Notes under the pieces: generated by a model
What the model saw: the letters and a program-made list of their open reading frames with translations, nothing else
The model's database searches: none
What the model was told of the DNA's origin: nothing
Made by a program: the position numbers and the translations under genes
DNA from: Rhodothermia bacterium
Lineage (GTDB): Bacteria > Bacteroidota > Rhodothermia > Rhodothermales > UBA10348
DNA length: 60,734 nucleotides
Direction: 5' to 3'
NCBI GenBank assembly: GCA_036985715.1
Contig: BTQE01000004.1
Span: 1 to 60,734, forward strand
Part shown: positions 1 to 60,734 of the stretch, in pieces
How the letters are laid out: the number at the start of each line of letters is the position of its first letter
How positions within the stretch are numbered: position 1 is the stretch's first letter

Positions 1-488
1 CGGGATTCGTGAGTGTGATAGCGGTCCAGGACAGCGAGGTTGAGGGAACTGAAGATGTTGTAGTCAGCATCAGCGCGGTGAGTGCGAACGCGCAGATCGG
101 CAATCCTTTTCAGGCGACGACGACCATTCTGGACGGCAATAGGCCGAGCGTTACGCTTTCGGTGGACCCGGCGCAGATCGCCGAGTTGGGGGGCATAGCT
201 ACGTTTACGGCGACGCTATCGAGCGCGGTTCCGGCGGCGGTAACGGTAAACCTCGCCTTTGCAGGATCTGCGACAGCCGGGCTTGACTATACTGCCTCGG
301 CGAACAGAATCGACATTCCGGCGGGAATGACGTCGGGATTCGTGAGTGTGATAGCGGTCCAGGACAGCGAGGTTGAGGGAACTGAAGATGTTGTAGTCAG
401 CATCAGCGCGGTGAGTGCGAACGCGCAGATCGGCAATCCTTTTCAGGCGACGACAACCATTCTGGACGACGATAGGCCGAATGTTACG
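1..488 (+). repeat. Near-identical direct repeat (about 155 bp, period 333 bp) covering two Calx-beta modules
   Basis: Bases 1-120 are identical to 334-453. The first mismatch is at 122/455, and similarity continues to about 155/488. Confidence 0.9.
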
Positions 489-1790
489 ATCGTCGTTGAA
501 CAAGAAATTTACCAGATGATTTCGATTCCCGTTTCTGGTGTTACATCGGTCACGTCTACGTCGGGTTCACCGGATACACATCGACTACTACGCTGGAATT
601 CCGGTACGCAGAGCTATACCGAGTACGATGTAGATCCCACACTGTCTACAGAAGCTGATTTTTCGCCAGGCAAAGCCTACTGGTACATCTCAAGTGACGG
701 GAGCGATATCACGGTTACAGGTGGGACGCCCGTCAATCCGGATGTAGGCGGCTCGATAAACCTTTTACCCGGTTGGAACCAAATCGGCAATCCGTTTGCG
801 TTTGCGGTCGCGTGGGCAACGGTAATTAATCCTGATGTAGTCGAGGCACCTGTGAGCTATGATGCCTCTCTCGATCCAAGCGATCCGTACGAGTACTTCG
901 TTTCGAATCTTGACGCCTGGGATGGCTATTGGGTCTATAATCCGAACGCCGAGACAGCGGTTATTACCGTCCAGGCGATCGAAGCTTCCAAATCAGGAAG
1001 CTATTCTTCGCTGGGAAGTTTCGCCGATGAAGCTTCATACCTCGTACAGCTCGAAGCCTCGCTTGCTAACTACCAGTATCGCGACACGCAGAACTATCTG
1101 GGCTTCGCCTCCGGAGCGACCGACGGTTACGATGCGATTGATTTTGCCGAAGCCCCCGGTATTGGCTCATACGTCCGCCTTAGCATCATCGAAGATGGAA
1201 CGCGCATGGCGGGCAGCTTTAAGAGCGCGGGCACCGAGGGGCAGGAGTGGCGACTAGAGCTAACGGCTAAGCTAGGGTCGGGACTTCCAAAGTCTGGCGA
1301 ATATGCGCACGTTCGCCTCGACGAGATCGGTGACCTTCCCGCAGGTTTTGAACTCTACGTTTTCGACGACGATGAAGGCGAACGGTTGCCGCTAATCGAG
1401 TCATCGTTTGGTACGCTCCTTACGCGCGATCGCCCCGTGCGCCATCTGCGCGTTATCGTAGGCACGAGCGCGTATGCATCGGATCAAACCGAAGGCATGC
1501 TGTCGACGCCTCAGCGCTTTGCTCTGCATCAGAACTATCCCAATCCGTTTAATCCGTCAACGCAGATTCGCTATCAGCTGAGCGGTACCTCACCAGTCCG
1601 ACTGGACATTTACAACGCTCTCGGTCAGCATGTTAGCACACTTGTTGATCGGCAGCAGGAAGCGGGTTGGTATGAGGTGAGTTGGGACGGGCGTGACGGG
1701 GCCGGCCGCCAGGTTGCGAGTGGCCTTTATTTCTATAGGTTTCGATCCGGTGGTATCACCGACACAAAATCCATGGTCTTGCTTCGATAA
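1..1790 (+). CDS. Calx-beta repeat surface protein with a T9SS (Por) C-terminal sorting domain; the 5' end runs off the window
   Basis: ORF 9..1790 stays open back to base 1: the leading '..GFVSVIAVQD' matches the internal 'TSGFVSVIAVQD'. It has two ~111-aa Calx-beta-like modules ('LDYTA..IPAG..VSVIAVQDSEVEGTEDVVVSIS'). The C-terminus 'YPNPFNPSTQIRYQL...LDIYNALGQHV...GLYFYRF' is a typical type-A T9SS/FlgD-Ig-like tail. Confidence 0.8.
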   Translation, partial: GFVSVIAVQDSEVEGTEDVVVSISAVSANAQIGNPFQATTTILDGNRPSVTLSVDPAQIAELGGIATFTATLSSAVPAAVTVNLAFAGSATAGLDYTASANRIDIPAGMTSGFVSVIAVQDSEVEGTEDVVVSISAVSANAQIGNPFQATTTILDDDRPNVTIVVEQEIYQMISIPVSGVTSVTSTSGSPDTHRLLRWNSGTQSYTEYDVDPTLSTEADFSPGKAYWYISSDGSDITVTGGTPVNPDVGGSINLLPGWNQIGNPFAFAVAWATVINPDVVEAPVSYDASLDPSDPYEYFVSNLDAWDGYWVYNPNAETAVITVQAIEASKSGSYSSLGSFADEASYLVQLEASLANYQYRDTQNYLGFASGATDGYDAIDFAEAPGIGSYVRLSIIEDGTRMAGSFKSAGTEGQEWRLELTAKLGSGLPKSGEYAHVRLDEIGDLPAGFELYVFDDDEGERLPLIESSFGTLLTRDRPVRHLRVIVGTSAYASDQTEGMLSTPQRFALHQNYPNPFNPSTQIRYQLSGTSPVRLDIYNALGQHVSTLVDRQQEAGWYEVSWDGRDGAGRQVASGLYFYRFRSGGITDTKSMVLLR

Positions 1791-2926
1791 TGGCTTCAGA
1801 TAGATTGCATATACGCCTGGGCATAAGACGCTGTAGACCTATGTTGGTAGCCGCAGTGCTGCTAGCAAGTTCGCCTCTCTTGCCGGCGCTCGCACAGCAG
1901 GGCGCGATCAATTTGGGCGCTCAGCGACAGGCTGTTCGCGCGAGCGCACGGGCTCTTTACCAGAGCTACGACGACGACACGCTCAGCGTCTCACAACTGA
2001 GCATTCCGCTCTCGGTTACGGCGCCTCTTGGAAACGATCTGACTCTGAGCTTTTTCGTGAGTCAGATGAGTACAACCGGTGATAAAATGGAAGACCTCAG
2101 CGGTCTTAGCGACGCTCAGCTCATACTAAGTTATGCACGCCGCGCCGGAGCGGGCAGTGTTATCATAAGCCTGGGAGCGAATCTTCCGACTGGTAAGAAG
2201 GACTTGACGAAGGAAGAGTTTGAGACCGCGGTTCTGATCAGTCAGCGGGCCTTTGATTTTCAAGTGCCGAGTCTAGGGCAGGGTTTTGGTCTTTCGCCGT
2301 CGGTGACGTGGGCGGTTCCGGTGGGCGCGAACACGGCTGTTGGCCTAGGTGCGTCGTACCAGGTTCGTGGCACGTACCGGCCGCTTGACACGCTGACAGG
2401 CGATTATACACCCGGTAATGAGATTCTGCTCACGGGTGGCCTTGACACACGTCTGAATACAGAGTCGACGCTTTCACTCGACGTAACGCACACAATCTAT
2501 GCGTCAGATCAGCTAAGGGAAGTAGATATATTTGAAGCCGGTAGCAAAACCAACGTAAGCGCGATGTACCGCTACGTGCGCGGATTTAATGAACTCCGGC
2601 TCGTGGGTGTGTACCGGAAGCGCGCAAAAAGCAGTGAGCGCGTAGATAGCGTGTTGGTAACACAGACCATACAGACCATACCCGATCAGGCGATAGTGCG
2701 GGCCTCCTACCGGATGCGCCTTCAGTCGGCAGTCGCGCTGACGTTTCTTGCAGAGGGTCGTTTCTTCAACAAGTCCAAACGATATCCGAAGAGAAGCATG
2801 ATCGACGTAGGCGTCGTACCCAGTTACCCCATTTCACCGCAGACATCTCTCGTTGGCCGCTTCGTATATACACTCGGGACGATAACTGGACTTGAGGCAG
2901 GGGTTGGGTTGGAGATTATTCTGTAA
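1790..2926 (+). CDS. Hypothetical secreted protein, probably an outer-membrane beta-barrel
   Basis: Has a signal-peptide-like N-terminus ('MLVAAVLLASSPLLPALAQQ'; alternative ATG at 1841) and alternating hydrophobic beta-strand patterns. The start overlaps the upstream stop (TAATG). No family was recognised. Confidence 0.5.
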   Translation: MASDRLHIRLGIRRCRPMLVAAVLLASSPLLPALAQQGAINLGAQRQAVRASARALYQSYDDDTLSVSQLSIPLSVTAPLGNDLTLSFFVSQMSTTGDKMEDLSGLSDAQLILSYARRAGAGSVIISLGANLPTGKKDLTKEEFETAVLISQRAFDFQVPSLGQGFGLSPSVTWAVPVGANTAVGLGASYQVRGTYRPLDTLTGDYTPGNEILLTGGLDTRLNTESTLSLDVTHTIYASDQLREVDIFEAGSKTNVSAMYRYVRGFNELRLVGVYRKRAKSSERVDSVLVTQTIQTIPDQAIVRASYRMRLQSAVALTFLAEGRFFNKSKRYPKRSMIDVGVVPSYPISPQTSLVGRFVYTLGTITGLEAGVGLEIIL

Positions 2927-2977
2927 CTCAGTGTTTATCCTCGGGGTCTTTGTCAACAGGCGATCGTAACGTCGAAA

Positions 2978-4405
2978 TCAAGGAAGATTACGCAGCACCA
3001 TCAGTCGAATTTCCGTCATGTCTTCGATTGCGAACCGGATGCCCTCGCGTCCGAGGCCGCTGTCCTTTACCCCTCCGTATGGCATATGATCGACTCGCCA
3101 CGAGGGTATGTCACCGATGACGACGCCCCCGACTTCCAGTTCATGCCACGCCTTCTCGGCCTTGTAGATGTCGCGCGTGAAGATACCGGCCTGCAGACCG
3201 AAGTCGCTGTTGTTGATCTGATTCAGTGCTTCGTCGAAGTCTGAAAATGGAGAAAGAATGGCCACTGGACCGAAGGCCTCCTTGCATACGAGGTCCAGAT
3301 GCGCCGCCACATTTTCCAGAAGCGTCGCTTCCAGCATGGCACCGTCGCGCGTTCCGCCACACAGTATGGTGGCATCGGCGGCCTCTGCGTCTCGAATCCA
3401 GCCTTCCAGGCGGGATGCTTCTTTCTCTGAGATCATGGGTCCGATAAACGTTTCGGGATCTTTTGGATCTCCCGACTTCAGCTCAGAGGCGGCCTCAACG
3501 AGCCTGTCACGAAACTCGTCGTAGACATTCTCATGAATCAGAATCCGTTGCACGCCGATACAGCTCTGCCCCGATTGATAAAAAGCCCCTATGATTATCC
3601 GGTCGACTGCGTCCTTGAGATCCGCATCTTCGTCGACGATCACCGCCGCATTCCCACCCAACTCGAGGACGATCTTTTTCTTTCCCGCACGGGCTTTCAG
3701 ATCCCAGCCGACGCCCGGAGATCCCGTGAAGCTCAACAGTTTCAGCCGGTCATCGGTTGTGAATAGATCCGCGCCATCGCGCCGACAGGGAAGGATTGAA
3801 AAGGCTCCTTTCGGAAGAATTGTTTCTGCGAGAACTTCGCCGATGATGAGCGCGCCGATCGGCGTAAGGCTGGCCGGCTTCAATACGAACGGACAACCGG
3901 CTGCGATAGCCGGCGCAATTTTATGAGCCGCCAGATTCAGAGGGAAATTGAAAGGACTGATGAAGGAGCACGGGCCAATGGGAAACCGCTTCCATTTCCC
4001 CGAATACCCTCGGCTTCTCTCTCCAATATCCATCGGAAGGACCTCTCCAACCATTCTCGTGGCTTCCCCCGCAGCAATATGAAACGTTTCGATGAGCCTT
4101 GAAACTTCACCCTTGGCGTCCTTGATGGGTTTTCCGGCCTCCACGCAAAGGGTCAGAGCCAACTCGTCGAACCTCTCCTTGAACCGCTCAACGCAGTGCC
4201 TCAGAACGTCTTCTCGTTCGTAGGCAGCCATTTTTTCCATTGGCTTTCGCGCGGTAACCGCGGAAGAAATTGCTCGATCGATGTCTTCGGGACTCGCCAT
4301 GGCCACGGTCGCAGCGACGTCACCCGTGTATTTGTCAATGACCTGAAGATCCTGATTAGGCGATTCAGGTTCGTTCGCCAGGAAAAGTGGATAGTTCTTG
4401 TTCAC
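2978..4405 (-). CDS. NAD(P)-dependent aldehyde dehydrogenase family protein
   Basis: 475 aa with the catalytic motifs 'VLELGGNA' (Glu) and 'FYQSGQSCIG' (Cys). GTG start, 14 bp downstream of the ALS-like gene. Confidence 0.85.
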   Translation of the reverse strand: MNKNYPLFLANEPESPNQDLQVIDKYTGDVAATVAMASPEDIDRAISSAVTARKPMEKMAAYEREDVLRHCVERFKERFDELALTLCVEAGKPIKDAKGEVSRLIETFHIAAGEATRMVGEVLPMDIGERSRGYSGKWKRFPIGPCSFISPFNFPLNLAAHKIAPAIAAGCPFVLKPASLTPIGALIIGEVLAETILPKGAFSILPCRRDGADLFTTDDRLKLLSFTGSPGVGWDLKARAGKKKIVLELGGNAAVIVDEDADLKDAVDRIIIGAFYQSGQSCIGVQRILIHENVYDEFRDRLVEAASELKSGDPKDPETFIGPMISEKEASRLEGWIRDAEAADATILCGGTRDGAMLEATLLENVAAHLDLVCKEAFGPVAILSPFSDFDEALNQINNSDFGLQAGIFTRDIYKAEKAWHELEVGGVVIGDIPSWRVDHMPYGGVKDSGLGREGIRFAIEDMTEIRLMVLRNLP

Positions 4406-4419
4406 GTTTACGGAAGTGC

Positions 4420-6072
4420 CTAAATGGAGTGGGCAATGTTACCAAGACGCTCGGTGAGCTTCTTGTTTTCTGAGTAGTCGATCGGTATGACGATCAGTGA
4501 TGGTCCCGGCGTTTCGAATGCGGTTTCAATGGTCTCTTTCAGATCTATGCTATTTTCACAACGGTAACCATTCCACGAAAATGACGCCGCCAACTGGACA
4601 AAGTCCGGGTTACCGAAACTGAGGTCTGTGTGGTGTCCAAATTGATTATCCTGTTTCCACGCGATCAGCCCATACGCATGATCTTCCCATACCATTGCGA
4701 CGATATTGCTATGGAGTCGGCGGGCAGTTTCCATCTCCTGGACGTTCATCAGAAATCCGGCATCTCCACAGATGGCCATGATTCGACGTTCCGGGTAGAT
4801 GATACCGGCACCGATGGCGCCTGGCAGCGCAAATCCCATCGAACAGAATCCATTCGGAATCAGGCAGGTGTTGGGTTCGTGGCATTGATAGTAGCGAGCG
4901 ATCCACATCTTGTGGGCTCCGACATCCGACAGCAGGATATCGTTCGGACCCATTGCCTCTCGGACATCCCAGAGCGCCTTCTGAGGGCGAATCGATCCGA
5001 CGGTTTCATCGTTCTTATGCGCGGCAATGTCTTCCTGCATTTCAACGCGCACCGCCGCCTGATGACTGAGATCCATCTCAAGCGGTCCTCGATCCGTCAG
5101 TCGTTCATTGAACATCCAGAGCGTGTGAGCAAGATCTCCGACCAGTTCCACAGTGGGATTATAATTAGTATCGATCTCGGCAGGCAGAAAGTCGATGTGG
5201 ATGATCGTCTTGTTTCTCTCTGGATTCCAGAGTCGCGGATGATATTCGACCATGTCGTAGCCCAGGGCGAGAACGAGATCTGCGTCTTCGATGGCGTACG
5301 AAATGATGTCACGAGATTGGAGTCCCATTGTAAAGAGCGCATAGTCCTCATCGATATCGACGGCTCCCTTTGCCATGAATGTGCTGATCGCGCCGATTCC
5401 CGTTCGGCTGCAGAATTCTCTGAGTTGCTTGCTTGCGCGTTTTCGGATGCAGCCGTTGCCGGCCAGAATAACCGGTCGCTTCGCTTTTTCCAGGAGATCA
5501 TAGGCCCTGTCAACAATCTTGTCGTCTGGACTCGGGCGCCTGAACCGATTGGGGGTGAGAGGTACGCTCTCCACCTCAAGTTCGGCAATATCCTCGGCCA
5601 GTTCGATGTGACAGGCACCGGGTTTCTCGGTCCTTGCGATTCGCACAGCCTTACGGACAATTTCAGGGATATTTTCTGGATGAAGGATCGCCTGGGCCCA
5701 TTTGGTCACGGGCTTGAACATGCTAACAACGTCCATGTACTGATGCGATTCCTTATGCTGGCGCTTGGAATCCGCCTGGCCCGTGAGGACGAGCATCGGA
5801 GCGCGGTCCATGTTTCCGTCAGCGACTCCCGTAATCAGATTGGTGGCGCCGGGGCCGAGTGTGCCCAGACAAACTGCAGGATTACCGGTCAGTCGACCGT
5901 AGGCATCGGCCATGAACGCCGCGCCCTGCTCGTGACGTGTAAGAATAAACTTGATCGTGTCGGACTGCTCCAACGACATCATGAAGTCGGCGTTTTCTTC
6001 CCCGGGGACGCCAAAGACATATTCGATGCCTTCTTCTTCCAAACATTTTACGAGCAGGTCTGATGCTTTCAT
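4420..6072 (-). CDS. Thiamine-diphosphate enzyme, acetolactate synthase (AlsS-like) large-subunit family
   Basis: 'MKASDLLVKCLEEEGIEYVFGVPGEEN' is an ALS/TPP N-terminus, and 'GDAGFLMNVQELET' is the TPP-binding motif. ATG at 6072 is preferred over the track's GTG at 6084. Confidence 0.85.
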   Translation of the reverse strand: MKASDLLVKCLEEEGIEYVFGVPGEENADFMMSLEQSDTIKFILTRHEQGAAFMADAYGRLTGNPAVCLGTLGPGATNLITGVADGNMDRAPMLVLTGQADSKRQHKESHQYMDVVSMFKPVTKWAQAILHPENIPEIVRKAVRIARTEKPGACHIELAEDIAELEVESVPLTPNRFRRPSPDDKIVDRAYDLLEKAKRPVILAGNGCIRKRASKQLREFCSRTGIGAISTFMAKGAVDIDEDYALFTMGLQSRDIISYAIEDADLVLALGYDMVEYHPRLWNPERNKTIIHIDFLPAEIDTNYNPTVELVGDLAHTLWMFNERLTDRGPLEMDLSHQAAVRVEMQEDIAAHKNDETVGSIRPQKALWDVREAMGPNDILLSDVGAHKMWIARYYQCHEPNTCLIPNGFCSMGFALPGAIGAGIIYPERRIMAICGDAGFLMNVQEMETARRLHSNIVAMVWEDHAYGLIAWKQDNQFGHHTDLSFGNPDFVQLAASFSWNGYRCENSIDLKETIETAFETPGPSLIVIPIDYSENKKLTERLGNIAHSI

Positions 6073-6247
6073 TACGAGTACCACTCAGCGATTAAGATTG
6101 ACGTAACGGGCGTTTGGGTTAGGATAATCGAACGGGAATCAAACTGGGATTGATCCACAAGATATTCGTGGTTGTTCGAGAGGCAATTCTCCGCTCTAGT
6201 AGATACATTCAAGCCCGCTGTTTTCAACGACCATCTCGCCGCAAATC

Positions 6248-7579
6248 ATGAATACCACCCCCCAAATATTCGTCTCTTTTGTTGCCGTCATGTTTCTGGG
6301 CGTTACCATTTCGAACGCGCAGGACCCGTGGACCCCTGAAAAACCCGGAAGCGAAAATATCACGATCGAAGGTCACCTGCCGCTGGGTGGCGCAGAAACA
6401 GTAGCTGACATCGAGATCGAACAGGAATTGGAGCGGCCGTTCGTTTACGTCGCACGCTCGCAGTATCGTAACCCGAATCCCGTGGGGACCGATATAATTG
6501 ATATTTCGGATCCTGGAAATCCAAGGATAATCGCCCGTTGGCGAATTGAAGATCCGGATCTTCATGTGGGATCTGGGGCGCTGGATGTAAAATATTTCAA
6601 GTTGGCCGGCAGATACTATGTCGTACAATCCGTACAATTCTCGCAAGGGGGGCCTAATGCGGATATGGGTGCGGTAGTCCTCGACGTAACGGACTTGCCG
6701 GACGGCGACAGCGTCCGGGAGGTTGCGCGAATTTATGCGCCGGAAACGCCCGGTGGCTTCCATAACATCTTCATTTATAAGCATTCCAATGGCCGGGTGC
6801 TTCTATTTTCGACGGTGCGCGGATCCACGGCCAACGTGTACGATCTGGGGAGGGTGGTCAAAGGCGACGTCGATAACGCCCTTGTGGCACGGATCCCTAC
6901 TCCGGCCGACAACACCCCGCGCGCCTATCATGATTTCTACGTCGGTTTTCATCCGGAAACCGAGACCGATCGATTCTACGGCGCCGGCACAGGTGGGTAT
7001 TACGTTTACGATGTCACCGACCTGGATAATCCGGAGCTGCTTGTGTCGCTAACGGGTATCTCCGGAGTTCGAAGAGGACATACGTTTACTCCGACGCCGG
7101 ATGGACGCTACGCCGTAGCAGAAACCGAATATCAATACGCCCCGCTGCGCATTTTTGACCTGAAACCGGCACTAGACGGCGAAGTATCGAACATCAGTCA
7201 ACCGATCGGTGCCTGGGCCTCAAACTGGCAGCACTTGCCTCATAATCATGAGGTTCGTTGGCCGTATGTCTTCGTTTCATCGTATCTGGACGGTCTTCAG
7301 ATTTTTTCGATGCTGGATCCAACGAATCCGGTGACGGTCGGATACTACGATACGTTTACGGCCCATCCGGTCGGCGGCAACGAATACGGTGTGATGTTGG
7401 GTGCGTTTGGAGTGGATGTTCGAAATTCGGACGGACTGATCGTTATCTCCGATCTCAATACAGGATTCTGGTCTTTCCGAATGGAAGGATTCAACGGTTG
7501 GAACGGAGAAGACTGGGGCGTCCCCGACATTTCCTCCGAGCAGAAATGGGACGAGGAGTCAAGAGAGGGTACCCGGTAG
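6248..7579 (+). CDS. Secreted LVIVD-repeat beta-propeller protein
   Basis: Signal peptide followed by recurring 'G.DIIDISDPGNPRII', 'YYVYDVTDLDNPELL', 'GLQIFSMLDPTNPVTVGYYDT' and 'GLIVISDLNTGFW' units, typical of LVIVD repeats. Confidence 0.6.
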   Translation: MNTTPQIFVSFVAVMFLGVTISNAQDPWTPEKPGSENITIEGHLPLGGAETVADIEIEQELERPFVYVARSQYRNPNPVGTDIIDISDPGNPRIIARWRIEDPDLHVGSGALDVKYFKLAGRYYVVQSVQFSQGGPNADMGAVVLDVTDLPDGDSVREVARIYAPETPGGFHNIFIYKHSNGRVLLFSTVRGSTANVYDLGRVVKGDVDNALVARIPTPADNTPRAYHDFYVGFHPETETDRFYGAGTGGYYVYDVTDLDNPELLVSLTGISGVRRGHTFTPTPDGRYAVAETEYQYAPLRIFDLKPALDGEVSNISQPIGAWASNWQHLPHNHEVRWPYVFVSSYLDGLQIFSMLDPTNPVTVGYYDTFTAHPVGGNEYGVMLGAFGVDVRNSDGLIVISDLNTGFWSFRMEGFNGWNGEDWGVPDISSEQKWDEESREGTR

Positions 7580-7728
7580 TCGCGATTTATTGGTTTGACA
7601 GGCCTTCGAAAATCACCCGCGTATGATAGGTGGCCCCTGCCGTACTCCCCATTATATCCACCGAATGTCTCGCTGGGCCATTCGTCGTTGCCTGAGATCA
7701 AATTGATCGCAATCTGGGATTCTGAAGA

Positions 7729-8415
7729 ATGACACAACCCGTTCAGCGTAGAAAATTTTATTGGTGGACAGGGATTCTGACGTCTGTTGCTGTGATTATC
7801 TTCCTTGCAATCACACGAGGCCTTTATTTTTTCCCGACATTTGTTGCGCTGGGTCCTTGTCTTCCTGATTGGACAAGTCCTTCTACCTATCTCGCCGTCT
7901 TTGAAGAACCCGCCAGCCCCATGAAAAAGACTCGATTCAAACTCGGGAAGGGAAACGTTCAGATCTGCTACGGGAGTCCATCGGCCCGAGGTCGTTCAGT
8001 TTTCAACAATGAAACTCTGCCGGATAGTCTGGAAATCGACTCGCCCCGACAGTTTTTAGTCCCGAACGGGCGTCTGTGGAGACTGGGGGCGAATGAACCC
8101 ACCCGGATCTTTATCGATCGTCCGATCTTTTTCGGAGACATACGACTCGACCCGGGACGGTACTCGATGTATACGATTCCCGGTTCAAGAGAATGGGAGA
8201 TTTTTATTACGCGTTCGACGTTTCACTGGGGAAATCAGATCTCGAGTGAGGTTCGCAGCAAAGAGGTTGGATCGACGAGGGTACCCGTCAGTGTCGTAAA
8301 TGAGGACACTGAAGAGCTCACTTTTAAGGCAACTGACATCCAGAATGACTCCGCGATGCTTCGAATACAATGGTCGAACGTGTCCGTCAACGTACCGGTA
8401 GTCAGTTCTGAATAA
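7729..8415 (+). CDS. DUF2911 domain protein
   Basis: 'YGSPSARGR...LVPNGRLWRLGANEPTRIF...GRYSMYTIPGSREWEIFI' matches the DUF2911 signature as I recall it. It has an N-terminal TM/signal segment. Confidence 0.6.
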   Translation: MTQPVQRRKFYWWTGILTSVAVIIFLAITRGLYFFPTFVALGPCLPDWTSPSTYLAVFEEPASPMKKTRFKLGKGNVQICYGSPSARGRSVFNNETLPDSLEIDSPRQFLVPNGRLWRLGANEPTRIFIDRPIFFGDIRLDPGRYSMYTIPGSREWEIFITRSTFHWGNQISSEVRSKEVGSTRVPVSVVNEDTEELTFKATDIQNDSAMLRIQWSNVSVNVPVVSSE

Positions 8416-9139
8416 AATGCCTGACAATTATAAATACAGCGGCTGATCCCGACACAACGAGAATCGCTCGCTGCAGATAACCTGCATCCAAGATTCTTGC
8501 GCTGAACTTGGACACTAGAAATCCAATCAGGAGAGCGGGAATCAAGCTGATGGAAACGACCAGCTCATCCAACCCGAATCGGTCAATAAGGGCAAGAGAT
8601 GCCACTGCTACGACTGTTCCCACTATAAAAATAGCCGAAAGCGTACCGCGTATGCGGGCTCCTTCCTGATCGTAATAGAGAAGGGCCAACGGCGGGCCGC
8701 CGATTGCACCAACCGTCCCCATAAACCCGGAGAGTGACGCGATGCTGATGATGTTGGGTGTCGTGAGAGGAAGTCGATATCCTCCGACAATGAACAGGAG
8801 TGCGATCAGGACCAATACCGCAATCAAAGGACCGGTGTATGCTTGCGGGATATAGGCCAATAAAAATGCTCCGATCGCCGTCCCTATAAACCGCCCGACA
8901 ATTGCCCATTTCACCTCCTTGAATTTTACCGCTTTTCTCTCGCGGCCATAGAGCATAACCGTAAGAAAGAAGGCGAGAAAAAGAAGAGGCCCCGGTACGA
9001 AAATGGGGTCTATGAGTAAAAGAAGAGGGACCGCGAAGCTGCCCAGTCCAAATCCAACGGACCCTTGAATTGCCGCTCCGATGATGACGATGACGTATGC
9101 CACCAGAAGAGCCGAGATGCTTATTGGGAGGTTCATCAT
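8402..9139 (-). CDS. TauE/SafE (TSUP) family anion-export membrane protein
   Basis: 245 aa and polytopic. 'IIGAAIQGSVGFGLGSFAVPLLLL' is typical of the TSUP N-terminus. Confidence 0.75.
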   Translation of the reverse strand: MMNLPISISALLVAYVIVIIGAAIQGSVGFGLGSFAVPLLLLIDPIFVPGPLLFLAFFLTVMLYGRERKAVKFKEVKWAIVGRFIGTAIGAFLLAYIPQAYTGPLIAVLVLIALLFIVGGYRLPLTTPNIISIASLSGFMGTVGAIGGPPLALLYYDQEGARIRGTLSAIFIVGTVVAVASLALIDRFGLDELVVSISLIPALLIGFLVSKFSARILDAGYLQRAILVVSGSAAVFIIVRHFIQN

Positions 9140-9425
9140 GGAGAGGTCGATGAAAGATCTGCCGAAGCTACGGCTTCAGTTACTCAGAAATTATTCGACG
9201 AGATCCAGTAGGCCCGCGATATCACTGATGGGTTGATTCCTGTTTGTTTCGTTGATGCGAGTTACACATTCCGAGATCAGACGGTCTGGTTCGCGAGTTG
9301 TCGCTATGATGTTGCAAATGATTTCGTCGACGGCCTCAGTGAAGGTGTCATTCGATTTGTCTTCTGAATGGGTCTTTTACCTAACTTATAAAATCGTCTG
9401 GAATGGAAACCAATCCCAGTGAGCC

Positions 9426-9929
9426 ATGCAATTAAGAGAACTGTTACTGCCTGAATTTGATCAGGAAATGCAAAAGACCCGAACCACGCTCGAACGGGTT
9501 CCAGAGGACAAATTTGCCTGGCAACCCCATGAGAAGTCGATGACGCTCGTGGATCTAACCACCCATCTGGCCAACGTTCCAAGCTGGGCTGTATTCACGT
9601 TGAATGACGAAAGTTTCGATTTGGCGCCTCCGGATGAAGAACCAAGAAGCATGAAGGCAGTCTCGTCGGTCGAGGAGGCTCTCGAACGGTTCGATAAAAA
9701 TGTCTCCGAAGCAAGAGAAGCACTCGTGCGTTCCAGCAATGAAGACCTTGATGCCGGCTGGACGTTGCTACATGCCGGTCAGATCATTTATTCAGCCCCG
9801 CGAATTTCGGTTTTCCGAAGCATGGTCATGAATCATATGATACACCATAGGGCTCAGCTGGGGATTTATCTGAGAATGAACGATGTTGCAGTTCCGTCTC
9901 TATATGGTCCAACCGCCGATGAGGCCTAA
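9426..9929 (+). CDS. DinB-family (four-helix-bundle, damage-inducible) protein
   Basis: 167 aa with His-containing helices ('HLANVPSW', 'HMIHHRAQLGIYLR') characteristic of the DinB/YfiT-like fold. Confidence 0.65.
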   Translation: MQLRELLLPEFDQEMQKTRTTLERVPEDKFAWQPHEKSMTLVDLTTHLANVPSWAVFTLNDESFDLAPPDEEPRSMKAVSSVEEALERFDKNVSEAREALVRSSNEDLDAGWTLLHAGQIIYSAPRISVFRSMVMNHMIHHRAQLGIYLRMNDVAVPSLYGPTADEA

Positions 9930-9987
9930 CGCTCGAGTCGAGTACTTGGATGCCCGAAGCAAATGGTCGGCCCATAAGGACGCGCGC

Positions 9988-11283
9988 ATGATCACGTACC
10001 CCAAATACCTGAAGTACATCCGTCGGACAGGCATCGTCCTCTCCCTGGTCCTGCAAGTCTTAGTCGTTGGTGCTCAAGATCTGCAACGCGCCCTCCCCGA
10101 AGACGTCGGCATGTCTTCCGAACGTCTCGAACGACTCACACAAGCCATGCAGGCATATGTTGATAATGATCAGTTGTCAGGAAGTGTTGTCCAGGTCCTT
10201 CGTCATGGCAAGACGGTATATCTGGAAGCGTTCGGGGAAATGGATCGGGAACGCGGGATCCCGATGACGGAGAATGTGATTTTCAGAATTGCCTCTCAAT
10301 CAAAGGCCATCGTGAGTGTGGGGACGCTGATTCTTCAGGAAGAGGGGAAATTGCTCATCAGTGATCCAGTAGGGAAATACATTCCCGAGTTCATGTCGAC
10401 AACCGTCGCTGTCCCGGACGAAGACGGGGGTTATACGGTAGTCGATGCAGAACGTCCCATCACGATTCGGGATCTGCTAACGCATACTTCGGGAGTGAGT
10501 TATGGATACGGCCCGGCCGCCGACCGCTGGGAAGAAGCGGATATCCAGAATTATTATTTCTCCAACCGCGACGAACCGATCCTGGAGACCGTCAAGCGAA
10601 TGGCGGCTCTACCCTTCGATCTCCAACCTGGAACTGAGTTCCTTTATGGGTACTCGACTGATATCCTGGGCGCGGTCGTTGAAGTGGCTTCGGGAATGAC
10701 ACTGGATGCGTTTTTGAAGGACCGCGTGTTTGAACCCCTTCAAATGAAAGACACGCATTTCTATCTTCCACGGGAAAAGAACGGTCGATTTTCCAAAGTG
10801 TATGCCGGCAAAGAGGGAGGGGGAATCGAACCTGCAGAAGATCCTGGCCTGGCTACGGGTCAGGGTGCTTTTGTTGAAGGTCCCAGGAAGAGCTTCTCCG
10901 GTGGTGCCGGTCTTCTTTCGACCGCAAACGACTACGCTCGATTTCTGCAGATGATGCTCAACGGCGGTGAACTGGATGGCGTCCGTGTACTGTCACCCAC
11001 CACAGTGCGGCTGATTCTTTCTGATCACCTTACCGACGTAGATTCACCCTGGAATCAGGCAGCGGGTTTTGGTTTGGGTTTTTATGTTGTAAAAGATGTC
11101 GGAGCCTGGGCTCGGCCAAGTTCAGTGGGTGAATTCGGGTGGGGCGGAGCCTACCATTCAACCTACTGGGCTGATCCTTTGGAAGACTTGGTCGTGGTTT
11201 ACTTTACGCAACTCGTATTTCCTCAGGGTATTGACGATCATCGCAAACTTCGTACACTGATTTACCAGGCAATCATAGAGTGA
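9988..11283 (+). CDS. Serine hydrolase, class-C beta-lactamase/PBP-like family
   Basis: SxxK motif 'FRIASQSKAIV', preceded by a signal peptide after ATG 9988. The track's upstream extension (9883) overlaps dinB and is unlikely. Confidence 0.75.
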   Translation: MITYPKYLKYIRRTGIVLSLVLQVLVVGAQDLQRALPEDVGMSSERLERLTQAMQAYVDNDQLSGSVVQVLRHGKTVYLEAFGEMDRERGIPMTENVIFRIASQSKAIVSVGTLILQEEGKLLISDPVGKYIPEFMSTTVAVPDEDGGYTVVDAERPITIRDLLTHTSGVSYGYGPAADRWEEADIQNYYFSNRDEPILETVKRMAALPFDLQPGTEFLYGYSTDILGAVVEVASGMTLDAFLKDRVFEPLQMKDTHFYLPREKNGRFSKVYAGKEGGGIEPAEDPGLATGQGAFVEGPRKSFSGGAGLLSTANDYARFLQMMLNGGELDGVRVLSPTTVRLILSDHLTDVDSPWNQAAGFGLGFYVVKDVGAWARPSSVGEFGWGGAYHSTYWADPLEDLVVVYFTQLVFPQGIDDHRKLRTLIYQAIIE

Positions 11284-12254
11284 CGACCATGCTTTACAAA
11301 AGAAATTCGCTTTACTGGATTATCGGCCTGATGGTTTTTCCGCTTTCTTGTTCGACCACCGCCCGTAACTTCACCATAATTGTGCTTCCGGATACGCAGT
11401 ATTACTCGGCGAGCATGAATGGCGGTACACCGGAGATGTTCGAAGCCCAAACGAGATGGATTGTTGAAAACCGGAAGGAGCTTAACATCGTCTTCGTGAC
11501 TCAGGTCGGAGATCTCGTTCAGAACGGCGATGATGTCCCTGATGAATGGCAAGCTGCCGACGCCGCCATGTCATTGCTGGACGATCCGGAAACGACAGGA
11601 CTCGCGGGAGGTATTCCGTTTGGGATTGCGGTCGGAAATCACGATCAATCTCCAGCCGATGATGCAGACGGGTCGACTTCGTACTTCAATCGTTATTTCG
11701 GGTTATCTCGATTTTCGGGAAAAGAATATTATGGAGGTCATTATGGAGAGAATTATGACAACCACTACGAGTTATTCAGTGCGAGTGGTCTGGATTTCCT
11801 AGTTATTAATATCGAATACGATCTTTCGCCAGACGAAAATGTTCATTCCTGGGCTGATTCTGTTCTCAAAGAATATCCAGATCGTCAAGCAATTTTGGTC
11901 ACGCATTACCTGATTGATTCCGGCAATCCTGCCGAATTCAGTCCACAGGGTCAGTCGATATACGATGCCTTAAAAGACAATCCCAATCTCTTCCTTATGA
12001 TCGGAGGACATATCGGTAGCAACGGTGGGGAAGGACAACGAGTGGATACATACAATGGTTCGACCGTAATTTCGATTCTGGTTGATTACCAGAACCGCGA
12101 GAACGGCGGGAACGGGATGCTTCGGATTTTGCGCTTCAATCCAGCTCAGAATGAAATCCTTGCTCGTACGTTCTCACCTGTCGCGAACAGCGGACGAGGC
12201 TCTTTCGAAACCGACGAAGACAGCGAATTTGTCATTCGTCACGAAATGAAGTGA
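11280..12254 (+). CDS. Calcineurin-like metallophosphoesterase
   Basis: Motifs 'VLPDTQYY', 'VGDLVQNGDD', 'GNHD', 'VTHY' and 'GGHIG'. The start is either GTG 11280 or ATG 11289. Confidence 0.7.
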   Translation: MTTMLYKRNSLYWIIGLMVFPLSCSTTARNFTIIVLPDTQYYSASMNGGTPEMFEAQTRWIVENRKELNIVFVTQVGDLVQNGDDVPDEWQAADAAMSLLDDPETTGLAGGIPFGIAVGNHDQSPADDADGSTSYFNRYFGLSRFSGKEYYGGHYGENYDNHYELFSASGLDFLVINIEYDLSPDENVHSWADSVLKEYPDRQAILVTHYLIDSGNPAEFSPQGQSIYDALKDNPNLFLMIGGHIGSNGGEGQRVDTYNGSTVISILVDYQNRENGGNGMLRILRFNPAQNEILARTFSPVANSGRGSFETDEDSEFVIRHEMK

Positions 12255-12580
12255 AACATCTTTCTCGCGCCGACGAAATTCTCATGCTTTCGATTGCCTG
12301 TTTGGGGGAGAAGGCATATAGCACGTCCATTCTCAAAGAGATGGCAGGCCGAGGCGGTAAAAGGGTGACTGTCGGAAGTCTCTGGGTATCGCTCGATCAA
12401 TTAACTGAAAAGGGATACGTTCGAAAACGTCAAGCGAAGGGCGAAAGTCGGCACGGAGGGCGACCTCGTATTTACTACCGCCTGACACCGAAAGGGGCTA
12501 GGATGCTCGCGAGGATGCGTGATTTTCAAAAAGATCTCTGGAAAGGAGTCCCTAATCTCGATACGTACGATTTCGGGTGA
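12251..12580 (+). CDS. PadR-family transcriptional regulator
   Basis: 109-aa winged HTH: 'YSTSILKEM...VTVGSLWVSLDQLTEKGYV...RIYYRLTPKG'. GTG start overlaps the upstream stop. Confidence 0.7.
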   Translation: MKHLSRADEILMLSIACLGEKAYSTSILKEMAGRGGKRVTVGSLWVSLDQLTEKGYVRKRQAKGESRHGGRPRIYYRLTPKGARMLARMRDFQKDLWKGVPNLDTYDFG

Positions 12581-12672
12581 GCACCCACCCGGGTGTTCCC
12601 GAAACGGAAGAGGGCGCCGGGATAAACCCAGACGCCCTCGTTTCGAAAACTCATGTCAACCGACAACTTTCG

Positions 12673-14985
12673 CTATCGTCTGAACAGGTACTGGGCTTTA
12701 AAGAATATCTGGCGACTAGATTGAGCGAAAATGCTCGGGTCGCCGGGATTCTGACCGCTGAAGGTGTCGTAACGATGCGTAGAGCCCACGTGAAATACGG
12801 TAAACGAATTCACACGGTAGGTTACGAGGGGATCGATCTCGAGGCTTTCGGCAAAATCGTTGTACTGGATGATCAAGCGCGCCAACAGCTTACCGGTGAA
12901 CTGGTAATTGAAGCGCGAGCGGAGAATGTAGCCGGAGAACACGTCATCTCCCGTATCCGGATTCTTGAGGTCGGAGTAATCGATTTGAGGTCGGATGACA
13001 AAGCGCTGCGTGGGTCTAAGGGTCGCATTTGCTCCGAAGCTTCGGCTGTTACCCAGGAAGGGATCAGCCACATTTCTCGCGATTGATTGCCCCCAATTCA
13101 CATTGAATCCGAGTTGGATCTGTTCACTGAAATTGCTGCGGACATTCCCAAAGAACGAACGAATCCCTTTGAACTCCTTCTCGGCGAAAATCTCGCGCGA
13201 AAATCGCATCTGCAGATTGACGTTCGTCTGACGCTTGAGCTGAAGGTTCAAGCCCGGAGCAAACCAATCCGACTTGGAAAGACCGTCGAAATTCCATGAC
13301 TTCATTCCCATGATGCGGGGAGAAATCCGGTCGATAAAGCTGGATTTAGGATAAAACGTCACGTTCTGAAAGCTAAAAATTCGACGGACGGCATTCTGGT
13401 TGATGAAGCCGTTGTCGGCCCTGAACGTCGGGCTGAACTCACGGTACGAAACGTCGAAATTCCAATGACGCGCACCCCGTCGGATGCTTCCGTAAAGCGC
13501 ATGGCCCCAGAACGACTCTCCATCAAAAGCGGCAGTATAGCTTCCATTGTCAAACGTCAGGTCACCTAGTCCAGCTGACATTTCTTCATTCGTCCCCTCA
13601 ATTGTTCGACTGGCCACCGCCTGGAATGAAAACGTGTAATTCGTCAAGAATCGGAGTGATCCGTCCATACCGAATGTTGATCCGGATCCCCCGGCATCCA
13701 ATCTACGATCCGTAACCAGGGCTCCGATGAACGATGAATTGGAAAAACTCTGACGGGCTCTCAAGATGTTCGAAAAAGATTTTCCGCCCGAGATCAAGCG
13801 GCTGCTCTCTTCGAAGGGCAACAGAACGGGCGACTGATTGTCGCGAGCGCCGATGTAACCCAAGCTGAGGTTACCAAACCTCCCCGTCAGCTTATTGGCT
13901 ACGATCGGATCGTTGATCGATCGGGTGTAAACGGTCTGAAGTGATGTCTGAAACAGGTCGCTCCCTTCCTGGAAAAATGTTCTTCTCTCTGGAAAGAATA
14001 AAGCAAAGGTAGAGTTGACATCGATCTGAGCAGCGTCTGACTCAATCTGGCTGAAGTCCGGATTGAGCGTAAGATCTGCCGTAAGGTCGGAGGTGATGCC
14101 GTACTTCACGTTCAGGGAAGGTTCGGCGCTTAAACGATCGTTGTCAAAGAATCCTTTCGGCTGCTTAAAATCAGCTAGTGCGCCTGATTGGCTTCCAGTT
14201 ATGGTCGGAAGAATTTCGAGGTTTTTGCCCGCCCGGATTCCTCGCATTCCTTCCAGGAATCCCAATTGACATGAAAAGCAGGGGTCATCTCTATTGATGC
14301 CTGCCCACGAATACTGATTCCGGCTATCGCGAGGATGGGTGATCCAGAACGTCGCTCTCCAGGTTTGGACATCAGATTCCGGGAAGCGCAGACTCCTGAA
14401 GGGGATTGCCATCTCTACCTGGTAACCACTTGCCGTCACTTTGCCGGCGGACTCATAAATCATATTGAAAGAAACATCCTCTCCGTTGGCAGACATGAAC
14501 GTATCGCCCTGGATTCCTTTTGGATTGGCAGCAATGAAGTACGTCTGTTGACCATCTCCATTCGTGTCCAGAATCATCCCAACATAGTCGTCTGAAAAGA
14601 TGGCATCTCGATCGCTGAAGTTCGACCGAATCTCACTGGGATCGTCCTCTATCAGATAGGCCAGATACAGGTTGTCCGTATCGTACGTGACGAGGACCTC
14701 AATACCGATCGGTGGCTCGGCAAGATCGTCCGGAAAGTTCTCAGAGAAATTGACGGCCCTTGCTGCGTCGGCCCAAAAAACCTCGTCAATCTCGCCGTCA
14801 ATTCTGATGTCCCCGGTAATGGGTGCGATCTGAAGCGAAGGCAGAATATTCGGTTGAAAGGACGTCCCAGCGGATGTTGGCCCATCATCGGGAGCCGTCG
14901 GCTGGGCGAGTAACACCAAGGGTGTAATGGCAATTAGAAATACGAATGCAACTGGCGTGTACGCCAGATTTTTAGCAAAGCTCAT
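12673..14985 (-). CDS. CBM9-like / DUF5916 domain secreted protein
   Basis: 770 aa with a signal peptide. N-terminal 'IDGEIDEVFW...TDNLYLAYLIEDD' is CBM9/DOMON-like. The long beta-rich C-terminal region is typical of DUF5916 proteins. Confidence 0.6.
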   Translation of the reverse strand: MSFAKNLAYTPVAFVFLIAITPLVLLAQPTAPDDGPTSAGTSFQPNILPSLQIAPITGDIRIDGEIDEVFWADAARAVNFSENFPDDLAEPPIGIEVLVTYDTDNLYLAYLIEDDPSEIRSNFSDRDAIFSDDYVGMILDTNGDGQQTYFIAANPKGIQGDTFMSANGEDVSFNMIYESAGKVTASGYQVEMAIPFRSLRFPESDVQTWRATFWITHPRDSRNQYSWAGINRDDPCFSCQLGFLEGMRGIRAGKNLEILPTITGSQSGALADFKQPKGFFDNDRLSAEPSLNVKYGITSDLTADLTLNPDFSQIESDAAQIDVNSTFALFFPERRTFFQEGSDLFQTSLQTVYTRSINDPIVANKLTGRFGNLSLGYIGARDNQSPVLLPFEESSRLISGGKSFSNILRARQSFSNSSFIGALVTDRRLDAGGSGSTFGMDGSLRFLTNYTFSFQAVASRTIEGTNEEMSAGLGDLTFDNGSYTAAFDGESFWGHALYGSIRRGARHWNFDVSYREFSPTFRADNGFINQNAVRRIFSFQNVTFYPKSSFIDRISPRIMGMKSWNFDGLSKSDWFAPGLNLQLKRQTNVNLQMRFSREIFAEKEFKGIRSFFGNVRSNFSEQIQLGFNVNWGQSIARNVADPFLGNSRSFGANATLRPTQRFVIRPQIDYSDLKNPDTGDDVFSGYILRSRFNYQFTGKLLARLIIQYNDFAESLEIDPLVTYRVNSFTVFHVGSTHRYDTFSGQNPGDPSIFAQSSRQIFFKAQYLFRR

Positions 14986-15272
14986 TGGACAACGACCTGT
15001 AAACGTTTAGTGCAGTGTGGCAGGTCGAAGAAGAAATGCGTCATCAATCTCCCTCTCGTTGCGACGACTACGGGAGAACTCGGTCGATGTTACACATTGC
15101 ACCGCTTTCGGTGCTAAAAAAATACCCCCTAAGATATTTTCGAAAATAATCGCCGACAAAGCAGAGAAAAACGTCTATTCCCGCTTAACAATACCGTATC
15201 TCGAGTCGATATTCTTCCGTGTAAGGAGCACCAAGAACTACGTAATACCGGTGTATTTGCCGGGTTTAGAAT

Positions 15273-15506
15273 ATGGAAGACCGTAGTACGATAACGAAGG
15301 AAGAAAAATTGACCGCTGAGCTCGAATCTCTTCGCGCATGGCAAAAGGAACTGGTTGCCTTCATTTCGGACAGCCTGGAAGACCCGGAAGTGTCGCGCGA
15401 GGATTTTGCATCCGGTTTGGCGCAACTGACGCGGGTTCTTCTGCAGCTCAAGACCATTTTCGACGATGCGCACGAACCGGTCGAAGAAAAAGTCAGCGAA
15501 GCCTAA
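15273..15506 (+). CDS. Hypothetical small acidic helical protein
   Basis: 77-aa ORF in an otherwise non-coding 850-bp gap. No motif recognised. Confidence 0.3.
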   Translation: MEDRSTITKEEKLTAELESLRAWQKELVAFISDSLEDPEVSREDFASGLAQLTRVLLQLKTIFDDAHEPVEEKVSEA

Positions 15507-15619
15507 TCTGTCCATTCTAAATCGGACTTGCTAATTAGGTCAAATTTCGTTCCATTGATAAAAACTCAGTCGTTATTAGAACGATTGGAGCCTGTTTTGT
15601 CTTATCAGGAACGAATCTC

Positions 15620-15712
15620 ATGAATCATCGCTTGAAAAGGCAGCTCTTGTTGACGGCCGCTGTCTTCATCGGAATATTTATCGTGATGGCTCTCTTGAGC
15701 CGACTTGGATAG
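15620..15712 (+). CDS. Possible 30-aa single-TM micro-protein
   Basis: ATG..TAG ORF 'MNHRLKRQLLLTAAVFIGIFIVMALLSRLG', below the track's size cutoff. The only support is the positive-inside plus TM pattern. Confidence 0.2.
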   Translation: MNHRLKRQLLLTAAVFIGIFIVMALLSRLG

Positions 15713-15835
15713 CCGACCGTCCCGTTCCGGAGCAAGCAACTCGCATTCTCCATTTCTTGTCCGGGTTGGTTTGGGGCTTGTACAGGCAGCGATTAACTTC
15801 GCGCTGCCTCATCACGATAGTCATCCATTCTTGCC

Positions 15836-16516
15836 ATGAAGTTTTTTGTCGATACCGCTGATCTTGGTGAAATCCAGGAAGCCAACGAGATGGGCGTGCT
15901 GGACGGTGTAACCACCAATCCATCCCTCATGCGAAAAGCGGGAGACTCCGATTTCCACGAACACATCCTGAAGATCTGTGAGATCGTAGACGGTGACGTA
16001 TCGGCAGAAGTGATCGCTACTGACTACGATGGAATCATCTCGGAGGCTCATACGCTTGCAAAGATTCACGACAACGTGGTCGTCAAAGTCCCCCTCATTC
16101 TCGATGGGATAAAGGCCGTTCGCTCGCTTTCCTCCGAAGGAATCAAAACAAACTGCACGCTGTGTTTCTCACCGAATCAAGCACTGATTGCGGCCAAGGC
16201 GGGCGCGACGTATGTAAGCCCGTTTGTGGGTCGTCTGGATGACATCTCGATGTCGGGCATGGATCTCGTTGAGCAGATTGTAACGATTTATTCGAACTAC
16301 GACTTTCAGACTCAGATACTGGTCGCGTCGATCCGTCATCCCCTGCACGTCGTAGAGTCGGCGCTAATGGGAGCTGACGTAGCCACGATGCCTTTGAAGG
16401 TGATCAAGCAACTGATCAAACACCCCTTGACGGACATCGGAATAGAACGCTTTATCAGTGACTGGAAAGCGTATCAGGCTGCTGCAGAAGCTGGATCAAA
16501 TGGTGTCGATGTATAA
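15836..16516 (+). CDS. tal: Fructose-6-phosphate aldolase / short (type 3B) transaldolase
   Basis: '[32 protein letters not shown]' and 'VVKVPL' (Schiff-base Lys region). 226 aa. Confidence 0.9.
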
Positions 16517-16566
16517 ACCTACGTCGCACTTAAATCCAGCATTGTTCTGACCGGGGTACGGACGCC

Positions 16567-17964
16567 ATGATCTACATCGCGCTGGGTGCGTCCGATGAAA
16601 TCGGCGGAAGCTGTCACTTTCTGAACATTCATGGTTCTGGACTGCTTCTGGATACGGGAATTGATCCGGAGGCCGAAGGACTTGACGGAATACCCCGCCT
16701 GGACATCATTCAGGATAACCCAAATTACTGGGTAGACCACGCGTTCGTGACGCATGCACACCATGACCATATCGGGGCGATGCCCGTCGTCCTGCAGAAA
16801 TTTCCCCACGCGATAGCCCACATGTCACGTGCCACGGAGCAGCTTGCAGAAATCCTCTTACCGGCTTCTGCACGTCTTCAACTTCGCAAACAGCGGGAAG
16901 GCACATCTTCTGTAAACCCACTGTTTTATGAAGAAGAACTGGAGGCCTACAGCTATCTGTATCGGTCACACGAGCTGAATACGCGATTCGATGTAACCGG
17001 CGTTCGGGCTTCAGTGCCCATCAGGGCATCGTTTTTCGACGCAGGTCACATACTGGGGGCCGTCGGGATCCTGCTTGAGTTCGAGAGCGAGGGGGAGGAG
17101 AAGCGTTATTTCTATACGGGTGATACTGGAATGAGAGCACAGACCATTATTCCGGGAGCAGAATATCCTGATGGTCCGATCGATGTCTTATTTTTGGAAT
17201 CCACTCTCGGCGCAGACCCGGAAACAGAGAAAACGACTCGACGGACTGAAGAAAACGGTCTGGGTGAAGCACTGGCGACTGTTCTAAAACGAGGAGGAAC
17301 CGTGCTGTTGCCGGTATTCGCTTTGGGCCGAGGGCAGGAAATTATCGCGCTGATTGACAGGTACAAAAATCGTGGGTCGATCCCACAGGAGACTCCAGTC
17401 TATACGGCGGGATTGATGCGAGCTATTTCTGACGTCTATGACAGGACCCGGTTTTCAACGCCTCGCTTGAATTCGGGCTTTGAGGTTTATGGCGTCCCTC
17501 AAAGCAGACTTCCGCGAAACCAGACGGCTACGCTACAGGCGCTATCTGAACCGTCGATCCATCTCGTTGGAAGTGGAATGATGTTCGAGCGAACCATTTC
17601 CAATCGATTGGCACAACAACTCGTGGAATCGGAGAAAAACGGCATCTTCATGGTGGGTTATACGAGACCGGATTCACCGGGACACCGGTTACTGGAAGCG
17701 AGGCGCGCAGGAAAAGGAACCAAGGTTGTTATCGATGAAAATAAAGGGCCACAACCCGTTCGATGTGATGTAGAACGGTTCCGTTTTAGCGGGCACAGTC
17801 ATCGACGAGACCTGTTGAAAGTGGTAGAGAGGTTAACTCCAGAGCGAATCATCCTGGTTCACGGCGAGACGGAAGCACGCACCTGGATGAAAGATAATAT
17901 TGAATACTTCTATCCGGAGATCGACGTCGTCTCGCCGGAAACGGGTCAGGTTGTCGAATTGTAG
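16567..17964 (+). CDS. MBL-fold / beta-CASP family hydrolase (RNA-metabolising type)
   Basis: 'VTHAHHDHIG' metallo-beta-lactamase motif. Length and C-terminal 'SGHSHRRDL...ILVHGE' fit beta-CASP nucleases. Confidence 0.7.
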   Translation: MIYIALGASDEIGGSCHFLNIHGSGLLLDTGIDPEAEGLDGIPRLDIIQDNPNYWVDHAFVTHAHHDHIGAMPVVLQKFPHAIAHMSRATEQLAEILLPASARLQLRKQREGTSSVNPLFYEEELEAYSYLYRSHELNTRFDVTGVRASVPIRASFFDAGHILGAVGILLEFESEGEEKRYFYTGDTGMRAQTIIPGAEYPDGPIDVLFLESTLGADPETEKTTRRTEENGLGEALATVLKRGGTVLLPVFALGRGQEIIALIDRYKNRGSIPQETPVYTAGLMRAISDVYDRTRFSTPRLNSGFEVYGVPQSRLPRNQTATLQALSEPSIHLVGSGMMFERTISNRLAQQLVESEKNGIFMVGYTRPDSPGHRLLEARRAGKGTKVVIDENKGPQPVRCDVERFRFSGHSHRRDLLKVVERLTPERIILVHGETEARTWMKDNIEYFYPEIDVVSPETGQVVEL

Positions 17965-17983
17965 CCTGCGCCCTCTACAGGGC

Positions 17984-18993
17984 TCAGTCGTAGTGAACAT
18001 TGACGATTGGGAGCCACCGAAGGCCTTTTCGTTTGTTACCGGCATAGTTGAGCAATCCGATCTGGACACCATTCAGGTGTTTGGTCCAGTTGAAGATTCC
18101 AATCGTCAGGCCGTTTTGTTCTCCTTTGATGTGGTTATACGCAGCGATTGAAACGCCCCGAAAATAGCCGTCTTCCTCGATCTTGAAATACAGAGGCGAA
18201 AAGACTGCTGCTCTCACATCTTGGCCACCGGCGGCGACACCGGATAACACTAAACCGCGAACAATTGGGGCGCCCACAGCAATTCCGCCAATGTGAATCC
18301 CTTTTAGCAGGTTTCCCGCTCCAACTCCGATGCCACCGATTGATAATCCAATGAGATCATGGCCGGCTCCGGCTCCGATTCCTCCAATCATGATCCCTCG
18401 AACGTCATGGCCCGCGCCTACGCCGAGACCTCCGACGAACAGCCCGTGGCATCACGGCCTGCTCCAGCACCCAGGCCACCAATGAAGACCCCTCGAACAT
18501 CATTTCCAGCACCGACCCCGAGCCCACCGATTCCTATCCCTTCCATATTTCTTCCCGCACCTGCACCGAGGCCGCCGATCATGATGCCGGTGGCGTCTCT
18601 CCCCGAGCCGCCTCCGAGGCCCCCGATTGCCACACCGACGATATCGCGCCCGGCTCCCGCGCCAAGACCACCAATCATGATTCCAGTCAAGGATTCTTCA
18701 GCGCCGACACCCAATATTCCCAACCCCAGTCCTTCGATGTTCTTTGCTCCGGTGGTCGGAAGGCCGAGAGCAAGCCCCGTGACCCCTCCACGTGCAGGTT
18801 CATACGGCGTCCAAATCGTTGCATTGATCCCCGTCATCTTCCGAAGACAGCGGTCTCTATAATTGAATCTCAGTCCAGTAAATTCTTCAGAATCCCCGAA
18901 AGAAATACCCACATTGTCGACAGCTAAATCGAGGCTTTGGCCAGAAACCTGTACGGCGAGAGCGCCTGCAATGAGTACGAACAGCGCGCGCAT
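17984..18993 (-). pseudogene. Secreted glycine-rich 16-aa-repeat protein, interrupted by a 1-nt frameshift at about 18,443-18,445
   Basis: Track ORFs 18418..19248 and 17984..18391 carry the same 'G.xIGGLGAGAGRDxxG' 48-bp repeat. Adding one G to the GGG run (plus-strand CCC 18443-18445) reads through as '..GRDATGLFVGGLGVGAGHDVRGIMIGGIGAGAGHD..'. The signal-peptide start 'MRALFVLIAGALAVQVSGQ' is at 18993. Confidence 0.75.
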
Positions 18994-19099
18994 GTTTAAT
19001 AGCGGTATGAAGTGAAACTGCGTCCTGGCGTCGTAAACGGATTCCATCCAGAGAAGGTTACACCTGTTGGACGTAAGCCAGGAACCTCTTCCGACGAGC

Positions 19100-20215
19100 C
19101 TAATTGTGAAGCCCGTCCAGAATACACCGGTAGTCTGAAGTTGCCATTTCTTGCGGATTGGACGCATTTGAATTATTGCGCTCCGCAAGAGACGCGATTT
19201 CGTCAAACGACTCAACTGGAATCTCAAGTGAGCGAAGAGGAGGTACATTGAGCCTTGAGATAAGATTCTCTATCTGATTGAGCATCGTTTCCAGCGACTC
19301 CCACTCCGACAGACGATCAATTTTCTCTCGTATGGTAGAATGTTGATATCGCATCACCGGGATGAGCAACTGAGCGTTTAGTAGTCCATGTGGATGGTCG
19401 AAGAGGCCCCCGATACTCTCCGAAAGACAATGCACGGCACCAACGTCTGCATTTCCAAAAGCCATTCCGGCTAGAGTCGATGCTTTCATCATTTCAAATC
19501 GATGCAGGGCATCTTTCGGATCGTTCGCGCACGGTTCCAGGTGACTTATAATCAGAGATATAGCCCGCGTGGCAAGAACGTCAGATATTGGATTTGAACA
19601 CCGGCTTACCAATGCTTCGATCGCGTGCGTAAGCGCGTCCAGGCCGGTATACGAAATCAACGAGGGTGGTAGTGTCTGGATCAGATCTGAATCGACAAGG
19701 GCGAGTGTCGGATACATCCCGTCTCCCTTGATACTGATTTTTCTTCTAGACTCCGAATCGGAAACGACGGCAACCCATGTTACCTCAGAACCTGTACCAC
19801 AGGTCGTTGGTATGGCGATGAACGGGATGGGCCTATTCGTAAATAGATTTTTCCCCTCATAGTCTTTGCACGACTCCGAATTCCGAGCCAGCATGGATAC
19901 CATTTTCGCCGTATCCAGCACACTGCCTCCACCAATCCCTACGACACCATCCGCCTCGAACTGTCGTGCAGATTCGGCGGCCCGATCCACTTTCTGGGTT
20001 CTGGGGTTCGGATCGACATCAGAATATTCCCGGACTTCGCCGCAGGATTCAGAAAGCGCCTCTCGCACAATCGAAGGCCAGGGTGTTTGGCTCAGGCCCT
20101 GATCGAAGACCAAGAACGGTCTTTCAACGCCCAGATCGCGAATCTCCGCACCAAGCCGGGACAATGCTCCGGGAGCAATCGTAGTTCGAGTGGGAAGTCG
20201 GAAGGGCGATTGCAC
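19100..20215 (-). CDS. Iron-containing (group III) alcohol dehydrogenase
   Basis: 'VGIGGGSVLDTAK' plus His-rich metal-site helices ('DALTHAIE', 'GAVHCLSE'). GTG start. Confidence 0.85.
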   Translation of the reverse strand: MQSPFRLPTRTTIAPGALSRLGAEIRDLGVERPFLVFDQGLSQTPWPSIVREALSESCGEVREYSDVDPNPRTQKVDRAAESARQFEADGVVGIGGGSVLDTAKMVSMLARNSESCKDYEGKNLFTNRPIPFIAIPTTCGTGSEVTWVAVVSDSESRRKISIKGDGMYPTLALVDSDLIQTLPPSLISYTGLDALTHAIEALVSRCSNPISDVLATRAISLIISHLEPCANDPKDALHRFEMMKASTLAGMAFGNADVGAVHCLSESIGGLFDHPHGLLNAQLLIPVMRYQHSTIREKIDRLSEWESLETMLNQIENLISRLNVPPLRSLEIPVESFDEIASLAERNNSNASNPQEMATSDYRCILDGLHN

Positions 20216-20289
20216 GGATGTTATTGCCGGATGTTACTGCACGGATATTAGTGCACGGCTACTATTGCACGGATACTATTGCACGGGAA
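20207..20289 (-). repeat. Six tandem copies of a 14-bp unit (core TGCACGG on +, CCGTGCA on -) filling the ctp/Fe-ADH spacer
   Basis: Cores start at 20211, 20225 (TGCCGG variant), 20238, 20252, 20266 and 20280. Spacing is 14/13/14/14/14. The first unit overlaps the ADH GTG start. Confidence 0.9.
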
Positions 20290-20298
20290 TGTTAAAGG

Positions 20299-22005
20299 TC
20301 ATTTCAAAACCCCGCCGCCACGAACGGAAGACCGCTGGGCGCCGGGAGCATGGAAGGCCGACAGGGCTTCTGCATTCGTCCATTGTTCCAGGGCGGCCTG
20401 CACGACTGGATCGATTTGATTGAATACGGGATACCAGGCTTCACTGCGAAAGAGCCGCTGGGCAATCCTGGCCTTCAACATGACTGCGAGAACTGACCGC
20501 GATTTCAAAAACTCGTCGCGGGTAAATAATCCTTTTTTGTGATCAGATTCTTCCGACGAAATTGTGTACCCATTCTCTTCTGAAAAATCCAAGAAGCGAT
20601 CCCATGTGCTCTGTGGCACCACGTACTCGTCTATGAATTCGTCTTTCCGATCGTTCCAAGTGCTTCTAAGGTTCGAATCGAGATCCACGATTTTTCGAAC
20701 GAAGAGAAACGGGACACCGGTCCGGAGCATGGACTGAACGAGCGGGCTGGAGAGTGTCGATAACGTATCCGGTGCGATAACTACATCGGGCATCACACCG
20801 CCACCGCCGAATACGGTACGCCCGTGGTCCGTTGTGAATTTCAGCGAATCGGGAATGTCCGCCAAATAGGCCTGAGGGTCAAGAACCGTCTGCTCGTAGT
20901 TGGAGAATTTCTCGGCGTAGTAGGCCTCTGTTTCCCCATTCGAATACGGAGTCTGAATCAGACGGCCGGACGGCATGTAATATCGTGCGACCGTCATTTG
21001 AACAATGCTTCCGTCGTTGAGCTGGAATGGTCGCTGAACGAGTCCTTTACCAAATGTGCGCCGCCCCACGATCAAGGCTCGATCGTGATCCTGCAAGGCG
21101 CCGGCTACGATTTCACTGCCGGAGGCAGAGCTCTCGTCAACCAGGACGATCACCGGCTTCACACTGAACGTACCCCCTTTCGTAATCCTGTCTATTTCAT
21201 TTTCTCGCGGATTACGTCCTCGGGTTGAGAGAATAATGCCACTTCCATCGAGCATCTCGTCGGCAACGTCCACGGCAGCCCCCTTTACGCCCCCGGGATT
21301 ACCTCGGAGGTCAACGATCAGGCGCTCCAGCCCCTGAGACTTGAGCCGACCCACATGGTCCCGGAACTCCTGCGCAGTGGTTAAGGCAAATCGACCGATT
21401 CGAACATAGCCTGTCTGCTCATCAATCATATAACTCGCATCCACACTAAACAGTGGGATTTTTGCGCGCGTGATGTTGAATTCCAGCGGCTGCTTAACAC
21501 CCGGGCGAGCGACCGTCAGTTTCACGATCGTATTGACGGGTCCCTTGATCTTGTTCTGAATCTTTAGCGACGCTACACCGACGACGTTGTCGTTATCAAC
21601 AGCGATCATTCGATCACCCGCCATGATTCCAAGCCGCTCGCTGGGTCCGTCCGGAAATGTTGACGTTACGCGAGCAGTATCGTTGGCCGGAACTTCAAAC
21701 CATATGCCGATTCCTCCGAAAGAGCCCATGTACTGGTCCTGAACAGCAGGGACGTTTTCTGCATCGATATAGATCGTGTGAGGGTCCAACTCCTTGATCA
21801 TCGCCTGAATGGCACCTTCGGCAAGTTGTTCAGGATTCACGTCCTCCACATACTGCTGCGTGATTAGCATAAACGTTTCCTGAATCTTTTTGAGCTGCTC
21901 AAATGGATCGTCGTCAGGACGTCCATTGAGACTCATACCGAGTACACCTCCCAAACCAAATACGAGGAGTGCCGGAATCAAATATCGCCTGAGAGAATGC
22001 TTCAT
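20299..22005 (-). CDS. ctp: S41 family C-terminal processing peptidase
   Basis: Signal/TM N-terminus, PDZ region, and 'DLRGNPGG' and 'SASGSEI' motifs. 568 aa. Confidence 0.85.
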   Translation of the reverse strand: MKHSLRRYLIPALLVFGLGGVLGMSLNGRPDDDPFEQLKKIQETFMLITQQYVEDVNPEQLAEGAIQAMIKELDPHTIYIDAENVPAVQDQYMGSFGGIGIWFEVPANDTARVTSTFPDGPSERLGIMAGDRMIAVDNDNVVGVASLKIQNKIKGPVNTIVKLTVARPGVKQPLEFNITRAKIPLFSVDASYMIDEQTGYVRIGRFALTTAQEFRDHVGRLKSQGLERLIVDLRGNPGGVKGAAVDVADEMLDGSGIILSTRGRNPRENEIDRITKGGTFSVKPVIVLVDESSASGSEIVAGALQDHDRALIVGRRTFGKGLVQRPFQLNDGSIVQMTVARYYMPSGRLIQTPYSNGETEAYYAEKFSNYEQTVLDPQAYLADIPDSLKFTTDHGRTVFGGGGVMPDVVIAPDTLSTLSSPLVQSMLRTGVPFLFVRKIVDLDSNLRSTWNDRKDEFIDEYVVPQSTWDRFLDFSEENGYTISSEESDHKKGLFTRDEFLKSRSVLAVMLKARIAQRLFRSEAWYPVFNQIDPVVQAALEQWTNAEALSAFHAPGAQRSSVRGGGVLK

Positions 22006-22122
22006 GTTTTGAGTTCGAATGCTAGGATGGCGGTCGCCGGGATACGGTTGCCTGTAAATGGTGCCGGATAAAATGCTCGTAGTATTGGGTACAACACATA
22101 TGATTCGACATGGGATGCCAAT

Positions 22123-22824
22123 TTGTTTCAGGAATTAGCCCGCGTTTCGCGTCTATTCGTCGAAAATGAGTGGGAAGATTCTGTCCTGTTCTTTTTCAAA
22201 CGCTTCAAATCTAGTTCTCGTGCTTGTAACCTTTACCCGGTGAAGGACGTTTTTGACGATACGTCATATGAACGAAAGAACTTCGCCCGGCAGCTGAGAG
22301 CATTGACCATAATCAGCTTCGACATTCTTGTAAAGCGGTATCGCCACCGCGTTTACGGATTCGCCTACCACTATCTGGTTGATGAAGACGAAGCAGCGGA
22401 TGTGACACAAGATGTATTTGTACGAATGTGGCAAAACAGGGTCAAAATAGATGAGGAACGAGTGTTGGGTTGGCTTCTGCGCGTTACTCGAAATGCTTGT
22501 GTTGATTCCGTACGAAAGAAAAATGCATACAGAAGACGCGTCGAAACGGATTCAGATGCCATCATCGAGCAGGCCGATCGGGCGCCGTTGCCTGACCATC
22601 AAGCTTCAGCGAGCCTGTTCAATGAGAGGCTGACCACGGCTCTGAACAAGCTGGATGAGCCATACAAGAGCATCATCATTTTGAGAGAGATTCAAGAATA
22701 CAAATACGGTGAGATTGGCGAGGCGCTTGATTTGCCGCTGAACACGGTCAAGGTGTATTTGCATCGTGCTCGGAAGGAGTTGAGAAAAGAGCTTAGTGAG
22801 GACCTGAGATATGAGTATATCTGA
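22123..22824 (+). CDS. ECF-type RNA polymerase sigma-70 factor
   Basis: Region 2 'AADVTQDVFVRMW' and region 4 'YKSIIILREIQEYKYGEIGEALDLPLNTVKVYLHRARKEL'. The track start is TTG; GTG at 22240 would give a more typical ~194-aa protein. Confidence 0.85.
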   Translation: MFQELARVSRLFVENEWEDSVLFFFKRFKSSSRACNLYPVKDVFDDTSYERKNFARQLRALTIISFDILVKRYRHRVYGFAYHYLVDEDEAADVTQDVFVRMWQNRVKIDEERVLGWLLRVTRNACVDSVRKKNAYRRRVETDSDAIIEQADRAPLPDHQASASLFNERLTTALNKLDEPYKSIIILREIQEYKYGEIGEALDLPLNTVKVYLHRARKELRKELSEDLRYEYI

Positions 22825-23347
22825 ACACCTTGACGAAGGGTGGTGGGACGATTCCGTAGAGGCATTTGTCGATGGAGACCTTTCCGCGGAAGAGGCCTCC
22901 CGATTCAAATCCTTGATGGAACTCGACGTTGCCGTCGCTACCGAAGTCAAGATGGCTAAAGCGATTCAGCATTCCTTCCGAAATCTCGATTCAGTTGAAT
23001 GCCCCGACCCAGTATCCGATGCAATACTAAAACGAGCGCGCGCAGATTTGATTGCCAACGCTCGAGTTAATGCGTGGCATGCCGTGCGGACGTTCTTCAA
23101 ACCGTTACTCCGACCCTTGTTGGCGATGACGATTCTTCTCGCGATTGTACTAAGCTCCGTCTGGTCGGGTAGGACAACAACCAAGATAGATCCTGCCGTC
23201 GCAGAGGCCCTTGATGATGTCAAATGGACATTGGCGTACGTGTCTCAGGTCACTAGACAGACTGCAATCGCCGTGCGAGCGGAAGCGCTTGAGCCGCTGG
23301 TTCTCGAACAAATGAAAGACGCTGTAGAAACATTTATCGACAATTAG
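22811..23347 (+). CDS. Anti-sigma factor (single TM)
   Basis: Overlaps the sigma gene by 14 nt. N-terminal 'VEAFVDGDLSAEEASRFKSLM' is an anti-sigma helix, and there is one central TM segment. Confidence 0.65.
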   Translation: MSISEHLDEGWWDDSVEAFVDGDLSAEEASRFKSLMELDVAVATEVKMAKAIQHSFRNLDSVECPDPVSDAILKRARADLIANARVNAWHAVRTFFKPLLRPLLAMTILLAIVLSSVWSGRTTTKIDPAVAEALDDVKWTLAYVSQVTRQTAIAVRAEALEPLVLEQMKDAVETFIDN

Positions 23348-23372
23348 GTCGCGCACCTTGAGGTAGACAGAA

Positions 23373-23912
23373 ATGAAGAGCACCTTATTCATCCTCTTAT
23401 TCATGGTGGGTTCCTGGATCCCGCCTGTCGTGGCTCAGAGTGGTATTGAAAGCGATCCCGGATTCGTCAACTTCTCAGATCTGGATGATTTATTTGGCGA
23501 GGATCCCATTATCGAGGCCAACATTCACGGCGCTATTTTGCGACTCGTCGCCGAAGCTGCCGAACTGGAAGACCCTGAACTTGCAGATCTGCTCCGGCGC
23601 GTGAGAAGGGTCTACGTTCGCGTCTTCGACCTGGATCGTTTAGATCTTGATACGGTCAGGAGTTACAAGGACGACGTGAGTCGTCTGTTGGTCGAAGACG
23701 GTTGGGATACGGTGATAACAGTGAGAAAGCGAGACGAGGACGTGAATATGTACGTCAAACTGGTCGACGAAGAAATCGCCGGGATGGTGGTGATGTCGAT
23801 CAACAGTTATGATGATGAAACCGCCTTCCTGAATATCGTCGGCGACATCGATCCAGAGCAAATCGGCCGAATAGGACGGAAATTTGGCGTCAGTAGAGTA
23901 TCCGATTTCTAG
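23373..23912 (+). CDS. DUF4252 domain protein
   Basis: Signal peptide, then 'VNFSDLDDLF...IHGAILRLVA....VRRVYVRVFD' and a C-terminal 'GWDTVITVRK...VVMSINSYDDETAFLNIVGDID'. It sits in the usual position after ECF sigma/anti-sigma. Confidence 0.6.
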   Translation: MKSTLFILLFMVGSWIPPVVAQSGIESDPGFVNFSDLDDLFGEDPIIEANIHGAILRLVAEAAELEDPELADLLRRVRRVYVRVFDLDRLDLDTVRSYKDDVSRLLVEDGWDTVITVRKRDEDVNMYVKLVDEEIAGMVVMSINSYDDETAFLNIVGDIDPEQIGRIGRKFGVSRVSDF

Positions 23913-23961
23913 ATCATCTTGATCGGCGCGATTTTTATTAGATTCTTCTTGGCCGTCTACG

Positions 23962-24322
23962 ATGACCAAAACCATATCAAGTCCACAGTTTCTTCTGCTT
24001 CCAGGCCTGATGAACTCTGGATGGAATACGGTGAGTTAAAGTCGGAGTTTATCGGACGGAGCGGCTTCCGTACAAAGGAGATCTCGAACTTGAGTCACTT
24101 CAGAGATTCTCGGACAATGGATGGGAACTGTCGGTCAAAGTTCAGGATAACGAAGAAATCATCCGGGTACTGTACAGAAAATGGTATGATGAGGTCCGCG
24201 ATATGCTTATTCTTGTTCTCGGTGACAATGATCTCGTGATCGTTCGGGTAGAAGGGTATGTAAATCGGCTGCTTGAGAAGATTGTCGAAGACGAGACCTA
24301 CGCAACCAGATTGTTTGATTAG
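23962..24322 (+). pseudogene. DUF4252-like paralogue that needs one frame change (no intact ORF)
   Basis: Frame 24035..24322 encodes 'VKVGVYRTERLPYKGDLELESLQRFSDNGWELSVKVQDNEEIIRVLYRK..ILVLGDNDLVIVRVEGYVNRLLEKIV', paralogous to the C-half of 23373..23912, but has no start codon. ATG 23962 gives 'MTKTISSPQFLLLPGLMNSGWNTVS*' and would join it after a +1 shift near 24031-24037. Confidence 0.45.
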
Positions 24323-24487
24323 TTTTTCGAAATTTCCCTGGTGACTTTTACCTTATTGTTTCCCACTCTTCTAGTAAGATTCAGAAACTGACGGTCTCGC
24401 ATTCCGTAGAGCAAGTCTGGAGTAAGGAAAAGGATCGACAAATCTCCTTTACCTTTTTCCGCAACCCTAACATTGAATTTTGGAAGC

Positions 24488-25084
24488 ATGAAAGTAGCAT
24501 TATATACTCTTGGGGCGATCCTCCTGGTGGTGGGCATTTTCGCGTACACCGGTATTGGGACCTACAACGAGTTGGTGAGTCAGGAGGAGGCCGTTTCGCA
24601 AAGTTGGGCCGACGTAGAGACGCAATATCAGAGACGCGCGGATCTAATCCCAAACCTGGTCAATACGGTTCGGGGAGCTGCAGATTTTGAAAGCGAGACG
24701 TTGGTAGCGGTGACCGAAGCCCGAGCGCGTGCAACGTCGATCAATCTCTCGGCGGATGATCTCTCGAATCCGAGTCGTGTACAGGAGTTCATGGCAGCTC
24801 AGGCATCCCTGGGAGGTGCACTCGGTCGACTCCTGGTGGTCTCGGAGAATTATCCGCAACTCCGGGCAACAGAGGCGTTTCAAACCCTTCAAACGCAGCT
24901 GGAAGGAACGGAAAATCGAATAACTGTCGCCCGGAGAGACTACAACAACTTTGTGGCCACATATAACACAAAAGTCCGTCAGTTTCCGGGATCCATTATT
25001 GCCGGTGTAACCGGGTTTGATCGCCGGATTCCATTTGAGGCTCAGGGCGGCGCGGAGAAAGCACCCCAGGTCGATTTCAATTAA
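24488..25084 (+). CDS. lemA: LemA family protein
   Basis: 'YNELVSQEEAVSQSWADVETQYQRRADLIPNLV' and 'ENYPQLRA...F..LQ.QLEGTENRI' are canonical LemA motifs. Confidence 0.85.
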   Translation: MKVALYTLGAILLVVGIFAYTGIGTYNELVSQEEAVSQSWADVETQYQRRADLIPNLVNTVRGAADFESETLVAVTEARARATSINLSADDLSNPSRVQEFMAAQASLGGALGRLLVVSENYPQLRATEAFQTLQTQLEGTENRITVARRDYNNFVATYNTKVRQFPGSIIAGVTGFDRRIPFEAQGGAEKAPQVDFN

Positions 25085-25106
25085 CGTCGATCGCAGCTAT
25101 AAAAGC

Positions 25107-25892
25107 ATGATTCGTCTACTTAGAATATCGACCGTTTTCGTCGGCTTCCTACTTGTTTCGTCGTCTGCTCTCGCGCAGCGAATTCAGGTCATTGCACCCA
25201 CTGGGAAATGGGTAACCGACCAGGGGGACTTCTTTTCCAGTACGCAGGAGAAGACGCTGACACATAAGCTCTCTACGTATGCCGACACAACATCGACTCA
25301 GATCGTCGTCGTTACGCTTCCAGATCTGGGCGGCTACGAGGCGTCACAATACGCAATCCAATTGGGAAGGGATTGGGGCGTGGGTCAGCAAGGACAGAAT
25401 AATGGTTTGGTGATACTTCTTTCGAAGCGGGATCGACAAGTTTTTATTGGGACCGGCTATGGATTGGAGGGAGCTGTAACTGACGCACTCGCGGGAGATA
25501 TCGTCCGAAATGTAATGCTCCCGAGTTTTCGTCGGGGTGAGTTTTTTGAAGGCGTTTCTTCGGCCATTGACCTGCTGATCATGGGTGCGGCTGGAGAATT
25601 CGACCGTTTGGCTGAGTCGGAAAGGAAAGGAATTCCAGCTACAGCTCTGTTCAACATCTTCCTGGTGGTCGTGTTTGTCTTGTACTCCCTGGTTGCAAAC
25701 AGCCGCCGAGGAGGTGGGAAGGGAGGCAAGAAATACAGGCATGGAAGTAGTATTCTGCCGATCCTGTTCTGGTCAAGTCTGGCAGGTGGGCATGGACGTG
25801 GCATGGGTGGTGGATTTGGTGGCGGATTTGGCGGTGGATTTGGTGGCGGTGGTGGCAGCTTCGGTGGTGGCGGTGCCGGCGGCGGGTGGTAG
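25107..25892 (+). CDS. TPM-domain (YgcG-like) membrane protein with a Gly-rich tail
   Basis: Signal peptide, 'TQIVVVTLPDLGGYE...NNGLVILLSKRDRQVFIGTGYGLEG', a TM segment and a 'GGFGGGFGGGFGGGGG' tail. The real start is ATG 25107. Confidence 0.8.
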   Translation: MIRLLRISTVFVGFLLVSSSALAQRIQVIAPTGKWVTDQGDFFSSTQEKTLTHKLSTYADTTSTQIVVVTLPDLGGYEASQYAIQLGRDWGVGQQGQNNGLVILLSKRDRQVFIGTGYGLEGAVTDALAGDIVRNVMLPSFRRGEFFEGVSSAIDLLIMGAAGEFDRLAESERKGIPATALFNIFLVVVFVLYSLVANSRRGGGKGGKKYRHGSSILPILFWSSLAGGHGRGMGGGFGGGFGGGFGGGGGSFGGGGAGGGW

Positions 25893-25914
25893 GAGTTGAT
25901 CTTCGGCTGGGATA

Positions 25915-26238
25915 ATGGACAGACTCAAAAAGCTATTGGAGTACCACGACGAAGATCCAGATGACTCATTCATTCGATTTGCCCTCGCGACCGAGTACCT
26001 GAAGCTTGGAAATGAAGAGAAGGCGCGAATTGCCTTTGAGGATCTCGTGTCGCATGACCCGGAATATGTGGGAACGTACTACCATCTTGGCAAATTGTAC
26101 GAGCGACTCGATCAAAATGAACGGGCGATCCAGGTATTCACAAGAGGAATCAACGTTGCCAGGGTTCAATCCGATATGCACGCACGGGCAGAACTACAAT
26201 CGGCTCTTCTGGAAGCTGAAGGCATTGGCTATGAGTGA
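25915..26238 (+). CDS. Small TPR-repeat protein
   Basis: 107 aa with TPR-like helices ('ALATEYLKLGNEEKARIAFEDLVSHDPEYVGTYYHLGKLYERL'). Confidence 0.6.
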   Translation: MDRLKKLLEYHDEDPDDSFIRFALATEYLKLGNEEKARIAFEDLVSHDPEYVGTYYHLGKLYERLDQNERAIQVFTRGINVARVQSDMHARAELQSALLEAEGIGYE

Positions 26239-26983
26239 CCGGCGGATCGTTTTTTTCGCGTTGCTCCGATTCGTTCTTCCGGTTTCGGTTACAGTCTTTT
26301 TGATCGGTGGGTCGTCCGTCTATGCCCGACAGACTGATACTACAGACACGGCGACATACGTTTTGCTGGAAGGGGATACGCTGTACGAGTTAGCAATGGA
26401 GTTGGGTACGTCGATCGAGCTCCTCGAAGAGATGAATGGAATAAGCGGAGGAGTTCTTCGTGCAGGAGAGGATTTCCTGATTCCCGCCAATAAGTCTTCG
26501 ACGTCTTATGTCGTTCGTCGGGGTGATACGCTTATGGGAATATCTCGTCGTTTCGGCATCTCCGTTGCAGAAATACAAAGGGCCAACGGGATGAGCGGTA
26601 CAGGTCTTCGAGCTGGCGCCAGCCTCGTGATACCGGGCCAGGGAGTCCGCATGAACGTGTCCTTGGACGAACTTGGGAGCGATACCATTATGGAAGGCTT
26701 TGCTGTCGTTTATCCTGAGGTTTTTGAGAATCGACTTATGACGAACGGAGACGCATACGATCCAAACGGATATACAATAAGCCATCCCAACTTTCCGATA
26801 GGAAGTATCGTATGGGTTCGGGAAGTCGTCTCAGGACGGGAGACCTTTGCCGAGGTCACAGATCGCGGGTTTAGCGAACGGCCGCTACTCGTCGATGTGT
26901 CGCGCGCGCTCGCACGACATTTGTCAATGGAGGCCTCTCAAGAGACGCGTGTTCAGATTCGAATGGTTTATGGAGTTGACTGA
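26231..26983 (+). CDS. LysM x2 + RlpA-like double-psi beta-barrel (septal lytic transglycosylase-like) protein
   Basis: Two LysM units ('YVLLEGDTLYELA..', 'YVVRRGDTLMGISRRFGISVAEIQRANG') followed by 'MTNGDAYDPNGYTISHPNFPIGSIVWVRE...AEVTDRG'. ATG 26231 overlaps the TPR stop. Confidence 0.75.
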   Translation: MSDRRIVFFALLRFVLPVSVTVFLIGGSSVYARQTDTTDTATYVLLEGDTLYELAMELGTSIELLEEMNGISGGVLRAGEDFLIPANKSSTSYVVRRGDTLMGISRRFGISVAEIQRANGMSGTGLRAGASLVIPGQGVRMNVSLDELGSDTIMEGFAVVYPEVFENRLMTNGDAYDPNGYTISHPNFPIGSIVWVREVVSGRETFAEVTDRGFSERPLLVDVSRALARHLSMEASQETRVQIRMVYGVD

Positions 26984-27818
26984 CGGAACGTATTCGGCGC
27001 GAGGTAATGGACCGGGCGATTTTGGTTCAGGCAATCTTGGTTCAGGCAATCTTGGTCCGGGCAATTTTGATTCCGAATCTGACCGATCGACGAGCTATTT
27101 CAGTCTGTCCCGTACCGCGACCTACGGTTTTCTGGCTGCGTTGCCTCTCTTTCTTCTTTATGAAGGACTGATCCTGGCCGTCAATGACGGAGCTGTATCG
27201 CAGGTTCGGGTTGGAGCGGATGTCTGGATCAAACAGGCGCTTTCAGCACTGGGAGGGACGGGTGTGTTTTCTCTCGGCATTCTCGTTCTGAGCATCGGCG
27301 TCTTTGTCTTTCTTGCCGAGCGAAAAAAGCGTATTCCCATCTTTCCAGAATATTTCGCAGGGATGATAGCCGAAAGTCTGCTTTACGCAGTTGTCGTTGC
27401 GGTGCTGGTCTCAAACGTCGTTGGATTTATTTTCTCAGCGGCAGTAACAACCACGGTTCCGATACTTGCTGGTGCTGATATTGGTACGGCTAAAATGCTT
27501 GTCCTTTCAATCGGAGCGGGGCTCTACGAAGAACTGGTATTCAGAGTCGTACTTGTCGGTGGCTTATTCTGGGTGTTCAAGCACTTCTCCTCCGGTAAGA
27601 TCGGGCCGTATATACTTGCTGCCATCGTGGGCGCGCTCGCTTTCAGCGCCGTTCATTATATCGGTTCGCTCGGAGACCCATTCGAGATGACGTCGTTCAT
27701 GTTTCGATTTATTTTCGGACTTGCACTCAATGCCATCTTTCTGATTCGTGGATTTGGTGTAGCGGCCTGGACGCACGCGCTCTACGATGTACTTATAGTG
27801 ACACAATTACTTGGTTGA
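26970..27818 (+). CDS. CPBP-family intramembrane glutamic endopeptidase (CAAX protease-like)
   Basis: 'YEELVFRVVL' plus downstream 'FSAVHY' and 'THALYD' motifs; polytopic. The N-terminal tail holds a 4x pentapeptide repeat. Confidence 0.8.
   Translation: MELTDGTYSARGNGPGDFGSGNLGSGNLGPGNFDSESDRSTSYFSLSRTATYGFLAALPLFLLYEGLILAVNDGAVSQVRVGADVWIKQALSALGGTGVFSLGILVLSIGVFVFLAERKKRIPIFPEYFAGMIAESLLYAVVVAVLVSNVVGFIFSAAVTTTVPILAGADIGTAKMLVLSIGAGLYEELVFRVVLVGGLFWVFKHFSSGKIGPYILAAIVGALAFSAVHYIGSLGDPFEMTSFMFRFIFGLALNAIFLIRGFGVAAWTHALYDVLIVTQLLG
27009..27068 (+). repeat. In-frame 4 x 15-bp tandem repeat (GPGDF-GSGNL-GSGNL-GPGNF)
   Basis: Units start at 27009, 27024, 27039 and 27054. The middle two are identical. 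Confidence 0.9.
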
Positions 27819-27890
27819 CCTCGTAAGGACACTCTCATAAACGCTCGTCGGAAGCGAACGCGAACAACTAGAACAAGAGATGAGGGCTGA

Positions 27891-28583
27891 GTGGTGAAAT
27901 CTAACTTGAGACTCGGAACGGTTAGTGGCATCGGAATATTTGCCCACTGGACGTTTCTGATAATGTTGGTTGGACTGTTTGGATTTTATCTATACCAGGG
28001 TCTCTCCATAATTGCCGCTCTTTCCGGTGTCGCGTTGGTTGTCTCCGTATTCGGGTGTGTTGTCGCGCACGAACTTGGACACGCCTTTATGGCCCGGCAT
28101 TACGGGATCCCAACGTTGGATATCACCATGTATCCGATTGGAGGTGTTGCCCGACTCAAGACGATGCCGCGTGAGCCCAAGGAGGAATTTCTTATTGCGA
28201 TCGCCGGCCCGGCCGTGAATTTGGGGATTGCCGGGGTGCTCTGGATCGTCAATAACATGTTCAGCTCCTCGGTTACGCTCTCGGAGGCCATGACGACACA
28301 AGCCAGCGTCTTAGGGCTGCTCATGTGGATTAATCTCGGATTGGTCGTTTTCAATATGCTCCCGGCGTTTCCCATGGACGGAGGGAGAGTGCTTCGCGCG
28401 GGCTTGGCTACCCAGCTGGATTACAGGAATGCAACTCATTTTGCTTCTTTGATCGGGCAGTTCCTTGCTGTTGGATTTGGAATCTATGGGATTTTTTACG
28501 GCCTTTGGACCCTGCCATTCGTCGCCATGTTCATTTTCATTGCAGCCAGACAGGAAGTCCAATATGTCATGGAGAAAAGCTAG
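27891..28583 (+). CDS. M50 (site-2 protease) family zinc metalloprotease
   Basis: 'VVAHELGHAFMAR' HExxH motif and a downstream 'NMLPAFPMDGGRVLRA' motif. 230 aa, polytopic. Confidence 0.85.
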   Translation: MVKSNLRLGTVSGIGIFAHWTFLIMLVGLFGFYLYQGLSIIAALSGVALVVSVFGCVVAHELGHAFMARHYGIPTLDITMYPIGGVARLKTMPREPKEEFLIAIAGPAVNLGIAGVLWIVNNMFSSSVTLSEAMTTQASVLGLLMWINLGLVVFNMLPAFPMDGGRVLRAGLATQLDYRNATHFASLIGQFLAVGFGIYGIFYGLWTLPFVAMFIFIAARQEVQYVMEKS

Positions 28584-28638
28584 CCGGAACGATCCGGAGA
28601 TCCGGCGGTAATCCGTTTCCAACGTCACCGGCATTCGG

Positions 28639-28848
28639 ATGGATAGCTATTATTTCGTTATTGGAGTTACACTCATCGGGTTTTTTGCCCTGGCCGCCGC
28701 GCTTCTGGTACCGGTGTACTTTTTCTTAAAAAGGGAAGAACGCGTAGCCGAGAACTGGACCGATGAGACTATCACAGACGCAAGTTCGACTGTGCCGGCA
28801 GAGTCCAATCAGGAATCAACTCCGCCTTCCAGGTTGCCAGTATCATAG
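28639..28848 (+). CDS. Hypothetical small membrane protein
   Basis: 69 aa with one clear TM segment ('YFVIGVTLIGFFALAAALLVPVYFF') and an acidic tail. Confidence 0.4.
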   Translation: MDSYYFVIGVTLIGFFALAAALLVPVYFFLKREERVAENWTDETITDASSTVPAESNQESTPPSRLPVS

Positions 28849-29430
28849 CTCCTCATTCGGACTGATTGCCTCAACATAAACAGAGTCTCGGATGAGTTCC
28901 AGGGTTTTCTCACCGATTCCCTGAACCATCAACAAGTCGGAAACGTCTAGAAACGAACCCAATCGTTCTCGAAGCGCGAGAATGCGCCCAGACAGGGCTG
29001 GGCCAACCCTCGGAAGGGATTGGAGTTCTTCACGCGAGGCCGTGTTCAAATTGATAAAAGCGCGCGCATGTCTTACCGGGTTCTTAATTCGGATATTGAG
29101 TTCTTCAGCTCTATCGAAACTATCTGCACGGGCAGATAGCCGTTCGAATTCTTCGTATAGGGGTGCATAGTAATCTTGATCAAAAACCATCGATGATTTC
29201 GGGAGATAACGGGCAAATGCTCCGATGAGGAGCAGTGCGCTTACGAGAAAGTAGGCGCGGCATTCCTTTTCGGTGAGGCCGGCTACTTCCTGAAATCGGT
29301 ATAACCACTTGCGCCACAATTCTATGCTGGAAAGGCGAATGAAATTGATTACTCCCTTGACACATCCTGTCCCTGGAACGTAACCTCGTCGGTGCCCGCA
29401 CATCCTTGAGTTCAATCGGGAATTGACCAA
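28843..29430 (-). CDS. comEA: ComEA-family helix-hairpin-helix DNA-binding protein
   Basis: 'INLNTASREELQSLPRVGPALSGRILALRERLGSF..DLLMVQGIGEKTLELI' gives two HhH motifs, preceded by a TM segment. The start is uncertain; the track start abuts recO. Confidence 0.7.
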   Translation of the reverse strand: MVNSRLNSRMCGHRRGYVPGTGCVKGVINFIRLSSIELWRKWLYRFQEVAGLTEKECRAYFLVSALLLIGAFARYLPKSSMVFDQDYYAPLYEEFERLSARADSFDRAEELNIRIKNPVRHARAFINLNTASREELQSLPRVGPALSGRILALRERLGSFLDVSDLLMVQGIGEKTLELIRDSVYVEAISPNEEL

Positions 29431-29435
29431 ACCCT

Positions 29436-30200
29436 ATGCTTTCGAAGCCAGCGATTATTAAGACGGAAGCCATCGTGCTTCGTGCTCTGGATTATGGTGA
29501 GACCAGCCGGATCGTGACCCTATATACGGCTGAAATGGGCAAGCTCTCTGTTCTGGCAAAAGGTGCACGTTCGAGTAAAAATAGATTTGGCTCTACACTT
29601 GACCCACTGACTCACATCCAGGCCATTATTTACATCAAACCGTCCCGTGAGCTCCAGTCAATTACTGATGCCAGCCACTCGCAAACTTTTCGGACGATTC
29701 GCGACGAACTGAGTCGGATCGAGGTAGGTCTGAAGGTCATCGAGCTGACGAACGCAATCATGCACGACAGTGAACAGAATCGGAATGTGTTTCTGCTGTT
29801 GACGAGGGTGCTGACTTGCCTGGATCTCGTAGCGGAACGGTACCAGAATCTATTTCCGTATTATCAACTATCCCTTGCGTCCGAATGTGGTTTCGCTCCC
29901 GTATTTGATAGAGAGAGAGTGGCTGACCTGACGGATCGTGGAGGGACGCTGGACCTGGAGTCCGGAGAGATTCGAAAGGGAGCTCCGGCAAGTGGGTCGG
30001 AGCAGAGAGCGTCACGATCAGCTCTTCGTGCTTTTGCCATCCTCGCGCGTGCACCGATTGAAAAAGTGACACAGATGTCGCTGCGACCTGAGACGATGCA
30101 GGAGGTGGGGGACCTGATTTGTGCTTACATGAAAACCCATTTCGGCGATATCGTCCCTGACAGAGCGTCTCGTGTGTTTGCTCAATTGGAAATTGGGTAA
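29436..30200 (+). CDS. recO: DNA repair protein RecO
   Basis: 'TEAIVLRALDYGETSRIVTLYTAEMGKLSVLAKGARSSKNRF' is a typical RecO OB-fold N-terminus. 254 aa. Confidence 0.85.
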   Translation: MLSKPAIIKTEAIVLRALDYGETSRIVTLYTAEMGKLSVLAKGARSSKNRFGSTLDPLTHIQAIIYIKPSRELQSITDASHSQTFRTIRDELSRIEVGLKVIELTNAIMHDSEQNRNVFLLLTRVLTCLDLVAERYQNLFPYYQLSLASECGFAPVFDRERVADLTDRGGTLDLESGEIRKGAPASGSEQRASRSALRAFAILARAPIEKVTQMSLRPETMQEVGDLICAYMKTHFGDIVPDRASRVFAQLEIG

Positions 30201-30245
30201 AGCGAAGTCCCAAGTTGCACTTCGTTGCCTGAATTCGTACGTTCG

Positions 30246-30264
30246 TCATATATGTAACATATGA
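30246..30264. promoter_or_regulatory. Inverted repeat TCATAT-N7-ATATGA upstream of lexA (candidate operator)
   Basis: 'TCATATATGTAACATATGA' lies 58 bp upstream of the lexA ATG. It is the only clear palindrome in the recO-lexA spacer. Confidence 0.3.
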
Positions 30265-30321
30265 GTAACTTCGGACTCATCAAATTCATCCTCAGCTTCT
30301 TTCTCAGCAGCTTCCTCAGCA

Positions 30322-30975
30322 ATGTCTCGACGATACCTAACGCCCAAACAACAGGACTTTTTGCAGTACATACGTGACTATGTATCCAACCAGGGTGTCT
30401 GGCCAACGTACCGGGAGATGAGCGAACATTTCGACTTTCGTTCACCCAATAGTGTTACTCAAAATCTTCAGGCGCTAAACAGAAAGGGATTTCTGCTGCG
30501 TGATGAGGAAGGATACCGATTCCGTGAGGAAGACGGTCAGGCCGTTTCAGGGATTCCAATCAAGGGTGTGATCGCCGCCGGTCGACTGCAGGAGGCGGTT
30601 GAGGAAGACCTGGGAACCATCACGCTGTCGATGATCTTTCCGCAACTCGATCGCATATTTGCCATTCGGGTTTCTGGAACGTCTATGCAGGGAGAAGAAA
30701 TCTCTGATGGGGACTACGTCCTTCTGATGGACGATGATATTCCGAACGGCGAAATCGGAGCCATACTTTATAATGGTGAGACTTCACTCAAGCGAGTCTT
30801 CTATGATGAATATGGTCTCCGTCTTGAACCAGCCAACAGTGAGTATTCAGATATACATATTCGACCGGACGTATTCGAGGAAGTGCGTGTGCTGGGTCGC
30901 TATGTTGGCCATGTCAATTCAAACGGGATATTCAGTCGTGTCAGGCAAGGTGCAGCTGCTTCAGCTATTGCCTGA
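30322..30975 (+). CDS. lexA: LexA repressor (S24 peptidase)
   Basis: N-terminal wHTH ('PTYREMSEHFDFRSPNSVTQNLQALNRKGFL'), Ala-Gly cleavage site 'VIAAGRL', Ser in 'VSGTSM' and Lys in 'SLKRV'. Confidence 0.9.
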   Translation: MSRRYLTPKQQDFLQYIRDYVSNQGVWPTYREMSEHFDFRSPNSVTQNLQALNRKGFLLRDEEGYRFREEDGQAVSGIPIKGVIAAGRLQEAVEEDLGTITLSMIFPQLDRIFAIRVSGTSMQGEEISDGDYVLLMDDDIPNGEIGAILYNGETSLKRVFYDEYGLRLEPANSEYSDIHIRPDVFEEVRVLGRYVGHVNSNGIFSRVRQGAAASAIA

Positions 30976-31106
30976 ATCACTTCATAGGAACTGCACCCAT
31001 TATTCGCTCGCGCTGATTCTGCGCAGAACCTGTAAGTCTGCAAATAGTAACTGCGTACTCTTTATTTGAAGCGTATAGTTTCTGTGAGCACGAATTTTCA
31101 GCCGCA

Positions 31107-32570
31107 ATGCGAAACGGTCCGGTAAGTATTCCTCTGTTTGTCATATTTATTGCTCTGTTCTGTTCAGGCGTGGCTCATGGACAGACATTTGAGTTCTCCT
31201 GGGATCGGTCCACCATCTATGCGATCATCACGGACCAATTTTACAACGGCGATCCCTCGAATGACCAGGCCGACAGGCAGCTGGACGCACGTATTTCGTC
31301 CAGTGCGTCAAGTAGTCAGTTTGGCGGTGATTTTGCAGGAATATTGGCTAAGATCGAGGAGGGTTATTTCAGTAGCCTTGGGGTAGATGCGATCTCTATT
31401 TCATTGGTCAATCCGCGTAGCTCATCTGGCGACGCGTATTCGTCGATCTGGCCGGTGGACTACACGGATATTTCACCCTCATTTGGCACGGTGGATGAAT
31501 TTGAACGCCTGGTCGATACAGCGCACGAGCAGGATCTACGGGTCATCATGGAGGTCACGCTTCCTGAACGGACCGAAGAATTCGCTATCGATTCGGTGTC
31601 ATCTGAGCGCGGCCCTTTGATTCGTGAGATTCTCGATGAGAAGTGGGGTGACTCAGGTTCAGAAATGACAAGCTCCCTGATTCGATACTTCGACCGTTCC
31701 GGCTATCCGGTTAACTCGGACTATATGGCCATCAAATGGTTGACAGACTGGGTTCGCATTTTCGGAGTTGATGCGTTTCGAGTCCGAGACGCAGAATCGA
31801 TAAAGAAAGATCTGTTCTCTGTCTTAAAGGCAGAGGGGGTCGCCGCCCTCAGGGAATGGAAATCAGAACACCCGACCAAATCCAGGGATGACCTTGAGTT
31901 CTGGCTAATGGCGGACGTCCAGGATCATGGCCCGGAAAAATCACAATTCCATGATGCGGGCGTAGATGCCACAACGAATTTTGGCTTCGCAAACGGGGAT
32001 GATGATCTGGATTCCATTTATGCAGATTATAGCGCCAGTATTACGGCGGATCCGACATACAATATTGTATCGTTCGTCTCTTCGGCAGCTTCCGAGCTTT
32101 ACGATCGAACAGATCTCATCGATGCGGGGACGGAGCTCTTTCTCCTACCTGGGGTGATCCAGATTTTTTACGGCGATGAGACCGCCCGACCCCAGGGCGA
32201 AAACCGTAGCATTGATGGAGATTCGCCCTCACCCATGAACTGGGATGACGCCGACGAACGAGTTCGTAGTCACTGGTCCAAATTGGGTCAGTTTCGGGCT
32301 CAGCATCCGTCTGTTGCTGCAGGTGTGCATGAAAAGATCAACGACGATCCGTACGCGTTTTACCGCGGTGTGCGAATCGGCGCGAATGTAGATGAGATCA
32401 TCGTAGTGATGGGGGCGACCGGTCGCACTCAACTCAATGTTCGCAAGTACTTTCCTGACGACACGATCCTCAGGGATGCGTATACCGGCAAGATTTCTAT
32501 GGTCTCTTTTGGAGAAGCTGCCTTTGAGGCCGGTGAGAATGGAGTACTCCTTCTGGAAACCGTCCAGTAG
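31107..32570 (+). CDS. GH13 (alpha-amylase family)-like secreted protein with poorly conserved catalytic regions
   Basis: 'DQFYNGDPSND' and 'GVDAISISLVNP' are GH13-like N-terminal signatures and the length (487 aa) fits. By eye, regions I-IV deviate from consensus (see findings). Confidence 0.6.
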   Translation: MRNGPVSIPLFVIFIALFCSGVAHGQTFEFSWDRSTIYAIITDQFYNGDPSNDQADRQLDARISSSASSSQFGGDFAGILAKIEEGYFSSLGVDAISISLVNPRSSSGDAYSSIWPVDYTDISPSFGTVDEFERLVDTAHEQDLRVIMEVTLPERTEEFAIDSVSSERGPLIREILDEKWGDSGSEMTSSLIRYFDRSGYPVNSDYMAIKWLTDWVRIFGVDAFRVRDAESIKKDLFSVLKAEGVAALREWKSEHPTKSRDDLEFWLMADVQDHGPEKSQFHDAGVDATTNFGFANGDDDLDSIYADYSASITADPTYNIVSFVSSAASELYDRTDLIDAGTELFLLPGVIQIFYGDETARPQGENRSIDGDSPSPMNWDDADERVRSHWSKLGQFRAQHPSVAAGVHEKINDDPYAFYRGVRIGANVDEIIVVMGATGRTQLNVRKYFPDDTILRDAYTGKISMVSFGEAAFEAGENGVLLLETVQ

Positions 32571-32575
32571 TTAAA

Positions 32576-35320
32576 TCAAGTTCCGACGGCAGCCGTATTT
32601 AAAAATTCTCTTAATACGAAGTGGAGAATACCGCCATGTCGGAAGTATTCCACTTCGACAGGCGTGTCGATGCGGCACCGGGTCTCGAACGTGATCTCTG
32701 ATCCGTCGGGCTTCCCGGCCGTCACGAGAATGGACTGACCAGCCTGCAGGTCGTTGGAAACGGGAATGGAAAAAATCTCTGTTCCATCGAGGCCGATCGA
32801 TTCTGCTGTCTCGTTTTCGTCGTACTGAAGCGGAAGCACACCCATGCCGATCAGGTTGGAACGGTGAATGCGTTCAAAACTCTCAGCAATCACTGCTTTA
32901 ACACCAAGGAGTAGCGTGCCTTTCGCTGCCCAGTCTCGACTGGAACCCATTCCGTAGTCCTTCCCGGCCAGGACAACGAGCGACGTGCCTTCATCGTGGT
33001 ATTTCATCGATGCATCATAGATCGACATCGTATTTCCAGAAGAATGATGGACTGTAACTCCGCCCTCCGTGCCTGGCAGAAGGTGATTCTTGATTCGAAT
33101 ATTCGCGAACGTACCGCGCATCATCACTTCATGATTTCCGCGCCTTGAACCGTAAGAATTGAAGTCCAGATACGGGACGTTACTTCCCAGCAAATAGTCG
33201 GCGGCAGGGCTGTCCGGAGCGATAGCACCGGCCGGTGATATATGATCCGTAGTGGTCGAGTGACCCACCTTGACGAGCACACGCGCATCTTCGATCGACT
33301 GGATCGAGGGAATCTCTGAAGTCAGCTCCTTGAAGAACGGAGGTTCCTGGACATACGTGGATTCGGTATTCCATTCATAAATGGACCCCTCTGGAATCTG
33401 AATCGCATTCCAGGTCTCATTCGAATCCTCAATGCCGCTATATTCTTCGATGAACATTTCCGGTTTCACGCTGCTGTTGACCAGTTCCTGTATTTCATTT
33501 GCCGAAGGCCAGATATCTTTCAAATAGACGTCTGAACCATCGGATCCGGTACCAAGCGGATCTCGAGTTAAATCGAGATTTACCGTTCCAGCGAGCGCGT
33601 ATGCGACCACCAGCGGGGGAGATGCCAGATAATTTGCCTGAACCAATTGATGAATGCGGCCTTCGAAATTCCGATTCCCCGATAGAACACCCGCAACAAT
33701 TAAATCTGCTCCTTTGACGGCATTTGCCGTGGCTTCAGGGAGCGGGCCAGAGTTCCCAATACACGTGGTGCACCCATACCCGACGACGCTGAATCCAAGC
33801 ATATCCAGGTAGGACGTCAATCCGGCTTCGTCCAAATACCCGGTAACTACCTTTGAGCCGGGAGCAAGGCTGGTTTTGACATGGGGTTTGACTTTGAGAC
33901 CCCTCTCAACGGCCTTTTTGGCCACCAGTCCCGCTCCAATCATCACCGTAGGATTACTCGTATTCGTGCAGCTCGTAATTGCAGCAATGGCTACATCGCC
34001 ATGGTGCAGTTCAGACACTTCGCCATTGTCGAGCACAAACTCACCTGTGTCGTACAATCGGTTTTCGGGTAATCCGAATCCATGCGGTCCGGCTGGATCC
34101 GACAGGGATTTGGCAAAACGATTCTTCAAATGAGGAAGGGCAATTCTGTCCTGGGGACGCTTAGGCCCGGACAGGCTGGGGACAACAGAGGTCATATCCA
34201 ATTCGAGTACATCCATGAACTCAGGATCTTTCGAAACGTCCGTCCTGAATAGTCCCTGTCCTCTGGTATACCTCTCAACCATTTTCACCAATTCAGGAGC
34301 GCGGCCAGTACGGAGCAAGAAGTCGAGGGTCTCTTGATCGACAGGAAAGAAGCCCATGGTTGCGCCGTATTCGGGCGACATGTTGGCGATCGTCGCCCGG
34401 TCTGGAACGCTCATGTTTCCGACTCCGGGTCCAAAAAATTCGACAAACTTGCCTACGACACCATATTCTCTAAGCGTCTCGGTAATGGTTAGGACAAGGT
34501 CGGTGGCGGTGGCGCCGTCAGGTATATGTCCCGTGAGTTTGAACCCGACTACTTCCGGCATGAGCATATATACGGGCTGCCCGAGCATGACGGCCTCGGC
34601 CTCAATGCCGCCCACACCCCAACCGACAACACCCAGGCCGTCGATCATGGTCGTATGACTATCTGTTCCGACGAGTGTGTCCGGGTAATACACGGTAGAG
34701 CCCGCGTCCTCTTCCTTGCTCCAGACACAGCGACCCAGGTATTCGAGATTCACCTGATGACAGATTCCACTGGCAGGTGGTACGACTGAAAAGTTATCGA
34801 ACGCTTGTTTTCCCCAGCGCAAAAACTCATACCGCTCGCGATTGCGATAAAATTCTTTTTCCGCGTTAATCTGAAGTGCATCTGACGCCCCGAACGCATC
34901 AACCTGGACAGAATGATCGATGACTAAATCTACAGGTATGCGGGGATTGATCTCGTTGGGATCACCGCCAAGTCGGGCCATGGCAGATCGCATGGCGGCG
35001 AGGTCAACGACCGCGGGCACACCCGTAAAATCCTGTAGAAGTACTCGAGCGGGAAGGAATGGTATCTCGACGCGGGCGGGAGCACTCGGGTCGTACCTGG
35101 CCAATTGTTCTACGTCTTCCTTTGTTACAAGAAAATCGTCGCAATTCCTTAGTGCACATTCGAGAAGGACCTTAATGGAGAACGGAAGCCGGTCGATCCG
35201 GTCAAATCCTGATTCTTTGAGCCGATCCAACCTATACATGACGCCCGTGCCGCTACCCGTGTCAAATGTGTGCCGGGCGCCGAAAAGGTCCTGGTCAGTG
35301 GGTGGGTTTAATTCGCTCAT
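32576..35320 (-). CDS. acnA: Aconitate hydratase A
   Basis: About 914 aa with the Fe-S ligand context '[10 protein letters not shown]' and '[10 protein letters not shown]'. ATG 35320 ('MSELNPP') is preferred over the track's TTG at 35335. Confidence 0.95.
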
Positions 35321-35540
35321 ATGAAGTACGGCCAAAAAGTGATCAGAAACGAAATCAAACCGAGGATTTTACTCCCAGAAGCCAAGTGATACCCGTATGT
35401 AGGTGTGATTGTTCGACGCAAATAGTCGAACTGATTCATATTTCGACCATTTTAGATTAAAAAACGAACGAAAACAGACGTGTACACGATCCTGGATTCT
35501 GATTGATTTAGATCCGTTGGATGCGAATATGGCGACGATG

Positions 35541-35612
35541 GGAGCGACGAAGGCACGCTCCGAATGTATGACGACAGGAGCGACGAGGGCACGATCAGAA
35601 TGTATATTGAGT
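35541..35612. repeat. 2 x 36-bp imperfect tandem repeat in the acnA/tRNA-Ala spacer
   Basis: 'GGAGCGACGAAGGCACGCTCCGAATGTATGACGACA' is followed directly by 'GGAGCGACGAGGGCACGATCAGAATGTATATTGAGT'. Confidence 0.8.
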
Positions 35613-35657
35613 GACTGGAACAGCATGATTAACCCTTCGTTCACGCCACCCTTTTTC

Positions 35658-35730
35658 GGGGCTATAGCTCAGTTGGTAGAGTGCCTGGATCGCACCCAGG
35701 AGGTCAGGGGTTCGAATCCCCTTAGCTCCA
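35658..35730 (+). tRNA. tRNA-Ala (anticodon CGC)
   Basis: Cloverleaf folded by hand. Acceptor GGGGCTA/TAGCTCC with the G3:U70 Ala identity pair. D-arm GCTC-AGTTGGTA-GAGT. Anticodon stem CCTGG/CCAGG with loop A-T-CGC-A-C. T-arm AGGGG-TTCGAAT-CCCCT. CCA is not encoded. Confidence 0.9.
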
Positions 35731-35800
35731 CGACACAATCTTGGAACGTCGTATTCGCTATGAGCTAAGGCTTCTTCTTATTAGAGCGGAGACACTGGAT

Positions 35801-38431
35801 CTAGAACATGAATCCGGCTCTCACGTTTATTTTTGATTGTTCGGGCCCTCTAGCAAACGTGACACTAAACGTGTATTTGTAATCAAGCGGCGCGAACCAG
35901 ATCCCGCCACCGCCGGTCCCGTGCCACGTATTCGAAGATTCGCCATCCAGGAACACCCTGCCCGCATCTGCCAGGGCGATCAGGCCCCACTCCGTTGGGG
36001 CGAGGAACCTGAAACGGGAGACTCGGACGCGAAAATCCGCATTCCCGTATACGGATGCGTCGCCTGCGAATCTCAGATTAGTCAGGCCACGCACTGTGTT
36101 ACGCCCGCCGATAAACGCTGCTTCGTGGAAGGGGAATCGGCCCCATACTTTTTTCGCGCCCAACCGGAGTGCGAGTACCGGTTGAAGCGTCCCAGAGACG
36201 CTTAAATAGGTTGCCGCAGCTCCGTGAACCTCGCTGAAGGCTTTTGCTACATCTCCGAGCGCCGGGTAAAAGCTGCCACCCGCACTTAAAGAAACGCCCC
36301 GTGTTGGGGCGGTACGGTGGTCCCGCGTGTCGAAGCTCAGTGCTGCCTGAGTACCGAACTGGGTGAACCAACCGCTTCCATACGTGGCTGGCGCCACGTC
36401 ACCGAGAAATCGTGCCGTGTCTTCCCGGTTGTTAATCAGTTTAAAAATCGGTCCTACTGACGCCCGCAGATTGGAGGAAAGGGTCAGGCTAATAGAGGGC
36501 ACAAGCGTGTATTTCTGCTGCCTGACGAGGTAATAATTTGTGGACCTGGTTTTGGTTGTCTCATTACCGAATCCGAAGAATCGAAACGGATCTACGCCCG
36601 ATATCCGCGCCCGCACGGTCAGCCACAGTTTTCCGATTGCTTCGGGAAATTCGGCTTTGTAATCGAAGAGAAACCGACGACTGGTTGATACTCCAGCGCG
36701 GAACGTCATGCGGTTGGCGTACGGAAATTTACGAAATCCGTACCGGGTGCGTTCAATACCTCCTCCGAGCACGAGCCCGTGGTCCGTATTATACCCGAGC
36801 ACGGGCGCTGGTATCACGTCATATCCCCAATCGAGTGCGTACTTGCGCGCGACGCTGAGGGTATAGAGGGGACGCTTGTATTTCCGGGTATCGAGCGTGG
36901 CTGCGCCCGAGATAGTCGCTTGGTTAGTGCCTCGATAATCGTAGAACCGGGTGGCTTTCCCACTCGTGCCTGTCGTGTCGACAAAAACATCATCACCTCC
37001 AGCTCCAATGACGCGTACGGTGATCGCATGCTTAACAGCCCCGACTACCTGAACGAAATCGTCGCCACCCCCTACGTAAAGGCGAATTTCGCGCGTTTCA
37101 TCAGGATAAAAACGGCGTTCGATGTAGGGTTGGTTTTCTTTGGTACCATCCTTTTGAATTCGATAGACGGCTACGTTTACCGATCCATCGTCGTGGTGTG
37201 TAATCATTACATCTTCTGAATCGTCGGATGCATCGATCTCTACTTCCTTGCTCAAGAAAGCATAATACTCGTTCGAGATTTCGGAGAGCAGACTGCGTCT
37301 GTGGCGAAGAATGCGAATGAGTTCGTCCCCTCCTTGTTCATAGTACTCGGGGGGGAGCTGTCGAACGGCATCCTCAATAATCGCATCAGTCAACTGGGAT
37401 TGTATCCAGGTGGCAAGAGAATCCCAGGTAGGCTTAGCGAGTTCGGCCAGGACCAGACGGTCGAAGTCCCAGCCTAATTCGGTAACGCCCCGCACGCTCT
37501 CCATTTCATAACCGAATCCCGTGACGTTGTGCCTGAAGAGACGAACTATGCTCCAGATGAGGCCATCGTTTCCAACGAACGCCTCGTCACGATCTCGTGG
37601 AACGGGCCGCCAAATGTGTAATGGCCCTTCGTCATACCGAGCCCATCTCCACTGATCAAAATGGCGATCTCTGTCTCCCAGCAAGATATCGAAGAGCCGA
37701 ACTTTTAAAACCGCGGCTGCGTCCACGCGGTGATACGAGCTTTCCTTCAGGTGTTCGAGCAGCCTATCTGTTCCAGCAACTCTTTTCGCGCCGGCGAAAC
37801 CAGGATTCCTGTCGGTTTCATCATCCGGACGCTCTTCAAGTTGTCCCAGCATCCCAGCATAGAGTTGACTCAGGCTGTCAAGGGGTGGGGCGTCTGGCAT
37901 CACATACAACCTCGGCGTCACATGCAAGATGTCGAGCGCCTCAGACAGGGGAGCCACTATGAGTGCCGCCGCCGGATGAAACGCGCTCACTTTGAGGTCC
38001 TGTACGACTGATTGGATGATGCTGCGATCGAACATTTCCGGTAATAATATCTCCTTGTTGACCGGGCGAAAAACATATCGACGGCCGTTTGCTCCCTGCA
38101 AATGCAACGTCTTTGATTGGCCCATTCCTCCGCCTCGGATGAGCGTGAGCCCGCCAGCATACTCGCCGAGATCCAGAACGTCTACCTCAACGGGAGTCGC
38201 CCATACCTCTCGGTATTTGCTACCGTAAAAGAAACGGTGTAACCAGCCAGCCAGGTACGTGTCATTCGCTACCAGGCGAACCCGTTGTGTCGTTGTAGGA
38301 GTAGAACGCGCCTCCTTGCTGACGATTTGGGCCTGAGCGGGCGAGAATGCCGTAGAAACCGACATGGTGGCGATCAGCAGGGTCAGCCCCCACCTTTTCA
38401 GGATGGAGAAATACGAAATGGAGTGCGTCAT
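35801..38431 (-). CDS. Omp85/BamA-TamA superfamily outer-membrane protein with a large atypical N-terminal region
   Basis: Signal peptide. The C-terminal ~350 aa is beta-barrel-like and ends '...NVRAGFMF' (terminal aromatic). 876 aa. Confidence 0.6.
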   Translation of the reverse strand: MTHSISYFSILKRWGLTLLIATMSVSTAFSPAQAQIVSKEARSTPTTTQRVRLVANDTYLAGWLHRFFYGSKYREVWATPVEVDVLDLGEYAGGLTLIRGGGMGQSKTLHLQGANGRRYVFRPVNKEILLPEMFDRSIIQSVVQDLKVSAFHPAAALIVAPLSEALDILHVTPRLYVMPDAPPLDSLSQLYAGMLGQLEERPDDETDRNPGFAGAKRVAGTDRLLEHLKESSYHRVDAAAVLKVRLFDILLGDRDRHFDQWRWARYDEGPLHIWRPVPRDRDEAFVGNDGLIWSIVRLFRHNVTGFGYEMESVRGVTELGWDFDRLVLAELAKPTWDSLATWIQSQLTDAIIEDAVRQLPPEYYEQGGDELIRILRHRRSLLSEISNEYYAFLSKEVEIDASDDSEDVMITHHDDGSVNVAVYRIQKDGTKENQPYIERRFYPDETREIRLYVGGGDDFVQVVGAVKHAITVRVIGAGGDDVFVDTTGTSGKATRFYDYRGTNQATISGAATLDTRKYKRPLYTLSVARKYALDWGYDVIPAPVLGYNTDHGLVLGGGIERTRYGFRKFPYANRMTFRAGVSTSRRFLFDYKAEFPEAIGKLWLTVRARISGVDPFRFFGFGNETTKTRSTNYYLVRQQKYTLVPSISLTLSSNLRASVGPIFKLINNREDTARFLGDVAPATYGSGWFTQFGTQAALSFDTRDHRTAPTRGVSLSAGGSFYPALGDVAKAFSEVHGAAATYLSVSGTLQPVLALRLGAKKVWGRFPFHEAAFIGGRNTVRGLTNLRFAGDASVYGNADFRVRVSRFRFLAPTEWGLIALADAGRVFLDGESSNTWHGTGGGGIWFAPLDYKYTFSVTFARGPEQSKINVRAGFMF

Positions 38432-38569
38432 AATTTCCGTTCAGTTCATGCAATGGGGTCAAACGTAAAGGTCCAGTCCCTGGGAACGGCAACCTCCTGC
38501 TCCCCAAAAACCCCCACCCAATTCCTGGGTGGACTTCAGAACCCTTAGTTCCACAGCGTCAGTTGACGA

Positions 38570-40159
38570 TCAGCTATCGTCAGTTGGCTTTCCCCACCCC
38601 CCTCCGCCCGGAGTTTCAACTCTCAGTCGCTCTCCTCGGTGGAATGTTTCCGAAAATTGAGCAGGTAGACGAGTTTTCTTTCCATCGCTCGAAAAGCGAG
38701 AGTTCAAGCCTGGCGCTCCGTTGCTTCCACCATTTAGACCCCACGGTGCAGATTCACGCCGGGTACTCTGCATGGTTACCCGCGTTGACTCGAGAAACTC
38801 ATATTCCCGAATCACGCCATCGCCTCCGCTGTGGATTCCGTTGCCGCCCGTTCCAATTCGTCTGGCATATTCGGTAATCCGGATAGGATAAGCATGCTCG
38901 AAGGCCTCAATCGGCGTGTTCATGGTATTCGTCATATGAACGTGAACACAATTCAGCCCGTCAGCATCTGGCGAAGCCCCGAGTCCTCCAGCGATGGTTT
39001 CATAATACACGTAAGGATCGGTTCCACTTGCGGATGTTTGACCCATCGTTACGTTGTTCATCGTTCCCTGAGAGGCGGCTGGGATTCGATCCGGAAGAAT
39101 GATTGCCATTGCTCCCAGCACGGCATCCACTATTCGCTGAGAGGTTTCTACGTTTCCGGCTGCAACGGCAGAAGGCGCGTTTGCGTTTACGATCGAACCC
39201 TCGGGAGCACGAAGAGAAACAGGTCGAAAACAGCCATCATTTACCGGAATATCATCGGTCGAAAGACATCGGACGACGTAATAACACGCTGACTGCGTAA
39301 TTGCGAGGACTGCGTTATACGCATGCGGGCCTGATGGGGAAGATCCTTCAAAATCAAATTCTACAGTTTCTCCGCTGACCGTCGCATTGACTCGAATAAT
39401 TTGACGTGCTGCGATTCCGTCCACGATCAAATCAAGATCATCTTCAAACACCCCGTCTCCATCCGGCCATGCACCGATCATTGAATGCATCCGGTTCTCA
39501 GAATACTCCTGAAGGTGCCTCGCATAACATGCGACCTCTTCGGCGCCGAAGGATTGAAATAGCTCCAACAATCGGGTGGCGCCGGCCTCATTTGCACCCA
39601 TCTGTGCAGCAAGGTCTCCCTTTCTCTCGTCTGGTGTTCTGACATTTCTAAGTATCACGTCGAGAAGGTCCTGATTGATTTTTCCATCCGACACCAGGCG
39701 AACGGGAGGGAGGATGAGGCCCTCCTGGAATATTTCAGTCGATAGCGGTAAGGAGCCGGGAGACATTCCCCCGACGTCGGAATGGTGTGCGCGACTCGCG
39801 ACGAAAAAGAGAGGCGCATTGGCGACGTCTTCAAATACCGGAGAAATCATCGTGAGATCGGGCAAATGGGTGCCGCCCATGTACGGATCATTCAGAACAA
39901 CAACATCTCCACGGGACCAGGCCTCAACGCGCTCCAGCCCAGCCTGAACCGACTCGGACATGGCTCCCAGATGCACCGGGATGTGGGCTGCCTGGGCAAC
40001 GAGTTTTCCTTCGGCGTCGAACAGGGCGCACGAGAAATCGAGCCGTTCCTTGATGTTGGCGGAAAACGCGGTGCGCTTGAGGGCGGTACCCATTTCTTCG
40101 GCGATCCCTTCGAACCGGTGCCGGTAGACCTCGAGCGATATAGGATCGTAGGCCGTCAT
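38570..40159 (-). CDS. hyuB: Hydantoinase B / oxoprolinase family protein
   Basis: '[44 protein letters not shown]' is a canonical HyuB N-terminus. ATG 40159 overlaps the hyuA stop (ATGA). Confidence 0.85.
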
Positions 40160-42222
40160 TCGTTCTCGCTGAACCCGCTTTTTTTTGAAAGTCGAAGCAG
40201 CCCCGACTCGTCTGCCATAAACTCCCAACCCGGTTCGACCAGAATGGTCGTGTCGGTCTGAAGGATAAGAGCCGGGCCTGTCATTGTCGTACCTGGTTTG
40301 AGATTGAATCGGTTCAGAACGGGGGTATCAATCGGCGCGGTGCGATCAAACCATATGGATCGGGATGAAGCGGATCGGGATGAAGCGGATCGGGATGAAA
40401 CCGGAGAATGCTCAACCGATGATGAACTGTTAGGAATCTGGATTTCGAATGATTCACTTGAAATACGCCCGGCAACCCTCAGCGTGACCAGTTCTATTCT
40501 GGCTTCTTTGAGACTGTATCCAAATTGCTTCTCATGTACACGATGAAAATCATTCTCCAGACGAGATAACGCTTCGTGGTCAGACGGGGCGTGTATATCC
40601 AAAATCAATTCGTGGCTCTGACCCTTGTAGCGCACGTCGGCCGACCACGTCAATGCGGCTTTCTGGCCTGAATTAAGAAAGTAGTCAGCGACTTCTGAGG
40701 CCAATGTTTCCCCCTTCTCAACGAAATTCGACGGGTCCTTTCTCAGATCCACCAACGACTCGAGGATGGACAAAGACCGTGTATACACAGCGTCAGTCAG
40801 ACAGAGACCTACGGCACTGAGGACGCCTGGATGGACAGCGAGGAGGATCTCCGGAATATTCAACGACGTGGCGAGGGCGCACGCGTGCAGCGGACCCGCA
40901 CCGCCGAAAGGTATCAGTGTAAAAATTCGCGGATCGTAGCCGCGTGCGACGGACACTTTTCTCAAAGCCCGTTCCATTGTCGAATTCGCAATCTGCAAAA
41001 TTCCGAGAGCCGTATCGGTCACGCTCAGCTTCAGGATTTCGCTGATCTCTCCGATTGCAGTTTCTGAGAGGTCCGGATTCAGATTCAGGCACTGACTTCC
41101 ACCGAACTGGTGTTCGGGAAGCATCCTCCCGACGACGAGATTGGCGTCGGTGACCGTGGGCCTTGTACCACCTAGACCATAGCATGCCGGGCCCGGCTGC
41201 GCACCTGCACTCTGTGGACCTACTCTCAATACACCGCCATCATCAACCCAGGCAATGCTACCGCCACCTGCCCCGACGGAATGTACATCTACGGCTGGGA
41301 ACCGGATGGGCGTGTCGCCGACAACGGTGTTCGGAGAAACCGGAATATGCCCCTCACAAAGACAGACGTCTGCACTGGTCCCACCCATATCAAGCGACAG
41401 AATGCGAATCGGATCTGGAAGTCCAGAACGCCGGCCGACATCAAAAGCGCCGATTACACCGGCAGCCGGACCACTCAACACGAGCTTGGCGGCTTCACGC
41501 GAGGCCGTTTTCAGGTCACTAAGACCTGCTCCAGAGTGCATGATTGAAATCGGACGATCACCGATTGAACTTGAAAGTTCTTCCAGGTAACGGCGAACGA
41601 CCGGACTCAGAAAGGCGTTGGCGACCGTCGTTGCCGTCCGCTCATATTCTCGATACTCGGGAAGAAGTTGACTGCTTGCCGAAATGTCCAACTCCGGCAG
41701 GGCAGCACGGAGTCGGGCCTCAATCTCCTGCTCGTGGTGATCGTTGGCGAATGAAAACAGAAGAGAAATCGCGACGCTTTCAGTTCCCGATTCAACCAGC
41801 CTTTCAATCAACTCATCGACGTCTTCGCTGCTCAATGGGAGGAGCGTTTCGCCAACAGCATTTGTTCGTTCCCGAACGCCGAATCTCAATTGAGCGGGTA
41901 CCATGGATTCGAGTCGACGCTGACTGAACTGATAGAGCTCGGGCCGCTGTTGTCGGGCGAGTTCGAGAACGTCTTCGAACCCAGCCGTTGAGACCAATGC
42001 CGTCACTGCTCCACGCCGTTCCAGGATCGCATTCGTTGCAATCGTTGTGCCGTGTACGATCGGGGCTTGTGATTCGGACTGGATCTGGTCCAGTCCAGTA
42101 CGGATACTAAGGCCTGGCTTTTCCCGATCGGTGGGGAGTTTGAGTATCTCGAGCTCCCCGTCGACGAGATACACGTAGTCTGTAAACGTACCACCGACAT
42201 CAATCCCGACTAACTTCGACAT
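40156..42222 (-). CDS. hyuA: Hydantoinase A / oxoprolinase family protein
   Basis: 'MSKLVGIDVGGTFTDYVYL' is the actin-like ATPase N-terminus. The start is ATG 42222; the track's upstream extension overlaps the response-regulator gene. Confidence 0.85.
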   Translation of the reverse strand: MSKLVGIDVGGTFTDYVYLVDGELEILKLPTDREKPGLSIRTGLDQIQSESQAPIVHGTTIATNAILERRGAVTALVSTAGFEDVLELARQQRPELYQFSQRRLESMVPAQLRFGVRERTNAVGETLLPLSSEDVDELIERLVESGTESVAISLLFSFANDHHEQEIEARLRAALPELDISASSQLLPEYREYERTATTVANAFLSPVVRRYLEELSSSIGDRPISIMHSGAGLSDLKTASREAAKLVLSGPAAGVIGAFDVGRRSGLPDPIRILSLDMGGTSADVCLCEGHIPVSPNTVVGDTPIRFPAVDVHSVGAGGGSIAWVDDGGVLRVGPQSAGAQPGPACYGLGGTRPTVTDANLVVGRMLPEHQFGGSQCLNLNPDLSETAIGEISEILKLSVTDTALGILQIANSTMERALRKVSVARGYDPRIFTLIPFGGAGPLHACALATSLNIPEILLAVHPGVLSAVGLCLTDAVYTRSLSILESLVDLRKDPSNFVEKGETLASEVADYFLNSGQKAALTWSADVRYKGQSHELILDIHAPSDHEALSRLENDFHRVHEKQFGYSLKEARIELVTLRVAGRISSESFEIQIPNSSSSVEHSPVSSRSASSRSASSRSIWFDRTAPIDTPVLNRFNLKPGTTMTGPALILQTDTTILVEPGWEFMADESGLLRLSKKSGFSENE
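40357..40401 (-). repeat. In-frame 3 x 15-bp tandem repeat in hyuA (encodes SSRSA-SSRSA-SSRS)
   Basis: 'GGATCGGGATGAAGC' is repeated at 40357, 40372 and 40387 on the plus strand. Confidence 0.9.
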
Positions 42223-42364
42223 CTCGACAAATTTCTTCAGTTCGATCTGCGAATATATTACACAGGTTTCTTGAAGCACCGCCGGAATCAATTCGGGCCC
42301 TGCACACCTCACTTCTGAAGGCGGAGAAAGAGTCGGTAATTCGTTCGGGAAAAGACTCTCGGGC

Positions 42365-43018
42365 CTAGCTGGAGGTCCGATCGCCGTCAATCTCAAGTGG
42401 AATAAGGCCGCGTTGGAGAGCAAATCGAATCATGTCCGCGTGATTCTTTACCTCCAGCTTTTTCATGATATTGGACCGATGCTTTTCAACCGTTCTGGCA
42501 CTGATCGAGAGTTTTTCCGAGATCTCGGCTGCGGACAAGCCTTCACCAACCAGCTGAAGTACCTCGCGTTCTCGAGCTGTAAGCAATTCGTAGCGGTCCG
42601 CAGGTATCGGATCTCGCTGAGAACGAGCTGCCAAGCCTGTGCTGATGAAACGTTTTCCACTCAGCGCACTTGCGATGGCGTCGTTCAGCTCCTTGATGTC
42701 TGAATTCTTGAGGACGTAGCCAAGCGCACCGTTTCGAAACGCGCGGGAGACATAAGAATCACTCGAATACATCGAGAGGACCACGACGACAGTGGAAGGG
42801 AAGTCTTGCTGAACACGCCGAGTTACTTCCAACCCGTCTAGACCGGGCATTCGAAGATCAGCAATGAGAACGTCGGGGCGATGTTCTTTTACGAGTTCCA
42901 GGGCAGTTGCACCGTCGCCACATTCGGCAACAACTTTGTGTTCGGTCGTCTGGGTCAGAAACGCGCGAATCCCTTCTCGAACGATAGGATGATCCTCAAC
43001 GAGGACAACGGTGGCCAT
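42365..43018 (-). CDS. NarL/LuxR-type two-component response regulator
   Basis: REC domain ('VLVEDHPIVREG...DVLIADLRMPGLDG') plus a LuxR HTH ('LTAREREVLQLVGEGLSAAEISEKLSISARTVEKHRSNIM'). Confidence 0.9.
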   Translation of the reverse strand: MATVVLVEDHPIVREGIRAFLTQTTEHKVVAECGDGATALELVKEHRPDVLIADLRMPGLDGLEVTRRVQQDFPSTVVVVLSMYSSDSYVSRAFRNGALGYVLKNSDIKELNDAIASALSGKRFISTGLAARSQRDPIPADRYELLTAREREVLQLVGEGLSAAEISEKLSISARTVEKHRSNIMKKLEVKNHADMIRFALQRGLIPLEIDGDRTSS

Positions 43019-43105
43019 TCCGATACCCGCAGGCGAAGTTTCGATAGTACTACCCGTTTATATAACGTAATTGCAGTTGATATCACGACATCGTTGTCGA
43101 ACATT

Positions 43106-45043
43106 CTATATGGGAAGCCGAGCTCGCATCGTTGTGCCTTTACCGGCAATACTTTCTATCTCGAGAGATCCACCCAATAGGACCGCTCTCTCTCTCATTC
43201 CATCCAGACCGATACTATCGGGTGGATTGCTGTTCGAGCCTACGGTACCAACTCCCTTGTCCGCGACGACAATCTCAAGCTCGCCATTCTGGCTCCTCAC
43301 GCTAACCGAAGCGGCCCGCACGAACGCGTGTCGGGCGACGTTGTTGAGCGCTTCTTGCGTAATTCGAAAAGCTGCAATCTGCAGTTCCTGGCGAATGCTT
43401 CCGTCGTCGTCCAGGTCTACATCTACATCGAGGGCTATGCCGTGCCGATCCTCGAATTCCCTGAAATGGGTCAATAGGGTCGAATGGAGTCCGAGCTGAT
43501 CCAGCGATGCAGGCCGTAACTGATGGGTAAAGTGATCTATCCGATCGATCAGCTGATCAACAAATCGCTCCGCTCGCACCACATTATCGTCGGGTTTGTC
43601 TGACAGCTGACTGATCATTTGCAATGCCAGTTGAATGGCGGTTAGAAGACCGCCCGCTTCGTCATGCAGATCCAGCGCGATTCTTCGGCGCTCTTCCTCC
43701 TGAACTGTTGAGAGGCGACGTGAAAGCCGAAGGAGTTGTTCATGAGCATGCTTCGTTTCCTCAAACAGCGTACTGAAACGCATTTCAGATTGCCGTAGGC
43801 TGTTAAGCATAAGATGATGATCCGTTATGTCAAGGACGGTTCCAAGTGCTTTCATTCCCGTGGCCTCATCTCCAAAGCGTTCGGCTTGGGAGAGCAAATA
43901 CCTGATGTCTCCGTCTGGCCGCACTATGCGAAACTGTATCTCGAACGGAATGCCGTCCTCATATAAGGATTTGAGCGCAGCTCCCACGTCTGGGACATCA
44001 TCGGGATGTACCAAGCGAATAAAATTGTCGGTAGACGGGATAAACGTTTCCGGTTCAACCCCGAGAATCTTCAAGGCCTGGTCGGAATACGTGGATTGTT
44101 CTTCAGACAGGTCTCTTTCCCAGTGCCCAATGTGGGCAATTCGCAACGCTTCTGACAGGGATCGTTGACTCTCAGACTGAACTTTTTCAATATCCGGGCG
44201 ATCAATTTTTCGGATAATGTAGAATGAGTAACCCTCTAGACTATCATCTGTAATAATCGGTTCAACTATCGCAACAAAAGGTGACGCCCCGATTCCGTTA
44301 GACGGATAGTTGAATTCGAATTTGTGAAAGAGCAACGGTTCCTCGACACGCTCAAGAATGGGTTTTAGGAAATCCTCTCTGAAGTACGGTGAAAATGAGA
44401 AGATCGAGTCGCCCACACGCACGCTCGGCGTGAGACTCGAAAATGCCAAGTTTACATGCGTAACCGTTCCCTCCGTGTCACAGAACGCGATGTATAGAGG
44501 AGACTTTAAACTCGAGGAACCCTTCTTCGCTTCTTCCCATCTAATAGACGACGCCTCAATCGATTTTCCATCCGTCACATCCTGCGTTGTCCCATAGCGT
44601 CTGGGTGATGCGCCATCTTCTCCGTCCTCTACTACCGCTTTGGTATGTAGGATTCGCACCGTACCGTCCGGGCGACGGATACGATACATAATGGAAAGTC
44701 CGACCATCTCCGCACCTTCCCTGCGAATATGGGTCTGTACGCGCGCCCGGTCTTCTTCAACCACCATGGCCATGATCGAACGAGTCGTTGGTATAAACGA
44801 ATTGGAATCCAAACCATGAATTCTATACGTCTCATCCGACCAGATTATTTCACCCGTTTCCAACACGAGCTCCCAGGTGCCGATTCCGGTCCGTGCCTGT
44901 GTTTTCGCAAGCTGCGATTGGGCATGGCGGAGGACTGCCAGAGCGTCATCGCGCTCTCGTGTTAACGTTGCCACCTCTTCGCGGTAGCGTTCGGTGAGAA
45001 TTGTTGCTTCTTCCAGTGAAGGAGTAGATTCTGGTGTCTTCAC
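43106..45043 (-). CDS. Multi-PAS sensor histidine kinase (HisKA_3 / HATPase_c)
   Basis: PAS-like repeats, H-box 'RRIALDLHDEAGGLLTA' and an ATPase C-terminus ('VADKGVG...GLDGMRERAVLLGGSLEIES'). GTG start. Confidence 0.85.
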   Translation of the reverse strand: MKTPESTPSLEEATILTERYREEVATLTRERDDALAVLRHAQSQLAKTQARTGIGTWELVLETGEIIWSDETYRIHGLDSNSFIPTTRSIMAMVVEEDRARVQTHIRREGAEMVGLSIMYRIRRPDGTVRILHTKAVVEDGEDGASPRRYGTTQDVTDGKSIEASSIRWEEAKKGSSSLKSPLYIAFCDTEGTVTHVNLAFSSLTPSVRVGDSIFSFSPYFREDFLKPILERVEEPLLFHKFEFNYPSNGIGASPFVAIVEPIITDDSLEGYSFYIIRKIDRPDIEKVQSESQRSLSEALRIAHIGHWERDLSEEQSTYSDQALKILGVEPETFIPSTDNFIRLVHPDDVPDVGAALKSLYEDGIPFEIQFRIVRPDGDIRYLLSQAERFGDEATGMKALGTVLDITDHHLMLNSLRQSEMRFSTLFEETKHAHEQLLRLSRRLSTVQEEERRRIALDLHDEAGGLLTAIQLALQMISQLSDKPDDNVVRAERFVDQLIDRIDHFTHQLRPASLDQLGLHSTLLTHFREFEDRHGIALDVDVDLDDDGSIRQELQIAAFRITQEALNNVARHAFVRAASVSVRSQNGELEIVVADKGVGTVGSNSNPPDSIGLDGMRERAVLLGGSLEIESIAGKGTTMRARLPI

Positions 45044-45388
45044 AGCGTCATCAGACTGGAAATGGGTGATAGTCGGGCACAGGAGTCGATACCTGAACAG
45101 GTCTGGTCCCGTGCAGTAAAATAAGCAAAACCAGGCGTTTCCGTTCGCTCGTTCTCGTGTCCGCTCCTGGGAAATAAACGCTCATCTAAATCGTCAAGAA
45201 CGATTCAGGGATGACGGGAAATGGTTAAATTATTTTCTTCTCGCGAATGCTCTCAATCCCACTTGATCCGACTATGACGCGTAATACGAGGATCTTCATC
45301 CTACAAATGGTATGATTTCTTGTGAGACAGAGGCTGGAGGTCTGATCCAGGCAGAATTTACTACCGAGCGAATATTCACATAGAAGCT

Positions 45389-46654
45389 ATGTCTCTCCGA
45401 TTATCGGACTCAGATCAGGCGGCTCTTGGAGGTGAAAATGGTCCTGGGGCATCCATGGCCATGTCCATCCTCGTTCGGATGGCTGAAGTGTACGGGGTTG
45501 ATGAACTCATGGATATCACCGCGGCTCATGTAGACTCTTCCATCTATATGGGCATTGCGACCATGGAGTATGCCGAGCGATTGGTTGATCTCGGGGCGCG
45601 AGTGTCCGTTCCTTCTACGCTGAATGTAACAGGAGTAGACGAATACGGCTGGCAGGATTGGGCCGTACCGAGGCAGCACGCCGAAAACGCGAAACGGCAA
45701 ATGATTGCCTATGAGGCGATGGGATGCATTCCCACGTGGACCTGCGCTCCGTATCAAACCGAGCACAGACCCGTTTTTGGCCAACAGATCGCTGCCGGTG
45801 AGTCCAACGCCATCTGTTTCTACAATTCGGTCATTGGTGCACGCACCGAGCGTTATCCAGATCTTCTGGACATCTGCGCTGCCATCACAGGACGTGTGCC
45901 GGCGACAGGCTTACACCTGGAAGAAAACCGCGCCGGTACCGCGCTGCTCAAGCTGATTGATATTCCGCTCGCTCTCCAGGATGATGATTCGTTTTATCCC
46001 GTCCTGGGCTATTTGGTCGGCGGACTCGAACCGGACGGCGTGCCTGTGATTACAGGTGTGGACGCCGAAGTTACCGAGGATAGACACAAAGCCATCTGTG
46101 CGGGGGCGTCTTCTGCGGGAGCGGTGGCGTTATATCATCTGGTGGGTAGTACTCCTGAGGCTGGGACGATAGAGCAGGCGTTTCATAACCGTGCCGTCGA
46201 AAAGACGACTGAAATTCGCATGATTCAACTCGTGGACGCGTACCGGCGCCTTACGACAGCGTCGAGCGACGCGCTGGATTTGGTTGTGCTCGGCAGTCCT
46301 CATTTTTCACTGGACGAGTTTCGAACACTTTCACCGTTGCTCGAGAACAGAGTCCGACATGCCGATGTGGATTTTCTTGTCACGTGCAGTCGTAGTGTCC
46401 GGATGATCGCGGACGAGCTTGGGCTGCTTGACTCATTAAAATCCTTCGGAGGACGGATTACGGTTGACACATGCCCGCTTGCTACACCCATGCTTCCCGA
46501 ACGAATTAGGAGCCTGATGACCAATTCAGCCAAGTACGCCTATTATTCGCCCGGTCTTTTGAATGCGGACGTCACGTATGGGAGCCTGCAGGATTGTGTA
46601 CGGTCCGCTCTCGAGGGCCGGGTCATCAGAGACGAGTCGCTATGGATGCAGTAA
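45389..46654 (+). CDS. Aconitase X catalytic subunit (DUF521)
   Basis: 'LSDSDQAALGGENGPGASMAMSILVRMAEVYGVDELMDITAAHVD' is a typical DUF521/AcnX large-subunit N-terminus. Confidence 0.75.
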   Translation: MSLRLSDSDQAALGGENGPGASMAMSILVRMAEVYGVDELMDITAAHVDSSIYMGIATMEYAERLVDLGARVSVPSTLNVTGVDEYGWQDWAVPRQHAENAKRQMIAYEAMGCIPTWTCAPYQTEHRPVFGQQIAAGESNAICFYNSVIGARTERYPDLLDICAAITGRVPATGLHLEENRAGTALLKLIDIPLALQDDDSFYPVLGYLVGGLEPDGVPVITGVDAEVTEDRHKAICAGASSAGAVALYHLVGSTPEAGTIEQAFHNRAVEKTTEIRMIQLVDAYRRLTTASSDALDLVVLGSPHFSLDEFRTLSPLLENRVRHADVDFLVTCSRSVRMIADELGLLDSLKSFGGRITVDTCPLATPMLPERIRSLMTNSAKYAYYSPGLLNADVTYGSLQDCVRSALEGRVIRDESLWMQ

Positions 46655-47091
46655 TCAACGGAAAAGTGATCGTAGCAGGATCGGCACGCTCAGAGTTGCT
46701 GGCGAGTACGGAGCCATTAAGCTTCTGGGGCGGATATGATCAGGCCACGGGCGAAATCATCGATCGACGACATCCAATGTCCGGTGAGATCGGGGCGGGG
46801 AAAATTATTGCGATTCCTTTTACCCGCGGATCGAGTACGACGACCGGAATTCTCATCGAGTCTGTTCGCGCCGGGGTTGCTCCGGCGGGGATTATTACGA
46901 CCGCACCGGATCCGTATCTGGCACTGGCGTCGATCGTAGCCGATGAGATGTACCGAAAGTCTTTTCCCGTGATTGCCGTCGGCGAAGAAACGTTCAGCCG
47001 ACTCAAATCCGGTATGGAGATCGAAATCACTCAAGAAGGGAATATTCGTGTCATCGATGATCATGGGACTGAAACAGAAAAAGACGAATGA
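46642..47091 (+). CDS. Aconitase X swivel-domain subunit (DUF126)
   Basis: 'GSARSELLASTEPLSFWGGYDQATGEIIDRRHP..G...GKIIAIPFTRGSSTT'. ATG 46642 overlaps the upstream stop. Confidence 0.75.
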   Translation: MDAVINGKVIVAGSARSELLASTEPLSFWGGYDQATGEIIDRRHPMSGEIGAGKIIAIPFTRGSSTTTGILIESVRAGVAPAGIITTAPDPYLALASIVADEMYRKSFPVIAVGEETFSRLKSGMEIEITQEGNIRVIDDHGTETEKDE

Positions 47092-48149
47092 AACAGTTTC
47101 TCAAAATTGCTCTTTTGTGTTTCTATTCTGTTTCGCTGGTTCATGCGCAGGAGCTTAAGACCGAGAATGTCATTCTGATCACATTGGATGGTCTTAGATG
47201 GCAAGAAGTGTTCTCGGGAGCAGACCCCAGATTACTCTGGAAAGCTGGGGCCGCCGCTGAGGAATTTTCGTCCGAATCTTCCGACGAACGGCGCCAGTTA
47301 TTGATGCCGTTTTTCTGGGATACCGTGGTCAATGAAGGAATCGTTTTCGGTAATCGATCGGTCGGAAACCGCGTGGACGTTACAAACCGTGGCGCTTTTT
47401 CATACCCCGGGTATAACGAAATCCTGACCGGATTTGCAGACGATTCAATCGACAGCAACGACAAGGTTCCGAACAAGAATGTGACGGTTCTTGAGTGGGT
47501 CAACCAACAGCCAGGCTTTATCGGGCGTGTCGCCGCCTTTACTTCCTGGGATGTTTTCCCCTTCATCATCAATGAAGAAAGAAGTGGAGTGCCGGTTAAC
47601 GCAGGATTTGAAGCAACGTCGGGCCAGATAACGGATCGGGAAGCTTTTTTGAACCGGCTGCAAGTGGAGGTGGCCACGCCCTGGGCCTGGGAACGCTTCG
47701 ACGTGTTTACCCACTATATGGCCATGGAATACCTGGCCAGAAAGAGACCCAGGCTGCTGTACATCGGCTTTGGTGACACAGACGAGTATGCTCATAGCGA
47801 CGACTATGGCGCGTACCTGAAAGCCACTCGCCAGACCGATGACTTTATCAGAGACCTGTGGATTTGGCTTCAGGAAGACGAAACGTACAAGGGAAAAACG
47901 TCGCTGGTGATCACGACCGATCATGGTCGGGGGTACGCGGATCGGTGGATTGGACACGGGTCAGATTGGGTGGGCTCGGCGTTCATATGGATGGCTATTC
48001 TGGGACCGGATACACCCGCCGGAGGAGAATTTACAGCCTCAGGGCAGTTCTTTCAGAATCAGATCGCTGCTACGGTTGCAGCACTTCTCGGCCTCGTCTA
48101 CACCAATGTCCGAGAGACAGGTCCACCCATTGACGCGGCTATTCGTTAA
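47088..48149 (+). CDS. Alkaline-phosphatase superfamily (NPP/phosphodiesterase-like) secreted enzyme
   Basis: Signal peptide, 'VILITLDGLRWQEVF' and 'VITTDHGRG' metal-site motifs. Confidence 0.65.
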   Translation: MKQFLKIALLCFYSVSLVHAQELKTENVILITLDGLRWQEVFSGADPRLLWKAGAAAEEFSSESSDERRQLLMPFFWDTVVNEGIVFGNRSVGNRVDVTNRGAFSYPGYNEILTGFADDSIDSNDKVPNKNVTVLEWVNQQPGFIGRVAAFTSWDVFPFIINEERSGVPVNAGFEATSGQITDREAFLNRLQVEVATPWAWERFDVFTHYMAMEYLARKRPRLLYIGFGDTDEYAHSDDYGAYLKATRQTDDFIRDLWIWLQEDETYKGKTSLVITTDHGRGYADRWIGHGSDWVGSAFIWMAILGPDTPAGGEFTASGQFFQNQIAATVAALLGLVYTNVRETGPPIDAAIR

Positions 48150-48155
48150 CGCGAT

Positions 48156-49010
48156 CTACAATTCGTCAAGGGGCCGAGGGTTTGCGACCTTCAGGCCTCG
48201 CTCCGTCACCTCGACATCAGCAACGGTGATCTCCGGATCGTGTTCGAAAAACAAATGCCACCCACCGTCAACGGCGTCCGTTAGAAATTTTTCTTTCTCG
48301 TCAATGGTGGTCATCGGCCACAGGTCGTAGGACATATTCCAGGCGGGGCTAAGATGAGCGTGCGTCGGTAAGAGATCCGCAACGAAAACGAGTGTGTGCT
48401 CGGCGTCGGAGATTTTGACAATCTGCATCTCCCTGGTATGGCCGTCTACCGGAATAACTTCCACGCCCGGAAACAGCTCTTGCTGTCCTTCGATCAGAGT
48501 GAGTTGTCCGGATTCGGCGAGCGGATCCAAATTTTCGGCGAGAAAAGAGGCCTTCTCCCTCACATTAGATACATTGGCCCATTCCCAGTGACCTTTTTGT
48601 ACTAGATATTGTGCATTTGGGAAGGAGACTTCCAGCCGATCTTCGTGGCGTCTTGTGCTGCCGCCGCAATGGTCAAAATGCAAATGCGTAAGAATCACGT
48701 CCGTCACATCCTCGAAGCTGAAACCTGCCGACTGCAACGCACCCGGCAGGTTCATCTCTGAATCATCAATCGCATACAATTCGGAAAATCGAGCTGAATA
48801 CTTGTCGCCCAGACCGTTGTCAATTAAGATGAGCCTGTCAGAGCTCTCCAAAAGCAGGCAGCGCATATGGAGAGAGATTCTATTCAACCTGTCAGATGGG
48901 ATGCGGCGCTCCCAGAGAGCCTTGGGTACAATTCCAAACATGGCTCCGCCATCCAATCCCAACCGTCCTGTTTCAATTGTATGAACGGAATACTGACCTA
49001 TTTTCGGCAT
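48156..49010 (-). CDS. MBL-fold metallo-hydrolase
   Basis: 'ILTHLHFDHCGG' motif. The start is ATG 49010 ('MPKIGQYSVHTIETG'). Confidence 0.8.
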   Translation of the reverse strand: MPKIGQYSVHTIETGRLGLDGGAMFGIVPKALWERRIPSDRLNRISLHMRCLLLESSDRLILIDNGLGDKYSARFSELYAIDDSEMNLPGALQSAGFSFEDVTDVILTHLHFDHCGGSTRRHEDRLEVSFPNAQYLVQKGHWEWANVSNVREKASFLAENLDPLAESGQLTLIEGQQELFPGVEVIPVDGHTREMQIVKISDAEHTLVFVADLLPTHAHLSPAWNMSYDLWPMTTIDEKEKFLTDAVDGGWHLFFEHDPEITVADVEVTERGLKVANPRPLDEL

Positions 49011-49163
49011 TTTATGTCGTGTTTGGATTCGATTTCCCAAAGATAGGGGTCGATTCAATGTATGCGTTCGAAATCCTGAAGGAAAGGTGGCAACAAACCG
49101 TTGTGCGTCATAACCTCCTTCGGTATGAGGTGTCGATATGCAGAAATGGTACCGGGTTATCTA

Positions 49164-52094
49164 ATGCGAAATCATTCGGCTGTGCAGGACTGTTTGGAGA
49201 AGATCCGCTCGGAAGTGGCAGGAGATCTTCGGACCGATGCGTATAGTCGGATGTTTTACAGCACCGATGCCAGCATCTATCAGGTCGATCCTCTCGCAGT
49301 GGTTATCCCCCGGAACCCGGAAGATGTTCACGCGGTGATTGAATCAGCGAGTGAATTCCATGTCCCTGTTCTTGCGCGCACGGCGGGGAGTAGTCTCGCA
49401 GGACAGGCTGTCGGTGAAGCCATCGTCGTCGATTTCACGCGGTACTTGGATCGGGTTCTCGAAGTAAATGCCGACGCTCGCACGGCAAAGGTGGAACCGG
49501 GCGTTATCCTCGGTTCGCTTAATGCACGTCTTGCACCGTATGGCTTGCAGTTCGGACCAGATCCTGCCAGCGCCAATCGAGCTGCCATTGGCGGGATTGT
49601 ATCGAATAATTCAACCGGCGCCCATTCGATTGTATACGGAATGACCGCTGACCACGTCGTGGATATGAATGTGATCCTGAGCGACGGCTTTCGCGCTCGG
49701 CTTGGCCCTTTGAGCACGGATGAGGCCAAACGGAAAACGAAGCTGCAATCTGCAGAAGGGCGATTGTATCGTGAGCTGCTGATCCTGGTGCAGAATCCCG
49801 GCAACGAATCGATAATTCAAGAAGAGACGCCCCGACACTGGAGACGCTCGGGCGGATATAATCTTGATCGATTGGTCGGGGAGGGTCCCTCATTTCGCGT
49901 TCCTCAGAATCCGAGATTCAATCTGTCAAAGCTGGTCTGTGGCGGTGAAGGCACGCTCGCTATCATTGAGGATGTCACCCTGAATCTGGTTCCGATACCT
50001 TCCTGCACAGGACTGGCGATAGTTCACTTCGATGCATTGAACTCTGCTTTGGAATCCGTTTTATCCATTCTCGAAACGGATCCGTCCGCGATCGAGCTAT
50101 TGGATCATCTTGGGATGTCCCTGTGCCGTGGTGTACCGGCCTGGCGGAATAAACTTGAATCATTCGTGGCCGGAGAGCCGGACTGTGTTCTGATTACAGA
50201 ATATTGCGGTGAGAACGCCGCAGAGGTAGTATCGAAAATCGATCAACTCGAGAAACTGCTATCTGGAACATCGTCAGGGGCGGGCGAAGTGGTTCGCGTT
50301 CTAGAGTCTGAAGGTCAACGCGATGTATGGAGCGTGCGCAAGATGGGCCTGGGTTTCTTGATGAGCCTGAAAGGAGATTACAAACCCATCCCGTTTATCG
50401 AGGACGCCGCAGTCCCACCTAAGCATCTCACCGAGTACGTGACCGGCGTTGAGGAATTCTGTAGACAATTGGGGACGAAAGTCGCTTACTACGCTCACGC
50501 CAGCGCCGGTTGCGTGCATATTCGTCCTCTGATCAATACGAAAGACGCGAAAGAGATTTCCAAACTACCGGAGATCACGTCGTTTGCGATTGATCTCCTG
50601 CACGGATTCGGCGGTGCGTTGTCGAGCGAACATGGAGACGGGCGAGCCAGGAGTGCGTTCAACGAGCAGTTTTTCGGTGAAAAGTTGTATGGGCTCTACC
50701 GGTCCGTCAAATCGATTTTCGATCCCGGGAATCTGTTGAATCCGGGAAATATAGTAGACGCAAAGCCGATGACGGAGAATCTTCGATATGGTAAGGATTA
50801 TTCTGCCGTTCGGATCGTGACGCACCTGGACTTTTCGGAAGACCAGGGCTTTGATCGCGCTGTCGAAATGTGCAATGGTGCCGGAGTTTGCCGGAAGATT
50901 GGGTCGGGGACGATGTGTCCCAGTTTTATGGCAACGCGGGAAGAGGAGCATTCAACGCGAGGTCGAGCCAATGCCCTGCGTGCTGTTTTGTCGGGAGAAA
51001 TTGAAGCCAATGGTCTGGCCGATAAGCGGCTGTTCGAGACCATGGATTTATGCCTTGAGTGCAAAGCCTGTGCATCAGAATGTCCGTCGTCGGTGGATAT
51101 GACGAAGCTCAAAATGGAGTTTCTGGCCCATTATCAGTCTATTCACGGCGTTTCCCGGCGATCGAAGCTGTTCGCGAACGTTGCCCAGTCAAATCGACGG
51201 TTTAGTGGAAAGAAAGCGGGGATCGCCAACGCTATGCTCCGGAGTCGTCCCATCCGGTGGGCCATGGAACGATCCATCGGTATTTCTTCCAAGAGGAGTT
51301 TCCCTCCGTTTGCACGTGAACCGTTCACAGACTGGTTCAGGAATCGTCCTCGAACTGCTGCAACCGCTGGTCGTGTCGTACTCTTCAACGATACCTTCAA
51401 CACGTTCAACTATCCGAACGTGGCCATTTCTGCAACGAAATTTCTGGAGGCAGCGGGTTACGAAGTCATACTTCCTGGTCACGGGTGTTGCGGGCGCCCG
51501 ATGCTTTCAAAGGGACTCATTGACCGCGCGAGAGAAGCGGCCCTGGAAACGGTAGAAAAACTTTATCCATTCGTAGAACTCGGCCTCCCCATCATCGGTC
51601 TGGAGCCCAGTTGCCTGCTCACGTTTCGCGACGAGTACGCCGCACTTCTTCCGAACGACCACCGGATAGGTAAAATTGCGAGTGCTGCTTTCATGTTTGA
51701 CGAGTTTGTTTCAGTGGCGGCCGCAGAAGGGAAATTGGCCGTTCGATTCCGTGATGAACCGAAACAGATTTTTTTTCACGGACATTGTCATCAGAAATCA
51801 ATGATCGGAACGGCGGCAAGCCTTGCAGCGATGGGTTTACCCGACTCGTATTCGGTTCACGAAATTGAATCCGGTTGTTGCGGCATGGCGGGTTCATTTG
51901 GTTTTGAAGCCGAGCACTACGATCTATCTATGAGGGTGGGAGAGGATCGGCTCTTTCCGGCCGTGCGAAATGCTCCCGATGAGTCGACAATCTGTGTTTC
52001 TGGGGTGAGCTGCAGACAGCAAATCGAGCACGGGACGGGTCGGAGGCCAAAGCATCTGGCTGAAGTCCTCTGGGAGTCCGTGAGCGCAGACTAA
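49164..52094 (+). CDS. Fused FAD-linked oxidase (GlcD-like) / 4Fe-4S / CCG-domain (GlpC-like) oxidoreductase
   Basis: FAD-binding PCMH region ('PVLARTAGSSLAGQAVG'), ferredoxin cluster 'CLECKACASECPS' and CCG motifs 'GHGCCGRP' and 'ESGCCGMAG'. The start is ATG 49164 or 49146. Confidence 0.8.
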   Translation: MRNHSAVQDCLEKIRSEVAGDLRTDAYSRMFYSTDASIYQVDPLAVVIPRNPEDVHAVIESASEFHVPVLARTAGSSLAGQAVGEAIVVDFTRYLDRVLEVNADARTAKVEPGVILGSLNARLAPYGLQFGPDPASANRAAIGGIVSNNSTGAHSIVYGMTADHVVDMNVILSDGFRARLGPLSTDEAKRKTKLQSAEGRLYRELLILVQNPGNESIIQEETPRHWRRSGGYNLDRLVGEGPSFRVPQNPRFNLSKLVCGGEGTLAIIEDVTLNLVPIPSCTGLAIVHFDALNSALESVLSILETDPSAIELLDHLGMSLCRGVPAWRNKLESFVAGEPDCVLITEYCGENAAEVVSKIDQLEKLLSGTSSGAGEVVRVLESEGQRDVWSVRKMGLGFLMSLKGDYKPIPFIEDAAVPPKHLTEYVTGVEEFCRQLGTKVAYYAHASAGCVHIRPLINTKDAKEISKLPEITSFAIDLLHGFGGALSSEHGDGRARSAFNEQFFGEKLYGLYRSVKSIFDPGNLLNPGNIVDAKPMTENLRYGKDYSAVRIVTHLDFSEDQGFDRAVEMCNGAGVCRKIGSGTMCPSFMATREEEHSTRGRANALRAVLSGEIEANGLADKRLFETMDLCLECKACASECPSSVDMTKLKMEFLAHYQSIHGVSRRSKLFANVAQSNRRFSGKKAGIANAMLRSRPIRWAMERSIGISSKRSFPPFAREPFTDWFRNRPRTAATAGRVVLFNDTFNTFNYPNVAISATKFLEAAGYEVILPGHGCCGRPMLSKGLIDRAREAALETVEKLYPFVELGLPIIGLEPSCLLTFRDEYAALLPNDHRIGKIASAAFMFDEFVSVAAAEGKLAVRFRDEPKQIFFHGHCHQKSMIGTAASLAAMGLPDSYSVHEIESGCCGMAGSFGFEAEHYDLSMRVGEDRLFPAVRNAPDESTICVSGVSCRQQIEHGTGRRPKHLAEVLWESVSAD

Positions 52095-52119
52095 TTATCA
52101 TGCTATAAGGACGTTTCGC

Positions 52120-53550
52120 ATGTTGGGATATCACATGACCCCGGATGAATTTCGGGAATATGGAAAGGAGGTGATCGATTGGATCGCCGACTACTATAAA
52201 TGGATCGAAACGTATCCTGTGCTCTCGCAGGTCAAATCCGGGGATATCCGAGCCGGGCTACCACCCAGCGCGCCTCAGAAAGGAGAATCCATCTCTGTGA
52301 TGCTGGACGACATGGAAAAACTCATCATGCCCGGAATCACGCACTGGCAGTCCCCGAATTTTTTCGCTTTCTATCCCTGCAACAGCTCTGGTCCTGGAAT
52401 TCTAGGCGAATTGATTTCAGCCGGGCTCAATGTACAGGGAATGAACTGGGTCACGAGTCCAGCGTGCACCGAGCTGGAGGCCCACGTATTGGATTGGCTT
52501 GTTGAGATGTTAAACCTCCCGGAAAAATTCAGGTCTACAAACGCGGGTGGAGGCGTCATTCAGGATTCTGCGTCGAGTGCGACACTCTGTGCTACGTTGG
52601 CCGCGCGGGAACGTGCAACGCACGGGCAATCGAATCAGGCCGGCGCAGACCGCTCTCTTGTAGCATATGCGTCCAACGAAAGCCATTCTTCCATCGAAAA
52701 GGCGCTTCGAATTGCCGGAATTGGGTCAGACCAAATGCGAGTTATTCCGACGGACGAATCATATGTGATGGACACGGATGAATTGGAACAGCAGATTCAA
52801 AGGGATATCGCAGAAGGATTCAAGCCGTTTCTTGTATACGGAACTGTGGGTACGACGTCTTCCGGCAGCGTGGACCCACTTACATCGATGGGGGAGGTTT
52901 GTCAGCGCGAGGGGATCTGGTTTCACGTGGATGCTGCGATGCTAGGGACGGCTGCAATCTGTCCGGAATTTCGCTACATCCAGGACGGGCTCGAATATGC
53001 GGATAGTTACTGCTTCAACCCTCATAAATGGATGTTTACCAACTTTGATTGCGACTGCCTGTTTGTTGCCCACCGGGAAACGCTTACTCAGGCACTGGCA
53101 ATTAATCGAGAGTATTTGGGAGATTTTCCATCAAAATCAGCCGGCGAGGATAACTATCGAGATTGGCAGATCCCGTTGGGACGTAGGTTTCGGTCTCTGA
53201 AGCTCTGGTTTGTTATTCGTTATTACGGTGTCGAGGGTCTTCAGAAGCACATCCGCGAACATGTTGACATGGCGCAAAAATTTGCTGGTTGGGTGGATGA
53301 CGAACCGAATTTTGAACGGCTTGCTCCCGCTTCCCTGCAGTTGGTTTGTTTTGCACATACCGACGGAGACGAATTCACGGAGTCGCTTCTGGACTCTGTA
53401 AATGCAAGCGGAAAGATCTATTTGAGTCAAACCGTGCTGCGCGGACGGTTTACGATACGGATGTCGATCGGGCAGACCCATACGCAGGAAAGACACGTAC
53501 GAGCTGCCTGGGAATTGATAAAGGAAACGGCTAGGGAAATGGCTGTCTGA
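52120..53550 (+). CDS. PLP-dependent group II (aromatic-L-amino-acid/tyrosine-type) decarboxylase
   Basis: 'HWQSPNFFAFYP', 'SNESHSSIEKA' and the PLP-lysine motif 'FNPHKWM'. 476 aa. Confidence 0.85.
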   Translation: MLGYHMTPDEFREYGKEVIDWIADYYKWIETYPVLSQVKSGDIRAGLPPSAPQKGESISVMLDDMEKLIMPGITHWQSPNFFAFYPCNSSGPGILGELISAGLNVQGMNWVTSPACTELEAHVLDWLVEMLNLPEKFRSTNAGGGVIQDSASSATLCATLAARERATHGQSNQAGADRSLVAYASNESHSSIEKALRIAGIGSDQMRVIPTDESYVMDTDELEQQIQRDIAEGFKPFLVYGTVGTTSSGSVDPLTSMGEVCQREGIWFHVDAAMLGTAAICPEFRYIQDGLEYADSYCFNPHKWMFTNFDCDCLFVAHRETLTQALAINREYLGDFPSKSAGEDNYRDWQIPLGRRFRSLKLWFVIRYYGVEGLQKHIREHVDMAQKFAGWVDDEPNFERLAPASLQLVCFAHTDGDEFTESLLDSVNASGKIYLSQTVLRGRFTIRMSIGQTHTQERHVRAAWELIKETAREMAV

Positions 53551-53563
53551 TCGCGCGTACACT

Positions 53564-53722
53564 ATGAGTAACACATACGACGCGATACTAATCGGCGGCG
53601 GCATTATGGGATGCTGCACTGCCCACGAATTGGGTCAGCGCGGATTAAGCGTCGCCGTCGTGGAGAAAGGACGTATCGGCGAAGGGCCGACGGGCGATTA
53701 AGCAGCCATCATTCGTCAATGA
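53564..53722 (+). pseudogene. Stub of an FAD-dependent (DAO-family) oxidoreductase: N-terminal Rossmann motif only, with in-frame stops
   Basis: 'MSNTYDAILIGGGIMGCCTAHELGQRGLSVAVVEKGRIGEGPTGD*AAIIRQ*'. This shows the GxGxxG dinucleotide fold and then TAA (53699-53701) and TGA (53720-53722). I could not follow any continuation in any frame. Confidence 0.6.
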
Positions 53723-53912
53723 TAGTCGAATCGCTATTCGATGCTCCCGAATCAGGGGTTTGTTGCGGTACGTGTACACTGATTGAGGGTCCCAGTGCAG
53801 CGGCTGGATATTGTTCAGCATGGGCTGCCCGGCCGAGCTAGTCAGGTTTCGCTACTCTTAATAACTCGCGGGAGACACTTTCGCGTCGCGGTTCGGAGAT
53901 GATGATACGCGC

Positions 53913-54887
53913 TTATACGGCGGACTTCTTGGCGTCTTCGATGAACCCGAGGGTCAGCCAGTCGGCGATGAATTGACGATTATCCCACTGGATAATTCGG
54001 AGTTGGTCGCCTTTATGGTTAATATTTCCCAATTCAATCAAAGCAGTGACGGGAACTGTATTGCGCAGCATGTACAGGTAAGAGCCTTTCTTCAGACGGC
54101 CGCGGTATCCGCGATCGGGTCGGATTAGGCTATACTGCTGACCGATCGTTTTTCGCAGTGTCTTCGCCAGTTCAAGGCCCTGTCGGGAGTTATAGTAGAA
54201 ATCGACATCTACCTGTTTCGTACTCCTGTAGGAGTCAACATGCAGCTCAACAACACGTTGAAGGCGGGCATTGCGGTGCCTGGCTGCAAGGCGATTGATG
54301 TCTTTTACACGCTGGCGGAGACGATCGCGTTGGCTGTTGCCAATGTATTTTCCTCCGAGATGCTTCTCGTCGTGATCAGCCGGGAAGTATTCCAGGTTAC
54401 GGATTCCTTCGTCGTCGCGATTCAGAATGTAGACCGTCGCTCCCTCGGCGATCAGTCCGCGCGCTAGGCGGAGGGAAACGTCATAGGCGTACTCATCTTC
54501 ATATAGAAACTTACCGTTCCGCCTGCCGATAGCTCCAGGATCTCGACCACCGTGGCCACCCAGGATGTAGTAAACAACACCTTTCAAGGTGTTGCTTTTA
54601 ATGGTAACCGTCTTGAATTCGTCCCCGAAAATTTCGTAGGTCTTGGTCACCACGGTAGAGGGGAGGCTGTAGGCAACGCCTCTTCGGAGGCCAGAGCCGT
54701 TGATCAACTTATCGGCATTCAAATCTCTAAATTCGGCTAAAACGGCCTTTGTAGGTGTGATTCCGTTTCTGGATAGCAGTCGGAAAATGCCCTCGCCTCG
54801 CTCTGGAAAATCTGTTTGAGATTGAGCAGTAGCGACGGTCGAAAAAGCGAGCAGAATGAAGAAAAATGGGATGTGCCTGAATCTCAT
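53913..54887 (-). CDS. N-acetylmuramoyl-L-alanine amidase (Amidase_3 family), secreted
   Basis: Signal peptide, 'ILGGHGGRDPGAIG' and 'ELGNINH' motifs. Confidence 0.8.
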   Translation of the reverse strand: MRFRHIPFFFILLAFSTVATAQSQTDFPERGEGIFRLLSRNGITPTKAVLAEFRDLNADKLINGSGLRRGVAYSLPSTVVTKTYEIFGDEFKTVTIKSNTLKGVVYYILGGHGGRDPGAIGRRNGKFLYEDEYAYDVSLRLARGLIAEGATVYILNRDDEGIRNLEYFPADHDEKHLGGKYIGNSQRDRLRQRVKDINRLAARHRNARLQRVVELHVDSYRSTKQVDVDFYYNSRQGLELAKTLRKTIGQQYSLIRPDRGYRGRLKKGSYLYMLRNTVPVTALIELGNINHKGDQLRIIQWDNRQFIADWLTLGFIEDAKKSAV

Positions 54888-54891
54888 GCCC

Positions 54892-54899
54892 GGGGGGGG
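54892..54899. repeat. G8 (C8 on the coding strand) homopolymer 4 nt upstream of the amidase start codon
   Basis: 'catgcc-cGGGGGGGGt' read directly from the sequence. Confidence 0.9.
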
Positions 54900-55095
54900 T
54901 CAGCTGAACGGGTGTCGGAAATTTAATACTATTATCGACGGACTCTCGCGAAAATCAAACGTTTAGGATGTAAAATCTTCGGGTCATTGTAAATTGGGAA
55001 ATCTATCGATCCCAAATGGGACTTCATCTTTAGTAGGCTACGTTCAATATCCAAGATCACGTGGTCTCTTTTCGGAAATCCACCGTCTATTACGA

Positions 55096-55311
55096 ATGTC
55101 AGTACAGTCTGCCCTTGATTTTGTGGGAAAGGTCCGCGAGGACAAAAGCTTAAGCGAAAAAGTTCGTGAGCTCGCAACGGATACAGAACTTCAAGCGGTA
55201 GTTGATCTTGCTCGGAGAGAAGGATATTCGATTTCGGAAGGTGATCTTCGTGAGGCCTTCAAGCATGACTGGGCCATGCGATGGTTCAGACACACAGGGT
55301 CGTCAAGTTGA
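55096..55311 (+). CDS. Nif11-domain small protein (possible Nif11-type RiPP leader/precursor)
   Basis: The 71-aa 'MSVQSALDFVGKVREDKSLSEKVRELATDTELQAVVDLARREGYSISEGDLREAF-KHDWAMRWFRHTGSSS' fits the Nif11 pattern (M-S..F..KV..D..L..K.....vv.lA.e.Gy.i). The track ORF starts 34 codons too early. Confidence 0.65.
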   Translation: MSVQSALDFVGKVREDKSLSEKVRELATDTELQAVVDLARREGYSISEGDLREAFKHDWAMRWFRHTGSSS

Positions 55312-56400
55312 CGGACGGAAATCGTGCTGGGTTGGAGTCGGAGATACCCAGGAGTGAAGAAATCCGAGATAGGCTTTTGCTTCTGGCCGACGATCTTGAT
55401 TCAGATTTACTTTCACGTGGTTTAATGTTCGAGCAAACACTCCAAACTGATTCCACTTCTTCGTCAGAGATTCCAGCAGTAACGCACTCGGCCATTTTTC
55501 CTGCACATTTGGCGGACCGATATGCCCTGGCCAATCGAGAAGCATCTGACCTTTTTTCTCGTCACAGTGGCCGAGTTCGATGAGCCGCTGCAACAGATGT
55601 TTCCACCGGTCTCTTACATTTGGCCCATCACTAATGAAGTACTCGAGACCGATTTGAGGATAAATCACGGGACCGACGTCTAGATCGATGCGAATATCGT
55701 CGCAGCATATTTTTCCAACGCTGATCAACTCAGCACACTCATCCGAATTCCCGGTCCACTCTATCCGCTCCAGAAAAGGAAGAATGTTGTCGGCATGAAT
55801 CCGTTGGATGTTCACTCTTAGAGCGTCCATGGTTCGAGAAAGCATAATGCCGACATGAAGCAGCCGGGCGCCGTTGGGAAGTGAGCGGAAACACGATTTC
55901 AGATTTTTGAATACGTATTCAGAAAGAGGTGCTCCGTGAAGTCGACGTACGATCGTTTCGATGATCGCTGGACTCTTCTCAGCACTGAATGAGGACGGAC
56001 TTATCCCGATGAACAGGGACGGAAGAGCAGAGTCCAATGTGTCGTCAAGGTCATATTCCAGCCACAGTTCATCAATATGGTCGTGAATAAGTGAGGAAGG
56101 ATCCGTCCAGTCGGCACAATAAGATTTAAGTCTGTGCCAGGCCTCGTTATCGAAAGCAGGGCCATTGGCGCGAGATAAATACTCTGAAAATATCCTGTCC
56201 TCTCCTTCCTTTTGGAGTATAGCTTGAAAAAAATCGACGCGATCATTCTTCGGGTCCAATCGACATTCAAATCCAAGGCGGGAAACGTCTCCAAAATGGG
56301 CTGCGGCGGCGAAGAGCTTTTCTACCGATTCGTCGGAAAAAATAGGACCGTGTAGGTGCGGCCTCAGAATCTCTAGTGAGTCACGAATCAGAGCAGACAT
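55303..56400 (-). CDS. Orphan 365-aa protein, function unknown (speculative: ABBA-fold prenyltransferase-like)
   Basis: Clean ORF with no cofactor motif I recognise. It has five spaced beta-hairpin-like segments: 'LGFECRLDPKNDRVDFF', 'LWLEYDLDD..LFIGIS', 'LLHVGIMLSRTMDALRVNIQRI', 'IRIDLDVGPVIYPQIGLEYFI' and 'VKVNLNQDRRPEAKAYLGF'. Confidence 0.7.
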   Translation of the reverse strand: MSALIRDSLEILRPHLHGPIFSDESVEKLFAAAAHFGDVSRLGFECRLDPKNDRVDFFQAILQKEGEDRIFSEYLSRANGPAFDNEAWHRLKSYCADWTDPSSLIHDHIDELWLEYDLDDTLDSALPSLFIGISPSSFSAEKSPAIIETIVRRLHGAPLSEYVFKNLKSCFRSLPNGARLLHVGIMLSRTMDALRVNIQRIHADNILPFLERIEWTGNSDECAELISVGKICCDDIRIDLDVGPVIYPQIGLEYFISDGPNVRDRWKHLLQRLIELGHCDEKKGQMLLDWPGHIGPPNVQEKWPSALLLESLTKKWNQFGVFARTLNHVKVNLNQDRRPEAKAYLGFLHSWVSPTPTQHDFRPST

Positions 56401-56758
56401 GAGGTCGTGCGAATTTATCTCTGCAAGAGGAGCAAATACCTAAAATCGATAATGCTGAAGCAAGGACAATCGAGTCGATAGAGATGTTTCAGAAATCTAA
56501 TTTACGGTTCAAGTCCAGAAGCTGTTATCGGAGAGAGATAACGAGCGAACTTGTTTCACGGCCCGAATCACTCAGGCTTCGGATTCTCGAAAAATCGACC
56601 TGTCGTGGGTATAGAAAACCGTGGATCTACTCTACGAAGAGTAATTCCTGACGACGGAAAAGACTTTGATGCAACCTGGTCCCTGAACTGGAACTCTACA
56701 GGGCGTGCGAGCTTATCGATGTTTCGGTAGGATGTAGTCGGAAATTCGTTTTCTGTAC

Positions 56759-56941
56759 TTATCCAGAAAAATCGTTCTTACCGTTCCGATCCCCTTGATG
56801 AAAATCCCAATTCCAGTTTCCTAGGTCACCCCAGCTACCGGCACCGGAAAAATTCGTGATGTTTCCTACACGAGTGATTTGTTCGATATTCCCGTACGCC
56901 TGCAACTTTGGGCTACTGTATTTCTTCTTCATATTTTCCAT
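56759..56941 (-). CDS. Candidate RiPP precursor peptide (lasso-type leader motif, W/N/G/D-rich core)
   Basis: 'MENMKKKYSSPKLQAYGNIEQITR|VGNITNFSGAGSWGDLGNWNWDFHQGDRNGKNDFSG'. Y8-x2-P11-x-L13-x3-G17-x5-T23-x matches YxxPxLx3Gx5Tx exactly. AGGAG lies 3 nt upstream of the ATG, and the gene sits 291 bp downstream of a PqqD-like ORF. Confidence 0.6.
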   Translation of the reverse strand: MENMKKKYSSPKLQAYGNIEQITRVGNITNFSGAGSWGDLGNWNWDFHQGDRNGKNDFSG

Positions 56942-57232
56942 TCTCTCCTAATCAGATCAAAGCTATTTAAACGGTCAGATGCAGTAAAACACCTGGTGTG
57001 AGGGAATAATCCATAACGAAATGGGGGCTGCTCATCTGGGATTTTCAGTCCGATGCATGCACACATACACGTGGGTATATACGAATACGTTAAAAATCGG
57101 CCGAATCGTGAGCGGAAGTGCTATTTCCAATCCATGAACGCGCGGTGTAGCAATAAATTTTTCGAATTGCTACCCACTAATGACCCAGACTGCCATCTTG
57201 GCAGTAATAATCCACCTGTCTAGAGCCGTCGA

Positions 57233-57544
57233 TTATTCTGTCTCAGGAAGGGTTATGACTCGAATTAGGCCTCCCTCAGAGAGAGAGTCCAAAAAGGACC
57301 GTACATCTTTTTCAAGCCGTTCCGATTCGACGTCAAACTTTTCAAACAGTAAATCAAAGGAATATTAAATTGTGAGCTGGGTCGTCAATGCGTTCCACAT
57401 TTCAGCACCCACATCATCCAGCCCGAAATATGTACCGTCATTCATATTATAGAGAACGTACTCGTCGCCGATCTTCTGCGAGAGCACATTCTCAGCAACT
57501 GATACTTTCAGATTGAACAGAGAGTCCATCAGAATCATTGTCAT
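57233..57544 (-). pseudogene. PqqD-family / RiPP recognition element (RRE) ORF interrupted by an in-frame TAA (57365-57367)
   Basis: Hand translation gives 'MTMILMDSLFNLKVSVAENVLSQKIGDEYVLYNMNDGTYFGLDDVGAEMWNALTTQLTI*YSFDLLFEKFDVESERLEKDVRSFLDSLSEGGLIRVITLPETE*'. Both halves together fit the PqqD pattern (..de.vl.n...g.y..Ln..g..iW..l ... y.v....l..Dv..fl..L...GLi). Each half is under 60 aa, so neither appears in the ORF track. Confidence 0.65.
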
Positions 57545-57781
57545 TTCGAGAAAAAATCTTGTCGGTTCAGCAAAGGGCAGAATGTCTCCAGTCCTTCAAT
57601 TACGAAAAATAATTTGAAAAACGGGTTCCTTTGGCGAACAGATTCGACTCCGGATAAGCCTCCAGGGCATAGTTTTTGAGAAACAGAGGTTCACCGAGCG
57701 ACGACGAATCTACGCGGATTAGTAAGACGGCGTACCCGATCCCACGATGCATCAACGCACACGACAAATTTAAACCTACAG

Positions 57782-59629
57782 ATGAAACAGGTTGGGACGA
57801 TCTCGGGAATTGTTGCGTCGAACGCTGAAACGCGGCCGAATGGGAACGCAGTACTTTCTCTCAAAAGCCATGCCCTGACGTACGAAGCACTGTTCGAACA
57901 CATTTCGGACACCGTAAGTGCACTAAACGCAATTGGCCTAACCCGAAATGATCGGCTAGCAGTTGTTCTTCCAAATGGACCCGAAATGGCCACTGCGTTT
58001 TGTGCTATTTCATCCGGATTTTCCTGTGCCCCGCTGAATCCATCATTCCAGGCAACCGAATTTGACTTCTATCTGTCCGACCTAAAAGCGAAAGCAGTAA
58101 TCGTACAGGCCGGATTCGACTCTCCGGTGCGCGACGTCGCAACGAGATTGGGCGTGTCCGTACTCGAACTTCATCCAGAATCGTCCCGTTCAGGTCTTTT
58201 TTCCTTGAGTCACGAAATCGAAACACTCAAGAAACGCGATCCTCCCGATTTTGCTGGACCATTAGACGAAGCTCTCGTTCTGCATACTTCGGGTACTACA
58301 TCTCGACCCAAATTAGTACCGCTTTCGCACGGAAACCTGGTTGCCTCGGCTGTAAATATATCCGAATCACTGGCGCTATCTGATCGAGACATATGCATGA
58401 ATGTGATGCCACTTTTTCACATTCACGGATTGATGGCATGCGTTCTGGCATCGTTTCAATCTGGCGCCAGCGTTGTCTGTACGCCAGGATTCTCTGCACC
58501 GTCATTTCTAGAGCAGCTTTCGAGGACCGGTGCTACGTGGTACAGCGCTGTTCCCACGATGCATCAGGCCATCGTTGGACGGGTTCAAGCTAATCCGTCT
58601 TCGACCAACGCAATCAATCTTCGATTTATTCGATCGTCTTCTGCTTCGCTTCCTCCTACGGTTATGAGTGACCTCGAGCAGGCATTCGGGGTTCCTGTGA
58701 TAGAATCATACGGGATGACCGAAGCGTCCCATCAGATGGCTAGTAACCCATTACCTCCACTTCAGCGGAAGCCAGGCACGGTCGGTCTCGCAGCAGGTCC
58801 CGAAGTGTCTGTCATGGATGAAGACGGTGTCATTGTAGGGGCCGATCAGGTTGGGGAGATCGTCATTCGAGGCAATAATGTGACAGTAGGATACGCGGGG
58901 AATCCCCAGGCAAATGCAGCGGCATTTACAAACGGTTGGTTTCGCACAGGGGATCAGGGATATCTGGATGAAGATGGGTATCTAACGATCACAGGTCGAC
59001 TGAAAGAGATTATCAATCGAGGCGGCGAGAAGATTTCTCCGAGGGAGATCGACGAGGTGCTGCTGGCGCATCCGTCTGTTCGTCAGGCCGTTACTTTTGC
59101 ATTACCAGATCAGAACACGGGTGAGGAAGTTGCTGCTGCGGTAGTTCTTGAGGCGGGTAACAAAGTTGGTGAGCGAGAACTTCAGGATTTCGTCGCGGAA
59201 AGACTGGTCGACTTCAAGATTCCTCGCCGGGTTGTTTTTCTAGATGAGATTCCCAAAGGACCAACTGGAAAGCTGAGGAGGATCGGCCTCTCGGATCAGC
59301 TAGATATTCGGGGCGAACTTCCGCGCGAAAGTTTAAACGTCCGAGTAGGGGACACCGGAGATCCCGATACTGACACGGAGAAAGCTATGATAGCGATCTG
59401 GAAAAACGTGCTGAAGCTCGAACAAATCGGCCTGGATGACAGCTATCTGAGTCTGGGCGGTGATTCGATCCTTGTCGCACAGATACTTAATCGCGTAGAA
59501 AGCGTACTAGGAGTTCGACTATCGATCATTGATTTTTTTGGTTTGGCGACTGTTCGGAGGCTCTCAAAAAGAGTCGATGAGATCGCAAACGACGCCCGTG
59601 ATTCTGCTCAAACTGAGCTGGTCTCCTAG
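57782..59629 (+). CDS. ANL-superfamily adenylating enzyme fused to a phosphopantetheine carrier domain (A-T didomain)
   Basis: 'LHTSGTTSRPK', 'YGMTE', 'WFRTGD', 'GRLKEIINRGGEKISPREID' and 'PKGPTGKLRR', then the carrier motif 'LSLGGDSILVAQIL'. The N-terminal half resembles oxalate/medium-chain acyl-CoA ligase-type enzymes. Confidence 0.85.
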   Translation: MKQVGTISGIVASNAETRPNGNAVLSLKSHALTYEALFEHISDTVSALNAIGLTRNDRLAVVLPNGPEMATAFCAISSGFSCAPLNPSFQATEFDFYLSDLKAKAVIVQAGFDSPVRDVATRLGVSVLELHPESSRSGLFSLSHEIETLKKRDPPDFAGPLDEALVLHTSGTTSRPKLVPLSHGNLVASAVNISESLALSDRDICMNVMPLFHIHGLMACVLASFQSGASVVCTPGFSAPSFLEQLSRTGATWYSAVPTMHQAIVGRVQANPSSTNAINLRFIRSSSASLPPTVMSDLEQAFGVPVIESYGMTEASHQMASNPLPPLQRKPGTVGLAAGPEVSVMDEDGVIVGADQVGEIVIRGNNVTVGYAGNPQANAAAFTNGWFRTGDQGYLDEDGYLTITGRLKEIINRGGEKISPREIDEVLLAHPSVRQAVTFALPDQNTGEEVAAAVVLEAGNKVGERELQDFVAERLVDFKIPRRVVFLDEIPKGPTGKLRRIGLSDQLDIRGELPRESLNVRVGDTGDPDTDTEKAMIAIWKNVLKLEQIGLDDSYLSLGGDSILVAQILNRVESVLGVRLSIIDFFGLATVRRLSKRVDEIANDARDSAQTELVS

Positions 59630-59870
59630 CGGAGAGTCCGCGTGCTCAATCTGTCATCCCTTTTCGCGCGAATCGACTGATTTAAGTCGTTTATTGTATT
59701 TAATTAGCTTTTACTCGACCGGCGATTCACCGCTTTGGTACTCCTCGTCCCGGACACTCAGAGGAGGCACAGTCTTTGAACGTCACAGCCTTCACATCCT
59801 GTATTTAATACTTTGGGCAGTGTAGTCGGATCTTTTATACGACGAAAGGCAATCCAGGACCAATCGAATA

Positions 59871-60734
59871 ATGAACGAAGCTTCCATTCCCGGTATTATC
59901 AAGACGCATGCGGAACAGAGGCCGGATAATCTGGCCATCCTGTCGATCAACAGAGCACCGATGACGTATGGCCGCCTTCAGAGGCAGACGTCAGCCGTCG
60001 TTGGTATTCTGAACGGGCTAAACACAGGGAGAGGAGACCGCGTTGCAGTTGTTGTTCCGAGCGGTCCCGAGATGGCAACGGCATTTCTGACTATCTCTTC
60101 GGGAGCCACTTCCGTACCACTGAATCCGGCGCTTAAACGGTCTGAGTTCGATTCATATCTCTCCGATCTTGACACCAGAGTAGTGGTCATTCAGTCTGGA
60201 TTTGATTCGCCAATTCGAGACGTCGCGAAGGAGCGAAATATTCCAATATTGGATCTAATTCCCGACGCTGGTATTTCTGGTGTTTTCGAGTTGATGCTAA
60301 ATGGAGAGATACTTTCGTCGGAGAATTCGGCCCCTAGAGTTTATTCGAAGCCCGAGGACGTCGCCATGATCCTCTACACATCGGGCACGACCGCTCAGCC
60401 GAAGAGAGTGCCAATAGGGCACTTCCATTTATACAAGTCTGCGGAAGCGAGGATTCAGATATTGTCGCTCAGTGAAAAGGATCGCTGCCTGAACGTGATG
60501 CCGTATTTTCATGCTCACGCCCTCAGAACTTGTGTCCTGACCACTATAAAGGCAGGAGGAAGCGTGTTTTGTACAAACGGATTTTCACCTTCTTCATTTT
60601 TCGAAATCCTGGCGTTGTCGCAGGCTTCTTGGTATAGCGCGGTGCCAACCATTTTTATGACCATTCTGGCGCGAGCGGCAAATTCAGAGATGGTCGAAAA
60701 GCACCCGCACCTCAGATTTATTCGGTCAACCTCA
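59871..60734 (+). CDS. Second, paralogous ANL adenylating enzyme (3' end beyond the window)
   Basis: Not in the track because it has no stop codon. ATG 59871 stays open for 288 codons to the window edge. 'MNEASIPGIIKTHAEQRPDN...VVVPSGPEMATAFLTISSGATSVPLNPALKRSEFDSYLSDL...ILYTSGTTAQPK...' is collinear with 57782..59629. Confidence 0.8.
   Translation, partial: MNEASIPGIIKTHAEQRPDNLAILSINRAPMTYGRLQRQTSAVVGILNGLNTGRGDRVAVVVPSGPEMATAFLTISSGATSVPLNPALKRSEFDSYLSDLDTRVVVIQSGFDSPIRDVAKERNIPILDLIPDAGISGVFELMLNGEILSSENSAPRVYSKPEDVAMILYTSGTTAQPKRVPIGHFHLYKSAEARIQILSLSEKDRCLNVMPYFHAHALRTCVLTTIKAGGSVFCTNGFSPSSFFEILALSQASWYSAVPTIFMTILARAANSEMVEKHPHLRFIRSTS

Follow-up and report, generated by a model that had tools for sequence, protein, structure and literature searches.

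Introduction

The closest characterised relative of the enzyme described here is MppC from Moorena producens, a leader-dependent lanthipeptide prenyltransferase which geranylates Trp at C5, needs a Nif11 leader in cis and did not accept a substrate whose leader was supplied in trans (Wakeel, McShan & Agarwal, JACS 2025; PMC12715784). In the published SSN, 87 of about 250 MppC-type members stand next to PF07862 ORFs (PMC12715784), and the mpp gene list is available (PMC11791876). Actinobacteria make Trp-prenylated lasso peptides, collinodin among them (Harris et al., 2024, Biochemistry; Shi et al., 2025, ACS Catal), with a full lasso machinery, and the prenyl group is reported to be attached after threading and independently of the leader, according to the accounts in PMC13352647 and PMC12715784. 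Fusions of a prenyltransferase with a terpene cyclase, such as NctPC, are also described as acting on RiPPs (Hubrich et al., 2024, Chem, as presented in PMC13290415).

Here, we compare with these systems a locus at the end of a 60,734-nucleotide stretch of DNA (the window, by which we mean the whole stretch analysed). Like mpp, it encodes a protein, X, homologous to the gene in the mppC position (32% identity, E 2.6e-46) and with the same ABBA barrel fold, alongside a Nif11-domain peptide with a W..RW-like motif (ACWRWSG in the MppE core, HDWAMRW in the window). It differs from mpp in having a lasso-type precursor and an RRE instead of LanM, in a Nif11 partner without acidic linker, Gly-Gly site or separate core, and in the position of X within a separate, lasso-associated group of a neighbour-joining (NJ) tree. 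With the actinobacterial prenylated lassos it shares a lasso-type precursor accompanied by a prenyltransferase, Trp being the likely target.

Results

All ORFs listed in a first-pass annotation of this region were found again at their coordinates, and the region from 55.1 to 60.7 kb is best explained as two units, a RiPP cassette (Unit 1, B1-A-X-Nif11, 55.1-57.5 kb) and a pair of ANL paralogues (Unit 2, 57.8-60.7 kb, probably an NRPS-type acyl-loading unit), with the following features:

53564-53701, plus strand: FAD-dependent oxidoreductase stub, 45-aa N-terminus (Pfam DAO)
53913-54887, minus strand: N-acetylmuramoyl-L-alanine amidase (Pfam Amidase_3)
55096-55311, plus strand: stand-alone 71-aa Nif11-domain protein (PF07862, TIGR03798)
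55303-56400, minus strand: X, 365-aa ABBA-fold protein of the MppC peptide prenyltransferase family (AF2, Foldseek, hhalign)
56759-56941, minus strand: A, 60-aa lasso-type precursor peptide (NF033528 near cutoff, strong SD)
57233-57544, minus strand: B1, lasso-type PqqD/RRE leader-binding protein, interrupted (Pfam PqqD)
57545-57781: B1-ANL spacer, 237 bp
57782-59629, plus strand: ANL-carrier fusion, acyl-AMP ligase plus PCP (AMP-binding, AMP-binding_C, PP-binding)
59871-60734, plus strand: second ANL gene, 288 codons, cut by the window end (AMP-binding, E 3e-40)

Unit 1 is compact and low in GC (43-49% for Nif11, X, A, B1 and their spacers, vs 52.2 +/- 2.0% for the remaining window), while both ANL genes lie at the window background (50-51%; 0.51 for the ANL-carrier gene), so that the AT-richness ascribed earlier to the whole block holds for the cassette and not for the ANL genes. 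The intergenic gaps measured 237, 291 and 358 bp, in agreement with the range of 237-358 bp given before, and the shortest is the spacer said to separate the RRE gene from the divergent ANL gene. The decayed gene reported beside the block is the oxidoreductase stub, at which synteny with the close relative L044 (82% nucleotide identity) stops, at about 53732 by blastn. The amidase also lies in synteny beside the cassettes of L010 and L044; no amidase match was found in L040.

Protein X had been described as an orphan without assignable motif. It indeed matched nothing in Pfam or NCBIfam, and a search with its sequence profile found no match among PDB chains; the fold comparison alone succeeded. 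The AF2 model (pLDDT 89.6, pTM 0.89) has five alpha-alpha-beta-beta repeats, and ABBA prenyltransferases made up all of the top 50 Foldseek matches in the PDB, with TM about 0.5, the best being bacterial 5-/6-DMATS (E 6.5e-7). The X profile aligned by hhalign with a 375-aa Moorena gene (locus L039) at probability 100 and E 3.8e-62, and blastp gave 31.8% identity over 314 aa (E 2.6e-46). This Moorena gene adjoins LanM and a homologue 87% identical to MppE, and it would correspond to mppC, judging from where it stands in the locus of another Moorena strain and from the genes listed for mpp. By fold and homology, X is a member of the MppC-type family of RiPP ABBA prenyltransferases. The earlier suggestion of a chemistry outside the known classes is thereby lost, since this family was characterised in 2025, and the accompanying side guess of Trp modification by the 365-aa protein fits the assignment well. 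The family comprises about 4,500 representative clusters and has no Pfam or NCBIfam model, and its members are therefore called 'hypothetical' by automatic annotation; the apparent orphan reflects a gap in profile libraries, and neither a new fold nor a new chemistry. Some members reach about 710 aa through a C-terminal domain resembling squalene-hopene cyclases and match the published PT-cyclase architecture of NctPC, a likeness of architecture and not of sequence, whereas X of the window is a stand-alone PT domain.

The 17 invariant columns of X all map to the predicted barrel strands or beside them, alternately spaced, including the pairs E115/D117, G184/M186, G251/E253, H328/K330 and K342/Y344; the invariant R189, R195 and D241 are likewise placed by the model on or next to strands. 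MppC W336/F340 may correspond to W303/L307 of X, a tentative match which assumes a numbering offset of 21 residues; the W...F pattern sought in the Moorena orthologue was absent, and W-P-S-x-L was used instead. A radical-SAM reading of X was rejected, the HemW match at E 0.21 being noise.

The 60-aa peptide A is preceded by a strong SD (AGGAGA) and scored 32.4 bits against the NCBIfam model lasso_cyano NF033528, 0.6 under the cutoff of 33. Its leader motif, Y8-S-S-P11...G17...T23, is of the YxxP...G...T type, which bears out the RRE-binding leader recognised earlier at 56941-56759, and A has no Nif11 leader. Orthologues were found in L010, L044, L040 and L043, and the ORF is conserved as coding, as had been presumed: dN/dS is 0.23-0.24 (P=0.005 against neutrality) and nucleotide identity 89%, vs 66% in the adjacent spacer. 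The leader is the most conserved section (dN/dS 0.09). The core holds an invariant motif, SG[AS]GSWG[DE], whose Trp is present in all four A peptides of the window clade and in none of 12 cyanobacterial lasso precursors. The first Asp after T23-R lies at core position 15, vs positions 7-9 for the acidic residue of a lasso ring; GAGSWGD (G..D/E, spacing 7) and FSGAGSWGD after T29-N (spacing 9) are possible alternative rings, both non-canonical.

B1 was listed at first as an open PqqD/RRE frame at 57544-57233, which it is not: an in-frame TAA interrupts codon 60 (57367-57365), and the Pfam PqqD match (E 2.7e-14) runs across the stop and covers both halves, the best NCBIfam match being lasso_PqqD_Bac. 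The same stop occurs in the Logan assembly of run DRR500112, the only other assembly with these genes, which shows 3 SNPs vs the window over 12.9 kb and ends 81 bp short of the window end. Both L044 and L043 have CAG at this codon. The B1 gene of L043 is whole, with 102 aa, and that of L044 bears its own +1 T insertion close to codon 62; the breaks of B1 in the window and in L044 are separate events. Reinitiation downstream of the stop was considered and discarded, since more than 20 codons follow in which the frame offers no ATG, GTG or TTG. Compared with L044, dN/dS of B1 is 0.14 for the N-terminal part and 0.32 for the C-terminal part. With its RRE interrupted, this strain has probably lost leader-guided delivery or retains it in impaired form.

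The Nif11 gene converges on X with a 9-bp overlap, exactly as first noted. Its product matches PF07862 (E 6e-10) and TIGR03798 (39 bits, cutoff 32.3), the latter over profile positions 1-51 of 68 only. It is conserved over its whole length among the homologues compared, including the 20-residue tail, which contains AFKHDWAMRWF and displays the motif A[HF][KR][HQ]DWxMR; neither a GG/GA cleavage site nor an acidic linker is present. In a single-sequence AF2 model the protein forms five helices, the tail being helix 58-66 (pLDDT 56-71).

Relatives of X occur in two settings, namely cyanobacterial lasso clusters (15 loci) and lanthipeptide clusters with NHLP or Nif11 precursors plus LanM (12 loci). 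In the former, the order is cyclase, precursor, kinase, X, methyltransferase and P450, followed by a convergent Nif11 gene, B2 and B1, as exemplified by Oscillatoria sp. PCC 10802 (L012) among about 15 loci. A (with its lasso_cyano leader), B1, X and the convergent Nif11 gene of the window are homologous to their counterparts there. Precursor homologues were detected by tblastn at the expected position in 9 of the cyanobacterial lasso loci, and of the 15 lasso-type loci with contigs long enough to show it, 14 have a Nif11 homologue convergent with the X operon at its end. The NJ tree (without bootstrap support) divides the X sequences according to context and puts the window clade on the lasso side; this is also the group to which X is nearest, at a mean identity of 34%. 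Many precursor cores of the lanthipeptide type carry Trp, several as the last residue, and others end in Tyr.

By comparison with the cyanobacterial lasso clusters, the window has no cyclase, B2, HPr-kinase-like kinase, methyltransferase or P450, and the core of its precursor has gained a Trp, cyanobacterial cores having none and ending in Y-x-S. Throughout the 60.7 kb, tblastn with 4 cyclases at E<=0.01 and the same searches for B2 found nothing, nor was any kinase, methyltransferase or P450 found. Remnants of cyclase, kinase or B2 were also sought in the spacers. A marginal match in the B1-ANL spacer (57545-57781) to residues 528-580 of the L006 cyclase, whose E of 0.002 comes from a very small search space, was dismissed as chance because 13 further cyclases gave nothing consistent there. 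Where the contigs of L040, L043, L044 and L010 span a B1-A or an A-X junction, no cyclase or kinase gene lies in it, and no leader protease or exporter was found near the cassette. The annotation was right that enzymes of the known RRE-dependent classes are missing (no cyclase, B2 protease, rSAM or YcaO). The cluster type it presented as undescribed is another matter: the enzyme family is known and the parent lasso + X + Nif11 type is common in cyanobacteria, the window cassette being a reduced form of it. We found no description of this parent type, with its kinase, methyltransferase and P450, in the literature searched.

A, X, Nif11 and B1 are under purifying selection. For A, X and Nif11, dN/dS is 0.2-0.4 (0.21-0.24 for X, 0.41 for Nif11), significantly below 1, with spacers at 63-66% identity, and each of these three genes is intact in every lineage where it was seen. 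The part-orders on the short contigs of relatives (L010, L044, L040/L043) fit B1-A-X-Nif11 and are kept at 58% X identity. The proposal that the listed genes act together is supported for the RRE, precursor, X and Nif11 genes, which form a conserved unit, and finds no comparative support for the ANL pair.

The two ANL genes are indeed paralogous (46% identity over 285 aa), the first fused to a carrier domain and the second cut by the window edge. The best NCBIfam match of the ANL-carrier gene is FadD7-like, and its homologues, at about 55% identity, number more than 8,000 in many phyla, often with a TE domain; in L038 such a gene precedes a C-A-PCP-TE NRPS and a PPTase. Among about 40 X-family loci, the pair was seen only in L044, whose close relationship makes this shared synteny say little, and the dS of the ANL genes differs from that of the cassette. 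No GNAT, condensation or similar acyltransferase domain was found in the ORFs of 53.5-60.7 kb. From these sequence comparisons, the pair looks like a separate NRPS-type acyl-loading unit, probably outside the cassette, and the acyl or aminoacyl transfer onto a peptide imagined for it is not supported. Such a lipid transfer is the chemistry of selidamides, nostolysamides and lipolanthines, which use GNAT-type or related transferases, none of which is present at the cassette.

Discussion

From a mechanistic point of view, the modelled fold and the homology to MppC suggest that the most likely activity of X is prenyl transfer to a Trp in a ribosomal peptide encoded next to it. The fuller reading that we prefer, tentatively and at slightly less than an even chance when taken as a whole, is a lasso-derived cassette in which X prenylates the Trp of A, the Nif11 protein docks onto X and the ANL pair is separate. 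The cassette would descend from the cyanobacterial lasso + prenyltransferase type by loss of the cyclase, B2, kinase, methyltransferase and P450, and the window copy alone cannot make a threaded lasso. On the barrel strands of X, invariant Arg, Lys, Tyr and His may bind the prenyl diphosphate, with Mg2+ probably held by invariant Asp/Glu, and the allyl cation would then pass to an aromatic side chain in the ribosomal peptide encoded alongside, the invariant Trp of A (GSWG[D/E]) being the more likely target. The 71-aa Nif11 protein would act as a stand-alone, leader-like docking partner, filling the site of X that lanthipeptide-type relatives use for their cis Nif11 leader. As MppC refuses a substrate with its leader in trans, such a trans-acting partner is without biochemical precedent. 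The broken B1 of both close strains, together with the constrained leader of A, finds no explanation here unless an unlinked factor still reads that leader.

If the cassette is active, an MppC-type prenyltransferase can couple to lasso-type peptides, in a family so far shown to act only on lanthipeptides via a cis Nif11 leader, and a stand-alone Nif11 domain can replace the leader. This bears on the evolutionary re-targeting of leader-dependent RiPP enzymes and may be of use for engineered site-specific peptide prenylation; the comparison also brings to light a widespread cyanobacterial lasso cluster type with kinase, X, methyltransferase, P450 and Nif11. A bolder version, which we consider rather unlikely, is a cyclase-less RiPP system where the lasso leader is re-used for a linear Trp-prenylated peptide and a leader-only Nif11 protein is an obligatory subunit of X in trans. 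Were it true, evolution would here have moved a RiPP leader into a gene separate from its peptide, and the conserved 70-aa Nif11 genes of cyanobacterial lasso clusters would be accounted for as well.

As it has an invariant Trp itself, the Nif11 protein is a rival substrate. X and Nif11 would then be a minimal RiPP system of two genes, X prenylating the Trp (HDW) just past the domain and A and B1 being leftovers of the lasso pathway, a reading which we rate as improbable although it fares best among the alternatives. MppC is indeed Trp-specific and requires a Nif11 leader in cis, X-Nif11 is the most constant pairing (14/15 lasso-type loci plus the window clade), and cyanobacterial lasso precursors lack Trp where their Nif11 proteins have an invariant DW. 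Moreover, X and Nif11 are intact while B1 is broken in two strains, and the X gene of Azospirillum, which has no lasso genes around it, follows an ORF with a weak Nif11 likeness and the ending ...ESWF.... However, true precursors have an acidic disordered linker, an L(X)4L motif and a Gly-Gly site, all of which the Nif11 protein lacks, the Trp lies about 7 residues past the Pfam-defined domain end vs about 27 in MppE, and the whole-length conservation resembles that of a folded protein rather than of a leader with a variable core. Selection on A and B1 and the grouping of lasso-associated X in the NJ tree would also go unexplained.

Lasso clusters are normally compact, and this weighs on a split pathway with the cyclase and B2, perhaps also another B1, elsewhere in the genome and a Trp-prenylated lasso as the product. 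The strong constraint on the lasso-like leader of A, its two possible ring motifs and the freedom of a redundant local B1 to decay would be in line with such a split, and Trp-prenylated lasso peptides are known (PMC13352647). Against it, a cyclase and B2 are absent from the 60.7 kb, neither cyclase nor kinase occupies the cassette junctions covered in the four relatives, and the canonical Thr at -2 precedes none of the candidate rings, which makes this reading clearly less probable than the preceding one.

The missing essential lasso genes, the two independent B1 inactivations, the low GC and the truncated gene adjoining the block could also denote what is left of a lasso cluster acquired horizontally, now decaying and without function; we hold this to be very unlikely, given the intact A, X and Nif11, their dN/dS beside far more diverged spacers, and the part-orders kept at 58% X identity. 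A single six-gene pathway, in which the ribosomal peptide receives an acyl or aminoacyl group loaded by the ANL-carrier enzymes, appears more doubtful still: the divergent arrangement with B1 across 237 bp in the window and L044, and an ANL-PCP-hexapeptide-transferase fusion inside an NHLP + X + LanM cluster at two Nostoc loci, are outweighed by the absence of the pair from other X-family loci, its background GC and distinct dS, the ubiquity of a family which elsewhere feeds small NRPS, and the lack of any GNAT, condensation or other transferase before the window end.

As regards non-coding features, a promoter and terminator scan gave sites no commoner than in shuffled sequence, and Rfam, tRNA and repeat scans of 53-60.7 kb returned no matches. 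The domain content of the window points no more than faintly to a member of the FCB group, through its FlgD_ig/T9SS-like, DUF5916+CBM9 and Omp85 domains.

Gene content of the cassette

Our analysis showed the first-pass annotation to be largely correct in what it had observed. The coordinates of all its open reading frames were confirmed, with the exception that the PqqD/RRE frame had been read as open and is in fact interrupted by a stop codon.

Genes of the cassette (B1, A, X, Nif11) and adjoining adenylating-enzyme (ANL) genes
55096-55311, plus strand: Nif11-domain protein of 71 aa, above the Pfam and TIGR03798 thresholds
56400-55303, minus strand: X, ORF of 365 aa, without Pfam or NCBIfam match
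56941-56759, minus strand: A, lasso-type precursor peptide of 60 aa; strong Shine-Dalgarno; NCBIfam lasso_cyano 32.4 bits (cutoff 33)
57544-57233, minus strand: B1, PqqD/RRE (leader-binding) frame; PqqD profile covers both halves; in-frame TAA at codon 60
57782-59629, plus strand: first ANL gene; AMP-binding, AMP-binding_C and PP-binding domains
From 59871, cut by the window end, plus strand: second ANL gene, 46% identical to the first

The Nif11 gene shares 9 bp with the 3' end of X. The block had also been described as AT-rich, which holds for Nif11, X, A, B1 and the spacers (43-49% GC, vs 52.2 +/- 2.0% in the remaining window) and fails for the ANL genes, which have background GC. Elsewhere in the window, a lone tRNA-Ala (CGC) lies at 35658-35731, and hydantoinase A and B (oxoprolinase-like), a PAS histidine kinase, aconitase X and a canonical aconitase occupy 38570-46654; these genes are an ordinary metabolic context, unrelated to the cassette.

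Fold and family of the X protein

A word-indexed search returned 17 relatives of X, all without names or domains, and a confident AlphaFold2 model built on their alignment (pLDDT 89.6, pTM 0.89) consisted of five alpha-alpha-beta-beta units. In a Foldseek comparison with the PDB, the top 50 matches were all ABBA aromatic prenyltransferases, the best being the bacterial 5-/6-dimethylallyl-tryptophan synthases PriB, IptA and CymD (E values as low as 6.5e-7, TM ~0.5, identity 11-14%). The 17 invariant alignment columns all lie on or beside predicted barrel strands; they include R189, R195, D241 and the alternately spaced pairs E115/D117, G184/M186, G251/E253, H328/K330 and K342/Y344, a pattern that would be expected of lumen-facing residues in the modeled barrel.

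MppC is an ABBA-type prenyltransferase from a Moorena producens lanthipeptide cluster, which geranylates C5 of Trp82 in the MppE core ACWRWSG and requires a Nif11-type leader attached in cis; its UniProt relatives co-localize with LanM (76), Nif11 ORFs (87) and NHLP peptides (9) (Wakeel, McShan, Agarwal, JACS 2025, PMC12715784). In an mpp-like locus retrieved via an MppE homologue, the sole candidate prenyltransferase was a 375-aa gene adjoining the precursor, without Pfam match, in agreement with the published mpp gene list (PMC11791876). This gene matched both the X profile (hhalign probability 100, E 3.8e-62) and X of the window itself (31.8% identity over 314 residues, E 2.6e-46), and it is on these sequence matches that X is assigned to the MppC family, a relationship undetectable by Pfam or by sequence search of PDB chains. 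The earlier guess that the 365-aa protein modifies Trp fits these findings. The proposal of chemistry outside known classes is unsupported, given that both the enzyme family and the prenylation of peptide Trp are already known.

An exhaustive profile search collected 4,507 representative clusters (E<=1e-3), and the X family is therefore large; it has merely no model in the libraries. Squalene-hopene-cyclase-like domains are joined to X in members of ~710 aa, and other fusion partners are 2OG-Fe(II) oxygenase, N-terminal sulfotransferase, methyltransferase and FAD_binding_4 domains (the cyclase-like, 2OG-Fe(II), sulfotransferase and FAD_binding_4 fusions are among P0147, P0152, P0165, P0201, P0283 and P0221). 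The terpene-cyclase fusions lend independent support to prenyl chemistry. In P0144 and P0151, an N-terminal half of ~370 aa outside assigned domains is joined to X.

Genomic contexts of X relatives

Examination of 42 loci revealed two main types. In the first (~15 loci, nearly all cyanobacterial), X belongs to a complete lasso cluster comprising the Asn-synthetase-like cyclase, precursor, HPr-kinase-like kinase, X, a SAM methyltransferase and a P450, with a 68-75-aa Nif11 protein, the transglutaminase-like leader protease B2 and B1 on the opposite strand. Wherever genes were called in such loci (three cases), those for the kinase and X overlap. The Nif11 gene was found in 14 of the 15 loci whose contigs cover that position, and its product is conserved over its full length, including the tail A[HF][KR][HQ]DWxMR. 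In the second type (~12 loci, including MppC), NHLP or Nif11 precursors accompany X and LanM. A neighbor-joining tree, calculated without bootstrap, split X sequences by context and placed the window clade with the lasso-associated type. None of 12 cyanobacterial lasso precursors contains Trp, and all but two have a Y-x-S ending; many cores of the second type contain Trp, in several cases as the final residue, and others end in Tyr.

Several loci depart from these arrangements. In Oscillatoria sp. PCC 10802 and Roseofilum (L012, L020), a second set of cyclase, kinase, B2 and B1 directly adjoins the X-containing cluster, and these genomes therefore carry tandem lasso clusters. Another lasso cluster (L006, 6110-13498), with PqqD, cyclase and a 59-aa Gly-rich precursor, has a short X homologue (288 aa) together with a FAD monooxygenase and an NTP_transf_5 protein, the latter two in place of the methyltransferase and P450; no Nif11 gene was detected in this cluster. 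The X match falls into two pieces separated by ~130-145 bp in a Nodularia MAG (L029, 10001-11230) and a Prochloron didemni scaffold (L034, 10001-11139), pointing to a frameshift, an insertion or a pseudogene. In Azospirillum cavernae (L007, 8507-11089), a 135-aa ORF lies directly before X, the stop of the one overlapping the start of the other; this ORF contains a Nif11-like domain below threshold and ends in ...ESWFRD.... A 349-aa protein without family also lies upstream; lasso or lanthipeptide genes were absent near X, and this locus, from a cultured organism, may represent a third type of context.

Trp-prenylated lasso peptides are known from actinobacteria (PMC13352647). In the literature searched, no description of the cyanobacterial cluster type combining lasso genes, X and Nif11 was found; this type appears undescribed, as does its cyclase-less four-gene derivative in a non-cyanobacterial-looking genome.

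Conservation of the reduced cassette

When all full-cluster proteins were searched against the window by tblastn, only the Nif11 and PqqD genes were matched; cyclase, B2, kinase, methyltransferase and P450 were absent from the 60.7 kb, in line with the absence of a lasso cyclase noted at first, and the cassette spacers held no reproducible remnants of lost lasso genes. This reduced cassette is not a one-off deletion, because several relatives share its gene order. L010 and L044, both ~82-83% identical to the window in nucleotides, have the cassette order; in a far more distant lineage (L040, L043; X identity 58-62%), L040 has A, X and Nif11 side by side, and in L043 an intact 102-aa B1 is followed by A and X.

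Conservation of the cassette (nucleotide identity vs L010/L044; dN/dS)
X: 92%; 0.21-0.24
A: 89%; 0.23-0.24 (P=0.005 vs neutrality), leader 0.09
B1: 88.5%; 0.14 (N-part), 0.32 (C-part)
Nif11: 88%; 0.41
Spacers X-A and B1-ANL: 63-66%

The leader YSSP...AYG.IE.ITRVG is common to all four A peptides of the window clade, as is the core motif SG[AS]GSWG[DE] with its invariant Trp. Within the block at 53913-57544, dS vs L044 varied sharply, at 1.25 for the amidase and 0.20-0.33 for the cassette genes B1, A, X and Nif11, against 0.44 for the adjoining ANL-carrier gene; the two lineages may have exchanged the cassette more recently than its flanks. Synteny with L044 stops at ~53732, beside a 45-aa stub of a FAD-dependent oxidoreductase (53564-53701), in place of which L044 has a HiPIP-like gene after the amidase, and 53564-53732 resembles the edge of a rearrangement or an insertion.

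The TAA of B1 is also present in a Logan assembly three SNPs from the window. The corresponding codon is CAG (Gln) in L044 and L043, and B1 of L044 carries one extra base in a T-run two codons past this site, so that the two lesions are independent events. Apart from them, B1 bears the marks of earlier purifying selection; it therefore appears that B1 was lost recently in the window/L044 sub-clade, or that both lesions reflect polymorphism or errors of assembly. As sequenced, the window has no functional RRE.

Proposed activity and substrate

The fold and family of X, its contexts, the selection on the cassette and the absence of lasso machinery are established by this analysis. From these, X would bind a prenyl diphosphate via its invariant basic and Tyr residues and Mg2+, and would alkylate an aromatic side chain of a neighboring ribosomal peptide. 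We tentatively favor A as this peptide, with slightly less than even confidence, because selection has maintained it despite the loss of all other lasso genes, because the invariant Trp was gained in exactly the window clade, because parent clusters place X in a precursor-kinase-X operon, and because lasso-associated X sequences cluster in the tree. The Nif11 protein, which lacks a Gly-Gly site, an acidic linker and a variable core and whose tail is predicted to form a helix, would then be a leader-like partner filling the site on X where a leader docks.

A rival reading, in which X modifies the Nif11 protein, seems rather unlikely. It is suggested by the cis-leader requirement of MppC, by the invariant Trp of this protein and by the pairing of X with Nif11, the most constant of all, which reaches the Azospirillum locus devoid of lasso genes, if only with a sub-threshold Nif11 match there. 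We consider improbable a split lasso pathway whose cyclase and B2 are unlinked. Very improbable is a dead remnant, as the B1 lesions might indicate, in view of the selection on A, X and Nif11.

ANL genes

Acylation by the ANL genes, as first modeled, is the least probable explanation, and their role as pathway partners is unsupported. The ANL-carrier fusion has >8,000 homologues (E<=1e-50), ~55% identical across Armatimonadota, Chloroflexota, Cyanobacteria, Acidobacteriota and others, many with an extra thioesterase domain; in an Armatimonadota genome, it is followed by a C-A-PCP-TE NRPS module and a PPTase. Adjacency to B1 is common only to the window and its close relative L044, the pair being absent from the other X-family loci examined. 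Considering this wide family, the NRPS context elsewhere, the background GC, a dS (0.44) differing from that of the cassette, and the absence of a visible acyl-to-peptide transferase nearby, we conclude that the ANL genes are a separate NRPS-type loading unit.

Acyl chemistry beside X is not unheard of, since two Nostoc loci of the LanM-associated type (L033, 14138-18135; L023, ~14282-15973) encode a 1,234-aa fusion of AMP-binding, PP-binding and hexapeptide-repeat transferase domains. This fusion sits within the cluster of NHLP precursor, X and LanM, and might provide carrier-dependent acylation in a pathway to a prenylated lanthipeptide.

Follow-up and report, generated by a model that had tools for sequence, protein, structure and literature searches.

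The closest described relatives of the gene presented here are the lasso B1 proteins TbiB1 (5V1U/5V1V) and TfuB1 (6JX3), two RiPP recognition elements (RREs) whose structures have been solved with their leaders. Further relatives detectable by sequence are PbaB1 (9X90) and LppB (9X8Z), the RREs of a lasso and a linear polyphosphorylated peptide (LPP) system of Bacillota. In PbaB1, the leader motif [Y/W]xxPx[L/V] occupies a hydrophobic cleft bounded by strand beta-4 and helices alpha-1 to alpha-3, where it is contacted by Y38, Y39, N40, L41, I44, I48, L65, Y69, V71, E75, Q79, F83, L87 and L92, with F83 separating two pockets (PMC13381572). In the LPP system, a lasso-type RRE and a YxxP leader occur without a macrolactam cyclase and the product is linear; the hallmarks of an LPP cluster are the genes for an SpI-type peptidase, an HprK-like kinase, an NTP transferase and a transporter (PMC13381572).

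The gene described in the present study lies near the end of a 60.7-kb stretch of DNA, the whole of which was analysed and is called the window hereafter. It shares the domain and the fold of TbiB1 and TfuB1, and the neighbouring precursor bears the same YxxPxL leader motif; in contrast to those systems, the gene is cut at codon 60, no B2 protease or cyclase is present in the window, and the precursor core, counted from Thr(-2), has no acidic residue at positions 7-9. The LPP system provides a published precedent for a lasso-type RRE in a cyclase-less pathway. However, the combination of SpI-type peptidase and HprK-like kinase that marks an LPP-type RRE cluster is incomplete here, since no HprK homologue occurs in the window, and the partner of the RRE is instead an ABBA prenyltransferase-like protein of 365 aa. 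The cyanobacterial lasso clusters (NF033528) share with the window a homologue of this 365-aa protein, a PqqD protein, a Nif11 protein and a lasso_cyano-like leader, whereas the host of the window is a marine, Rhodothermales-like bacterium, only four genes are retained and the RRE is broken. Herein, we propose as the probable explanation that a real and recent CAA>TAA nonsense mutation has inactivated a lasso-B1-type RRE gene at this locus, leaving the precursor gene and the prenyltransferase-like gene intact without their recognition protein. The features concerned are the following.

57233..57544, minus strand: lasso-B1-type PqqD/RRE gene, interrupted (59 codons, TAA, 43 codons, terminal TAA), recognised from its translation, PF05402, NF033536, TbiB1, AF2 and Foldseek
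57368..57544, minus strand: N-half, codons 1-59, with strands 12-16, 20-25, 28-33 and 38-42 and helix 1 (44-55), from PF05402 and AF2
57374..57376, minus strand: codon 57, CTC (Leu), which is Pro (CCC/CCG) in every relative; a C>T change specific to the window, located 8 nt upstream of the stop
57365..57367, minus strand: premature stop TAA (codon 60), with T as the next base; it falls at the start of helix 2
57236..57364, minus strand: C-half, codons 61-103, with helix 2, helix 3 and the last strand
56759..56941, minus strand: 60-aa precursor peptide, intact, with the leader motif YSSPKLQAYGNIEQIT (YxxPxLxxxGxxxxxT)
55303..56400, minus strand: 365-aa ABBA aromatic-prenyltransferase-like protein, intact, from AF2 and Foldseek
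55096..55311, plus strand: Nif11-like small protein (TIGR03798, 39 bits), converging on the 365-aa gene
57782..59629, plus strand: divergent acyl-CoA-ligase-type adenylation enzyme with a fused carrier domain (A-T)
59871..60734, plus strand: second adenylation-type gene (PF00501, 138.6 bits), cut by the contig end and open at its 3' side

Translation of the minus strand from 57544 to 57233 gives MTMILMDSLFNLKVSVAENVLSQKIGDEYVLYNMNDGTYFGLDDVGAEMWNALTTQLTI*YSFDLLFEKFDVESERLEKDVRSFLDSLSEGGLIRVITLPETE*, with both parts in the same frame and the terminal TAA at 57235..57233. The preliminary description of this DNA, which had been made from the letters and a list of open reading frames, reported halves of 59 and 43 aa split by a TAA at 57365-57367 and quoted a peptide string from each; re-translation agrees with the division, and both strings are present in the translation. 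It had also stated that a 60-aa cutoff for open reading frames hides the key recognition component, and indeed the N-half, at 59 aa, falls one residue below that cutoff. Because of the TAA at codon 60, no uninterrupted frame able to give the whole PqqD/RRE domain exists here. The N-half is the sole part of the RRE gene that would be translated; the C-half is still recognisable as PqqD, yet untranslated. Thus, a short-ORF cutoff and an in-frame stop have jointly hidden a gene that marks a peptide natural-product locus, and such a gene is recovered by pseudogene-aware calling.

The identity of the joined product was examined at the levels of sequence and predicted fold. When the stop is written as X, the translation matches the Pfam PqqD family (PF05402) end to end, over profile positions 1-67 of 67, with 53.7 bits (E 2.7e-14) against a gathering score of 23.4, which is exceeded even by each half alone (24.8 bits for the N-half over profile positions 1-28, and 26.2 bits for the C-half over positions 38-67). 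The best NCBIfam family is NF033536 (lasso_PqqD_Bac) with 53.9 bits over positions 6-88 of 88, a score below the family cutoff of 80; NF033530 gives 32.4 bits, likewise below its cutoff of 70. Among the solved structures, TbiB1 is the best sequence match (E 1e-10, 32-34% identity), and its alignment is gapless over residues 15-93, running across the stop; PbaB1 (E 3.5e-6) and LppB (E 6.5e-4) are the next relatives by sequence. For folding, the TAA was read as Gln, the residue found in two orthologues, and the query was aligned with five relatives. The AF2 model of this read-through product (mean pLDDT 85.9, pTM 0.76) contains strands at residues 12-16, 20-25, 28-33, 38-42 and 94-98 and helices at 44-55, 59-69 and 74-90, and has the three-stranded sheet and three helices of a winged helix-turn-helix. 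In a Foldseek comparison with the PDB, the six best matches of this model were complexes of TbiB1 or TfuB1 with leader (TM 0.83-0.88 on the target, rmsd 1.4-1.8 A), followed by RRE domains of other RiPP enzymes. Given the Pfam and NCBIfam matches, the TbiB1 alignment, the AF2 model and the Foldseek matches, the assignment of an RRE domain is secure, and its closest relatives are lasso-type B1 proteins. The proposal that one TAA splits a full-length PqqD-like winged helix, for which a Pfam search with the stop masked and an AlphaFold comparison with RRE domains had been suggested as checks, is therefore borne out, and the interrupted gene is a genuine discrete RRE of the lasso-B1 type.

The position of the stop, in the first turn of helix 2 of the AF2 model, bears directly on what the shortened protein could do. 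The PbaB1 contacts were transferred to the RRE of the window through the sequence alignment with solved structures. Six of the 14 mapped contacts (Y39, F40, G41, L42, V45 and M49) precede the stop, and the other eight (L66, F70, V72, R76, D80, F84, L88 and L93) follow it, among them F84, which corresponds to the conserved Phe dividing the two pockets. What would be left of the protein still has the edge of the sheet with which the leader pairs, but not helices 2 and 3. Since most of the hydrophobic cleft around the leader is built from these two helices, the 59-aa product, judged from the homologous structures, should not bind the precursor leader. We infer that the function of the cassette depends on the RRE. 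In the mechanism we propose, the intact RRE would bind YxxPxL in the leader of the adjacent precursor and present the peptide to the processing enzymes. A recent point mutation in this population, most simply from CAA (Gln) to TAA at codon 60, would end translation after the beta-sheet and helix 1, the product lacking helices 2 and 3 would fail to bind the precursor, and the RRE gene would thereby have become a fresh pseudogene or null allele.

The stop is peculiar to the window. Three orthologous proteins (P0001-P0003; 83, 63 and 67% identity) are all uninterrupted, and their DNA reads CGA (Arg), CAG (Gln) and CAG (Gln), respectively, in the stop column. When only the RRE gene was used as the query of a word search, eight more runs came up, drawn from five other studies and mainly from marine sediment; their contigs are about 90% identical to the window. 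Plus-strand position 57367 is G in every one of these contigs that covers the site, corresponding to C as the first base of the codon. Codon 60 is CGA in X4, X6, X7, X8 and one X11 contig, where 57366 is changed as well, and also in X5 when read through the loose ends of its contig; it is CAA in X9, X10 and the other X11 contig, where 57366 is unchanged. A single C>T transition separates CAA from TAA. Thus, the comparison with orthologous loci that had been called for in the preliminary description shows a sense codon (CGA, CAG or CAA) at the TAA site in all loci examined. In our local survey of all fetched loci, the PqqD homologue is a single uninterrupted ORF in 21 of the 21 other loci, and the split form is confined to the window and its Logan twin. 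A profile scan of metagenome contigs with the PqqD alignment returned only distant relatives and, once more, locus L002.

Two other window-specific changes lie close to the stop. At codon 57, plus-strand position 57375 is changed from A to G in all contigs of the other runs that cover it. Codon 61 is TAT in the window and has C as its first base in locus L001 and in the eight runs (CAT>TAT, His61Tyr), with plus-strand 57364 changed from A to G in all contigs covering that position. Counting the stop at codon 60 together with Pro57Leu and His61Tyr, three C>T changes peculiar to the window fall within 12 nt on the minus strand (57364-57376). Local hypermutation was considered for this cluster and set aside, three differences in 12 nt being not clearly beyond chance against CAA-type relatives with a divergence of about 10%.

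The rest of the cassette provides the context in which the loss of the RRE has to be read. The precursor ORF starts 291 nt downstream of the RRE gene on the same strand and encodes MENMKKKYSSPKLQAYGNIEQITRVGNITNFSGAGSWGDLGNWNWDFHQGDRNGKNDFSG, with an exact YxxPxLxxxGxxxxxT leader; the 60-aa peptide is the presumed ligand of the RRE. Its motif, YSSPKL, conforms to [Y/W]xxPx[L/V] and is kept in L001 and L002. Against NF033528 (lasso_cyano), the precursor scores 32.4 bits over the leader part only, just under the cutoff of 33, and in this it differs from the cyanobacterial lasso precursors. It is conserved in L001, L002 and L005 (dN/dS 0.24-0.26). The core is not one in which a 7-9-residue macrolactam would be expected, as the sequence after the conserved ...EQIT-R is VGNITNFSG and positions 7-9 are non-acidic; a conserved SGxGSWG[DE] lies deeper in the core, so that an unusual cleavage site is conceivable. 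As side observations, the internal SGxGSWG[DE] is common to the precursors of the cut-down family, and L005 has YSST in place of YSSP in its leader. The precursors of the window, L001, L002, L005, L006, L008 and L009 all end with an aromatic residue followed within two positions by Ser or Thr (for example DFSG, DFS, NYYS, TDFS, QYAS and NYTT), in cut-down and cyanobacterial loci alike.

The 365-aa protein has no match in Pfam or NCBIfam. Its AF2 model (pLDDT 88.8, pTM 0.88) gave ABBA prenyltransferases as all of the best 50 Foldseek matches in the PDB, with E values down to 1.8e-6 and TM about 0.5, including PriB, 5-DMATS, IptA, CymD, PatF and PagF. From this likeness, which is at the level of the fold only, the protein is presumed to be the modifying enzyme. 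Its dN/dS is 0.21 against L005, and so both the precursor and the 365-aa gene are under purifying selection (dN/dS 0.21-0.26). In L005-L009, and in most genome loci whose surroundings are long enough to tell, a Nif11 gene adjoins the 365-aa homologue. The A-T gene is 81% identical (BLASTP) to that of L001, where it abuts the PqqD gene. Among all six frames of the 60.7-kb window, whose contig end lies only 3.2 kb from the RRE gene, no homologue of a B2 (transglutaminase-like) protease or of a C (Asn-synthase-like) cyclase was found, an absence that applies to the window alone; homologues of an HprK-like kinase, a methyltransferase and a P450 were likewise absent from the window. The candidate cluster of the preliminary description is hence a cut-down cassette, with neither cyclase nor protease in the window, and not a canonical lasso cluster. 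The order of PqqD and precursor is kept in L001, L002 and L003, and L002 runs into the start of the 365-aa gene; in L005, the order is precursor, 365-aa gene, Nif11 and then the amidase-side ORF. The RRE therefore heads a cut-down, cyclase-less cassette, whose other members are the genes for the precursor, the 365-aa protein and the Nif11-like protein, and several populations that have diverged from one another nevertheless retain this cassette intact.

Relatives of the 365-aa protein outside its own clade are 25-37% identical and nearly all cyanobacterial; the profile search of genome contigs used a 5-sequence alignment. The cyanobacterial loci with enough context contain a PqqD gene, an Asn-synthase-type cyclase, an HprK-like kinase, a methyltransferase, a P450, a convergent Nif11 gene and a Transglut_core3 protease. 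In two of them, L019 and L027, the lasso-type genes occur as two neighbouring sets, and each locus has two cyclases and two HprK-like kinases. L006 (32-3284 and 7977-13344) has two kinases, two B2 proteases and one cyclase, with an IS66 transposase between the sets.

Three origins of the stop had been offered in the preliminary description, namely a sequencing or assembly error, a recent inactivating mutation, and read-through or a split protein. The second is favoured herein, because the orthologues all have a sense codon, TAA is a normal stop in the window and the C-half has no restart codon. A working RRE might still be made through read-through of the TAA, through termination and reinitiation, or from two halves that assemble, and it is true that both halves are recognisable and in frame, that the remainder of the cassette is intact and that a CTG lies six codons past the stop. 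However, of the 33 long ORFs in the window, seven are terminated by TAA, the conserved FAD-oxidase and amidase genes among them, so the genetic code is standard and reassignment of the stop codon is ruled out. In Escherichia coli, TAA followed by T, as here, is among the most efficient stop contexts. The frame of the C-half contains no ATG or GTG at which translation could restart; its near-cognate starts are limited to a CTG (codon 66) and a TTG (codon 85), both lacking an SD-like or purine-rich stretch upstream, and separate translation of the C-half is therefore implausible and an RRE in two pieces, lacking a start codon for the second, is ruled out. In addition, no relative is split or stopped at this point, so that nothing suggests a selected arrangement, and the split would fall inside the helical bundle of the predicted fold. 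Nor does a second PqqD homologue occur anywhere in the 60.7-kb window. No RNA runs carrying the locus were found. Taken together, the production of a working RRE from this allele is very improbable. The possibility that the TAA is not fixed, having arisen in consensus building or from a (perhaps systematic) read error, or being one allele in a polymorphic population with an intact CAA besides, deserves somewhat more weight and is nevertheless unlikely. The source is a metagenome of modest depth, the sequence of the window itself was found in one run only (X1), both assemblies probably derive from that run, Logan contigs drop rare variants by design, and CAA alleles exist in related populations. 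Against this, the contig of a second assembler (Logan; 19,210 nt, word depth 12) shows 0 differences over 56700-57800, so that two different assemblers give an identical sequence over 1.1 kb, and among the Logan contigs no alternative X1 contig was found at the locus even at 85% likeness. The second assembly, though probably built from the same read set, argues against an assembler artefact. Moreover, a random substitution error would need to dominate roughly 12-fold coverage, and the two further window-specific C>T changes within 12 nt resemble real divergence rather than a single miscall.

A different objection accepts the nonsense mutation as real and holds that it was harmless, the RRE having already become redundant because the prenyltransferase-like enzyme recognises the peptide unaided or because the cassette as a whole is decaying. 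Cyanobactin ABBA prenyltransferases, e.g. PagF, act without a leader. The homologues of cyclase, B2 protease, kinase, methyltransferase and P450 that are absent from the window are present in nearly all context-rich cyanobacterial relatives, and a 45-aa stub of the DAO family 3.5 kb away suggests local gene decay. On the other hand, no relative with the cut-down arrangement has a broken RRE, and the low dN/dS of this gene in pairwise comparisons (0.11-0.22 in four pairs) indicates that it is needed there. A perfect YxxPxL is kept in the precursors of the window, L001 and L002, and the precursor and the 365-aa gene show the purifying selection described above. For these reasons, we regard prior redundancy of the RRE as quite unlikely, and a recent inactivating mutation as the better reading of the lesion.

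The age of the lesion can be gauged from the divergence of the RRE gene, with dN/dS estimated by Nei-Gojobori counts. Between the window and L001, dN/dS is 0.20 upstream of the stop (9 synonymous and 7 non-synonymous changes) and 0.89 downstream of it (4 synonymous and 11 non-synonymous); the contrast lies in the direction that would be expected for relaxed constraint and is not significant (Fisher p = 0.15). In the control pair L002 and L003, of similar divergence, the C-half has a dN/dS of 0.13. Over the whole gene, the pair of window and L001 stands at 0.39, a value driven by the stretch after the stop. When the changes were polarised by eye with L002 and L003, no clear excess appeared on the branch of the window, and the C-half is free of indels and, at 26.2 bits, remains above the Pfam threshold; on these grounds, the mutation is recent when set against the divergence from L001 (dS about 0.22).

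On this reading, the cassette of this MAG is probably non-functional at the recognition step, and studies of the pathway are therefore best begun from the intact alleles of the related sediment populations. The RRE pseudogene itself is a well-documented case in a known family, and the surrounding cassette is the more interesting object. A lineage outside the cyanobacteria has conserved this cyclase-less set of four genes under purifying selection, so that the idea of a linear peptide being prenylated under the guidance of its leader can be put to the test. We tentatively hypothesize, as a possibility that we hold to be less probable than its opposite, that the cut-down cassette, with the adjoining adenylation and carrier genes, might be a working and undescribed RiPP pathway of marine Rhodothermales-like bacteria, derived from a cyanobacterial lasso cluster by loss of the cyclase and the protease, in which the RRE might have been co-opted to hand a linear peptide to the prenyltransferase-like enzyme. 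Should this be true, the TAA allele of the window would represent a naturally occurring null mutant for recognition.

Several minor observations concern the genome around the cassette. The stub mentioned above is a 45-aa ORF at 53564-53701 on the plus strand, with a DAO/FAD-binding N-terminus (PF01266, from precomputed Pfam matches), which stops just after the decarboxylase gene and may be a second decayed gene nearby. An imperfect inverted repeat (11 of 13 positions) links the 5' end of the RRE gene (57508-57520, minus strand, CTGTTCAATCTGA) with the 3' end of the A-T gene (59604-59616, plus strand, CTGCTCAAACTGA), and positions 540-610 of L001 (coverage 2.1) read exactly as a recombinant across this repeat. 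In L001, the A-T gene is co-directional with the PqqD gene and overlaps it, and the first residues of PqqD come from A-T-derived sequence. Homology to the window runs through 57536 in the X4-X8 and X10 contigs and through 57521 in L001. X5-X8 and X10 continue with TTCGAG as the window does, and because these contigs follow the sequence of the window, the arrangement of L001, or its assembly, looks like the odd one out. The aconitase of the window is 88-89% identical to those of 'Bacteroidetes bacterium' MAGs and 75-78% identical to those of Rhodothermales, a likeness from which the host is here called Rhodothermales-like. In two loci with an 88% identical aconitase, L046 (4069-5187) and L045 (4066-5186), genes of the phage-integrase family lie between the histidine kinase and hydantoinase genes, the integrase gene of L046 being split into smaller ORFs. 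The gene order of the aconitase region in both loci differs from that of the window, indicating that this region has been rearranged between close relatives.
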